This document shows, in pieces, positions 1 to 64,000 of a DNA stretch of 64,000 bases. The notes under the pieces were generated by a model. The model searched no databases and was not told the DNA's origin. It worked only from the letters and a program-made list of their open reading frames with translations. Positions within the stretch are counted from its first letter, which is position 1. Each line of letters starts with the position of its first letter. The position numbers and the translations under genes are program-made. This DNA comes from Chlorokybus atmophyticus (Eukaryota > Plantae > Mesostigma and Chlorokybus algae), in the NCBI GenBank assembly GCA_009103225.1, contig RHPI01002069.1:1222744-1286743 (forward strand). The letters are read 5' to 3'.

Positions 1-184
1 AGTGTAGTTGCAAGCTGTACATCAGCATCGCAATCTGTAGTTGTACACATCACAGTGCAGTGTTGTCACCGTCATCGCATAGCGCGCACAAGCGCTAGTG
101 TGTTGGGTGATAGCAGCACTGGAGATCCCATTGTAGAACACAAACACTCTACCCTTCATCCACTTTCACCATCGCACCAGCTGT

Positions 185-3100
185 ATGAGCAGGCCCACCC
201 CGTTCTCCCCAATAGACGAGGGTGACCTCAGCAGTTGGAGCCCAACCACCAACCTCACCTACGAGCGGACCAGTGACGGGAGCATCGACCGCAGCAGCAG
301 AGGCTCGCGCTCCATCTCCGGCTTCACCCCGCTCCACTCTACTCCTCGTCATCAAGCTTCTCCACTATCATCGGACAGCGACGACAACGAGATGGAGTCT
401 TCCAGTTCAACCACATCCCTGCGCTTCTCCGGATGTGCCGGCACCACCTCGCTGGATGAGTTTATCATCAAGTTCCACTCCAAGATGCGGCAGCAAGCTC
501 TGAAGAACAAAGACTGGTCAGATGAGATCTCTTTCCACATTGCTGCTCAGTATCTTGATTATGAAGCCCACGATGTCTGGAAGTCCGTTGCTGAACTGCA
601 TCGAGTAGACGGCTATGGCGAGCTTGCCAGCACCATAGCACCTGCATCGCTGCACCGTCCAACAGGTGTCGTTCCACCTGCCACTTCAGTTGCAGTAACA
701 GGCTTGTCCATAGCTGCAGCTCTCAAGCAGGCAGAGGAGGAGGAACCGGAGTTGATACTGGTCAACTTGACCCCTGCAGAAGTTGAGTCCAAGGAGGTCA
801 CACGTCGAGTTCGCATCCTTGACCGTTCTGCCGTCATCATTGTGGAACAAAGAGCTGCACAGCAAGCGGCAGCCGCAGAGTGGGGTACTCCTCTACCTCC
901 GGCAACACCTGGCTTTCGTGCAGGAGGCAGTACCTTCACCCTCGGGTCAGTAGCACTGCGCGCACCAGCCATCTCCGTAGGTGCTGCCATCTCTGATTCG
1001 CCACTCAAGGACCTGTACGCTGCCCTGCGCCGCACCTTCCCTCCTCAGACCACCAGCAAGGTTGAGGAGCTGAGACGCTTCCGACGCAAGCCCAATGAGG
1101 ATCCCCTCCGCTTGTACTCCAGACTGGAAGGTCTGCTGAAAGACACTGACTACAAGATTGTCAGTGAGGAGGCTGCTGCAGTGATATACGTCAATGAGTT
1201 GGATGCTGCTCTGAGCGAGTCGACACGCCTGACTCTGAACTACAGCAGGCCCCTTGGCTACACCCTCAAGGAAGCTTTCGAGACTGCACAAGCCATCCAT
1301 AAGCGCGCAGTGTATGAGAAAGCGGTGCTGGACACCAACCGCAGTGCCTCACGGCCTATGGCAGGCACAAGTGCAGAGCCTCTTCGGCGGGACCGCAGCC
1401 AGGAGTCGCAAGGCATCCATTACAAGGATAAACGGTCAGCTCATGCTGCCCTTGTGGCTCCAGTGCTGTGCCACCGGTGTGGTCGACATGGCCACTACCA
1501 AAAGGAGTGCACCGAAGATTACGGCAACCTTGTGTGCGACCACTGCCACAAGACGGGACACTTGGAGACAGTATGCTGGCTCAAGTTCCCTGAGCTGCGG
1601 CCCCCTATTGGCTACAACAACAGCAACAACACTGTTGGTTACCGCGGCCACAACAACTACAACAACAACGGGGGCTACAATAACAGCAACCACGCTGGCG
1701 GCCACAACAACAGCAACAACGCTGGTGGTCGCAACAACGGCAATAACGCTGGTGGCCACAACCCCAACAACAACAACAACGCTGGCGGCCGCAAGGAAGA
1801 AGCTGGCTGTAGAGGGAAAAACCGCCCTCCACAGCACAAAGAACTTGAGGGACGTCCTCGCGCTGGAGCTGCTGCTGTAAAGGCACCAACCAATCCACCG
1901 GCTATCGACCTAGTGGCAGCTCTGATGGCGCGCGTGGCACAGCTGGAGGAAAACAAGGAGCAGGACTATCAAGCCTGCTATGCTGCTAGGTGGGCATTGA
2001 TGGCACCGAAACGGGACAGGGACACTCCCACGCCGTCACGCGTACAACCATCCAGACGGGCGCGCAGGGAAGCTGGCGCGTCGTCAACAGCGGCATCGTC
2101 GGACGCCACAAGTGGTGCTGCCTCGGCAGCCACAACCACCGCTGGGACGACGCCGTCGACGACACCGTCGGCGTCCACACCGACCACAACAATGGGTGTC
2201 AGCACTCTTGGCACCACGCTGGTCCCGGTGATGGAAAGCACCCACGCCGCAGCAACCATGGTCGTTGGGTTCGTAAGTGGTGAATCCACCACTCCTGCCT
2301 CCATCGGAGCGACCACATCAACCGCAACTGCTGCCACCCTCACAGCCGCCACTTCAGTGACGACGACTGCGGCAGGTGCCACCACCATCGCCTCAAGTAG
2401 TGCTGCCCTACCCACCGCACAACTTCTTGAGGGCCGGACGGCACCGCCACCAGCATTGGACGTCACACAGCAAGTGCCACGCGGGCCGCAAGCAGAACGC
2501 GCCTGGGCGTCGATTCTACGCAACGTGGAGCCCACCACTATTGCGTACGGACCAGGGGGGCAACGCACCACGCGCGTGGCACGCGATCATCGCATCTTGC
2601 CCCTACCACCACCAGAATACCACACGCTGCCGGAACCCACACAACAGCAACTGGAGGATGAAATCCTCGCCGGCACTGCACCAGAGATGAGGGATCGTCT
2701 GTTCGGGGTCACCTATCGCCGACCTGCAGTGTTGGAACTAGCCATCCAGTCATGCCTGGCATTACACGCACGGTTGCAGAACGCACCCAGTCAATCGCGA
2801 CAGCATATGCCCGCTCAACAGATCGACTTCGAGCCTTCGCCACTGGACCCACTCGGCCTACAGCGACACAAACTTCAAGACCTCGTGGTCACAATGTCTG
2901 ACATCGCGCTGGGCGCTGATCCCGCTCTCCGGGGGCTCACTCCAGGCAGTCGTCAAGAGCGTTTCTCTGCACTCGAACAGGCCCATCGGTATCGCATGGA
3001 CCAAGCTGCCCAAGTGGACGCGCGCCGACAAGCGTACGAAGCAGCACACGCCGTTATCGTACCAACCGTAGCGCCAGCACATGTTGCCAGCGCCTCCACG

Positions 3101-6100
3101 GCGCCGACCACGGCACACTCCACGGCGATCGCCATCGAGCAGCCGGGACACGCAACTGCAGACCAAGCGAGGGCGTTGGCACAACAATTGAGGGGGGTAA
3201 TCGCCCCGCTGCTGCGTCCTCTGGTCGAAGACATACCTGAGGATCAACGCGATGCAGGGCGAGGGTACCTCACCCCGCAAGGGGACACCACACAACGAGG
3301 AGGAGCTGGTATGGTGGGGGAGCAACAACTCCGTACCGCACTCATCCGGCAAGCAGTGATGTTGCACAGGCCTGAGGGCAACACATTAAGACAGATGATG
3401 GGGATGCAAGAGGGCAGCGCCGCTCGAGCTCGTCTCGTGACATGGCTCGCTGCCAATCACCCTGCTGTCCCACTGTTTGCTTTTGGCAACCGAGCATCAT
3501 GGTTGGGGGCATTCATTCGTTCGCTGCGACAAGCATACGACGAGGCTGCCACCACAGCCCCGGACACACTGGAGGGAGTGCAAGAGGCAATGCTTCGGCT
3601 GCCAGGGGTGGAAGCCGCACGGCAACGGCGGCGCATCGCCATTGCTCATGAGCTACACGCACAGCAGACTAACCTCCAGCGCACCCTACGTGCTCGCGCC
3701 ATGACTGTGCTCGATGTGGGAGTGGTACAAGGAAGGTGGGATGCCTACATGGCAGGGATCTTGCGAGTCCCCACCATTACTCACGGCATGCGGCGACAGC
3801 TACTACGCGCCGTATACCTGCAGCCCATGCCTCAATATCATCATTGGACAGACACGGACACCGAGCCCACGGCCACGTGGGAAGGGACATTGGTCAGAGA
3901 AGCGGCTCATGCTGTGCGATGGACGTACGCCGCGGAGCAAGCTGAACGCGAGGCAGGCCCACAAACACCGGGTCCGCCGGGGTTTCCTCCACAGCCACTG
4001 GGTACGCCCGCGGGCATGATTCCAGCTTTGCAGAGGCGTCATCCACCTGCGCCGCCACCACAACCGGCGCCGGAACCTCCAGCACCAAGGCCCCCCCGTG
4101 TCTACCAACCACCTCGACAAGGTCGGTTCGGCAGAGGGAGAGGGCAAGGAGGGGGCTCTCCGGATCCAGCAGGCAGAGGAGCTCTGGCTGCCATGCGCTC
4201 AGCATCTCCAGCTGAGGCAACTGAGTCGGAGGAACAGACACCTCGTATGAAGAGGTTGCGTATCGACGCTAACGCTGCCATGGTGGCCAACCAAGGCAAG
4301 CACGTTACCATCAACGGTCTGGCACCCAAGCGGGTAACGTTGGACACCGGAGCACAGCCTGTCATCATCGGGCGCTTCCTTGCGCGGTCCCTAGGCATAA
4401 CCAGCTCCGACTTGGTGCCTTGCCCGTACGTGTTGGACACTGCCACAGGTAGCCGGGATAAGGTGATGGGAGTCACCAGGGAGGCCTTTTGCATTCGGTT
4501 GACAGGGCTTGACCTAGCCCACACGACCGAGATCGTCCAGCAATGCGTGGTCACCAATGCCGGCTCCTTCGACTTTCTGCTTGGGCAGGATTTCAACTTC
4601 CCTGTGGGCATGGGCCTCGACTGCTGGACAGAACGAGCGTGGTTTCGGCCACATTGGGATGAGGATGACGGAGAGGTACAGGGCTTCCTGCCTCTTGAGT
4701 TGGTCTCGCGCACGCGCGCCCAACGCAAAATGGCTGCCATGGCCACACGCAGACACGCCCGCACCCGGAAGGCTGTAATGGCCATATACGACGGTGCTCG
4801 GACGCAAGTCGCTGCTGGTGCCACAACCCCGTGTCAAATCGGCGACACCTCTCCCATCCCGTACAACGAGGAGCAGGAGGAGGCCACCGTGGAAGTAGCA
4901 TTACAAGACCCTACTGAACGGCACTGGCGCGCACAGGTGGACGCACACATCTTGCTCAGCCACCCACTGATCACCACGCGCTTCCCCAATTACCGAAGCC
5001 ACGTCAAGGTGCAGGACCACCATATGGTGGCCACCGGAGTGGTGGAATTCCACACCTTTCGCAGGCAACAGGGTATCACAGTGTTGGAACTGTTTGGAGG
5101 CATTGGCAGTGGTCTTGCTATGGTCCTCAACACAGGCGCGAAGGTTACCAAATACTATTACTGCGACCCAGACCCACACGCGCAGACGGCCCTCACGCAC
5201 CACTTACGCCAATTGCACACCAGGTATCCACGTCAACTACCCCTCTCGGCGTTGCAAGGCAGCCTCAGAGCATTGCCACAAGACGTCCGGCTGATCACTG
5301 AAGATCACCTACTGTCCCTCGGCAACGTCGACCTGTTAATAGCTGGATGGGAATGCCAAGGGCACTCCCGGGCAGGCAAGGGACAAGGCCTCGAAAACCC
5401 TCGCTCCAGGTTGTTCTGGGAGCTGATGAGGATCATCCACCTCCTTCAACACCACCAGATCTCCAGACCCCTGGGGTACGTCATCGAAAATGTGCATTCA
5501 GAGGACGACAAGCGTCCGCACGTGGCCTCCGGCTACCAACAAGTTTGCTCCATTTTGGGGCACCCACTCAAGGTGAACGCGGCACGACATGGCTCGCGCG
5601 CACATCGTGTACGTGCCAAATGGACAAACTTGGCCACCGTTGAGGAGCTCATGACCGCCGAATACACGCGCAGCGCTCGGCCGCGCAACCTGCTGGTCGA
5701 CGACATCCTTGACCCCGGCCGCACAGCACAACCTGTACGGCATTATGACCACAACCACTTCTACCAGTGCAATCAGCCTGGTCAGCCCCGTCGCGCCATC
5801 CCCACATTGGTGTCCTACCCGGGCTCCTACGCATTTCGGAACGGCGGTGACGGGATGGTATGTGATGCAACCACCAACACGTTGGAAGAACCCAACGCAC
5901 GCGAACGTGAACGCGCCATGGGCTTCTTCCCCAACAGCATCACAGGTTCATCGCTGACAGACAATCAGCAATGCCAGCTGCTTGGTCGCGCCATGGACAA
6001 GAACAGCATGGTATGGCTGCTGGAGCTGAGCTTCGCGTTGCAGGACCGCTACGTGTCCTTCGAGGATCTCGAACACTTGGCTGGGGGGTGGGCTGATCGC

Positions 6101-7351
6101 GTCGACACCAAGGCAGCTCACACAGCTCTCGAGGTGGTCCACATGGAGGAACAAGCGGCAGTGACAGTGGAGGACATTCCTGTGGTTGCCAATGCAACCT
6201 CCTGGGACCATGCCATTGGCCCGTTGGCCACGGAAGACGCTCGAGAGAAGCTTGAGGCTCTCCTCAACAAATGGAGGAGCCAATTCAGCTTCAATGTAAA
6301 GGAATTGGGTACATGTTCGGTGTACCAGATGGACATCGAGCTAGTGGACACCGAGCCGGTGTTCCGGCGACAATACAGGCTCTCCAAGTTGGAAGAAGAC
6401 TTGGTGGAACAGAGATGTAAGGCGCTGCTGGATGCAGGCCTTATCGAAGAGTCCACATCGGACTTCGCAGCAGCAACCGTCATGCCCCTGAAGAAGGATT
6501 CAGCAGGCAACTGGACAGAGCGACGCATGTGTGGCGACTATCGTCCCCTCAACAACAAGACCAAGCAAGACCGGTACCCCATGCCCACAGCAGAGGGTAT
6601 TTTTGATGATGTGGGAGACTGCACAGTCTTCAGCATCCTGGACATGCGTCAGGGGTACAACCAGATCGCCATCAAGGACGAGGACAAGCACAAGACCTCC
6701 TTCTGGGGCAACCGACAGTTGTACCAATGGAAGGTAATGCCGTTCAGGCTGAAGAATGCCCCCGCCAAGTTTCAACGCGTCATGGACAAAGCCTTGAAGG
6801 GGTTGGACTGCGCGCGGTGCTACATCGATGACATCCTCATCTTCAGCCGCAGCAACAAGGAGCATCTTCAGCACATCGAAGCGGTGCTGGAACGACTCAA
6901 GGGAGTGGGGATGACCGCACACCCCGACAAGTGTACCTTCTTCACCCACAAGGTGCCGTACTTAGGGCACATGATTGTGCCCCATGGTGTGTATGTGCAG
7001 CAGGCAAAAGTAGAGGCTCTGGCAGCTATCCCTGCCCCGACAGACCTCACGCGCCTGCGCGCTTTCTTGGGACTTGCCAACTATTATCGCCGATTCGTGA
7101 AGGACTTCGCGAAGATCGCAAGGCCCCTCAACGAGCTACTGAAAAAGGAGGTGGAGTTCGCGTGGAAGGAGCCGCAACAGCAGGCCTTCGAGGAGCTGAA
7201 GAGCAGACTCACCAGCGCTCCCATCCTTCAACGTCCGGACTACGCCAAGCCTTTCATCCTTCACACCGATTGGAGCAAGCTGGGGATGGGAGCGGTGCTG
7301 GTGCAGCACGATGAGCACAAGAAGGAGCGGGTGGTGGCATACGCCAGCTGA
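185..7351 (+). CDS. Gag-Pol polyprotein, 2388 aa to a premature TGA: Gag, 2x CCHC knuckle, aspartic protease, DNMT3-like methyltransferase, RT, N-terminal part of RNase H
   Basis: CHRCGRHGHYQKEC and CDHCHKTGHLETVC (1469-1576); LDTGA (4340-4354); FGGIG/GWECQ/ENV/AHRVR (5093-5620); RMCGDYR, LDMRQGYNQI, YIDD (6821-6832); LHTDWS in RNase H. Confidence 0.93.
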   Translation: MSRPTPFSPIDEGDLSSWSPTTNLTYERTSDGSIDRSSRGSRSISGFTPLHSTPRHQASPLSSDSDDNEMESSSSTTSLRFSGCAGTTSLDEFIIKFHSKMRQQALKNKDWSDEISFHIAAQYLDYEAHDVWKSVAELHRVDGYGELASTIAPASLHRPTGVVPPATSVAVTGLSIAAALKQAEEEEPELILVNLTPAEVESKEVTRRVRILDRSAVIIVEQRAAQQAAAAEWGTPLPPATPGFRAGGSTFTLGSVALRAPAISVGAAISDSPLKDLYAALRRTFPPQTTSKVEELRRFRRKPNEDPLRLYSRLEGLLKDTDYKIVSEEAAAVIYVNELDAALSESTRLTLNYSRPLGYTLKEAFETAQAIHKRAVYEKAVLDTNRSASRPMAGTSAEPLRRDRSQESQGIHYKDKRSAHAALVAPVLCHRCGRHGHYQKECTEDYGNLVCDHCHKTGHLETVCWLKFPELRPPIGYNNSNNTVGYRGHNNYNNNGGYNNSNHAGGHNNSNNAGGRNNGNNAGGHNPNNNNNAGGRKEEAGCRGKNRPPQHKELEGRPRAGAAAVKAPTNPPAIDLVAALMARVAQLEENKEQDYQACYAARWALMAPKRDRDTPTPSRVQPSRRARREAGASSTAASSDATSGAASAATTTAGTTPSTTPSASTPTTTMGVSTLGTTLVPVMESTHAAATMVVGFVSGESTTPASIGATTSTATAATLTAATSVTTTAAGATTIASSSAALPTAQLLEGRTAPPPALDVTQQVPRGPQAERAWASILRNVEPTTIAYGPGGQRTTRVARDHRILPLPPPEYHTLPEPTQQQLEDEILAGTAPEMRDRLFGVTYRRPAVLELAIQSCLALHARLQNAPSQSRQHMPAQQIDFEPSPLDPLGLQRHKLQDLVVTMSDIALGADPALRGLTPGSRQERFSALEQAHRYRMDQAAQVDARRQAYEAAHAVIVPTVAPAHVASASTAPTTAHSTAIAIEQPGHATADQARALAQQLRGVIAPLLRPLVEDIPEDQRDAGRGYLTPQGDTTQRGGAGMVGEQQLRTALIRQAVMLHRPEGNTLRQMMGMQEGSAARARLVTWLAANHPAVPLFAFGNRASWLGAFIRSLRQAYDEAATTAPDTLEGVQEAMLRLPGVEAARQRRRIAIAHELHAQQTNLQRTLRARAMTVLDVGVVQGRWDAYMAGILRVPTITHGMRRQLLRAVYLQPMPQYHHWTDTDTEPTATWEGTLVREAAHAVRWTYAAEQAEREAGPQTPGPPGFPPQPLGTPAGMIPALQRRHPPAPPPQPAPEPPAPRPPRVYQPPRQGRFGRGRGQGGGSPDPAGRGALAAMRSASPAEATESEEQTPRMKRLRIDANAAMVANQGKHVTINGLAPKRVTLDTGAQPVIIGRFLARSLGITSSDLVPCPYVLDTATGSRDKVMGVTREAFCIRLTGLDLAHTTEIVQQCVVTNAGSFDFLLGQDFNFPVGMGLDCWTERAWFRPHWDEDDGEVQGFLPLELVSRTRAQRKMAAMATRRHARTRKAVMAIYDGARTQVAAGATTPCQIGDTSPIPYNEEQEEATVEVALQDPTERHWRAQVDAHILLSHPLITTRFPNYRSHVKVQDHHMVATGVVEFHTFRRQQGITVLELFGGIGSGLAMVLNTGAKVTKYYYCDPDPHAQTALTHHLRQLHTRYPRQLPLSALQGSLRALPQDVRLITEDHLLSLGNVDLLIAGWECQGHSRAGKGQGLENPRSRLFWELMRIIHLLQHHQISRPLGYVIENVHSEDDKRPHVASGYQQVCSILGHPLKVNAARHGSRAHRVRAKWTNLATVEELMTAEYTRSARPRNLLVDDILDPGRTAQPVRHYDHNHFYQCNQPGQPRRAIPTLVSYPGSYAFRNGGDGMVCDATTNTLEEPNARERERAMGFFPNSITGSSLTDNQQCQLLGRAMDKNSMVWLLELSFALQDRYVSFEDLEHLAGGWADRVDTKAAHTALEVVHMEEQAAVTVEDIPVVANATSWDHAIGPLATEDAREKLEALLNKWRSQFSFNVKELGTCSVYQMDIELVDTEPVFRRQYRLSKLEEDLVEQRCKALLDAGLIEESTSDFAAATVMPLKKDSAGNWTERRMCGDYRPLNNKTKQDRYPMPTAEGIFDDVGDCTVFSILDMRQGYNQIAIKDEDKHKTSFWGNRQLYQWKVMPFRLKNAPAKFQRVMDKALKGLDCARCYIDDILIFSRSNKEHLQHIEAVLERLKGVGMTAHPDKCTFFTHKVPYLGHMIVPHGVYVQQAKVEALAAIPAPTDLTRLRAFLGLANYYRRFVKDFAKIARPLNELLKKEVEFAWKEPQQQAFEELKSRLTSAPILQRPDYAKPFILHTDWSKLGMGAVLVQHDEHKKERVVAYAS
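1610..1790 (+). repeat. AAC-rich coding repeat giving an Asn/Gly low-complexity tract in Gag
   Basis: Repeated (AAC)n blocks with GCTGGCGGCCAC spacers encoding GYNNSNN..AGGHNNSNNAGGRNNGNNAGGHNPNNNNNAGG. Confidence 0.85.
5072..6030 (+). other. C5-cytosine DNA methyltransferase domain (DNMT3/DRM-like catalytic fold) in frame inside Pol
   Basis: Motif I LELFGGIGSG; motif IV DLLIAGWECQGHS (Cys codon 5354-5356); motif VI YVIENV (Glu 5486-5488); motif VIII NAARHGSRAHRVRAKWTNL, compare DNMT3A AHRARYFWGNL; motifs IX-X ERERAMGF...QLLGRAMD, compare DNMT3A EMERVFGF...RLLGRSW. Confidence 0.92.
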
Positions 7352-9335
7352 AGCAACAACAGCGCCGAGGCCAACTACAGCAGCTATGAAGGGGAATGCC
7401 TCGCTGCAGTGTGGGCCATCTCCTTCTTCCGACCTTTTCTCTTTGGTCGACAGTTCCAACTGATCACCGATCATCAGCCCCTCAAGTGGCTGATGACAAA
7501 CCAACATCTGACAGGGAAACTTGCTCGATGGGCCCTGCTGTTACAGGAATACGACTTCGAGATTGACCACCGCGCTGGCCTCACCAACCAAGACGCCGAT
7601 GGCCTCAGCCGCAACCCCCACCTCAGCACCAACGACGCAACTGGAGCGCGGCATGAGCTCATCCCTGCAGCAACAGCTCCCACCATGGCAGCCATGTTTG
7701 CTGCTGCCGCGTTGCGCTCAGGGCGCAAGACCAACACCACAACCTCAGCAGTGGTAGAGGAGATTCCTGCCCTTGAGTCTACCGACCCTGCGGCAATCAC
7801 ACCCTTGGGAGACGCCCACGCGGCCGACATTGACGTCGATAACACAGAGCTGGCGTCCATTGACACCAGGCAGGACATATGGCACGACAAGCCATCACTC
7901 TCCTTTCTTCAACGTGGCCATCTCCCCTCTGGCATGAGCGCTCGAGAGAAGGACCGAGTCAACCAACGCACCCGTCACTATCGATGGGCAGGTGACAAGC
8001 TGTATCGCCGCTTCCACGACGAAGACAAGGAAGTGCCGACACCAGTCACACGCGAGGACATCATCACTTCCCTCCACACTGAGCTTGGACACTTTGGTGT
8101 CAAGTGCACAGTCAGTCTAGTGAGAGCACAATATTGGTGGTATGGATTAACAAAACAGGTGCAAAGGTTCGTCAGCCAATGCCAGCAGTGTGACATGGTG
8201 CGCGCCAGCCTCAACACGCGTAGCGCCACCTTGCACCCACTCCCCATCTCCGGTCTCTTACTGATGGGGACTCGACATCTTGGGGGACTTGGCACCCTCA
8301 GCACGTGGCAACCATTACATCCTGGTCATGATTGAGCACTTCTCCAAATGGGTGGAGCTGGTGCCATTACCCGACAAGAGCAGCAGGGGGGTGTCTCAAG
8401 CCTTCCTCTCTCACGTTCTCAGCCGCTTTGGCAGCTGCGCCGAGGTCATCACCGACCAAGGTACTGAGTTCAGAGGGGAATTCGACACCCTCTTGGACAA
8501 ATGTTACATCGACCACCGCCGTACCTCGCGTGATCACCCTTAAGCCGACGGCCTCGCCGAGCGGACAGTACAGACCATCAAGAAGGCACTCCGCAAATAC
8601 GTGTTGAAGTACAAGAAGGACACTTGGGATGACCACCTCCCCTGGGTGGCCCTTGGATATCGGTTGTCAAAACAGGCGGCTCTGCGGGAGTACAGCCCGT
8701 ACTACCTGCTGTTTGGGCGACCACCATTGCTCCCCTTCCGTGCGCAACAGGAGGTGGATCGCGTCGTGAACAACCTCGACGACCCTGACTGGATGCACCA
8801 CGACATCACCACGCGCGCCGCACTTTTCGAGCGCACCGTCCCCATGGCCTTCAACAATCTGCGCATCGCGCAGCATCGCGACACGCTGCGCTACGAGCGC
8901 GTACGCAGCGGCTTTTACAAGGAGCGCCAACGGCGATTCCAAGCGGGGGACTTTGCCTATCGCATGGCAGCCACCAAAGACACGCTTGACACCTCCGTAG
9001 GCCGCACCGTCTACAAGGTACTCAAAGTGTACCCCACAGGGGTGCTGGATCTCCTGAGTCAAAACGGAGAAAGGTTGAAGGACAACATGGTGAACTGTGC
9101 GCCATGTCACCTCCCTTACGTAGCCGGCTTCGGGCGTATCCAGCACCCTCGTCCTACGCGCAGCACACGCTGTGAACACTGCGGCAGCGCCGGCGACGAC
9201 GCACTCATGATGCTCTGCGATGGCTGCAACAAAGGCCTGCATTGCTACTGCCTGGAGCCACCTTTGGACACGATACCTATGGAAGAATATTGGTGCGACG
9301 ACTGCCGTACCAACGGCCCTCCTCACTTGCGCTAG
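7352..9335 (+). pseudogene. Disrupted continuation of Pol: RNase H C-terminal part, integrase (HHCC, DDE core) and C-terminal PHD finger
   Basis: Read-through after TGA 7349-7351 gives SNNSAEANYSSYEGECLAAVWA, then TDHQPLKWL and ADGLSRNP. HTELGH..CQQC follows, then a frameshift near 8258 and TGA 8262-8264, then WGLDILG..IEHFSKWVEL, ITDQGTEF, TAA 8541-8543, ADGLAERTVQ. C4HC3 PHD at 9171-9305. Confidence 0.9.
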
Positions 9336-9365
9336 CAGCTGAGCTCTAGAGCTGGAACCTTCCCC

Positions 9366-9390
9366 AGAGCCCAGGGGGGGTGGCTTGTTG
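9366..9390 (+). other. Polypurine tract and probable start (TGTTG) of the 3' LTR
   Basis: G-rich tract about 30 nt after the Pol stop, immediately followed by TG. The LTR end could not be fixed because no 5' LTR copy is visible in the window. Confidence 0.6.
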
Positions 9391-11615
9391 ACTCTGTATG
9401 CTACGGCATAGCATGTTCTTAGGGAAAACACCGGCTCCATCTGCCCGTACTATCCAGCAGCAGCACCCCAGCTGCACGAAGCATTTGTCACCATGGGGGT
9501 GGAGGTCATCTTTTGTTCTTGCTACGCGTCACCCAGGTGGCGCAGCAGCATGTCCAGCACAGTATGGCTGTCCATGCAGCTGCCCGAGACAGCGTGACCC
9601 TCGACTCCCCTCGACCCGACAACTCTGCCGAATTACCTCCACAGCATCCACCACCTGTCCACTAACCACATGTCCTGAAGTTGTCCATGTGAAGAAGCGC
9701 ATGGGTTCCCCTCGCCACTCGAAGCACGAGCGCGATTCGCACACGCACTGCACGCGACGAAAAAACTCGGGTTCCTTGCACAGCACTTTGCTAAGGCGGC
9801 AGCCAAACACGTCGACATTGTGTGTGGTGTGATGCCAGCAAGCAGCACTAAAACCGTGGCACACTGTCTGCACTCGCTGGCATTTGGTCAAGTGTGCTCG
9901 CATTCGCTACCTACGGCCATTGGCACATATGTATGCATTGCATTGTGGGCACACCAAGCATGGTCTCCTAGATGAGGGGGATTCAAATGATGCCGCCGAC
10001 ATCATGCAAAATAGGAATCGGCACGGCTGCCCACAAACTGAGCGAGACTTTAGGGTATATGCATCAATGTAGGGTTGCCAGCTTACGAGCCCTAAATGGG
10101 TCACACTTCAAGTGAAGCACGACTGTACCATTGACGCTATTGCAGTACCATGCATGGTACTACATCAACATGAATGGTACTCCATCTGTTAATGGTACTA
10201 CAGTACCAGGATGCTCGCATACTACCACAATCGTAGAGTAATACTGTGTTGTCATTCCATGAAATCCAGAGCGCTGTCCGAGTTTGTTGCTGTCAACCAC
10301 GCTCTGAACCAGCGAGGTATGTAAGCCATGCACTGACTCATGCGCCGGGCAGTCATCATACACATGTACAGCCAAAGCTTCTGACAACAGCAGACCTCGG
10401 GTGCACCATGCACCATGCTGCAACTATATATGTACCTACATGGTTCACATGTATTCAACACAAAACTGCAATATATGCACAATTGTCATCAAAGCGGGGG
10501 CCAAATCACCGTTGACACATTGGCGTCTTGCAGTGGGCGTGGCGACCAAAACGGGTGAGGTTGCTTGCACATGGGACACGCTTGTAGCTCCTTTGATTTA
10601 TTTGCCATATGCTTCTGTTGGTATATAATGCAGACATGGCACATCGCATGCTTGCAACAGGGCGTCTCCTCATCCGCTGGGGGTGGGTGGGCTCTTCAAT
10701 GCGACAATTCAGCACACATGGTGCACGCAGGTGTGCAAGCTGCCTCTGCCACCAAACTCTGTTATCGCGTTGCAGGCGCAGCGACTCCCATCTTAAAGGC
10801 GCAGCATAACGCTCCACTGCCTGCTCAATCACCTGACGCCCACGCCGCCATACACCACCTGCTGCTCTTGGTGGTCTTGTCCAGCATGCATTCCTTCAGG
10901 CCCTCGACATGGCCGTCGTCACTCGTGTGATCGCCCACATCGCCATCTTCTTCAAGCTTTCACACAATTAGCTTGACGTGCCGTATGACATACAGCCACT
11001 GCCAGCAAAAGCATGCCAAGTACAGCTCGAATGGTTTTACTTGCCACCCAGTATGTTTGCTTAGGTAGTGGCACACATCTCGACCCGCATCAGTCAACAT
11101 CAACAGATACATCTATTGCAGCAGGTTGAAGTTTTGCTCCGCGGATAGCTCTTGCACATTGCCGGGTTGCAGCGGCAGCAACAACACCATCATATCGAGG
11201 ACGGCGAGGGGCAACAATGTACTACGGATGGCCATATCCTGTTTGGGTTCCAACCACGGCCAATCCCCAGAGGTCTGTTTAGACTGCACTCCGCGTTTGC
11301 TCTTACTTATTGCATACTTTCGTCACCCACCTCGAGGCATGCGGCATGCGGTGATGCAGCGCATCTTGAGGGTATTGTAGGGCGATCAATTTCTTTGCAC
11401 TATGAGTCAGCCCCTCAAAGCGTCTGCGCGTCGGTGCTTTGAGCTTAGGCAGCTCGTTCCGCACCGGCTGTCTCTCTGGACAATGCTGAGCAGCAACTTG
11501 ACGCTGTAAACCGCCTGTGCCTACTTTGGACACACAGTCAGCCCCAGTGAGGCTTCAAGGCGCAATGCTTCTTCTAACCTTGTAACGATGCCTCACCTTT
11601 CCTTTTTTTATCATG

Positions 11616-12742
11616 TCAGCGTCCCTTGTTCCAACAACTTTCAACGTACACATCCTGGCAGGCGCTCTCCGTGGCACTGTTTCTTAGAGGAGGTAAGGCG
11701 TTATCTTCTTGCTCCACAGCATTGCGCTTGTTGGTTGCCTCCCGTCCCTCCACGACCTCATGTTGCTTAATGAGGTCGAGCATGAAGCCTTTGTCTTTCA
11801 GCGCAGCTTTCATGACACCTCGATCAATCTCTTTACCAACAGTACAGGCTGGGATCAATGTGGCAAGCTTAGAGGGAGAGGGCGAGCTACCGCTGTATCT
11901 TGATGGAGATGCCTCCGGATAATCAGAGTGCGGTGGCAAGTGAGTCTCCGCAGCAGGCAGGGAGGGTGCTGAGTTATAATTGCGAGCATGTGGCTGTGGT
12001 TGAGGGGAGGTAGGATGTGCAGGACAATTGGCTACTTGTTGCCAAGCACACGAAGGTGAGGCCTGAGGAGTTGGCGCAGCACCTTGGGTCGCATCCGGTG
12101 GTAGCGGGGAATTGGCAACGCCATTCCGCCACTGTCCGATCAAGTTTGTTACATCCGGTGGCACTTCATGCATAGGCCACGACCATTGTTCGGTGCTTGC
12201 AGGCTTGAGGAGCCAAAAGTGTGCTGGCTCATCAGGAGCAGTGTTGCCCACCACCAGGACTGAGTTGGGGGCTTCTTCATTTCCAACCCAAACTGCGCTG
12301 CCGGGCCGTGACACCCACTCCCCATGCTCGCGCCGAACGGTCACGCAGCCAATCAACAAGCCTAGCTTGTTGGCAAACATGGTCATCTGCAGGTGCTGCA
12401 AGTATACATCTTTTTCCGCACGATCTGTAGCACCTTTGCCATGGCTATGTCAATGTTGCAATTGACATCAGCCAACATGGTCGCAGGCAGTTTGTCGTAA
12501 TATTGCGCCATCTCTCCCGCGGCACCAGTGGCTTTGCAGAAGTCTAAGGTTCTGCTCGCCATGCCTGCATCAACAGTCTTGTCGGTGACTTTGCGGAGAG
12601 TGTCCCCCCTGCCGTCGTCGTCCATGGTGTCCAGCATGGCCCAAAATCTGCTCGAGCTGAAGCACTTGTGATCATCCAAGACACTTTGCGCTATGGATGG
12701 CTTGGCGCGAAACACACAATGATAGAAGCAATTACCATTCAT
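11616..12742 (-). pseudogene. Possible frameshifted OTU-like cysteine protease ORF inside an unclassified repeat region
   Basis: NAPMNGNCFYHCV resembles the OTU Cys loop (DGNCLFRA). After a frame change near 12440-12400, YLQHLQMTMFANKLGLLIGCV and PAHFWLL resemble the OTU helix and His motif. Confidence 0.35.
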
Positions 12743-14157
12743 TGGCGCATTGAAGTGGTCTCATCAAGCGAGGTGGCCACCTAGCATAACTGATGGCCGT
12801 ATGCGGGTTGCGGCCAGCTCCTCTGTTGACTCGCTGGCATGTGGTGACGCCTGCTGCATGCGCATACAGCACTCTAATGGTGTGTTCAACTGTCGACGGC
12901 AAGAGTCACAGTGACTGATGAAGTACCTGAGCTTGGGGCAGACTGCCGGCTTCAACTTGCAGCGGGTGGGGTAAGGTAGGTGCAGACGCCACATCGGTTG
13001 TTGCATTGTGATGTGGTCTCGCCGGTTGCGGCAAGAAGGATTGTTGCCCCGCAATCACCGGTGCTGCTTGTGGAGGAGACGGCAGTGCATGAAAGACTGG
13101 TGCCGCGGAAGGTGGATGCGCTTTAGCTGCGAGGGGAGCAGGTGCGGCAGGTGAAACCACTTGTGCATGCAGCAAGGGGGGCTGTATATAGGACCCAGGA
13201 TAAGATGGCTTACAATGTTGCAAAGGATGTATATAAGCTTATGCAATGCCTGACGCATTCTTACCAAGGCACAAGCATAAAAGACATCGACTTACCTCAG
13301 TGGCTCGTGGGCTGCATGGAGCAGGGGAAGCCATGAGGGCTGACAAGGTGGTATTGGGTGCACTTTCCCCGCCACCTCAATCGCAGACTCGTCACGGAGC
13401 TCGTGAGCCATGGGCACAGGATGCGCCACTGCCCCAATAGACATGTTGGGATTCAACATGCCAACATGCATGTTAAACTGATGCCGCATTGCGACCGCGC
13501 CCATCAGCAAGTGGGATTGAAGGACCCGATGATGATGGGATTGAAACCAGACTTGCATAGAAGCTCGGATAGGACCTAGTGCACTGTGGTGCTGTCAACC
13601 AATCACATGTGGGTTAGCTGCATGCTTGCGACACTGCAATTGCAATAATCAACTGCGTCACACCGTCATCAGTTTATTGCTTCGAACTGTCACCTGCGGC
13701 ATTGCTGGTTGATGCACGAATGATTGCATGGACTGCGTCATTGCTGGTTGATGCACTACTGGTGCAATGCCGGACGAATGGCCACGCGCTCATGTGCTCA
13801 AACCCAGCCTACTTCGCTCGGCACGCGCGCGCGACTTCCCACGCTCACGCACATCCTAGCATGCAAAGGTAGGCATGCATTGGAGGTGCATGCAGGCAAC
13901 ATGCACAGCGAGATTGGCAACAACATACCGCCGCTCAGCTCTGGCTATCCGCTCTGGCTTCCGCAATGTTGGCTTGACTGTGGGGTGGGTATGGGTAAAT
14001 AGTGAAGCCTGCAGCTACGCTTCATTTATCATATGGACTGCGCCAAAAACAAATTGCTCTTGCAAGGATATGCATGTGACTGTTGAGCGTACCTCGGCAT
14101 TCTTTTGTGCTTGTTCCCGCAGTCGCAATTGGTCCCGCATGGTTCTGACAAGGGGGT

Positions 14158-14408
14158 CTAAGGACTGCAGCTCCTGATCCACTCCTTGCTGCAGAAAGCG
14201 AGCCACCAAGCAGCTTTTTGTGTGAAGATGGTCCTTGATGGCTTGCCTGCTGGTTTGTCCAGTGTAAGTGATGCATGTTGGACTAAGGACTGCAGCTCCT
14301 AATCCACTCCTTGTTGCACAAAGCGAGCCACTAAGCAGCTCTTTGTGTGAGGATGGTCCTTGATGGCTTGCCTGCTGGTTTGTCCAGTGTAAGTGATGCA
14401 TGTTGGAC
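14158..14408. repeat. Tandem duplication, 125-bp period, 2 copies
   Basis: CTAAGGACTGCAGCTCCT starts at 14158 and 14283, and the copies align through GTGATGCATGTTGGAC with scattered substitutions. Confidence 0.9.
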
Positions 14409-15479
14409 ATCCCCATTGCTGACGCTTGCCATGATCCATGATGTGGCGCCCGGTATTAGCTGGCTTCGCTGCTTGAACTCTTACGACCACAACTTCTCGC
14501 CAAAAGTGCCACGCCGCCGCCGCCGCCTCATAGTCCTCCGCCTCCTAGTCAAACTCATGTCTACTATGCCTGACATTCGAGCCGTCATCGATCTGATGCC
14601 CCTGCGTGCCATCATCCGGCCATTAATGAAGCTGTTTGGGTGAGTGCACGCTAACTCCCATTGGGGCTGGTCGAGCAATGCCTCTGTCGTACCATGGTAC
14701 GACAGAGTCATTGTACGCCAATGGCTGGGGTTGGACGAGAGATGCCTCTGTCGTACCATTAATGTTACGCCCAAGCCATTGTTACCCTTGGTTGTACAAA
14801 GCATGGATGTTACGAATGCATAAGTCGTACCATTAACCATGGGAGAGAAGGACGCACTACAAGTGCGACTCTGGTGCGGGACACTAGGCGCTCAAAACCG
14901 CCTCATTTTTGTTTTAGCGCCTCGTACATTGGGGCGGGCCACCTGGCGGCTGCAGCGTTGGATGCGGCAGCGCCATCATCAGCTAAGCAAGCGGCACCCG
15001 ACTATCAGTTAGAGAGATGCCTCCTGGTCCATCTGCAGGTGCACCTTATCGTGGAGGCGCCCCAAGTCCACATTGCCCCTAGTGTTCAACCAAGCAACCG
15101 TTGCCAACCAGCAGCAGCCACTCTTTGCCAACCAATTGCAGCAAGACCCCGCGCAAACGCCCAGCCCATAAAAACAACTCAATCTGACACCGCAGTCGCA
15201 AGGGCAAGCTAAAATGCATGCGTTCTTTATGCACTGTGCACGTTGCTTCTTGCTCAACTTCAAACTTTGATGCTTGCTTCTTTCATGACTGGCACAGTGA
15301 CTCACTGCATGCGTTCTCGATACACTGTGCACGCTGTTCTTTTTGCTCAACTGTGAGGGTTGCATCTTCCATGGCTGGCAGCATGACTCACGTGGTTGTG
15401 CTTGCAGAGGGTCGATTGGAACCCCCAACCCAAACACATTTGGCCGTGACATACCAACCGCAGCCGTCAGCAACCCTTC

Positions 15480-16700
15480 CTTAAGCAAGTGGAAGATGGG
15501 CAACAAGGTAAGCACTGTGTGACACTGTGTGTAATGGATTGTTCTTATGTGGACAGCAATTGCGAGATGCCGTCATTCAAATCATAAACGGCCACTGGGA
15601 GAGAGCCACGTTTATCCCAAGAAGGACACTATTGGTAACGTCATGTGTCAGGTGCTGTGAATGCTTCATGACCTCACTGCACCGTGACAATGACCAACCT
15701 GCCTATGACAGGTAGTTGGCTTCGACCATGACAACGAGGCTGATGCAGCCAAGTTCTATGAGGTGTACTGGACGCCCAAGGAGTGCCCCTTCCACTGGAG
15801 TGTCGTTTTGAAGAAAGTTTCGCAGGTCCGTTCTGAGAACGTCACCAAGATCAAGCATGTCCTTGGGAAGGAGTACAAGTGGACACTGTTTAACATCAAC
15901 AAGCGCAAACGAGTTGGGTCCCTCACCACCATGTCTGCTATGCAACATTGCCTTTACTCAGCCTCCATACACACATGCGCATCTTGCCTATTGTAACCGA
16001 TTCAATCCAGCACATCGACGCTCTAATGGACCCCGAGACCCCAAAAGCGCAATGCGCTCCAATATAGTCACAGGCACTATTCTAGCCTAGTGCACGCTCA
16101 ACTTGAACTATGTATACTATAACTAATGCCTTGTTGGTATGACTCTCGCAGACAAGTCATGGCGGAAATTTGAGGTGACCGACAATGCAGACCCGGAGCG
16201 GAGGAGATACATCCATGAATGGGGCAATCCCATCATCTGGCAAATGATCGTGCAATGCTGGTCTTACGCCGTCACTACACCTAGTCGCCGGCAGCTGACG
16301 GTCAACCACGTCACATACCGATTGCTTACGGTGAGCACTCTGAACTCAAACACAAGCAATTTGGGAATGTTGTAGCCCCAAATTACAGGCTTACAGACGC
16401 GCTGCAGTGAATAGTGGCTTTCAATGCCACTAAGACATGCCTGTAAACTACGCAGGTGGAGCGCATCCTAAAGGGCAAGGATGGAGACCCTCTCCTAGCT
16501 GCCAGCATCGACACACATAAAGAGTGCCTCGGCAAAATCAGCACCATGCTCATAGCAATGAAGCTTAAGATGAAGCAACGGTACGCAGCGATTCAGCCAG
16601 TCACTTTCATAAAACGCCATTGCATATTGTGTCAAATACCTGAAAGATCCCAATCGGTGCCGGCCGCAAGAGACATCAATTCGTCACCCGTTCGCTGAGG
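15480..16700 (+). CDS. Multi-exon ORF fragments of unknown product, possibly a transposon gene or pseudogene
   Basis: Successive GT-AG bounded open segments encode RHSNHKRPLGESHVYPKKDTIGNVMCQ, FYEVYWTPKECPFHWSVVLKK.., KSWRKFEVTDNADPERRRYIHEWGNPIIWQ and ERILKGKDGDPLLAASIDTHKECLGK. No family was recognised. Confidence 0.35.
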
Positions 16701-17267
16701 CCGAAGCGGCATCTGATTGGCTGGCGCAACCGTTTGAGGAGGAGGAAGAGCAAGCTCCGGCGTCTCTACAGGCCCAGCGTGGTGCTTTGTTTCATGATGA
16801 CGAGCAAGGCGATGACAGAGAGGAGCCGCAGCGCAGTTGGTAGTCCAATTAGCTGGTAGTGTACACTGCAAGGCTCTTCTGACTTAGTGTTGTGCATCTT
16901 AACCAAGCTCAATCGTCGTTATGCTCATGCATGTCAAAACTTGCATCCCTACGGTATACAACAGCACTGCAAGCATTCGAGTCACATAATCGAACTACAA
17001 GCCTTGGCAAGTGACTGAGAGACACTGTACACATTTCAGGTACCTGTACACAGCACATGCACATAACAATGCTAGCAGTCAGTGACAGTCGCGTGTAGTC
17101 ATGCTATGCAAATACATATATACATATATATATAACGATAATTAGGCATTAGTCACCTTTAGTTGCTTGAGGAATGCCTTATTTTGTTGACAACTTCCTA
17201 GTTGGTGCTTGTGAATTAGGCTTGTGAATTAGGCTCAGTCGCCTGCGCTGGACTGGTGTGTAACCAG

Positions 17268-17520
17268 CAGGTGCCTGTTATATAGGATGAGTCACCTATA
17301 TAAAACTAATGTGTAATTTGCAGGTGCCTGTTAATTAGGTATAGTCACATGTTAAGGCCTGTGCAACTTACAAGTGCCCGTTATTTGGTTATAGTCACGT
17401 GTTAAGGCCCGATAAGTAACGAACAGGTGCATGTTAATTAAGCGTAGTCATCTGTTAAGGCCTGATAAGTAACTAACAGGTGCCTGTTAAGTAGGCATAT
17501 TCAACTGTTAAAGACTGCAT
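17268..17520. repeat. Degenerate tandem array, about 53-bp unit, 5 copies
   Basis: CAGGTGCCTGTTA-like heads at 17268, 17321, 17371, 17424 and 17477 (spacings 53, 50, 53, 53), mostly with a GTTAAGGCC-like motif downstream. Confidence 0.85.
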
Positions 17521-17869
17521 TGTAACGGAAAGGGCCTGATAGTAACGGAAGTTATACTCATGTCCCTGTGTCGAGATTACAGGGGACTGAGCTACGACAG
17601 TCAAGATTAGTGTCTTCAGGTGCACGGCCGTTGCCAATATTTGGTCGGTCGACAGGAGGAAACATTTTGCGACGACTGGCGCACGCTTGTGCACAGTAAA
17701 GAAAAGTTGTAAGCGTGTAACAATGTTTGTGAAAGGGTCGCATAGCTTGGAGCACAAGCAGCCCGACCTTGCGCTACTTACTGCACTGCAAATGAAACGT
17801 GCGTTGCGCAAAAACACACCGGCTTTTTGGTACACTTGACGTCGTCGGACGACTTTGTGCCGGGCAATA

Positions 17870-20064
17870 CAGAAGGTGTCGCAGACATCATTGATAAGTG
17901 CTAAGATGTGTTCCTTGATGAGTTGCTAGGCTTACCTACTGATTGCGGTGTCGGACACACAATACTTCTCATTCCTAATAGTGAGTCCCTTTCGGCCTAT
18001 ATAGGCTAAGCCCCCAAGAGAGGGAGGAAATGAACTTAAATCAAGCAGTTACTGAAAAAGGGATTTATTAAACCGAGTTCTTCACCCTTTGACACGCACA
18101 GTGGTGATGAATCTTAAACTATTGGTGTATTCTCAATACAGCAAAAGTTGTCACAAAGGCAAGCTCGCTGGAATAAATTTCTATTCCGGTTTACCCTTAA
18201 GTGGGTATACCGGCCAGGCAGAATCAATGTTGCTGATCCTCTAAATCGCCGATCGTCATTGTTAGCAATTATGGATGCGCAATTGCTTGTAACGCGCGGT
18301 ATGTTGCCGCCTGATAATAAGTTTGTTCAAACTGTTGTGCAAGGGTATGCTTTAGACCCATGGCTCTCATCAGAGGACAATGTGCAAAAGCTTAATAAAC
18401 GAGACAACATGTATTATATGGGCACCGGTTTTGTCAAACCAAACCATGCTGAGTTGTGTGTGAATGCATAGCTGATGTACACAATCCATCATACGTTGGG
18501 CACTTTGGCAGTCACAACACTGTTAAGGCAGCACAGCAGTTGTATTGGTGGCCATTGTAGCCTGTTGACGTAAAGCGGTATATAGACACATGTGACAAAT
18601 GTTACTATGACAAGCCGTTACGTGAAAAACCCGAAGGGTTGCTGTGACCATTGCCTGTTGCTGATGGCAAATTGGAAAGTGTGAGTATGGACTTGATTAC
18701 TAAGCTCCCAAAGACAGCATTATGTCACACCGCGGTTGCAGTTTTTTTTGGCCATTTAGCAAAAGTGGTTCACATTGTCCCTTGTCGCATGGAAATAGGC
18801 TCCTTGCATGGTGCACCCGAGGCTCCCGCGAGTTGGCGATGGATTTTGCCGCACCTGTGTGTTCAAGTTGCAAGGCTTGCCTCGCAACCTTGTGTCTGAT
18901 TGCGATCCACGATCTGTGGCTCGGTTCTGGAAGTCGCTATGCAGCTCCTTACATAACATGAGCCCAGCTTACCATCCGCAGATGGATGGTCAGACAGATT
19001 GCGCCAGTTAAGTAACTATCGGCATTATATGAGTCTGAAGCAGAGTGATTGCGATGTTCACCCCTCGTTGGCTAAGTTTGCAATCAATAGTACATGGTAA
19101 GGGAGTGTGCAGGAAACTCCGTTTATCTTAGATTACGGAGTGCATACAGTGAGTCCTGCGAACATCAAGTTGCTTGCTACCGTAACTCGCGTACCTGCAG
19201 CGCGCAAAAGGGCTTTGGCCATGCAAGATAGGTTAGCGTTGGCAAAGGACTATCTGCGCGCAGCGAGAACAGATAAAAGCAGAACAGAACAGAACAGATA
19301 AAAGCACAAGCTGCGCATCGTAGAGAGGCCAACTACGATGTGGGCTGTTCGGCGCTTTTAAATACCAAAAACCTATCCATTATAAAAGTGCGTATCCGCA
19401 AGTTTTTCCCTCGCTTGATATGCCCTTTTTAAGTGATTGAACGTCGTTGGGTCGGCACGCACGCGTATTGATTGAACTTGCAAAAGTCATTACGCATTCA
19501 TAATGTGTTTCATGTGAGTGTACTGAAACCGTACCGTTTCTGATGGTCAGGTTCAACCTCCTCCACCCCCTATTGTAGTGGATGGCGACGATACTTTTGA
19601 GTATGAGGTGGAAGCAATCCTAAGTCATCGTAAGCCACGACGCAAACGCGCGCCGTCTTACTTGGTGAAATGGAAAGGGTATAGTGTTGAGCACAACACG
19701 TGGGAGCCCGAAATGAGTCTTACAAACTGCCAAGAGACTCTTCGGGGGTACTGTAGCGCTGTGCTTACACGCGGACGGTTGAAGGCAGCTGGCTGACATC
19801 TCTACCGCTTCGGCCCTGATTCTCTCACTGCTTTAGTTGTCAGTGCTCATGGTGGGGCTTTGCTAACCCTTCAATGAGGACATTGAAACCTAAGTGGGGG
19901 AAATGTAAGGAAGTGCTACCTCTATAGAGGTTTCCCGCCCTTATTCATCATTCAATAAGGATCCCAACAAGTAGAACGGCAAATTAAGCCGTATAGGCCG
20001 TTCACCTAATGTTAAGACCCTAATGTGGTGTTACTTATCTGTACCACTGATATTCAGCTGATAT
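17870..20064 (+). mobile_element. Decayed chromovirus (Ty3/Gypsy) copy A: RT N-terminal fragment, internal deletion, integrase, chromodomain, PPT, partial 3' LTR
   Basis: RPIYRLSP..GFIKPSSSPF; QQKLSQRQARW..YRPGRINVADPL; SMDLITKLPKT; YHPQMDGQT; chromodomain EYEVEAILSHR..YLVKWKGYSVEHNTWEP (19578-19796); CCTAAGTGGGGGAAA then TGTAAGG at 19904. Many stops and frameshifts. Confidence 0.88.
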
Positions 20065-20115
20065 TGTAACGGGAAGGTACATTATATAACCACAAATCGA
20101 CCATAAAAAGCACCA
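20065..20115 (+). repeat. 5' two-thirds of the 79-bp TRIM LTR fused to chromovirus copy B
   Basis: TGTAACGGGAAGGTACATTATATAACCACAAATCGACCATAAAAAGCACCA matches the LTRs at 24502, 26399 and 26855. Confidence 0.9.
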
Positions 20116-23100
20116 CTTCAACACTAGCTACATTTGATGGCCACTCAGTGCCATTCACATGGAAATCTAAGAGTCAATTAATGAGCGTACCCTGTTTAGC
20201 ATTAATTGATATTGGTGCGAATCATATTTTTGTTGACCATGCTTGGGCGAAACGTAATAACATACATATTCACACCGGCTATGTCTTATGGGCGTGTTGC
20301 TGGTTCCACCCTCAATGCACTTGGGGAGGTGAAGGGTCGTTTTGTTATTGCTGGCCATAAAACTCCACCAGCCTTCATTGTAGTGGATATATATATCCTT
20401 GGGTTAGATGTTGTGTTGGGAGAGCAGTGGCATACCGAGGCAGGGTTACAACTCAATTCTTAAGCCAACACGTGCACACTTCGTAAAGGACAACAAAAGT
20501 GACGTTGAAAGCACATTATGTGGCACGTGTTGAGCGCTAACGTTCCGCTCCTCTCTGCCATGCAACTAAAACGTTGTATGCGCAAAGGTGAGGAAGTGTA
20601 TTTGATACACTTACAATAGGTAAAACACCTGCAAACCACGATTACTGATCCTGTTATACACTCTTACTGAACAATACGCAGATGTGTTTCACGATGAGCT
20701 CTAAGAGCTACCTCCTAACCGAAACACTCACCATACTATTCCGTTGGAAGAGGGGGCAAGGCCACCATGGCGACCTATCTATATGTTAAGCCCCTTAGAA
20801 CAAGCGAAAAGTGAAAAACAGCTTAGAGAGCTATTAGACAAAGGTTGAATAGCAAAGAGCATATCTCTTTTGGTGCACCTAATTTGTTTGTGCCCAAAAA
20901 AACCGGCAAACTACGCTTGTGTATAGATTACCGTGCGTTGAACAAAGTAATTGTGAAAAATACATACCCTTTGCCGCGCATAGATAATTTGTTTGATAAG
21001 CTATCAGGTGCAACAGTGTTTAGCACACTGGATCTGAGTAGTGGGTAGCATCAAATTAAAATTCATCCAGCAGTTGTGCAGAAAACAGCATTTCGCCCCA
21101 ATAGGCCACTTTAAATACAATGTATTGCCTTTTGGGTTAACCAATGCTCCTGCTACATTTCAATTAGAAATGAATGCAATGCAATGCAATCGTTTTTGAT
21201 GAGTTGTACAAGTTTGCTTGTGTACCTGGATGATAATATTGTGTTTAGTAAAACCCGGGAAAGCCACCACAAACATGTGGAAGCTGCGCGAACACAAGTC
21301 TATGCCAATCTATTCAAGTCAACTTTGCAAAGGATGAACTCCGCTTTTTGGGATATGTTATTGGCAAAGAAGGATTGAAACCAGATCCAAAAAAGGTATC
21401 TGCGGTGAAGGATTGGCCATCACCCAACGATGTGCATCAATTACGTGCTTTTTTGGGGTTAGCTAATTACTTTTGCAAGTTCAGACGCGCATACTCGAGC
21501 ATGGCAAATCCCATAACATTTTTATTGTGAAAAGATGTCAAATTTTTGTGGACAGAGGCACACGAGGTTGCTTTCACACGCATCAAAGATGCGTTGACCC
21601 AAGCACCTGTGTTGGCTTTTCTAGATCACACAAAGCCTTTTGTGGTTATATCTGTAATGCTTCAACCATTGGGTGTGGGGTAGTCCTTCTGCAGGACGAT
21701 AGACCATGTGCGTATGAAAGCAGAAGTTCATTCCTGCTAAGCGCAACTACACGACCAATGAGGCAGAGCTACTCAGGGTTGTGCATGCGTTGCGCACGAT
21801 GCGTTGCTATTTGAAAGGGTGGAGTTTTCAGTAATTACTAATCATAACCCATTGACCTTTTTACATACGCAACAAAACCTGTCGAGACAGCAAGCTAGGA
21901 GGAATGAGTTCATTTCTGGATTTATTTTTAATTGGCAATACAGTCCGTGTCGCAACGTGGCAGATCCGTTAAGTCGCAGACCCTCTTTTGGCACTCACAC
22001 GCTCTCGCAGTACGCGTGACTCGCCACCTAAGGACCTAAGGACCCTTTTCCAAAGGACGTCTCCGTAGGTTATGATGTGGATAATTGGTTTAGCAGCCAA
22101 CCCAACTTACAACAGCTCACTGCTGTTGGGAATCTGTGGTATAGAGGAGAGCAGCTGGTAGTCCCTAACTCGGGCAACTTGCGCACGCAATGCTTGCAAT
22201 CGGTGCACGACCCATCGTATGCTGGACATTCGGGTAAACATAAAAAACTCAGATCTGCGCAGCAGTTATATTGGTGGCCGTCAATGTCTGCTGATGTGGA
22301 TCAATACGTTCGCACATGTGATCATCATGATGTGTGTCAGCGTAATAAGCCAATACGATAAAAACAAGCGAGATTGCTTAATCCGTTGGCGATTCCGGAA
22401 CATAGTTGGGATAGTGTCAATATGGATTTAATTTAATCACTGACCTACTTGAAACATCAGCAAAGTCTACTGCTATTGTGGTTTTTGTTAATCGTCTAAC
22501 AAAAATGGTGCACTTTGCTCTGTGTTGCACGACAATTAGTGCTCGGGACTTGGCACATATGTTTATATCGACGATCTTCAAAGCACACGGTGTACCTCGT
22601 GAGCTCATTACAGATTGAGATCCTCACTTTGTTTCTAAATTCTGGAAGGAGGTCTGTGAATTGCGGGGGGGTAAACAAAGCATGTCAACTGCTTTCCACC
22701 CGCAAACAAATGGCCAAACAGAGCGAGCGAATATTAGAAGAAATGCTTCGCCACTATGTGGCTCCCGATCATATTAATTGGGACAGGTACTTGCCGATGG
22801 CAGAGTTCGCTGTGAACAATGCATGGCAGGAGGATGTAAAGGAAACCCCATTTTTCTTAAGTTATGGGATTCACCCTAACACACCCGCTTCATTGCACGT
22901 ACCTCGCAATGATCTTTGTGTGCCAGCGGCAAAGGAGTTTGCCACTGCTATGCAAGAACGCTTGGCTCGAGCCAAGCTATGTTTGTCACAAGCACATGAT
23001 GGGCAAAAAGCTTACGCTTATTAGCATCGATAAGTGGCCACTTTCAATGTCGGCGAAAAAAGTTTGCTTCATGCCGGAAACACAACCATCAAAGTTATAG

Positions 23101-24129
23101 AGGCGCGCAAGTTGTTGCCCCAATGGTTAGGACCGTTCTCTACTATTCATTTAATTGGTACGCATGCTTACCGACTGCAATTGCCCCCGAGCATGCATGT
23201 GCACAACGTGTTTTATGTGAACTTGTTGAACCCTACCGCTCTGACGGTAGAACACAGCCTCCACCACTTCAGGTGGACAGCGAGCTCGAATATGAGGTAT
23301 AAGCTATCTTGAACCATAAGCTAAACAAGCGTGGACACGCGACCGCTATTTAGTCAAATGGAAAGGGTATGGCTCGGAGCATAACAGTTGGGAGCCCGAC
23401 AGGCATCTCACACACTGCCGTGAGTTGCTTCGAGCTTACTGGGATGTACATCCCACCCCGTGAACTGTGAGCTTGGTTATGACAGACTGGCAGTGCAGTT
23501 TCATTACCACCCTATCATTTCCTGCTATCTTACTGGTGTCATTGACTCAAGACCAAGCCTGATCAACTTGAGTTCAACGAGTACGTTGAAAACCTAAGTG
23601 AGGGGAATGTAACGGGGGCAATAATACTAGGGGTATTATTGCTACCTAAATGACATATGCTGTGTAGATAAGTACATGTAAATTTATACCTCTTTCTACG
23701 GTTCCTCGCTTATCAAAGCTTATGATACTTTATTATAGCTTTGGTAAGTCCCAATGGTGTAGAACCGCATATTCAAGCCGATTTAGGGTCGCACATCATA
23801 TATGCGATCACTATAGCCAGATATCGCGATATGTACCTTATCATTGAATACCTTATCGTTGGATACTTCAGCTCATATTGGCTTACGCTAGATTTCAAAT
23901 GGCTACCCTATCTATAGGGGTGATATCTAATTATAATTTTGATATCAGAACACACATACATGTGATATATCCTTGATATATAAGCTCTCATCAATTGATG
24001 AGATTATTCAGTTCTCTGCCATTTGCAGCGTCATGCCACCGGCGGCGTGACCGGCTTGTCATCGGCGGTGTGGGTATTGGGGTAGAGGATTGAAGGGACG
24101 GCGTTCTCATAGGCGCTGTGGTTGTGACA
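20116..24129 (+). mobile_element. Decayed chromovirus copy B: protease, RT, RNase H, integrase, chromodomain, PPT and a 522-bp LTR (23608-24129)
   Basis: ALIDIGANHIFV; [22 protein letters not shown]; YLDD; QQNLSRQQARR; chromodomain YLVKWKGYGSEHNSWEP (about 23290-23460); CCTAAGTGAGGGGAA then TGTAACGGG at 23608; TGTGACA at 24123-24129 followed by a PBS-like TGGTTATGGGAGC. Confidence 0.88.
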
Positions 24130-24580
24130 TTGGTTATGGGAGCCTGAGACCCGGGATCGATTCCTACCTGGCACATGAACTCCGTGGTCGTTGTTTCTGA
24201 ATCCAATGACGCTGTAAATGGTCACTGCATAAGTGCCATCATTGATGGGTCGCGGCTTGTCTGATGGCAGTTGCGCCGGAGTTCAGTCGGCGCGGCAGAT
24301 TGCCTGACCTGCCTGTCGCGATTGGGCCGGCAGCGGCGCGCTATGCGCGCGTTGACCTGTATGGGCCTAACTTAGCCGGTCCTTGCCGTTGAGGCCGGTG
24401 GCCGACCCTAGCAAACCCCTGGGATGACTCCCCAGCTGATAGGAGCCAGTTGCCGAAGACGTCAGCGTTCATAAGTGGGGAGGAATGTCACATCCCGTTA
24501 CAATAACGGGAAGGTACATTATATGACCACAAATCAACCATAAAAGCACCAACTATTTTATGGTCGAGTGAGCTGTGACA
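24130..24580 (+). mobile_element. Second TRIM copy: internal domain, PPT and 3' LTR (24502-24580); its 5' LTR position is occupied by the long chromovirus LTR
   Basis: Collinear with 26478-26933 (PBS, GAGACCCGGG(A/T)TCGATTCC, GC-rich hairpins, TAAGTGGGG PPT, LTR ending GCTGTGACA). Confidence 0.85.
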
Positions 24581-27500
24581 GTTACACTTTTTGTTTGACA
24601 GTGGTGGCACCATTCTGATGGTGCCGCCTTTTATTGTCTTGTAGACCTTGTCTTCCTTCCAATTGTAGCTCTAAGACCGGCGCTAAACGCGGTCTTTGGT
24701 CAGCGAACTGGCAGCTGGTGGGTAATTATCGGTCCTCAGATACATGAAGGCTACCTGATCCAGCTGAATGTGACCCTTGACGATATTGTCCTTGACGGGG
24801 GTGATCCCTTCAGCCTCTGCTGCACAGCAAACCATCTCCTGACTGTCGGTAAGGGTGTCTACTACTTGCTCATACTCAGTCATTGCGCACCATGCAATGA
24901 CAAGTAGTGCTGCCACACCGGAAGCAATACGGGTATCTGGCCCATCATCATGATGAGCCTCACTCTCATCTCTTGTGTCAGCAACAGGGTTTCCGCTCAA
25001 TCCGTCTGCGTCCATGTTTGCCAACCATGCCTTGTGCTCTATGATGAAGTCATACTCTTATAGGATCAATGCCCAGCGAACATCTTTTCCTGTCAGGTGG
25101 CAGTTGGTAAGCAACCACTTGAAAGGCTGATGGTCAATGAAGCGCCTTCCAGAGAGGAAGGGCCTAAAGTGTACAACTGTCCATACTGCTGCCAAACATT
25201 TCCCTTCGTAGGAGCTACCATTGCCTTCAGCTTTGTTGTTGCTTCTGCTGGCAATGCAACCACATATTTTGCTCCGTCGTCATCTTTCTAGCATAACACA
25301 TCACCGATGCCTAACTTGCTCCAATGTGTATGGAGGATGAACTCTTTGTTGTAGTCAAATCTTCTCAGCAATGGTGCTTCGCTGAGTTTCTCCCTAGTCA
25401 ACTAAAATGCTTGCTGGCAACCTGTACTCCATTGCCAAAGGTTTTCTTTAACATGTCATTTAGGGGTTTGGTCAACTTGCTGAAGTCTCTCACAGACAAA
25501 CAATAGCGGTTTGTCAGCCCCAAGAATGCTCTGAGCCAGCTGATGTCAGTGGGGGCGGGTTCTTGGCCAGTGGTATCCACTTTGGCTTTTTGCACCTGTA
25601 CTCCTTAAGGCACAATCTCGTGCCCCAAGTATTGCACAATGTCGGCTGCTAACCGGTTTCATTTCTTAAGAGGACAAGGCATTCCTGTGGCCTTGATCCT
25701 CTTGATTACTGCATCAAGATGTTTCACGCGGTCTTCTACGTTGTCGCTGAAGACCAGAACATCATTAATGTAGCATTGCGTGAAGGAGAGTCCCTCAGAA
25801 TCCGGTCCACCACTCTTTTTACGACTGCTAGCGCATTTTTTATGCCAAATGGCATCACCTTTCACTGATATAGTGTGCGATTACCCCAAAAAACAGTCTT
25901 GTGCCCGTCCTGCTCTTTCATTAATCTGATGAAAACCAGCGTGCAATTCGATAATAGTGAAGACCTTGGCGTTAGCGACGTCGTCAAGGATGTCTTCCGT
26001 AGTAGGCATTGAATATCCATGTCTAAATAGCTGCATTAGCAGGTTTAAAGTCCACACACATGTGCATCTGTGTCCAGTTGCCCTTACAATCCTCCCTTTG
26101 GGGCATGACTACAGCGGACGCATAGTTGAAGCTAGACTCCTCAATTAATCAAGCTTCCAACAGCTCATCACACTTCTGTTTCACTCCGTCGTTCTCCACT
26201 CGACTAATGGGTATTGTCTCTTAAAAATGGGTTCTTCCGTGTTGGATTGGGTGTCCATCTTATACATATGGCAGCGGCCCAGCTCTTGCATGTTGAAAGC
26301 GAAGGCTTTTCAGTGTTCTTTGAGCAATGCCAACAATTTAATTTTTCCTACTGCTCTGACCTTGCTTCTAAAGTTCATGTGTGTGTAGGTGCATCTACTG
26401 TAACGGGAAGGTACATCAAATTACCACAAATCGACCATAAAAGTACCAAGTCTTTTGTGGTCGAGTGGGCTGTGACATTGGTCATCGGAGCTTGAGACCC
26501 GGGTTCGATTCCTGCCTTGCACTCGAATTCCGCGGTCGTTGTTTCTCGATCCAATAACATCGTAAATGGTCACTTTATGAGTGCCATCATCAATGGGTCG
26601 CGACTTGCCTAATGGCAGTCGCGCCGAACTGACCAGTTCAGTCGGCGCAGCAGGGCGCGACCTGCCTATCGCGGCGACGCGACCTGTGGGGCCGGCAGCG
26701 GCGGGCTATGCGCGCGCTGACCGGTATGGGCCTAAATTGGCCGGTCCTTAGATGGTGGGGCCGGTGACCGACCCTAAATCAGACCCCTGGGATTGATTCC
26801 CCAGCTGATGGGCGCCAGCTGCCAAGGACGTCAGCGTTCTTAAGTGGGGGGGAATGTAACGGGAAGGTACATTAAATTACCACAAATCGACCATAAAAGC
26901 ACCAAGTCTTTTGTGGTCGAGTGGGCTGTGACATCTACACTCTCTGCTGCAGCAGCCAACACATGTGGTTGATCAGGCAAATTCGATACCCCATAAGTGC
27001 CATGACCGTGGTTGGGCCGTTTCCACCCCCTCGGCAACTGACTCATGCTCCGAGTGTAAGGTTGCTTGGCTAAAACCAGTGTGTGCGCTTCTTTTGCCAC
27101 CTCTTGGTCAGCCAACCACACCGTTCAAATCCATACCAAGCTATTCTTATCCATAGCTTGGCCGAGCAGCTTTCTCCGCTGCTATGCTGTTACGCCAGGA
27201 GCCTTTATAGCACCTGGCAGAAAACCCATGGCTTTCTGTCTCTCAATAGGATGGGTTCCTCCCATTGACCCGTCTTGTTGTCGTAGACCATGTCAAGGCC
27301 ATGGTTGCGAAGGCATAATTGGCAGGGTAAGTAACTAGAGTGGGTTAAGCCCTCCGCGGCTCTCCACTTTGCTAATTGGGTGTTGCGGTGACCTGTCAAC
27401 CTTTTACATCGGTTGTGGGTCTCTTGCCCTTCCTCCATTATGTCACTAACTAATAGCTGACCTGGCCTTGTGTAGCTCTTCTTGCTGCACTTGTTTGTGT

Positions 27501-30480
27501 ATAGCTCGGTTGGTGCCAGGTCGGTCCAAAACACTCTCAACCAATGTGCGCGTGACCCAAACTGTGCTGCATTCAACACGACTTCATGTCCCAGCACCAA
27601 GCTCACAATCTAATAATCACGGCGGACATGGTCACGACGATCATCAGCTGTAGGTACGTTTTTTATCAGGCAGGCTGGGTGGTTATTCTTCTATGTTGCA
27701 TGCAACAATTGTATCATGTGGACCATCTCCCAAAACAGCTTAGATCGGGGGTCTTCTAGCCCTTTAACGACTCCTGCTCTAGAATGCCCTTGGTACTCCC
27801 ACCCAACGATCACCATGTCAACTTGTCCTACGGCAAACAGATGCGCTGCTGTTACTTATAGTATGTCACGAGGCAATGCCTTCTAACTGCCTTTCAGTGC
27901 ACTCTGCGGCAGCAGGTGCATATATTTTTGCGATAGTATGGTAGCATGGTGTGCAGCCCTCTGCTGCGCTACAGAGTCTGGATCTACGTACAAGTATTGC
28001 CGTACTCTATTGGCGGCGTTCAGCGCTGCAGCTAACCCACTTGCCGTGCCCATAATGAATTCTGTCGGACGGATACCTTCTTCTTTAGGTACATTCCAAG
28101 CGAATATCATCACTTTAATGGGTAGCTGCGGCAACGACACCCCCTCAGGTCTTTCTGCAGGTGGTCGCGCGTGTACTCCCTTCGCCCATGCCCCTTCCAC
28201 CTTGCACAATGCTTCGGAGCGCATTGCAAGAAGCTTCTAGTAGACAAGCTCTGCCTTGGCAAATTGCTCTTCTGTGAGTGCCACTGATGTCACCATCTCA
28301 GACTTTTCAAGAGGCAGTGTAAGCTTCCTGCTCACATTGCTCCCACAGCTCTCTAATGGATGGCAGCTCCGTGTAGCATGCCATCTTTGTTTCACAGGAG
28401 GTGGCTAGCCTTGTAACTGCACTCCTGATATTCTTGAGCACGGTCAATGAAAATAGGCCTTCTTGCCTTGATCATCCTTCCACCCTGGCCGAAAGAACTC
28501 TTATAGAATCCAGTTGTCGAAGCCCACCCATTGGTAAAAGCGCTTCCTGCCCCAGCAGCATGCCGTAGCTGGTGGCGTCAGTGATTAAGCAGCGTAACGC
28601 GTAAAAAGTCTTCCCCTTCGCTACCCTGTGAACTGAATGGTCACGGGCTCACGTGTTATGCCCTCACCTTCTGAATGCCTCTTTCAGCAACTTTTATCTC
28701 ATACGGAGCGGCTATGAAATGAGTGTCTTGTAGCCCCAACACATGAGCAGCTCTGCCACCTAAAATGACTAGTTCTGCTCTTGTGTCGATCTATATGCGT
28801 CCCGACAGCTTGCCGTTGACGCGTATCCAACCTCCCTCATTGCGTACTTCTGCAACACTAGGCCGCATATCAACGCGTTCATGGCTGAGTACAGCAGGTG
28901 CACTTTCATCCCTGCTCACTGTTGGATGGGCTTCTCTCTCAAGCTCCACTAACTCCTCATCGGCCTCAACTACCTCTTATGCAGGTTGCTGGGGTTGCGC
29001 ATGTTGCAGCTGCTGTTTCACTGCTTTTCTCACATGATCAGGGGTGCACCCCAACCCTACCACGGTCACCATGAGTGTAGACTACAGTCTTTGCACCACA
29101 TTCTCGAGCTGCCCGCTGGTAAGGGTGTCTTTTACAACGCGTGGGCTGCTTTTTGCAGCAATATTGATGCGTTCTCCCTCTTTGGTTAACAGTGGGCGGT
29201 ATGATGCGGAAAAAGGCTGGCGGCCGTGCTGACGGTGCTTTCTTCCTCCCATGATCTGCTCCTCCGGGTGCCACTCCAGGGTTAACTCATAGGCGTGCCC
29301 TCATGGCTACCCCAACCTCTAGAGCTCAAAATGCTTCCCACTGCCATCGCATCTGGTCTCCGCAATGTCACCTCATCCGTGCGAGCGGTCATAGATGCCC
29401 TCATAGCCTCCAACTGAGCCTATGTGTAAGTTGCGGGCTCTGCGGCAACGGTATTTGCTTTCTTGGCAACCCCTGTCCTAGCTGGTCTCCTCTCTGGATG
29501 TTTTCCCCAGCAGCCTTGCTCGGTGTGACCCTTTCTTCCACAATGTTAGCATTCTACCTTGCCTTCTCTCCACTGTGGGCACTCCTCTTTCCAGTGACCA
29601 TTACAACCACAGCGGGAGCAGTTTATTGTCGCGTTCTTTGCTGCGGGTGGTGATCCCTTCCTCTGCTCAGCAATATAAGCCTGCTTGTTGAAGGACTTCA
29701 TGCTACTGTCCTCTTTGGTCTGATAGCTAGAGAAACTAGCAGCTGAGTTGATGTTTATGACCAGTTCAATCTTTATGCTCACTCGTGCCTTGTGCTCAGC
29801 AATAGCTCCCAAGGTGTCAAACTCCCAATCCACCATCTCATCGTACTTCTTTTCCATCGCTGCACGGATTGGAGCTTATATGGCAGCTCTCGCAGAAACT
29901 GTGCACACACTTGCATCTCTGTATGCACCCGATTGCCAACATCGTCTCACAGGGTGCGCAACGTGTGATGCATATTGCCAATGCTTTTACCAGCTTTCCA
30001 TTGAAACTGCTGCAGATCCTCATAATGCGTGTAGTGTCCCTCTTATAATTCTTTTCCAACCTCTTCAAGAAGTAGGTTTCCTCAAAAACCAGGCTTTCTC
30101 CACATTCTCTTGTGCCTCCAACCGAGCTTAAAGCAACCCTGCGTCGGCTTCTCTGCCTGCTGCCGTTGCTTGTTCCAACGTTGGCTCTTTGAACTTGAAC
30201 AAATCTGGTATGAACTCTCCTTTGTTAACCGCATACCGCAGTGACAAGATCAGCTTCTCTTTCTCAAGTTCGTCTTTAAACAATTGAAAGTCTTTGTAGG
30301 GTCTGCTGTCCTGCTGTCAAATGATGTCATTGAATGAATTGCTCCTGTTCTGTCAACGGGGTCCCTCTTCTCCCTTGCTTTTGCATCTCAGCGATGAAAG
30401 AGTTCCTCCATTGATCAAACTCCCGACCTTGCACTGGCCATTGAATGTTCTCAAGGATGACGGCGTGGCAGCCATGGTGA
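24581..30480 (-). mobile_element. Heavily decayed second DNMT-carrying Ty3/Gypsy element (Gag-PR-DNMT-RT-RNaseH, truncated before the integrase core)
   Basis: Minus-strand remnants: CSRCGCNGHWKEEC knuckle; IDTRAELVI protease (28779-28787); EEGIRPTEFIMGTASGL..YLYVDPD (motif I-II); VDMVIVGWEYQGHSRAG; LIKNV; LNAAQFGSRAHWLRVFWTDL; KAMGF..LLGQAMDKNSLVW; KDCKGNWT, FWGNRTLYQ*KVMPFG, CYINDVL; ADGLSGNP. All parallel the element at 185-9335. Confidence 0.88.
26399..26933 (+). mobile_element. Complete non-coding TRIM (terminal-repeat retrotransposon in miniature), 535 bp
   Basis: 79-bp LTRs at 26399-26477 and 26855-26933 (77/79 identical, TG..CA); PBS TGGTCATCGGAGC 26479-26491; PPT AAGTGGGGGGGAA 26842-26854; 5-bp TSD TCTAC at 26394-26398 and 26934-26938. 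Confidence 0.95.
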
Positions 30481-32703
30481 GCGTGCTGTCGTCCTCAGGT
30501 TCACTGCCGCATGATGTGGCTTAAGTGTGGGCAGGTTTCACAGCTTTTGCTTTTTGCTGCCATGCACTACTCTTGCGCCTCTTCCACCTTTTTGGATGGA
30601 ATTCCGGCCACTGGTTGTTGATGCTGGTCTTGTCTTGAGACCGCAACAACATTCACACCTGCTCAAACCCATAGAGGCTAAAGACAAACAAGAAAACGAC
30701 AACCAGCAAATACACCACTGTGCAGTTGGTATTGCACGTGAATCTTGCCAAGCACAGCTCGCTCCCTTCTGTCTATAATAATGAGGAAGTGTGCGAATAG
30801 GCAATGATGAAGTTTGGCACAATGGCTGTTCTATTGGTAGTTGTAAAGCTGACATACTGAAAACACTCGACGCATATCATGCATTCATAATACGGTGATC
30901 CCGTGAAGGTGCACAGAGCAAATCACTCGGAGTTGGTGCTAAGTCACTCGCAATGCTCTCCGCATGCAACTCGACTGTAATACTGGAAGCATGCAGTGCA
31001 TAGTATCGTACAGGTTGCAAGTGTGGAGAGAACATGGTCGGCTCTGGATGGCGTAGTAGCGTTGGGGTGGCCGCAATGCATGCGAAATAACGGCAGGCTT
31101 TTCGAAGGCTTGCGCTATGCTCACAACATCAACACACTCTCACAACGCTTACACTCTTCCAAGTCAGAAACAACTTGCTATTGCATCAGATTTCAAGCAA
31201 GTAGTATTAACTCTGAGCAGCTACCATCAAGGTATGGGAAAAGCTAAGAGTCAACAACGTATGCGCGAGAAAGAGAGAACTTGCATTACCAACTGCCTAA
31301 TTGAGAATGTTAATTGAGTACTTTTACTATTGTTCAGTCACAACAATTGTAACTGCCATAACCATTTATCTTCTTACATCCGGTCCATTCATTCGCGCGG
31401 GAAGCTATCGACGCTTCTAAGTCATTGATGATGACTGAAGCTAACACGGATAGGGATCCGGTTCGAATGCTACATTTTCATAGCTGAGGTGGCAGTCTTG
31501 AAACAAGGCTGCCTTGGTTGCATGCACGTGGTGATGCAAAATGGCGGCGGCGATCGATGATGCAAAAGCCATGCCGATGCCTAAGCGTTATTTGTGGCCA
31601 AGCAGGGCCACGAAGGCTATTGCTGTGAGTGCTGGTTTGCCAGCGTGGCGGAGGTCAACCCTTAGTGCTATGAGGTCCCTGTGAGCGTGGGGCTACCGGA
31701 GGCCAGCGAGGATAACCCTCCCCTTTCGATGTACTGGACTCCCCTCCGCAAGCATGGGCATATACTGCGCCAAAACCATGTTCATGACCATAGCTCTAGT
31801 TGGGGGCGCTACTCCTCCTGCAAGCATGTAGTCTCAGTGGGTGGTGCTGAACAGCGATGGTGCCGTTTGCGCACGCTGGCTCCTCCAAGGTTACAGCGAG
31901 TAACATGGGGCTGGGGTATACACTCCAGCTGGGGCAGCTGCCCTTGCAGAGCGGGTGTACGTGAATGCGACGACATGCATTGGGTCGCCTGCCCAACCTT
32001 GATCCCTGGCATCATCCCTGGGACCAGAGGTCTCCAGTAGAGTAGAGACCAGCAGATACCGCGACCTTTCTTTGCTGTATACATATGTGTAGTTGTAAAT
32101 CTATTGGCTGCAAGCCATGCAGTAATCGCATTGCATGCGTAAAACCTCCTTCACTTGTATAGAGTGGTTCTGTTTGTTACAAGTGTGTATGTTGGTATGT
32201 CTGCCTGCGCTCCCCAGCAGATGGTCCATTGTTATACTGCTCATGTCGAGTGCTCGTGGCATGACATGTGTATTCAACGAGGTGTATTGCAAGCAATATA
32301 TGCAGGGGGAAAGATGGCATGGTGCAATGGTGGATCAAATACAACAGCGTGTGCACTAAATGAGACGAACATGGCGCATGAGGTGATCAAAACACAGGGG
32401 CAAAGCTTGGAGTATCAAGCGAATTAAGTTGATGAGAGAAAGTTCATGCAAAGTGTTGTACACAAGTAAGCTCTTAATAGTAAGCGCATAGGTGCACATT
32501 GCATAATCTGCGAAGCTACTCAGCATGGTGCATTAGCATCGGTGTTCATGGCCACATAGCAGACAAGTTTGGGTTAATATAATATTTTTGGTTCAAGTCA
32601 CATATGGCAAGCAACTCGATGCTATGCGCACATAGCCTTGGAGATGAACATCGAAAGTTTCCCATTCCGAGTAACTAGCGTTACGCCTTGGCAAAGATAC
32701 ATT

Positions 32704-34926
32704 CTACAATGCTGCTGTACCTGAGCTTGAAGGTGCATATAGCATCTGTGTGCCAGGCCTGAAACCCAACTCAAGTGCCCGCGGCTGCAACCCTGGGCTC
32801 AGTCCCTTGGAGTTTGCAATGCACAGCTCCATCATGTGCAGATGCAAGGGGCTATTCTGCCAGAACTTCTGCGCCATGAACTCGTCCAATGGCATCCACT
32901 GCACAATACAATGCTGTCATTAATGCAGCCTTTAATATTTGATAAGACATGAGAACAAGGGGCCCTTGCAATGCGCTTACCCTGCAATCCTCAATCTCAC
33001 ACTCCTGGATGGTTATGTCTGTGGCAAGAGCCCTCATTGCGCATACGAAGAAGAGGTCAGATTTCCCAAACGCAAAGCCGTGCGCTTGCCTGCACATCAG
33101 GGCCATCCTTCAACCACGGAAAGGAAAGACAACAGGGCAAGCATTTTGCCTTACAACAGCAAGCAAGCAAGCATGCCAGTGCTACCACACACCTGAAGCA
33201 AATAACCTCCTGAAATTCCGCCCGCACCTGACATGCATTGTCTTTGAGTTTGCAATGCATGAGGGGTCGTTGCACATCGCCACTATGCGTGTTGACATTC
33301 CCTAGTGGTGACCGGTAACACTCGACTCAACAACAAAGCAACTCACCCCTGTTTCTTCAAACACCTCCCTAACAGCTGTATCGCCAATGTCCTCTCCCTA
33401 TCATTTGATACGTGACTCAGCTTGGAGACGTTCTTCAAGAAACATCACATTGCGACCTGGCTTGTAAGTTTCTTACTGGATTTGACAGGCCTGTGGGCAT
33501 CTTCCAAACCTTCAAGCCTTTGAGCGGCCCACTGCGTTCTTGCACAACCAGCATCTGCCATGCGCCATGTCATAACACTGCTGATGGCGCACACCCGTGG
33601 CTGGGCCGACCAACTGCACTTGCCACAAGCTCATACCTCATTGCGCTCATTCAACACAAATGCTCCAACGCCAACTTGGTGTGAAGGGTTTGACGGGAGA
33701 TTGTCCGCAACTCCAGGCAGCCAATGCGTGAGCATGATATAGTCCTTCTCCGCATGATGGAACTCAAAACCCGCCTGCGATATGCAGCTAGTCACAATCT
33801 GTACAATCTGTGCTTTCGCGTCCGTTTCCACGCACTCAATGACATTGACTTGTTGCAATTCTGACCTGAACTGCTGGATGCACCAACTGCGACTTTTTCT
33901 TGGGTATTTTCAACCAAACACCCCGTTTGCCCTGTAAGGACACCCAACATACTGAGCAACCGTCAGCTGCATGTCATACGTGCACAATTTTAAATATTGC
34001 ACTTCGAGCCTGCTAGCCAGCAGCTGCTCTCAAACAGCAAGTACTGGTCAACGAGTGTGACAGGCACACCTGTTCTCGCCAATGCCTCAACGATTGTTTT
34101 GCTAGCGACTGGAACACCTCCACATCTATGGGCAGCTTCTCAGCGGTGATAATTACTCCGTTGTACTTGTCCCCCTGAGACTCTAATACCTGCAGCCCTT
34201 GTCAAATCAAGTCAAACTTTCACAACAGCCGTAAGCACCGATTAGCAAATGCATGCGCTACTGGAACAATTGCACAGCGGACCTGCTGTTGAATGCATTT
34301 ACAACAAACCAGGTGACTACACCGTTGTAGATCAGAAGATGGTTTCGTGTCACAAGCAATCACAGATAACTATGACAACACCGTAAAGTCAGCAGTTGTA
34401 ATGATTGAACATGAGAATCAACGTTAGCTACCATTTCCAGCAGAAAGTCAGTGCTTGACGACATAATTTGTCCATGTTGCGAAGGTTGTGACTGATGACT
34501 ACAGCCGCTGCAACATGTGCTTTCCGGCGATTGGAGTAAATCAGAGAGAGTCAGCCTGGAAATCAAACTTATGCATCCCACCTCCTGAGGGAGAAGCAAT
34601 TCCCGGGTCGCCACATCCATGTCGTCCGCAACAGCCCCAGCAGGGGCCTCCCCGCGAGCCATCTGCGCAGCAACCCGCCCCAGCCGCCGCTGCCAAACAA
34701 TGGCACCGGCAAGCGGGCTGCCCAGCCTTTGCTGCAGCTGCTGCCGCCGGTGGTGCCCACTCCCCAGCCCAGTCACCGTGCACAGCCGCGAACCTCCACG
34801 CGACCAGCCTCCCTCTCTCACGCAAACGACGACCACCCTCCCCAGCCCCACAGCCAAGCACAACCTTCCCCGCGCCGCCACCACCGGCACCGCCACCGCT
34901 GCCGCCGCCCCAGCGACTGACCACAT
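32704..34926 (-). CDS. Nudix hydrolase of the plant NUDX2/8-like family with a probable organellar transit peptide, about 9 exons
   Basis: DKYNGVII; GKRGVWLKIP; GFEFHHAEKDYIMLTHWLP; SHQVGVGAFVLN; Nudix box GLSNP|GEDIGDTAVREVFEETG; FGKSDLFFVC; WMPLDEF; GT-AG phases are consistent. The start codon (MWSVAG) is inferred. Confidence 0.88.
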
Positions 34927-35181
34927 GCACAATTCCTGCCAACTCGGCACATACTAAACACACAATCAAAAGGCCACACTCTCGCAATGGAGTGCAGCGA
35001 CTGTCGCACCTGGTGTGACCGACTGAGAGCAGACTGCGAGAGAGAGACTCTCCTCGTCACTTTGATCAGACCTGTCCACGTGGGCTCAGCACTTGCTATC
35101 ACGAGGGGAGGGAGACTTAGACTGATGCGATCCGCATCGGGAGATCAGAGACCGGCGACCTATGTCGAGCCGGGTCGGGCT

Positions 35182-35189
35182 TAGGGTTT
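35182..35189. promoter_or_regulatory. Telo-box-like motif (TAGGGTTT) in the divergent promoter region between Nudix and ECD
   Basis: Exact AAACCCTA reverse complement next to GGGCT. It is a single short motif and could be chance. Confidence 0.3.
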
Positions 35190-35903
35190 ATCGGCGGGCA
35201 GCACTTCTGCTGGTGGGTTGCGCAGTGTGTGTTGAGCTTGGAGAAGGTGCTGCTGGCTGGAGGGCGGGTGTCTTGGCGCTGGCGATTCTGTTGCATGACA
35301 CAGGTGAGGGTGTACTTGTAGCTGTTGTGGAATTTCTTGTTGTCGGTGCGTTTGACGCGTACAGGGAGGCTCAGCCGGTTCGAATGTGTGCGGTGTCTCG
35401 CACATGGTAGGCAGCCGCTTGTGTTTGAAGACTTGCTGTGTTTGAAGACTTGCTGCATGCTTCAGTTTGAGCGTGAATTGCCTATGTAGGGATGTTGAAA
35501 CTTGTTACTCAAGTGTTGTGTGATCTTTTATCAGCAAATGGCTTGTTGCTGTCGAGCCGTTATGATCCGGCGTTGCTTTCTTTTTCTTTTCAAACGGAAC
35601 TGGCGCTTCTATTGAAGCATTCTGCGTGTACAGGTCTAGTCTGCTTATATCCTAGGCGGTTGCTGGCAGTAGGTATTCGCATTAGCCAACTGCTGCATCA
35701 GCTACAGCATGCTGACAACGCAGCAAACTTGATGTTCAGCTTGTGTTGTCAGAAGAAGTGGCTTGCACGCTGCCACCTATCGTTTGCGTTCACTGACATG
35801 CATCCCATTGCGAATGGCGGACAGCAAGCCTCATCCCTAATGCTCGGATGGTGTTGAGCAGGGCTTTACGGCATGAAGGGCTGAGCCAGTGTAGGGGACA
35901 AGC

Positions 35904-38691
35904 ATGGCAGCCGCAGGTGGCAAGTCCGACTTGCGCTCGCTGCTGGGCGAGCAGCTCTACGCACCCGAAGATCGTGTCGAGTACTTTCTCTATCCTGATG
36001 GCAGCGCTAGCCAGCAAGCGCTGCTTGACCTGCGCGCTGCGTGTTTGGAGCGCGCTGGCAACATCGCTGCCGGGCACATTTGGCAAAAAGAACCCTTTGA
36101 TCTCGCACCTGTGCCCGCAGGTAAGGATTGCTGACATGCGTGCATCATTCCCGAGGACGAACAGTTCTTGAGTGTGCTGGTGTGGAGAGCGAGTGCAGTG
36201 TTTGAGCCCCTTGCTTGCTTTTTGATCAGATTGCAACCACGGACGCAATCAGGACACTATACATGTTTTGCTGAGAGTGCCTTATACACCTTCTTTCCAA
36301 AGACATGCTCTTTGCACGGCACAACCTGCTGTCATACATGACCCTGAGCATAGGTGTGAAGCATAGCGTAACATGCAAACTTTTGGGTTTGCAGCAAACC
36401 AGGCCAATAAGTTTGTGCCGGCGCACTTGGCTGGGAGCAGCAAGCTTGGGGAGAGCATTGAGGACGAATGGCTGATCGTGTACATACTGACTGAATTGAC
36501 GCGAGCGCTCCCAAACATCTCAGCTGCTGTACGAGACGCAGATGGCCAATTTCTTCTCATTGAGGTGGCGCTGCACTTGCCGCGCTGGCTGAACCCACAG
36601 AACAGCGACAACCGCGTGTTTATCCGAGGGGGAAAGCTGTGCATCCTACAGCAGGACCAAACATCTGGTGGGCTGCCGCTTCAAGCAGCATTGCAGGTTT
36701 CAGCATGTGTCTTTTTCACCTTACTTATGTTGTGCATGTGATGCTAATTCGAGTGCAAGTTTGCTTTTGTCCCAAATGCGTCCTTATTGTATCAATCTGT
36801 GCGTAACATGTAAGCTTGCATGCGCACTTCACAGTTGTCAAGGCTTATTCTGGTTGGCAGAGTTTGAAGGATCAGCCCGATGCAGCATTGCCTTCAGCTG
36901 GCGCTCAGGCTGCCATTGACTCGCGTCTTGAGTGTTATCCTAGCAAGATCAAGCGTCTGGTGCACACCGCACGCGCAAGGCTGCCGAGCAAAGTCGCGCA
37001 GGTGCTGAGACACGAGCCGCAGCTGGCGTCTCTTGCAGTGGACGCTTTCTACTACAGAGATCTTGACGACATGAAGGCGGCCGCAGCAATGCGGAACTTC
37101 AGCCCGTCTGACGATGAGCTGGTGGATGTCATGGTGACACTCAACAGGTGTGATGACGATCAGGTGTCATGCCCCTTACAAATGTTGCTCAATGTCCGTG
37201 TTTTGGTAGTGCACTTGGTATCGTGGCGGAAATGAACAACAATTGACTTATGTTTCCAATTTGTATGATGCTGCAGGTCCCAGTACGCGATCCTCTCTCA
37301 GCAACCATTCGAAGCTCCCAAGGGTTTTACCATGCCGCCACCATCGCACCCTGACTTTGCTGCCACCGAGCTTGGCATGAAGCTAGCGGTGGGTTTTGAG
37401 ATATTGTATCAAAGGGGCTCGTCAGCGGAAGCCGATGCTGTGCGCCTGGCAAGTCCTGCAGGTCAGGTTTCACAGTGTGTGATGGTGTTGATGATCAGGC
37501 ATCTGCGGTGATATTGGTTGCGTAGTGGCTGATTGTGGGTTGTGTTTGCAGGAGCCTCAAGCACATCTTCTACAGCTGTGCCTAAGAATGACGCTGCTTG
37601 GGAAAGGTTTCTTGAGAGCTTGACAGAGAAAGGTTACTTTAGAGGCAACATACCAGGCTCGCAAGAATATCGCAGTCTGCTTTCTGCGGCGGCAAAAGCA
37701 TATCGCCAGACATCCGCGCACGAGCAGCGGCTCGCTGCGCTGAGCAAACCCTCTCAAACCATGGACGCGCTGTTACAGCAGCCTTTCTCAGCAGCAGACT
37801 TCCCAGCATCGTACTTGCGTGAGAATGATGATGATCGGTGGTTGCGCGAGGGTGATGACACGCTCGAGAGCATGCTGATGCAGCGGCAGAAAGAGATGGA
37901 CGAGTACAACGCGCGCAAGAGGTCCCGCGCCTTCTCGCCGGCAACGGAGTCGAGCAGAGCTTTTCACCCGGAGGATGTCGTGAATCGCATGACATCCTTT
38001 GTGGACAAGCTTTCGAGCTTTGAGGGCGCAGAGCTGCCTGATGACGGTCTCGATGTCTCCCGCTTCATGTCTGAGCTACAGGTGCGCAAGCAACACACTG
38101 ACTGAGACGGCGTTGTGGATCATTGCTATTGTTAAATGTGTTAAGAGTATCACTCATGTTATGCACATGCAGAATGCACTGGGCCTGAGCGGCGACGCAG
38201 CCCGGCACGCGGATGCAGACTCTGAGGATGACTTCATGAGCACTGATGACGATAGTGAAAGCGAGTCCGACTCGGAGGAGGAAGAGGCGCAGAATGCTCC
38301 TGCAAGGACTGCGAATGTGAGCCAGAATGCGCGGGACACGCCCATGTCTTCGGGCCCACCGCGTTTCAAGATGTTCCATCCCGCGACTGAAGACGAGGAG
38401 CCCGACAGCGATGACGAACAAGAGGCCGCCGGCTTCATGCAAGAGTACTCTGAGGTGCTTGATGAGCAGCTGCGAGGCACTGCGGTCGGGCAGGGTTTCG
38501 AGCGTGAGACGGATGCGGGCACCCCCACGGTGAAGAGTAAAGAGGTCCTGGCGCCTGTCAATGTGGACGTGAACCTGGTAAAGAACATGCTCGCGTCGTA
38601 TTCAGCGCAGGAAGGGCTCGCAGGCCCGGCGTCCACTCTGCTTGGCGCCATGGGGCTTAATCTGCCAGACAATCTAGATGATGTTGATTGA
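35904..38691 (+). CDS. ECD: Ecdysoneless/SGT1-family protein, about 6 exons
   Basis: IWQKEPF; IEDEWLIVYIL..DADGQFLLIEVALHLPRWLNPQNSDNRVFIRGG; HEPQLASLAVDAFYYRD; ELGMKLAVGFE; C-terminal PVNVDVNLVKNMLASYSAQEGLAGPASTLLGAMG. Confidence 0.93.
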
Positions 38692-38849
38692 TAGTGACAG
38701 GCTGTGGTCTGCGGGTTGACACGAGGCGAGTGAGTGACTTGTGAACACCTGAGTATATGCTTGCGGATAGGCGGTTGAGAGTTTTGTGTGGAAAGCCAGT
38801 ATAAGCTGACGGTATCCACAAATCAGTCTGGTGAAAGGTCGGGGGGGGG

Positions 38850-38898
38850 NNNNNNNNNNNNNNNNNNNNNNNNNNNNNNNNNNNNNNNNNNNNNNNNN
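38850..38898. other. Assembly gap (49 N) flanked by poly-G runs
   Basis: N run with G homopolymers on both sides. Confidence 0.99.
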
Positions 38899-39850
38899 GG
38901 GGGGGGGGGGGGGGGGGTTGCGCCAATAGCATCATTGAATAGTTATATGCATGGCAATTATAGATACAAGCATTGCATGGAAACCTATTACCATTTGAGT
39001 ACTCATCGTCATCTTGGTGTGCGTCTTGCCCGCCAGCGCGTCGCCTGTGACTTGCAGCGTGCAGGCCATGGCACTCATGGCGCGAGGATCGGCAGCTGTG
39101 GCGCCGATGCCGGGTGGATACCGGTGGCGCCAGGGCCCCCGACGACAGAGGCTGACGCAGCACTCGCATAGAGTAGGGTAGTGCCCGTGCATGAGATGCA
39201 TAGTAGCTGCGCTGACTCAATGCTGCGTGTCATTGTAATAGAGGGTTGTATAAACACAAACTGCACATTGCGCAGCCTTGCTGGCAGTGCGCGCATGGCA
39301 TGCAGTTGTGAGTTGAGCACTTGGCCCCTTTGCTATACCGTATGCAGAAGGAATGGGCCTTGTACAAAAAGTCAGAAGGGTCTTTGGTGCGGTATACCAG
39401 ATTTCAGCAAAGTGTGGTGCACTGCTTGGTGAGATGCATTGTGCAGACAAATGATGTTTTGATGTCGTGAAAGCTACCGTAGCCTTGGAGCAAACTCACA
39501 AGTGTCCAACGATAACCAACAGAAATAAAAGAAATTACAGACATCACTGTGCAGACATGCCAGACGATCAGCAAGCTTCCTGCCATGCTGACAGCTTAGC
39601 ACTGACATGCCAAGGAGATTCAGCAAGTGCAGACTGGGGGTTTGTGTTGCTATCATGCACATGGCACCTTGTGACCATAGCTTTGATGGCAACTAATGTG
39701 CAATCACAGGGCCATGAAAGGTCGCAGTAGCCTGCTCATGTGAAAATATGCTCGAACTACAAGGGGGTATATTTTGGGCAAGCGAAACTGGTACTACACA
39801 GTAGATGCCTGCTGATAATTATGTAATGTTCAGCTGTTACACCGCATAAA

Positions 39851-41611
39851 TTAAGCGCCCGGCAGGGAAAGCGGCTTCTTCCGCGGCACCACCTCAGCAT
39901 CAATTACGCTGTTGTTCCGGGTGCCACCAAGGTTCAAACCTGTGGTTCCCGAAAGCACTCGTGCAGGGCTGATCACCTCCGACCGAGTAATGCTGGCAGC
40001 CTCAGAGCCAAGGTTGCTCTGCAGCCAACCGTTGCCGCCCTCGAAACCACCCTGAATGGGGTACACCTTCTTGAAGCCCAGGCCAGCAAGCGCCTTTGCG
40101 ACATCCCTGGCTGTATCGTTGTTCCGGTCCAGCAAGAAAATCTTGGTATTTGGGTTGAGAGTCTTCAACGATGCAATCTTGATGGCAGCAATCTTGACCT
40201 CAACATTCTTGACATTGCGAAGGCTTCCGCGGAGCTTGCGGTCATCAATTTGGTCAGCCTCAACATTGACGAGCTTGTTCTGTGCTCCACGTGGCAGCTT
40301 AGGCACGCCTGACCTCCGCTTCTCATCCTCCGTCCTCACATCAATCAAGTACACCTTATCCTTGGTGAGCGCATCCAGAGCCTGAGGTGCAGTCACCGTG
40401 CCTGCAATGCCAACCAGTTGAGACTGTAGCACAAAGGCATAGCAGCTGAGAGGCGATCCCAAGTGGGTATGTAGGTGCTGACAGGTTGCTTACCAGCAAA
40501 GCCGCGGGTGAGGCCGAGTAATCCGGAGAGGACCTTAGGAGTGAGGAACAGAGCGAGCACAACGCCACTGCCCTCAACGGCCAGGGTGGTCAGGTCTGAC
40601 TGAAGCACAGTCTGCAAAAGCGACTGTGCCACAGGGGTGCCCGCGACCAAAGCCTGTGAAGCCACCTCTGTCGCAGTTCCAGCAACTGAGCTGGCGGTCT
40701 GCATGACACAGCCACTTAGCGCGGCACTAGCATGCAGAAGTCGGTCAGAGTCAACAATGCCTGCATACAAACATGGGCTGCAAACCATGTGCAGCGATTG
40801 CTTTGAAGACTATTCACTGCGCAGTTTCAGTGCATACATACAATGCTGGCCAAAGATGACTGCACACAAGAATCCTCTTGGAAAGCAATGCACCTTGATC
40901 ACAGGCTGGGCATCGTAGCCATTGCTGGACAAGTAGTTCTGCGCAAGCTTGCCAGCCTCGCCCAGCAGCTTGCCGCCCTCCTTGAACGCCTGCTCGGCGA
41001 GCGGGCCGCCGAACTTGATGGCTTCAGTGGCAGCGCTCTGTACGTACGGGGCAGCTGCCTGCAAACCCGCATGCATGTCATGCCATTGTCGCTAGCAACC
41101 TCCCACTCACACAAACAGCGGCAGGTACGCAAAGTCTCATGCAATATCAGTTCGTCCGTCACGGCTGGCTGGGCAGAACAAACTGCTTGCATGGCAAAGT
41201 CCATGCCGCTACCTGCATGCAAGCATACCATGCTTTGCCAGCGTGCCCCATGCTTACCTGCACGTAGGGGCTGGCAGTGTCGATGGCTGTGCCGGTAACG
41301 CCCTTGACGGTGTCAAAGATGGAGACGCCGGTCTCAACAACCTTTGGAAGGGCGGAGATGATGTCTGAGGCGTCCAAGGCGGAGGCAGGGCCGGCGGAGG
41401 AGGCAACGGCGGCGACAGACGCAGCGGTCAGCGCAAAGCTCGCGGCAGAGCGCTCCTTGTTGCTCTCCGCCGAAGCCTGCACCCGGGTCCGGCGGCGCTG
41501 GGCACACACTGCAGGAATTGGCTGCCTAGTTGCCGGAGAGGCGCTCTTAGGCACGCGGGCGCGCAGTTGCGCCACGCTCGCCACAGACGAAGACGATGCC
41601 AACGCCTCCAT
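39851..41611 (-). CDS. CAS: Chloroplast calcium-sensing receptor (thylakoid rhodanese-like protein), 4 exons
   Basis: Ser/Ala-rich transit peptide from MEALASSSS; one transmembrane segment; rhodanese-like domain TAPQALDAL..LIDVRTEDEKRRSGVPKLP..IAAIKIASLK..GGFEGGNGWLQSNLG, matching the plant CAS pattern. Confidence 0.92.
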
Positions 41612-42160
41612 GCCTACCGTCTCCCTTACCCCAGCCTCCTCCTCCTCCTCGCCCTGCTCCGCCGCCTCCGCTAACGCCTCCAACCAATGCCAGCCTGCGA
41701 CGGAAAGCCGACCGCCAATCTGTATAGTGAGAGTTAGAGGCCGTGTTTCAGGTATCGCGCCAGTGGATCTGCGCTGTATGCGAGGTACATAGAGTATCGC
41801 GCGGAGCTGGCGGGGCGGCTTCTGCGCCGCTATTGCGCCGTGTGCTAAGACTAGCGCCGTATCGGAGATACCGCGGCACCCTCTCTCTGGTCCCTTCCGT
41901 CGAGCTGCCAGCTGGCAGCTTCGGACCTTTACCAAGCTACCGCTAGGCTGTAGTGCCGGTAGTCATGACAACCCAAAAATACCCCGGCAATAGGCAATAC
42001 ATTAGCTAACCCTAGCTCGTCATGGCAATGTGCCCTGCTGAATCAGCAATGCTGATTACTTGCCATTTACGAGTTGTAACTCGCAAGGTCCATTTATGAT
42101 CTCAACAACCCTCAAAACGTAGGCATACGTCAAGCTCTATTATGTGATACAATTTTTGAG

Positions 42161-42172
42161 TGTGAGTGTGTG

Positions 42173-42226
<54 letters not shown>
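42161..42226. repeat. (TG)n microsatellite
   Basis: About 30 TG units with two interruptions. Confidence 0.95.
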
Positions 42227-42228
<2 letters not shown>

Positions 42229-43386
42229 GTTATATCATGAATCATACTTAGTATAATTTCGATTATGCACATACACGATTTTAAAGATTGGCTCTTTGCA
42301 AATGCTCAGGTGTGCGCATGCCATTATTGCGTAAAGTAATTGGTAAATAATGTTTGTCGCATATGTTGTTATTATTATTCTGCTTTCAACGTGGATGGCA
42401 TGATGTCGACATGACCTTGATGAGAAATAAAACACATCTTGAATGAGTGCAAGTGTAAGAAACTCAGCTTATGATCGTCAAGAAAACACGCAATCCAAAT
42501 TGAATGTATTATGAGATAAATTTGCTACAATTATAATCTGTATAACATGCATTTTATATGTCATCCATTTCATAAATAGTATTTGTATAATCACTAAGTT
42601 AAATGATATTTTGCGCAGTATTGTGTAAAATATAAGTAGAGGAGGATGCACTTGAATTGCAAAGGCATCACTCGCCAAGCTTGAGGCACTGCCTTAGGCT
42701 CGGCATGTTGAGCTTCAAGCGGATATTGATGTGGATGCGGATGCAGCAACAAGCAATGCAGCGCTGTTGAAGGCCACGGTGTCAAAGCAGGTAAAACTTA
42801 AAGATGTTGCATCAAAGACCACTGAGACAGTAACTGGAATTGAACACATCTTGGATGTTATTGCTGCAAGTGTTTGTCATTAAAAATACTATACTACGCA
42901 TCATCCCTCTTGTCGCTGCACGAATGGCAAGACGTGTTGAGGCAGTTGACTGTTTATATCGATATTGCCTTAGCGTGTCAGTAATAGAGTCGTGACCTCT
43001 ACAACAAGGGAGGCGCGATAATGTACTCGCTAATGATAGAAGCGTGTCGACTCGCTCGCGCGTCTCCGTGGATTGCCTCAGCACGTCTTACTATTCGTGC
43101 AGCTAATTGTTATAAACGGAGGGTGTTCCACTAGGTTACATGAGCAAAAGGCGCTGATGGTTGGGAATAAAAATGAATTTATGCTACACTCATAATTGAA
43201 TATCCTCCCCCTTTACATGTAAACTTCCCACAACCATCCAATAACCAGTAAACCTCGACATTAACTTCACTGATGCAGGCACGTCACCGATCGCCAGCCT
43301 CAGGCTAATCGGCAACTTGATTAATTTTTGCGCGCGCGAAATGACGCGCGCGACTTTTAACCGCGGCAGGTCGCTTTTTGACCAAT

Positions 43387-43668
43387 GGGTCGACCCTGAA
43401 CTCGGTCATTCTCGCGCGACACTGCGACATGTCGTGTAACCAGCAAATATATATCCCTTATACGTTTTACCTGCCTTGGATCAGGGCTGAATCATGCCAA
43501 AAATATTGCGTTATATCCCCCTTTGAAAGTCGAACTCAGGACCTCATTGAAGCTCTCAATATCAATTGTTACAAATTGAGGGTGTTCCACTTGGCGACAT
43601 CAGCAAAAGGCAATCATGGTCGAGGATTTTAACATACACTTATGCTACAATCGTAATATTTATTCTTC
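43387..43668 (+). repeat. 282-bp dispersed repeat, copy 1
   Basis: Starts GGGTCGACCCTGAACTCGG and reads identical by eye to 48494-48775. Confidence 0.92.
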
Positions 43669-43682
43669 TTGTCGCTGGACGA

Positions 43683-43724
43683 ATGGCAAGATGCGCTGAG
43701 GACGTCCTCAGCGCGTCTTGCCAT
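43683..43724. repeat. 42-bp loopless palindrome, 1 mismatch
   Basis: ATGGCAAGATGCGCTGAGGAC|GTCCTCAGCGCGTCTTGCCAT. Confidence 0.92.
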
Positions 43725-44369
43725 CCATCAACAAGAGGGATGATGAGGCAGTCTTTTGCTGTGCAGAATAGGTGACATATAAGCGCTCTCTCTCTCTCTC
43801 TCTCTCTCACACGCTGCAACTCACGTCGCTTATCTATTGCTAAAAGCGGTCATAATTTCGCTCTTTTGCCTTGCTTTTACTTACTATAGGTGACCAAATG
43901 CACTGTATGTCACGCATGGCTATAACTATATTGACTCCACGCCTGGTGTTGGAAGAAGAAATGCTGGCCCCACATCTCGCAACGCAATCACTACTGGTAC
44001 GTCTCGTAGTCAATGCTTTTAATTGCCAATCATCAAATTCTTATCAAGACTTTCATTTAACCATTGAATTACTTTGTTGATCAAAGCATCTTAGCGTTTG
44101 TATACATGCAAAACACGCGCATTTTTATGAATACATAAACAAGTCATTTGTTACATGCCGCATATGCAATCAATGAACCTGAGGCTCATGTTATTTGCAT
44201 TGTGAACTGGCTACATCAGCTGACTTAACATATGTAGCCATATTGGTTTAAAGTAAAGTTCATGCTGGAATATCATGGCTACAACAGTCGATTGTGGTCT
44301 GCCGTATCAAAAGAGGCTTTTGTCAAACATATCTCGCTTTTGGCTAAGAATGAGGATTGTGCTTTTATT

Positions 44370-44835
44370 CCAAATATTACTTATAACACATCAATGTTAA
44401 TATTGTTTATGTCACTGTAATGCTTTGATGTTAACAATACAATAGCATTGTATTGCGCAGATATGGCAAACCGTTGCAGGTCATTGTGAATTATTAAAAA
44501 GAGCTTCGATGCATCCATTAATGTAAGCTGTAATTTTAAATTATTTTTCAGCATTCCTGTACCTCACAACAAGATGGTTGCTTTCCGCTAACAATGATGA
44601 CTGCGCTCTTAATATAAATGTTGCTTGTAACACATTATTATTTATGATGTGCAATACGCTTTTATGCATTACCAACACAATGGCATTGTATTGCGCGGAT
44701 ATGGCGCCGGCAAGCTATTCCAGGTCGTAAACACAATGTTGTGATGTTTTAAAGGTGCTTCAAGGCATTAATATGGGCTAAAGTTTTAAATCTTTCTCAG
44801 CATTCCCATTACCTCACATCAAGATGGCTATTGTA
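44370..44835. repeat. Diverged tandem duplication, about 238-bp period
   Basis: CAAT(A/G)GCATTGTATTGCGC at 44440 and 44678; CAGCATTCC..ACCTCACA(A/T)CAAGATGG recurs at the same offset. Confidence 0.75.
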
Positions 44836-46360
44836 TTTGCTGTATACATATTTTATAAAGTACATATGATTAGGCTTTGCAAGTCATCAATTTGCAGCCA
44901 AGTATTAGTGGGTAATGTCCATAAACTCTCATATACATGCCTTATACAATTAAGAGCGAAAATATAAAGGCATCACGAGAGTAATGGCGTCGGGTAGGCG
45001 TTGTTAATAAATAATGTGAACATTAAAGGAAGGAGTTAAAATATAATTGTATATAACATATGAAAATGAAAATACGCAAATCAAAAGTAAGCTTGATTAA
45101 ATTTATAATGTTGGCATGGCAAGGATAGGTTGATCGCTGATATATGTGAGTCACACATATTATTGGGTAAACTAGGTGTTTGTTGGCTTTTATCATCAAT
45201 TAATATTGGATAAAGTGCTCAAGAAGGTGGAGGCAGCGTTTATGATGGACAACTTCAACCACATTTTTGCACCCAAAACTGATTAATTTGAGAGAGGGGC
45301 GGCGCGAAGCTAGTGTTTGCGGAGGTACAACACGAGTATGCGCAACACATCATCGCTCGCTGACGTGTCTTTTCCAATCTTTATAAACTTTGCTGGCAAC
45401 TTACCATATTTATGTGTCATATTACCACAATTTTGAATTGATATAAATTATAAGTATGACATTGCTTACCCGTATAAGGTTAACCTTAAGTCGGCACTTA
45501 TTACAAGCTCACACTGGTCGTAAATTTCAAGGTTCTAACATGATTGAATACTGCAATTGCATTTACAATATGTTGCAGACAAGTTGTTACGTATTACGCT
45601 GCGTTACTAGGCTGCGTCGTCAAAAATTTTGTTGTAACATTGCGCTTTGCAATATGCGGACTGCATTACAACGTCCAAGAAACACCTATCAACATTGACG
45701 CTATAGTCACCTTGCAATAGCTTTTGCATGGTACTAGCACATGATATGCTCGATATATTATATGTTACATGTTATGAGTATTACAGTGTCTCGCGCATGA
45801 GACCATGGTAAAGATGTCGCTAGCTTATATTATATCAAGGGAGCCTAATACGCATACTCGAATTTTGCGCATGACACTGTGTCAGAGGAGGAAGACATGA
45901 GCTGCAATAACAATGTGAAAGATAGCAGCATGAGAGAACAACAGCAGCAGCAGCCAGCAACACCTGGAATGTTGTGCTGAATGGGCGCCTCTCGGAGAAC
46001 GGAGTGTAGGAGTCCTACACGATAAGCTGGTGTGTTCATGAGACGCTAACTAACTGCGATGACCGCCGTGCAGCCCAAGATGGCAGCCGCGGCCGGTCGC
46101 GTCAAAGCCGCGCTGACCGTCAGCATGCGCGGCGTCCGCCAATCCTAGCCAAGCGTTTTAGCGGATAAGCCGGGCGGCGTGGTTAATGCGACAAAATCTC
46201 CGCGGCAAACCCTCGTTGACCGCGGTCAGGAACTAACCAGACCCCTTGTGGCGGACAACTTGTTCATTTTATGTGCCGTCTAGCCTGCGATATTTTGTGC
46301 CCGCAGCAAAGCTACCCTGCAAGCGTGTCGACGGTGTCGTTGTTGGCGAAGTCTGCACCA

Positions 46361-47025
46361 ATGGCGGCGTGCGCGAGCCTGCAAACAGCAGCTGTGTCCA
46401 AGACCCTGCGGACGGCGGAGCGCCCTGCCCAGCAAACTCAGAAGGTGAAAAACTGTGGAGTTCTGAGACATTGTGTGTGAATGTGTGAGCGCATAGCATC
46501 AAGAGAACACATGCTGCGCATCGCAGCGCTGAGTGAACTCCATCGCATTGAGCGAGCAGCCATATACACACATTGAGGTGTTCACCAAGAAACCACGGAT
46601 ACTGTCATTGTCACTTGACCTCTGCCTGTGTCTCTGCAGCGGGTAACGGTGTGCCAGGCCGGCGCTCCCACAGACAGGCGCGCTGTCCTGTTCGGCCTCG
46701 TCGCCGGCGCAGGCAAGTCACGCTGCGTCCGCACTTAGCTGCACCTGCATTGTCCACGGTTCAAGTGTATTGCCCTTTCTGTTGGTAACAACACTGAGTC
46801 TTTGTGCGCGTTCTTGCAGCTGCCCTGGTGGCCGCGCAGGTTCCTCAGGAGGCCGCCGCCATCAAGATTCCAATTCAGGACTCCATTGGCCGCTCTGGCA
46901 ATGGCTATATCTCCTCCATGGAGGGCTATGACATGACGGGCATCAGGAAGCAGGGCATCACGCAAAAGGAGAAGAAGAAGCTCTTCGCCAAGCTCAAGGC
47001 CGAGCAGGCTGCCAAGCCTGAATAA
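46361..47025 (+). CDS. Small nucleus-encoded protein with a bipartite (Tat-type) thylakoid lumen targeting peptide, 3 exons
   Basis: Exons 46361-46444, 46640-46712 and 46820-47025 join in frame. They encode MAACASLQTAAV.., DRRAVLFGLVAGAAALVAAQVPQEAAA and a mature part IKIPIQDSIGRSGNGYISSMEGYDMTGIRKQGITQKEKKKLFAKLKAEQAAKPE. Confidence 0.8.
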
Positions 47026-47807
47026 AGCGTCGAAGACCGCAACTGTCAACTGTGAGTCGCTTGGCGACATGCCGCATATACCCGACCTGAGCTGTACCCC
47101 ATGCATAGCTCATGCCTGTACACATAAAACTACTGGACATATTATCTGAGATTCTTCTGCATGTTGGTTCCAACCTCACTGGTTGTGCACTTGCTCACGT
47201 GGTGCCTGGGGCTTGCTGAAACACAATCAGTAGTGTGCCATGTAAAGTGCTCTTGTGGCCCAGCCGGCCCAGTTGCTTAAATACACGCAGGGCTCATGCA
47301 TGGTGCATTCTTGTGTTAGGTTTGACTACTTAAGCTTGGGCCACTCAGCATAGAGGTTTGGGCAGCATGTGTTCTGCGCGCGCCTTCGAACATGTGAACT
47401 GAGTGAATGACATTCACACCAGTCTTCACGTGTGCACAGCGAAAGTCTGTCTGGATATATCTATCCGATAAGCCGTGCCACATGAGCGCCATCATGCGGA
47501 TGCACTTTCACACCCAAACCAAGAGGGCTGGCTAGATGCTGAATGCAACTAAGTGCAAGCAGCAATGGCAGGGCGGTGTTGCCGAACTGACGACGACAGT
47601 AGTACACAACTAAAGAGGTATAGAGGAGCAAGCCACACACCAGCAATAGCATGGCCAACAACAGGATTTGAGGGGCAAAACGCAGCGCGAATGCTGCCAA
47701 CACCAGCGACAAGCACTATGACCAAAACTGCATTCCTATATTAGCATTGACATACAAGTGTTAAGTGCCCAAATTAGCAGAGGCAGGCAAGCAGGCAGGG
47801 CAACAGG

Positions 47808-48240
47808 CAGCGAAGACGAGGGTATCACCACCTGCACAGCAACCATGGCATCGGTTTGGGACCCGAAGCCGGAGCAGATATTGATGACAATGACAACTTC
47901 TTTATGTATGCTGTCATCGTTGAGGGACGTTAATACGGCTGCCCACGCTAGCCCTATAAGCCCTTCGATGCACGTTGTGCTCAAAATTACAAACATCCAC
48001 AGTGTTATTACAAGCACGGCAGCAAAGACGAGGGTATCACCACCTGCGCAACAACCATAGCCTCGGGTTAGGAACCGTTGCCGGAGCGGTTGATAATGAT
48101 GATGACGACTTCTTTATGTATGCTGTCATTTTCGTTGAATGATGTTAACACGGCCCATGCTAGCTCTACAAGCCCTTTGGTGCACGTCGTGTTGAAGTTC
48201 ACTAGCGAGTTGCACAAACATCTACAATGTTGTTACTAGG
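47808..48240. repeat. Diverged tandem duplication, 212-bp period
   Basis: CAGC(G/A)AAGACGAGGGTATCACCACCTGC at 47808 and 48020; ACTTCTTTATGTATGCTGTCAT is shared. Confidence 0.88.
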
Positions 48241-48493
48241 CTTGTAGTTTCCATGTGTGCGCGGTGGTTATGGTGTGGTTCAGCATGGTAGCAGCTAACA
48301 ATCGAATGCATGCCCTCTATAACAAGCTGCATATGCATTGTAATGTATAAATCGCTAGAGTGCAATGAATGTATAGATAGGAGGTGCCTCCATTATATGG
48401 ATTGTCAAGTGTATCAAGCAATATATATGCAAGTGAAGTGCAAAAACAGCGTCACAATAGGCACACATGCATTAACATTTCAGATTAAAGGAA

Positions 48494-48775
48494 GGGTCGA
48501 CCCTGAACTCGGTCATTCTCGCGCGACACTGCGACATGTCGTGTAACCAGCAAATATATATCCCTTATACGTTTTACCTGCCTTGGATCAGGGCTGAATC
48601 ATGCCAAAAATATTGCGTTATATCCCCCTTTGAAAGTCGAACTCAGGACCTCATTGAAGCTCTCAATATCAATTGTTACAAATTGAGGGTGTTCCACTTG
48701 GCGACATCAGCAAAAGGCAATCATGGTCGAGGATTTTAACATACACTTATGCTACAATCGTAATATTTATTCTTC
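48494..48775 (+). repeat. 282-bp dispersed repeat, copy 2, ending at a single N
   Basis: Identical to 43387-43668; the match stops at the N at 48776. Confidence 0.92.
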
Positions 48776-49229
48776 NTGCAAAGGCAGGAGACGGGGTAAC
48801 CACAAGCATAGCAGAGGTGCGGGCGTCAAGGGCTTACACTCACATTTGCATCACCCACAAGCAAATACTTTTTATTATACGTGCCGTGTGAACTTGCAAC
48901 ACATGTCTCGCGCTTCACATGTTGTACGTGTAGTCGTAGTCTACGACTCGTAGCCTACGACTTGTAGATGATGCTTCAACTTGAAATAGACTGCAGTGTT
49001 TCAAGGCCGGTGCCATTGTGACAAACATGTATGGATTTTCTTGAAGCTTGACCCAGGCTGCACGCATACCGCCATACGACAGAACAGCATGCGGTCACCC
49101 CGCTTCCATGCAAACGAAACCTGGGCTACAGCGTTCAGCGCATGCGCAGCGGCGGCGGCGGCGGCGACAGCGCGCAGGGCTTGCAGGAGTGCAGTGCGGC
49201 GCAGTTAGGTGGGCAGCGCGGTCGCGGCC

Positions 49230-52200
49230 ATGGCGGCGCATGCAACGGCCGTGCAGGTGGTGAAGTCGAATGAGGATCACCGAGAGTACCGCCGCATCAC
49301 GCTGCCCAACGGCCTAGCCGCGCTGCTGGTCTACGACAAGGACATCGCAGTGGCAGGCAGCCACGAGGTAGGGTTTGGTTTGGTTATAAGTGTCGTGCTG
49401 AACTTGTGAATCCCTTGACCAAGTCTCCTTTGATAGCGCTCCTCAGCAGAACGAAGCTGACTGCTCCGTACCGCACACCACATTGCATGCTCCGTTATTG
49501 CTGTATGCGGGGTCAGAACGGTGGTTTCTTATTGGCATTAACACCTACATTCAAACAGCCACAACAGCGGATGTGAACGCGAGCGCTTTACGAATGCAGT
49601 TTGCAGGGCTTGCACGCTCTCACTAGCAGCGTTTGTGCTTCGGTCTGTGGCCTGCTGGATGATTGACTGCTAATAAACTCTGTTGATTGCTGCGCAAAGG
49701 CACCATGCGAAAGGTGGATAAGGGGTTTGACAGGGTCAGGATGGCATGTATTAGTGCAGTCGTTAGGTTGCACTGCATGCCTGGTCACAAGCGCAGTGCT
49801 GAGAGCACAGGTGCGCTTGCAGCTGTAGCCATACAGCTGCACGCACAAGCATCAGCTAATGTGTCAAGCACTCAACACACGTCGTCTCAACTGGTTGTTG
49901 GCGTTTCAATTCTGACTTCAGCTTGCAATGCCGGTAGTGATAGTATTGACCGCGATCAGTGCTACAGCTTGTCATTTACGAACTCTCCAACAACTGCTGG
50001 CGTCCTGCTTGGCTGTGCACTGAGCTTTGTGTAATCCATATTCTACGACACCAGTCAGATGACGAGTACATGAGCGAAGAAGACGATGATGAAGAGAATG
50101 GGGAAGGCGAGGACGATGACTCTGACGATGGGGGCCACCATCCGCATGCGCACAGCCATGAAGATGATCATGATGACGACGCACCACATGAGCACCCACC
50201 ACCAGCAACCAAGAAGGCGCTCTCTCTCTCTCTCTCTCTCTCTCTGGACTGAGGCTCATAACAGTTGCTGCGTGGTGTGGTCCTGCCAGTGTTGACACAA
50301 GGGATTGTCACACAGGCAGCTGCTGCGCTGGCGGTTGGTGTTGGGAGTTTTGAGGATCCCGAGCATGCTGAGGGGCTAGCACACTTCCTCGGTTAGTGCT
50401 CGTTGCTCGTTTGTGCTGTTAAGGAGTCGGTTGGAAGGCGATGAGCCAAGTGCATTACATGCCATGATTAAGTCTGCGGAATGGCATGGAGCTGACTGGC
50501 TTGTTTATTCACTTCTCGCGCAGAGCACATGCTTTTTATGGGAAGCAAGAAGTTTCCTGACGAAAACGAGGTGCGCAGCGGAACTGTTTCTGGCATGCTC
50601 AGCCATGTTGGTAAACGTACTCTTTTTACTATGTGCATCGCCGTATGCAGTACGATCGCTTTCTCAATCAACATGGCGGTAGCTCAAACGCGTTTACGGA
50701 TTGTGAGCTAACCTGTTTCCACTTTGACGTCAACCACAAATTCCTCAAGCCTGCCCTTGACAGGTACTGATTGTGTGAATGAGGTAGCACAGCAAGTAGG
50801 AGCTGCTCGCCCCTCTGTCATGCCTGCAATCATCTGGCAGCAGAAAGCGACAGCCATGGGGTTCTTGCATGCTGGTTATCCTCTTGCTGGACTCCTCTTC
50901 AACGTTGTCAACACGCTGTAATGACTTATGTGTTTGCCTGACAGGTTTGCCCAATTTTATGTGTCGCCTTTGTTGAAGCTTGAAGCGATGGATCGAGAAG
51001 TGCAGGCAGTCGACTCAGAGTTTTCTCAGGTCAGCACCTGTGCAACAACCAAAGTAATAAAAACACAAACCAATTTCAGCCGCGTCATACAAGCTGTGTC
51101 CGTGCAGGCTTTGCAAAGCGACTTCTGCAGGTTGCAGCAGATGCAGTGCTATTTCTCCCCTGAGGGCCATCCCTTCCGCAAGTTCGGGTGGGGCAATCGC
51201 CGCAGTCTAGTGGACATTCCATGGGAGCAAGGCGTTGACGTTCGTACAAAGCTTCTGCAGCTGTACGACGGTCACTACCATGCTGGCCGCATGTCCCTTG
51301 TCATTGTCGGTGGAGGTCAGTTGCAAGTCTGGACCACTCTCGTGAGCATTTCAGTACCAGCACTTTTCCGGCCTGTTGGGTGCAATGTGCAACGTCGCTA
51401 GGGATTCTATACTTGGATTTACAGCGATTTGCGCATGCTGTAGCTGTAATTGATAGCTTGCATGCTTGGTTGTTGCTACAGAGCCTCTAGATGTGCTGGA
51501 GAGCTGGGTTCGGGAGCTGTTTGGGCCAGTGCGCGGCCCTGGGCCGGCTCGATTGTCTTACAAAGATGCGGGACCACCCATACCCCCGCAGCAAACCTTG
51601 CGGTAGGGCTTGTTCCTTTTACCGTGATGCACAGACTTGGGCCATGGTGCCGTCGTGGTCTAACAATGTGTACCTATTTTTGCCAGGCTGCATCGCTTAG
51701 AGTCTGTTAAAGATCAGCACGCACTTCACCTGAACTGGGCGCTTCCCAGCATGTTTGAGGCATATCAAAAGAAACCAGAGGACTACATAGCACACCTTGT
51801 CGGACACGGTGCGATGATGATCGAATATTGTTCGTAGGTCTCTGAACATTTCAGAACTTTTTGCACAAGACCAAGTATGTGTAATGCAGAGGGAAAGGGA
51901 AGCCTGTTATCGCTGCTGAAGGCTCGCGGATGGGCTTTGGAGCTGTCAGCTGGTGTTGGTGAGAGCGGATATGATCGCGGCACCTGTGCGTTCATCTTTG
52001 GCGTGCAGATTTTCCTGACTGACCTCGGTTATGAAAAGGTACAAGTGTACGCCAGAGCCTGGCTCTAGCTGAGCTTGCCCTTAGACAAATGGCCGTTGGG
52101 TTTCTCCCCAGCTAACCGGTTTACTCAAAACGTGTTGTGCAGGTTCTGGATGTGATCGATGCCGTGTTCCAGTATTTGGCCCTCCTGCGCTCAGAAGGTC

Positions 52201-55091
52201 CGCAGGAATGGGTGTTCACTGAGATAAAGGCTATCGCAGACTTGCGCTTCCGCTTTGCAGAGGAGCAGGAAGCTGACGATTACGCGGGTGATGGCTTGTT
52301 GCACAAAGCCTTGCAGTAAGCAGGGAGCATTCTACTCACACAGCTGTGCGCTGCGTGCAGTTCACCTCGCTACGAGCATCCATCATTACGCCCCGGAACA
52401 TGCAATCCTTGGTGACTACTTGATGGATCAGTGGGACCCAGCACTGGTCACGTCGTGCCTTGAGCTGCTGACTCCCGAAAACATGCGCGCAGAATTGCTG
52501 TCCAAGCGATTTGATGTCAATGCAAAGGGTAACCAAGGCTGCGTGCGCATCATTGCTAGATGCATGCTTGATGCAATGCACAGCGAGCAAGCATTTATAG
52601 CTGATAGTTTTTAGATCTTAGCAATTACCGTAGTGTTATATAGTATGACAGGCTGTTGCTGTTGAACAGGTGTAGAGCGCGAGCCATGGTTCAACGTGCC
52701 ATATTTGTCCGAAGTGCTTCCCCCCTCATGCGTTGCAAGCTGGAGCAAACCCCCGAGCATTGACCCCACACTGGCGATGCCCCCGCACAACCACTTCATC
52801 CCCACAGCACTCGAGGTGAAACCACTGCCGGAAGCAGTGGAGTCCCCTCTCGAGCCCACCATGATCGGACCAACCTTGCTGTTTGAGAACAGCCTGACGA
52901 AGCTGTGGTACAAACGTGACGTGACATTCAAGGTGATCAGTGTTTGTTGCTTACACCTGCTTACATGATTTGGCGTATTGAGAGTGGGTTGGTTTTGTGC
53001 TCGTTGACAGACTCCTAGAGCTGGTGCATACATTGGTATCACTTCACTCGCTGCCTACGACAGTGTGGAGACTGCTGTTGCCACTGAAATCTTCCTGAAG
53101 CTGCTAGAGGACGAGCTGACAGAAACATCATACCAGGCATGTGACGAAGATTTTCTCCGCATGTTGTTGGTAATGAGTGCGTCGAGTTGGCATTGCCAAT
53201 ACCATTCTTGCAGGCGCACGTGGCGGAACTGTACTCCATTGTTACCCCCGTATCGCACCGCATTGAAATAAAGATTAGCGGTTTCAACGACAAACTCCCG
53301 TTGCTGACGGAGCGAATTTTCCAGCAAGTGCAGGCGTTGCAAATAAAAGACGACCGCTTTGAGGTATACAGCAGTCAAAGCCCCTGCTGGTGACAATAAG
53401 CATTGTGCAAGTGGCAATCATTTTATCATGCACTGCATGTTGGCCAGCTGCTTTTGCAGCATGTAGTGACACTTCAAGTTGTGCATAATCACAGCCTTCA
53501 ATGGGGTGGTATTGACGATGATATCGGTCGTGCAGGTTATTCGCGAAGAGCTTGTGCGCAAGTTCAAAAATGCACATCTAAAGCCGTCCAAGCACTCTGG
53601 CTATTTGAGGTTACGCCTGCTCAAGGTACGAGCAGTTATTGCTATCTCCATGGAGCTACACAACCACGTCCTGGTCACCTGCATATGCTACATATGCTCT
53701 CCACTATGCAGGAGCATGCGTGGCCTGTGGAAGCGAAGCTTGCGTACACCCAAAGATGTAAACCCGCAGACGTTCGCGCCCACATACCCAAGCTGTTGCA
53801 AAAGGTAGCTTGCCACTCTGCTCGACCTCAGGCTTGCACGTCTGTAGCATAGCAGCATATGTAACAGGGGTGTGTGCGGCACAGGTGTTCGTGGAGATGC
53901 TGGTGCACGGCAACATGACGGAGGACGAGGCCCAAGGGCTGATCGGAGTTGTAAGGAAACCCTTTGACTCAACAGAGCTGCCACAAGAAGCGCGTCCCGT
54001 TGAGAGGATCACAAACCTTGAGCCTGGGTTCACGTATGTTTACCAGGCCAATGTGCATAACGAGGAGGAAGACAACTCTGTTGTTGAGGTGGGAAGGCGC
54101 TACTCATGCAAGCATGTTTGGTCGCATGCCTCTGCTTGCAGGCAACCTGTATGTTATGAATGTGTGGGCATGCCAACTTGTCTGCCTGTTGACCCCTGCC
54201 TGCTTACCCCTGCTGTTCTAATCACCTTCCTCCATGCCAGAATTACTACCAAGTAGGCCCGGACAGCATACAACTGCGCGCGATGATGGACTTGCTTGAG
54301 CAGGCAATATCGGAGCCTTGCTTTGATCAGCTTAGGTATACCTATATGCATTCTTCACACCTTGTGTAATGCTGCACGAACAGGAGTCAGCAACCATACT
54401 CTACGCAGGACAAAGGAACAGCTGGGGTACTCTGTAGATGCTGGTGTGCGGTTGACGCACAACGTGCTGGGCTTGTGTATCAAGGTGCAGTCGGCGGAGT
54501 ATGCACCAGCTCACATTGACTCCAGGATAGAGAACTTTATTGCGGACTTCAGGAAACAGCTTGCGAAACTGAAGACGGTTGATTTTGAAGACTTTCGGGA
54601 AGCAGTTATTGAGTCCAAACTGCGCAAACCCAACAACTTGTTGGAAGAAACTGACCGTCACTGGGAACAGATATGGGAAGGAAGGTGCGTTAGCAACTGT
54701 GCGTTGTGTTGATGAACACTCTGGTACATTGGTTGGGGAGTTATAGTGCTATGTGCTTGCGCGTCCACATGTGTGCGCGTGCGCGTGTGTCTCGTGTGGC
54801 TTTTCAGCGCGTCATGCGTGTGTTTGCAGGTACAAGTTCAATGAGAGGAAGTTGGAGGCAGACGCTATGAAAAAGTTGAAGAAAAAGCAGCTGTTGGAGC
54901 TTTATGACGCTTTTGTTGCAGCAAAGGGCGCGCAGCGTCGCAAGCTGAGTGTCCTTGTGTATGGCAAGCGTGTTGTCGCGCAGCGCATGTCGCAACCGCC
55001 ATCGCCTCAGACTGTGCTCATAGAGGACATTGATGCTTTCAAGCGACAAGCTCAGTTCTATTCACCTCCAGTGGTAGCAGTCAGTACTTGA
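49230..55091 (+). CDS. Nardilysin-like M16A zinc metallopeptidase (insulinase family), about 21 exons
   Basis: KSNEDHREYRRITLPNGL; acidic insert; AAAALAVGVGSFEDP..GLAHFL|EHMLFMGS (HXXEH); GGSSNAFT; FAQFYVSPL..MDREVQAVDSEF; WYKRDVTFK; ISGFNDKL; EPCFDQL|RTKEQLGYSV. Confidence 0.95.
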
Positions 55092-57003
55092 GCCGCGACT
55101 TAGCAAGGGTACCTAGATTGATTGTTTTGCAAGGTTGACACAAATGTCACCTCTGCAAGCAGTTTTTCAATTCATTGATTCAATCCAATGAATTGTAGTT
55201 GGCAACATTGCACACGCGATGCATGTCACACAATGAGTCAGCTGGCTGCTGTAGTCAACAAGGTGCTAGAAGGGTCTAGTTGTGTGGACAGCAGATTGGA
55301 TCTATAGTACATGACGATGAAAGCGACAATGACCACCAAAGTACACACGTTGAAGTGTGGTTCTAGTGCATGTCATTATTGTGTTAATAGTAGCCAAAGT
55401 ATGCAAGATGCGCAATTGGCATGTATGCGCACGATATTTCGCATCACCCACGATTTGGCTGGCTCTACAACCGACACGTCTTAAAAGCGTCAGCAGGCAG
55501 GGAAGTAGTAGGAAAGCAGCTGGGCGTTCAAGGCCAAATTAAAAAGGGTGAAATTACGACATCGCCAAGCCAAGGCAATCCATGATGTTAATCAGCATTG
55601 GGGTTATTGATTATGACATTATTTGCAGTGTGATAACAGCTTTGATTACAATGCACCCAAACTTGCACTGTTACACGTTCATAGACTTACACATGTTAGA
55701 CATGCACACTTAAATATTGGAAGCACCAGCGTTAAGAGTCTCAAAAGTTTGTATGGGATGACTTTTTATTGGGGATTTGCACATTGATTAGCGTCATAAT
55801 ACAAGCATAATTGCATGGGTACTTATTTACTGTTGCATTTGTAGTCTTTGTTTGAGTTTGTGATGGATATTCAAATAATAAAACTTAAAGCTTTCAAATG
55901 CATTGATTTTATACACAATGTTTGAGCGTTACATGGAAACGAACGGCAAAAAAGCCTTCAACTTTGCGTTAAATGCGTTCATAGAAGATTCTTCCTTACA
56001 TCATCATCTCTTTAACAAAAATGTTACCACGCAAATAGACATGCGATTATGGTGGATAAAGCCGTAATATTGCATGCATGCATTGCATTAATAATATAAG
56101 CTAAATTGCAATGTTTAGCCACAACCGTTTGCACAATGTATGGTACATATGCAATTGATGCATAGAAGACATGTATACTGTAGAAGACATCAACAAAATT
56201 TTCATGGCTTGTTGTTAGTTGTTGACAATTTGACAACTCTGGATAAGGGTAGGCAACGCAACAAAAGAGTTTGTATAAAGCACAACTTGTCATGTTTGAT
56301 GCTTTTAATGTACTGCTACCGTAGTGACACATACACTACGACATTAATACAATTATAAAGCGGCTTCGGTTGGAGTTCTTATAAGATATTTTGGGCCTTA
56401 ACAACACTGATATAATTGCATTGATCTTCATGATCTCAATAGCAAAAGATTGACATGGAAATCATTTCGCAAAAGTGAGTGTGGGGTAGTACTGTTTGTG
56501 TGACTACGAAAAAACGGCATTACCGCAGGTGTCACATGCGACCATCAACTTCGTTCGTCACTTCCTGGCCTACAGCGGACTGTGCTCAATATCCGGATGG
56601 GGGGGATGATCCGGGCGCGCAGTTGAATCTAAAAGCTCTGTCTGTCCCTAGCGCGGCTAGCGCCTTGTAGGCTACCACAGCAGCCAGCAGCAGCCAACCA
56701 CCAAACAGCACGGAGCCTGTCAGTAGTTTTGTATATCTAGATTTGGTTGAGAGAGCGGTCCGCGCTGCGGGCGGGCGGCGACACTGCTCTCTGCGCTGCG
56801 CATGTCCGCCGCGGCAGCAGGCTTGTCTGCGTCGGCGTCTGCGCCGTCCGTCGCCGTCTCTCCGCTGCCGCAACTGTCAGATTCCAGACGAGAAGGTAGT
56901 AGGCTGGTGAGGAGAGGCGATTAGACGCCGCCGCCGGCCAGTGGCGGCGGCGGCGGCGGCAGCAGTGGTGGTGGTGGTGGTGGTAGTGGCAAGGGGGGAC
57001 GCA

Positions 57004-59468
57004 ATGCGGGGCCTGGGGGACACATGGCGGCTGGCGGTGGCGGCCACATGCTTGAAGCTGCTGCTCATGCCGGCTTACAAAAGCACAGACTTCGAGGTAG
57101 GTGACGATGACAGTTGACGTTGACAATGTGCTCGTCATTATCGTCATCATTGTTGCGGGGGGCATTGTTTGAAGGGGGATAGTCCCCTCGGCGACAGGTG
57201 CACAGGAACTGGATGGCGGTGACCTCGTCGCTGCCGCCCTCCAAGTGGTACACCGAAGCCACTTCAAAATGGACACTCGACTACCCTCCCCTCTTCGCTG
57301 CCTTTGAATATGTACTCTCCTTGTTCGCCCCACTCTTCGACCCAAAAATGCTTCAGGTAAAACCACAAAAACACAAGTTTCGATATGCAAACTGCGTCAT
57401 TCAGGCAATAGCCGCCTCTCCCCCTGACCTCCTGCATGTGCTCACACATGCACGCCCGCACCCAGCTGCACTTGCATACGAACACAAGTGCACACGCGCC
57501 TACGCATGTGCACTTGTGTGTATACGTGCGCACGCGCATGCGCACGCATCCTCGCATACATGCAGGAACGCACACCTGCACACACGCGCACAAATGCACC
57601 CCTGCAAACTCGTGCACAAGAATCACATGCAAGTTTGCGTACATGCACACGCCTGCGTTTGTATACCTATGTGCGTGCGTGCATGCACGTCAATATCACA
57701 CCTAATGCAGGTTTCAGAGGCGGGTTACACGAGTCCCGGTACAGTTCTCTACCAGCGTCTCACAGTCGTTCTCTCCGAGGCCGTCCTCGTGACCGGCGTC
57801 GCTCGTTTCTGCGCCAACTTCACTCCCGTGCGTCGCGGCACCGTCGCCTTCCTCGTCTTCTTCTCTCCCGCCCTCATCGTGGTGGACCACCTTCATTTTC
57901 AGTACAACGGGATGCTGCTCGGCCTCCTCGTGTGGTCTCTCGCCATGGCTCAGGAGGGGAAAGACGTCGTGGCCACTATACTCTTCTCCTCGCTATTATG
58001 CGCGAAACACCTATTCGCCTACGGCGCACCCATCATGGCGCTGTTTTTCATACATCGGTGTTTTGTTGATGACGACAGGCCAGACGTGTCCACTATGTCG
58101 CACAATGAGAGATTGATTCACATGCTTGAAAGAGACAAGGCCGTCCCGTTCAATGCGAGGAGGTTCTCTACCATTGCAGCCGCCGCACTCGCCGTCTTTG
58201 CAATCGCCTTCGGCCCTTTTGTATTCTTCGGCCAGGTACGTGTGGGTGCGTATGCGTGTGCGTGCATGTTTGCGCATGGATGTGCGCGTGCGCGTGCGCG
58301 TGTGCCAAGTCTTGATGGACATTGAAAATGACCTCATGTGTGCAGTTTGGGGTTGTTCTCAAGAGGATGTTTCCATTTGGGAGGGGTTTGTTGCACGCGT
58401 ACTGGGCGCCAAACGTGTGGGCACTCTACGCCTTTGCGGATAAAGTGCTCGCGACAGTGTTTCGAGTGGACAAGCCAGTTGCTTCGCTCACGGGCGGCCT
58501 CGTTGGCGCAGACTACAACTTCGCCATCCTACCACAGGTGTGTGCACACGCGCATGCACATGCGTGCATGACAGGAGTTCATTGTGTCAGTAACCAACGT
58601 GCATGCATTGCCAACAGATGCATCCCGTGGTGACCTTTGTGCTGGTGCTTGTGGCGCTATTCCCGTGCGTCGCAGCCATCGCGCTCTGGCGGTTCCCAAC
58701 GCCGTCCACGCTGGTATGGTTGTTGTTCATGGCAGCGATAAACAAGCCTCATCAATGCATCATCTGATGTTGGTAGTGATGACAGGTGCGGTCGGTGGCG
58801 TGGGCGTACCTGTGCGGGTTCATGCTCGGGTGGCATGTGCACGAGAAGGCCGTCCTCATGTTCCTCATCCCCATGGCCCTCTACGCAGCTGACTCCCGAC
58901 AAGCTGCCCGCGAGTTTATCTTTACCTCTGTTGGTGAGCATAGTTCACAACGGCTTGAGCAGCACCGGCTGCTTACTACCGCACTGTGCTGCACAGTCAC
59001 ACAGTACACGCACACGCACACGCACATGCGTGCACACAACATACCGCATGCACTATACGCTGTTGAGGTAAAGCGTTGTTGCCATTTGCAGTGGCGCATT
59101 ACCAGCTGTTCCCTCTGTTGTACGGCGCTCAAGAGTACCCTATCAAGTTGGCTCTGGTGGTGGCGTACACGCTAGGGTCCCTGCAAGCCTTCCGCCAGCT
59201 GGGTTACATGCCTCCTCGCCAGTCCACCAGCGCGGACGGGAAAACCGCGATCAAGTCTTTCGCTCACCTGCTCTCGCTGCCCGAGCGGCTGTTCCTCATC
59301 GGTCTCGTCGCCCTCGAGGCCTTCAACCGCGTGGGACACCCATTACTCGTCGCACACGGCGCGCTACAAGGACTACCATTCCTACCGCTCATGCTCACGT
59401 CCGTCGCGTGCGCGGCGGGACTGTGCGCGGCGTGGTGGCAAGTGTCGCAGTACTGGAAACTGCACTGA
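57004..59468 (+). CDS. ALG8: Dolichyl-PP-Glc1Man9GlcNAc2 alpha-1,3-glucosyltransferase, about 7 exons
   Basis: PAYKSTDFE|VHRNWMAVT..WTLDYPPLFAAFE; VDHLHFQYNGMLLG; KRMFPFGRGLLHAYWAPNVWALY; FMLGWHVHEKAVL; LPFLPLMLTSVACA. The start codon is inferred. Confidence 0.93.
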
Positions 59469-60038
59469 GTGTGGTGGTCAGGGGTGGGTTTTGTATGGTT
59501 GGGAGAAGTTGTGTATGAATTATTGAATCTCTGTAAATAGTTGGATTGCAGGGTTCACCAATGTGTAGCACTGTCGCCATCTTGCAACCTGCAGTCTGTT
59601 GGTACGGTATCAGTATATAGGCAACGATATTGTTATCTACAGCATACCCAACAGGTGGTGCATGGGCCAGAGTGTATAAATAGGCAGGCAGAGAGGTGCT
59701 GCTACTTACTGCTATTTGGACATTACTGTCCAGAGCAAGTGCCAGCCATAGATTGTGTGCGACATGCAGCACAGTGACTGGTCTTTACTGGTGAAGTCAG
59801 GGATCACGCAACCATAACTAACCAAGATGCCTGCTTGTTTTGGAGTGGATGGTTGTATCAGCATTGTGTCTGTAGATCACACATATACGCACACAGAGCA
59901 CCAACAGATGTAGCAATCGTGGACGCTGCAATTGATCATCTGCCAAACTTCATGACGCACTGTTTATTGCAATTGTTATATACAACAAAAAAAATGGCCG
60001 GAGCAATGAACATCACACAACACTGGAGGTACGGCATT

Positions 60039-62508
60039 CTACTCGTTGCCCTCAAAAGGGGCTCCAAACACAGTGATACTAGCAGCAGACCGCTCCAGCT
60101 CAAGCACCTGTGACATGCACCACATTTACAACATCATTGGAGCCACACTCATGCAATGTTGTGTAACTGTTGGTAAAGGTGCACATATGCGTGGCTTCCT
60201 GGCTTCCTTGATGGTGTGCAACAAGTGTCTTGCGTCATTTTCACATGCTTTGACAGATGTAAAAGACCACTTGCCCTGCTCACCTCTTCGGGAGTTAGCC
60301 TCCAACCCAAAGCGCCGGCGCACTCCCTTGCTTGACGCTCATTCTTCACTCCAGGAATCGGCAGCGCGCCCTTGCAGACCACCCAGTTGAGAGCCACCTG
60401 CACCACACAACACCCAATGAACAACATTTGATTAACAGCAGGGGACTCCCCAGCTCGATGCCACCATAACAAATACACACTAGACCCCACCTGAGTGGGT
60501 GTCTTGCCACCATGCGCAGCTCCAACCTCCTTCATGACTTGCACGAGCTTCTGAGTCTCACGCAGTGTGTCGTCCTTTACAACCACACCGCGCGCGCCTT
60601 TAGGCCTGTTTTGCGGTGTGAACTTGCCGGTCAACAAGCCTTGCGCAAGGGGGCTGTACGCCACCAGAGTGACGCCTGCGCCCAAGCAACCAGTTCAACC
60701 TAGTGAGAGGGTCTCAAAATGCCAATGGCGAGTAAGGTGCATGCCACAACGTAGTTGTGCTTACCCAGCTCTTGGCAGGTCTCCAGCAAGCCACTGTATT
60801 CTGGTTTACGGTACACAAGGGAGTATTGAACCTGAATGCGTTATCCGTGTAAGCACATATGGCAGCTGCAACATGTACAGTTGCGCAGCAAGGTGATTGA
60901 CACCTTGCTCCACATCACTTGTATTATACTGCGTGCAGTGACCCATTACCTGATTGCTAGCAAGCGGTACGTTCCTTGCTTCTAGCACCCGGTGTGCATC
61001 CCGCAGCCTTCTCACGTTGTAGTTGCTCACGCCAACAGCCTTGGCAAGCCCAAGTGCATGGCAATCAGCCAGACCCTGCCTTGACAATGTGAGTGTCACA
61101 CAACAACAACGGCTATACTTGCTAGGTAATCAGAACGACCATAGGTGTCCAAGTACACGCGCACTGTCGACTGGCAGCTCAGTGTCACAAATGGCAATGG
61201 GGTTATTCCCATCAGTCGGTGCAGCATAAGTTCTGTGCTTGATGTCAACTACTGATCAGAAGCTTCTCCCCTGTTTAATACTTGGCAAACTAGGCTGACC
61301 TGTAAGAAGTTGTTGTTGGGGCCGAAGGAGAAGACCTCAGCAGCAGGCCAATGAAGCATGTACAGCTCCACAAACTCCCGGTCTAACCTTGACAGGCTTG
61401 CGCGCAGCGCATCAACAACAGATCTGTACCATGCCAGCCAGTAAGTTGTGGGATTGCAAATGCATGATGTTGGTTGTTGCCTTGCATTGATAAATCTCTC
61501 AGACAACCACGTCCCCATACAGTGCAAGTCACTATCCAGGAAGGCAGGTCATACCAAACCTCTCACATGCTAAGTGAATTTGCGAGCTTACCCAGAAGTA
61601 AGGCGCCAGGGAAGCGGTGCAAACTTGGTGGCAATGGTCACCGGCTCCTTTGCAGTTTTGGCGAAGCGCCCCAACAACTGCTCTGACATGCCGTTCCCGT
61701 ACACCTCTGCTGTGTCAACAAAAGTCAAGCCACCCTGCAGACATGAGGTGCACTGTGAGTGTCATGCAAGGACAAAAGTAAAACCAGAGGTGCAACCCAG
61801 CAATTCAGCTCCACACCTCATTGCTGGCTGAGAAGGCTTGCTGCACGTCCTTCTCGCCATAGTCACCACCAAAGCCCCAGAAGAAACGGTCGCCCCATGC
61901 CCATGCCCCAACACCCACCGCCGACACGCGCACACCAGACTTTCCGAGCTCCACGACATCTGCAAAAGAAGCAGAAGACAACTGACAATGTTGAACTGGT
62001 TCGTGTTGCAGTGTTGCAGCTTCATTCATATGCACCACAACCACTACTGCATGTCTTTGCATGAACGACAGTGTAGTCCATTGCAGACAGAACGTATGAC
62101 TCGTGCGCTAACTGCACTCCATAGTATGCGTGCGTTTGGTAGGTGGAAGAAGGCGGGGGGTGGACAACTGTTGCACATGCAAGGTTAACTTGAAGAACGA
62201 CCACTCTACTGCATGCAATGCGCAGCTCGCACCCACCCTCTGTGGCTGTAGGTGTCGTCGTGCCCTTCTTTCCCGTTGCCTGTGACTGTCATGACAACCT
62301 GCTAGTCAGCACTTATGCAAGCCAGAGCAGCACTGCACAGCTGCACCGAGGGCAAGCAGCAGCTCCGTGGCCTCACCTGCGCGCGTGCCCCACTACGCAG
62401 AGCATGCGCCCTCCCCCTCGTCCGTCTGGGACCAGGAAGGCTGCTGGCAGACCATGTGGACGACGACGTGAGCAAGGACGAGCACGGCACGGATGTTGCC
62501 GCCGCCAT
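60039..62508 (-). CDS. Plastid-targeted aldo-keto reductase (PLR1/At1g06690-like type), about 10 exons
   Basis: [21 protein letters not shown]; FVDTAEVYG; [11 protein letters not shown]; LYMLHWP; KAVGVSNY; LASNQ|VQYSL; [15 protein letters not shown]; TPTQ|VALNW..PIPG..GALGWRL. Confidence 0.93.
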
Positions 62509-62867
62509 GTTGACAGCTGGCAACAAGTACGTCACTGCCAAGTTGGACACTGAAGCTTACTACAGACCAGATGCCAGTGCTGCCACGTCGCCCCCCGCAC
62601 AAAGGAAGGCACACACTGTGCGGCACAGTGATTTTGTTCAGTTAGGGTTTTCCCGCCCAAGCACAAGACGCACAAGTTTCAAACAGTGCAAACAACGGGC
62701 GTATAAAACATTTGGGCAAGCTTGCGCTTAGCTTACTGCAGCTTGCTTGTGTTGCTCGTGTGTTGGCGGCGGCAGGCTTCTTAGTAGTCGTTGGAGAAGT
62801 GGACCACTGTTTGCAGGTTAGAGAGTTGACAGCGTAGTGTTTGCCTGTGCAGCAACTGTGAGAGAAG

Positions 62868-64000
62868 ATGGTGCCAAGCCCTAAGAGGATGACACGCAGC
62901 CGTACCCGTGGCCAGCACGCTGCTGCCGACAGCCATGGTAAGTTTGAGCTGAGCTGTCCATTGTATGATCTGTCATGGGGCTTGTATTGTCGAAGCAACC
63001 ACAAGACTACACAGTCGTGTGGTAGTGGCTGTCCAAAAAGTGGTTGTCTTGTTTGTCACCAGTCTGGCTGCAGTGCAGTAGGTGCCATGGCTGTAAGCCA
63101 GTGTGCAGCCTTGTGTTGTGTTTCACAAGCACAATGTCAGTCTCAGAACCGGTATTAGGCAGGACACGGATCGAGTCAAAGCTGTATATACTTGTCTTTG
63201 TTGTTCTGACTGAGTGCCAGCTCGCAGCTGATGAACCCATGTGTGCTTATGATCTGGCAGGAGAGGGAGTTGGATTTGTGGAGACGCCAGTGGTGCCAAC
63301 AAAGGCTAGGTCCGGCCTGCCTCGCACTCCCTACCCTCGCGGCCGCCTGGGTGTGGCGCAGCCCTTGGGCGATGTGACCAACAAGCCTGTGGAGGCTGCA
63401 GCAGCCGACAAGGCTCCTGCTGTCCCAAAGCCCTCATCGTCAGCAAAGGCCCCTGCTGCTGCCGCCATGTCTAACCATGACCGTCTGGCTGAGGCACTCG
63501 AGCAGCTGTTCCAAAAGCAGGAGGCTGCCGCCTCTGCTGTCAGCCAGGAGGAGCAAGAAGCTTGTGTTATGGAGCAAGAAGTGACTTCCACTGCATTCAT
63601 GTCCCCAGCATTCGGTAAGCAACGCTGGTGACGCCATTGAGATTGTTGTACATTGCTGAGTTGTATTGTTGCTGGCAGATGTGTCGCCAGCAGTTGGCAG
63701 GACGCCAGCTCCATCTCCAGACGATGCATTCGACACCATGTCAAACATGCCCGCAGTCTCAACACCTCCCGCTGCAGCACTTGTCGCAGAGAATGTGCGT
63801 GTTCGCAGCGTTGTCGTCAAGCTGGAAAGGCCTGTTGAGAACACTTTCATGGAATCCGCTGAGGTAAGCTAGCATCTTTTTTGATAACGCGTATCTATGC
63901 ACATGCTCACGCATGTGTCACCTCCGCTAACAATTCTACTTTTCTCTATTCAGGTGCAAGTTGATGCTGGGATTGTTGCAGAGCAACTGACCAAGAACGA
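62868..64000 (+). CDS. 5' exons of a gene truncated by the window end; low-complexity Ser/Thr-Pro-rich N-terminus, product unknown
   Basis: ATG at 62868 with GT-AG bounded, phase-compatible exons (MVPSPKRMTRSR.., GEGVGFVETPVVP..QPLGDVTNK.., DVSPAVGRTPAP.., VQVDAGIV..). Confidence 0.6.

Follow-up and report, generated by a model that had tools for sequence, protein, structure and literature searches.

A DNMT3-type cytosine methyltransferase domain in the Pol region of a decayed Ty3/Gypsy element of Chlorokybus atmophyticus and of its relatives in green algae

The closest described counterpart of the locus analysed here is KnitGypsy-Dnmt3 of the streptophyte alga Klebsormidium nitens, in which, according to the accessible text of PMC5890265, an unpermuted Dnmt3-related domain with its catalytic residues kept lies within a Gypsy Pol ORF, shows Ka/Ks under 0.2 and is accompanied by DIRS-like A-coding-B-A-B repeats; its acquisition was placed 'in the K. 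nitens lineage'. The same text describes SymbioDIRS-Dnmt3, dinoflagellate DIRS elements with a tyrosine recombinase that likewise hold a Dnmt3 domain in Pol, in two coexisting domain orders and with congruent reverse transcriptase (RT) and DNMT trees. Two SymbioDIRS-Dnmt3 domains produced de novo CG methylation in yeast, an activity demonstrated for these elements only, and the Klebsormidium Gypsy-borne domain gave no methylation in yeast, a result that its authors call inconclusive (PMC5890265). The EpiLTRs of Euglena and Cymbomonas are Ty3/Gypsy elements that pair a DNMT with a chromatin reader; as far as the accessible text of the preprint goes, their DNMT is sister to DNMT4, they also carry a Dam methylase and a chromodomain, and they are set apart from streptophyte Gypsy-DNMT3 (bioRxiv 10.64898/2026.05.21.726589). 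Gypsy-7a_cRei of Chlamydomonas has a Gag-Pol with a PHD finger but no DNMT among the domains listed in the accessible text of PMC9940879. Gypsy-DNMT3 elements have been placed in streptophytes (accessible parts of bioRxiv 10.64898/2026.05.21.726589 and PMC12344493), and the accessible part of a review of 12 algal genomes lists Cyanidioschyzon and Klebsormidium as the only ones with DNMT3/DRM homologues (PMC9861306). In the searchable literature we came across no Gypsy-DNMT3 from Chlorokybus or from any chlorophyte; such sequences may be present in the supplementary trees that accompany PMC5890265 and PMC12344493.

We analysed 64 kb of Chlorokybus DNA (hereafter the window, meaning this whole stretch) and confirmed that it contains a Ty3/Gypsy retrotransposon with an in-frame DNMT3-type domain between protease and RT. 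A single stop-free plus-strand frame at 137-7351 (2404 aa, first ATG at 185) encodes, in the order given by Pfam, a zinc knuckle, an aspartyl protease, a PF00145 domain, RT and the first part of RNase H, bearing out the in-frame position between protease and RT proposed in the initial annotation. The Gag part has two CCHC-type zinc-knuckle motifs at 1457-1621, recognized by sequence (PF00098 match weak, E 0.006, below cut-off), and is followed at about 2000-4290 by some 760 Ala/Thr/Pro-rich residues of low complexity, which have no Pfam match and separate the knuckles from the protease. The protease (LDTGA, aa 1390-1486) lies at 4304-4594 (PF13650, E 1.6e-7), the methyltransferase domain at 5072-6030, RT (YIDD, aa 2128-2280) at 6317-7006 (PF00078, E 9e-29) and RNase H at 7157-7591, with PF17917/PF17919 matches on either side of a premature TGA that ends the frame. 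Further downstream on the same strand are an integrase with zinc-binding, core and C-terminal parts (8048-9158; PF17921, PF00665), a PHD finger at the integrase C-terminus (9171-9305; PF00628, E 4e-9; frame end 9335) and, 3' of the stop codon, a polypurine-tract-like G-run (9374-9380) of a kind that also follows the PHD finger in most relatives. This succession of Gag and then protease, RT, RNase H and DDE integrase (Pfam) is that of Ty3/Gypsy. With a Dnmt3 domain inside a Gypsy Pol ORF, the element is of the kind described from charophytes by de Mendoza et al. (2018), as had been suggested. It differs from KnitGypsy-Dnmt3 in host lineage, and the likeness between the two is drawn from the description in the accessible text of PMC5890265; no K. 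nitens protein was identified among the family matches described below. We considered and rejected membership in the EpiLTRs: Pfam finds neither a Dam nor a chromodomain in the element's three frames, which contain a PHD finger instead.

The methyltransferase call is sound and lies well past chance. PF00145 matches the Gag-Pol frame with 37 bits against a cut-off of 22, and C5-methyltransferase motifs I (FGGIG, 5093), IV (GWEC, 5345; catalytic Cys codon 5354-5356), VI (ENV, 5486), VIII (RVR, 5606) and IX-X (GRAMD, 5984) are all present, where they had first been noticed and in unpermuted order, with Glu-Cys instead of Pro-Cys in motif IV. The 29 best solved relatives by sequence are all DNMT3A/B/C (E 4e-9). 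A profile built from 18 relatives places DNMT3 first among solved chains (E 6e-26), ahead of DRM-type enzymes (2.5e-14 to 1e-12), M.HhaI (8e-9) and DNMT2 (5e-5), aligns motif IX-X to DNMT3A as well and finds no DNMT1/CMT chain among its 56 matches; the predicted fold (pLDDT 74) best matches DNMT3A (Foldseek E 1e-13, TM about 0.6). These sequence, profile and fold rankings place the domain nearer DNMT3 than any of DRM, DNMT1/CMT, DNMT2 or the bacterial enzymes. The original description of the domain as DNMT3/DRM-like rather than DNMT1/CMT-like thus holds for DNMT3 and fails for DRM, an identity that we rejected because the motifs run from I to X rather than in the circularly permuted order (VI-X before I-V), and DRM2 aligns over the N-terminal half only.

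The window copy is dead as an element, as it can produce neither an integrase nor a whole RNase H. Its DNMT domain is open throughout, without stops or frameshifts, as first described, and all breaks lie downstream: the RNase H stop at 7349-7351, an integrase frameshift near 8257 and an integrase stop at 8541-8543. The last two lesions look private to this copy, since related contigs (runs X1-X3, from two studies) differ from the window at both places. Many related, slightly different contigs exist, and their depth is no copy number. The expectation that the methyltransferase would be made together with RT and integrase therefore fails for this copy, with its broken RNase H and integrase, and survives only for intact relatives. 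Among 49 well-conserved columns, the domain itself departs from the family consensus in 4 (residues 1686, 1814, 1935 and 1945, none of them catalytic; family median 2), and its own catalytic activity is uncertain for that reason.

The end structure seen in the family does not bear out the initial label of LTR retrotransposon. In the one relative in which both ends are seen (L062, with the DNMT between protease and RT), they form split repeats in the order A-coding-B-A-B (A about 340 bp, B 113 bp) with a 4-bp target duplication and no plain LTR pair, an arrangement shared with KnitGypsy-Dnmt3 as its accessible text has it (PMC5890265). The left end of the window copy falls outside the sequence; within the 64 kb we found no terminal repeat pair and no occurrence of the family's B-A junction motif CGACA-GC-TGTCA. 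After the G-run, the first CGACA occurs at 9617-9621 and no A-B tail follows; relatives L016 and L022 likewise end with a single B, and 13 of 14 family junctions end in CGACA. In addition, one X1 contig has a loose end at 9632 with five letters in register with 9622-9626. From this short motif and single contig we infer that the copy ends at 9621, with a probable lone 3' repeat B at 9385-9621 (plus strand; ending CCCGACA), is missing its A-B tail and lies within a different repeat; the reading would predict TGTCA at the left end and an ACTC target duplication for this copy. A weak joint between 1227 and 10328 (30 letters, one contig) points against insertion into a separate repeat.

The sequence next to the element, from 9622 to about 17600, is a separate multi-copy repeat into which the DNMT element seems to have inserted. 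We had entertained this stretch as a giant repeat of the element itself and dropped the idea: it shows no similarity to the relatives, and the end motif at 9617-9621 and the loose end at 9632 fit insertion. None of 41 frames taken from 9392-16883 gave a Pfam match above cut-off; a minus-strand OTU-protease-like motif, GNCFYHC, lies at about 12700-12740 (an Atlas lead with score 0.86 and OTU in 11% of members), and tandem units of 50-53 bp occupy 17252-17504. Beyond them lie decayed plus-strand Gypsy remnants (about 17900-24000 and 24120-26941) with RT, RNase H, integrase and two chromodomain-like ends (19659 and 23347); a pair of repeats (24120-24588 and 26468-26941, 79%) has the look of LTRs belonging to these remnants, and one of the two lies within a second DNMT element. 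That element (24560-29821, minus strand) is heavily decayed and has the same protease-DNMT-RT layout; its DNMT remnant at about 27128-28086 is 42% identical to the first and has several stops and a frameshift. A direct repeat of 285 bp in an AT-rich stretch (43387-43671 and 48494-48778, near 100% identical, 5107 bp apart) possibly represents the LTRs of a young element. Host genes recognized with Pfam are a weak SGT1/ecdysoneless-like exon (37993-38691), a rhodanese-domain calcium-sensing-receptor-like gene (39851-41962) and an ALG6/ALG8 glycosyltransferase (57183-58325); an exon (39854-40387) matches a jgi/Chlat1 protein at 100% identity along 178 residues, a label that stands for Chlorokybus atmophyticus, a streptophyte alga of an early-diverging lineage.

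Three protein searches and two cluster look-ups yielded a family of 234 proteins plus the window, near-duplicates included. The DNMT lies between protease and RT (layout A) in 38 of these, window included, and between RNase H and integrase (layout B) in 114; 72 are too short to classify and 11 have no DNMT domain. In all 152 classifiable proteins the DNMT is therefore inside Pol, beside either RT or integrase. At 50% identity the family amounts to 561 clusters with E under 1e-30, of which the best 150 were examined. Organism labels, present for 12 of 30 clusters, name Closterium in seven (six of layout A, one unclassified) and chlorophytes in five (Hariotina, three Haematococcus and Scenedesmus), all of layout B, so that layout follows host lineage without exception in a sample of four genera plus the window. 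By its reach into Closterium and three chlorophyte genera and by its second layout, the family extends beyond KnitGypsy-Dnmt3 as depicted in the accessible text of PMC5890265. Viral contigs yielded only distant phage-type methylases (9 loci). One protein in the set, P0032, is a stand-alone methylase of 319 aa; its motifs are DNMT3-like, its identity to the window domain is 28%, and it is possibly prokaryotic or viral.

We built RT-RNase H and DNMT trees by quick search, without bootstrap, from 68 distinct proteins that have both domains (11 of layout A, 57 of layout B). The two layouts fall on opposite sides of one branch in both trees (SH-aLRT 99 for RT-RNase H and 96 for DNMT), and the DNMT tree recovers 21 of the 26 RT splits that have strong support, against 3 strong conflicts; given this broad agreement, the DNMT has long been a fellow traveller of the element. 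Rooted with three distant methylases (10 near-identical rows omitted), the DNMT tree has its root inside the protease-DNMT-RT group, with long branches flagged, whereas midpoint rooting puts it inside the RNase H-DNMT-integrase group, and the two rootings disagree. Catalytic residues are nearly invariant across 197 distinct domains, which were gathered with a DNMT query or profile and hence by a selection that favours conserved motifs: the Cys is kept in 195, the Glu of ENV in 196 and the RxR arginines in 195 and 191. The residue before the catalytic Cys is Glu in 103 of the 197 and Pro in 81, so the Glu-Cys of the window is a family trait rather than a quirk of this copy. Ka/Ks in six close pairs, none of which includes the window, is 0.03-0.12 for DNMT and 0.00-0.11 for RT, values indicative of purifying selection on the DNMT in these relatives; five of the pairs, drawn from six related loci, are not independent of one another, and the sixth is near saturation. 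The Ks filter passed 19 pairs in all; the other 13, distant and saturated, were left out (DNMT Ka/Ks of 0.18-0.37 for 8 of them, with no computable value for 5).

The same data dispose of an explanation that treats the DNMT as a neutral passenger, a nested insertion or an assembly chimera. The window copy by itself might suggest as much, being decayed and set in a cluster of repeats, but an identical in-frame layout recurs in 37 other proteins, in the second element of the window and at many loci, Ka/Ks is low, the RT and DNMT trees match, and related contigs from two studies span the domain. We regard this explanation as refuted and give it hardly any remaining probability.

Further features tie the two layouts together. 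A PHD finger follows the integrase in 73 of the 81 proteins long enough to show one, in both layouts; the text of PMC5890265, in its accessible form, has 0 occurrences of PHD, and a figure there might show one. The solved PHD fingers closest to that of the window are those of MLL3, UHRF1/2, ATXR5, BAZ2A/B and KDM5, and on the strength of this resemblance our analysis suggests that the finger may steer insertion to silent chromatin. For KDM5B, PHD1 binds unmethylated H3K4 according to the accessible text of PMC4225485. The B-A junction GACA-NN-TGTC, nearly always CGACA-GC-TGTCA, occurs downstream of the integrase in 14 of 36 loci (4 of layout A and 10 of layout B), against about 1.5 by chance and with many contigs ending before the junction region; since it is found in loci of both kinds, the end structure is common to both layouts. 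Junctions lie at 8656 in L001, 8235 in L005, 14606 in L006, 10347 in L062, 7083 in L023, 9188 in L024, 12109 in L030 and 9309 in L040, with six more elsewhere. The palindrome in these 3' repeats resembles the joined ends of linear cDNA and is conserved across otherwise unrelated repeats; it may inform on the replication mode of split-repeat Gypsy elements.

What the domain does is a matter of graded likelihood. The window holds the DNMT3-type domain of a decayed Ty3/Gypsy element, and we favour, with moderate confidence, the reading that in intact members this domain methylates the element's own cDNA or its insertion site, making new copies resemble host chromatin. The domain would be translated within Gag-Pol and enter the particle, where the protease would free it or leave it on RT (layout A) or on integrase (layout B); it would then use SAM on double-stranded cDNA, probably at CG as in the Symbiodinium Dnmt3 elements, and the PHD finger on the integrase would read unmodified H3 tails and direct insertion into silent chromatin. 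A role during the replication cycle fits because the DNMT is retained under selection and always lies in Pol next to RT or integrase; the low Ka/Ks also parallels that of KnitGypsy-Dnmt3. Against such a role, the element shows no footprint of self-methylation, with a CpG observed/expected ratio of 0.80 compared with 0.74-0.77 in flanking host DNA. Nor do C-to-T/G-to-A differences between the window copy and related contigs favour CG: 7 CG, 5 CHG and 11 CHH of 23 (expected 5.1, 4.9 and 13.0; p 0.6), counts that come from the 40 differences with the best support among more than 1000. Across 19 related loci the CpG ratio varies from 0.28 to 0.79, which is uninformative without host baselines. Also counting against the proposed role are the failure of the Klebsormidium domain to methylate in yeast (PMC5890265), the Glu that replaces the canonical Pro before the Cys in about half of the family and the consideration that self-methylation could silence the element's own copy as well.

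Several of these observations would also suit a domain retained for the RNA genome or an RNA:DNA hybrid, or mainly as a DNA- or chromatin-binding or targeting module: the lack of a CpG footprint in the window, the Pro-to-Glu change beside the catalytic Cys in more than half of the domains and the inactivity of the Klebsormidium domain on yeast DNA (accessible text of PMC5890265). Near invariance of the Cys, the Glu and both Arg, residues dispensable for a pure binding module, and nearest solved relatives that are DNA enzymes, with DNMT2 ranking far lower, make us consider this alternative unlikely. A further reading has the DNMT active as self-restraint, seeding methylation that silences new copies and so spares the host, an idea put forward by de Mendoza et al., in whose accessible text KnitGypsy copies bear CHG and CHH methylation (PMC5890265). 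Among the C-to-T/G-to-A differences that set the neighbouring repeats of the window (11000-30900) apart from related contigs, CHG is over-represented (13 of 30, expected 5.7, p 0.002, among the 40 best-supported differences), which hints at CHG methylation of repeats in Chlorokybus and fits host repeats that look methylated; this excess lies outside the element, however, fits host enzymes and has no tie to the element's DNMT, and we hold self-restraint to be distinctly improbable.

In animals, DNMT3 joins a methylase to a reader of unmodified H3 through its ADD domain. A tentative history, to which we give somewhat less than even weight, is that a single capture of a DNMT3 by one PHD-bearing split-repeat Gypsy lineage preceded the chlorophyte/streptophyte split, and that the lineage has kept the enzyme active since and shifted it within Pol, where it sits beside RT in streptophytes and beside integrase in chlorophytes. 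The element would then carry a reader of unmodified H3 alongside a de novo methylase, and its enzyme would be the sole DNMT3 of chlorophyceans that are reported to be without a host copy. Counts of DNMT3 in algal proteomes call for caution in any case, as they can include retrotransposon-derived copies. Taken alone, the window contributes a further, decayed example of an element type already in print; what is added to knowledge is the breadth of the family and a second, chlorophyte layout that shares the PHD finger and the split-repeat ends. The relatives supply natural, unbroken domains from culturable algae for the question of the activity and substrate of Gypsy-borne DNMT3, and the spread of the family across green algae turns a single-species curiosity into a system that extends across the green lineage.
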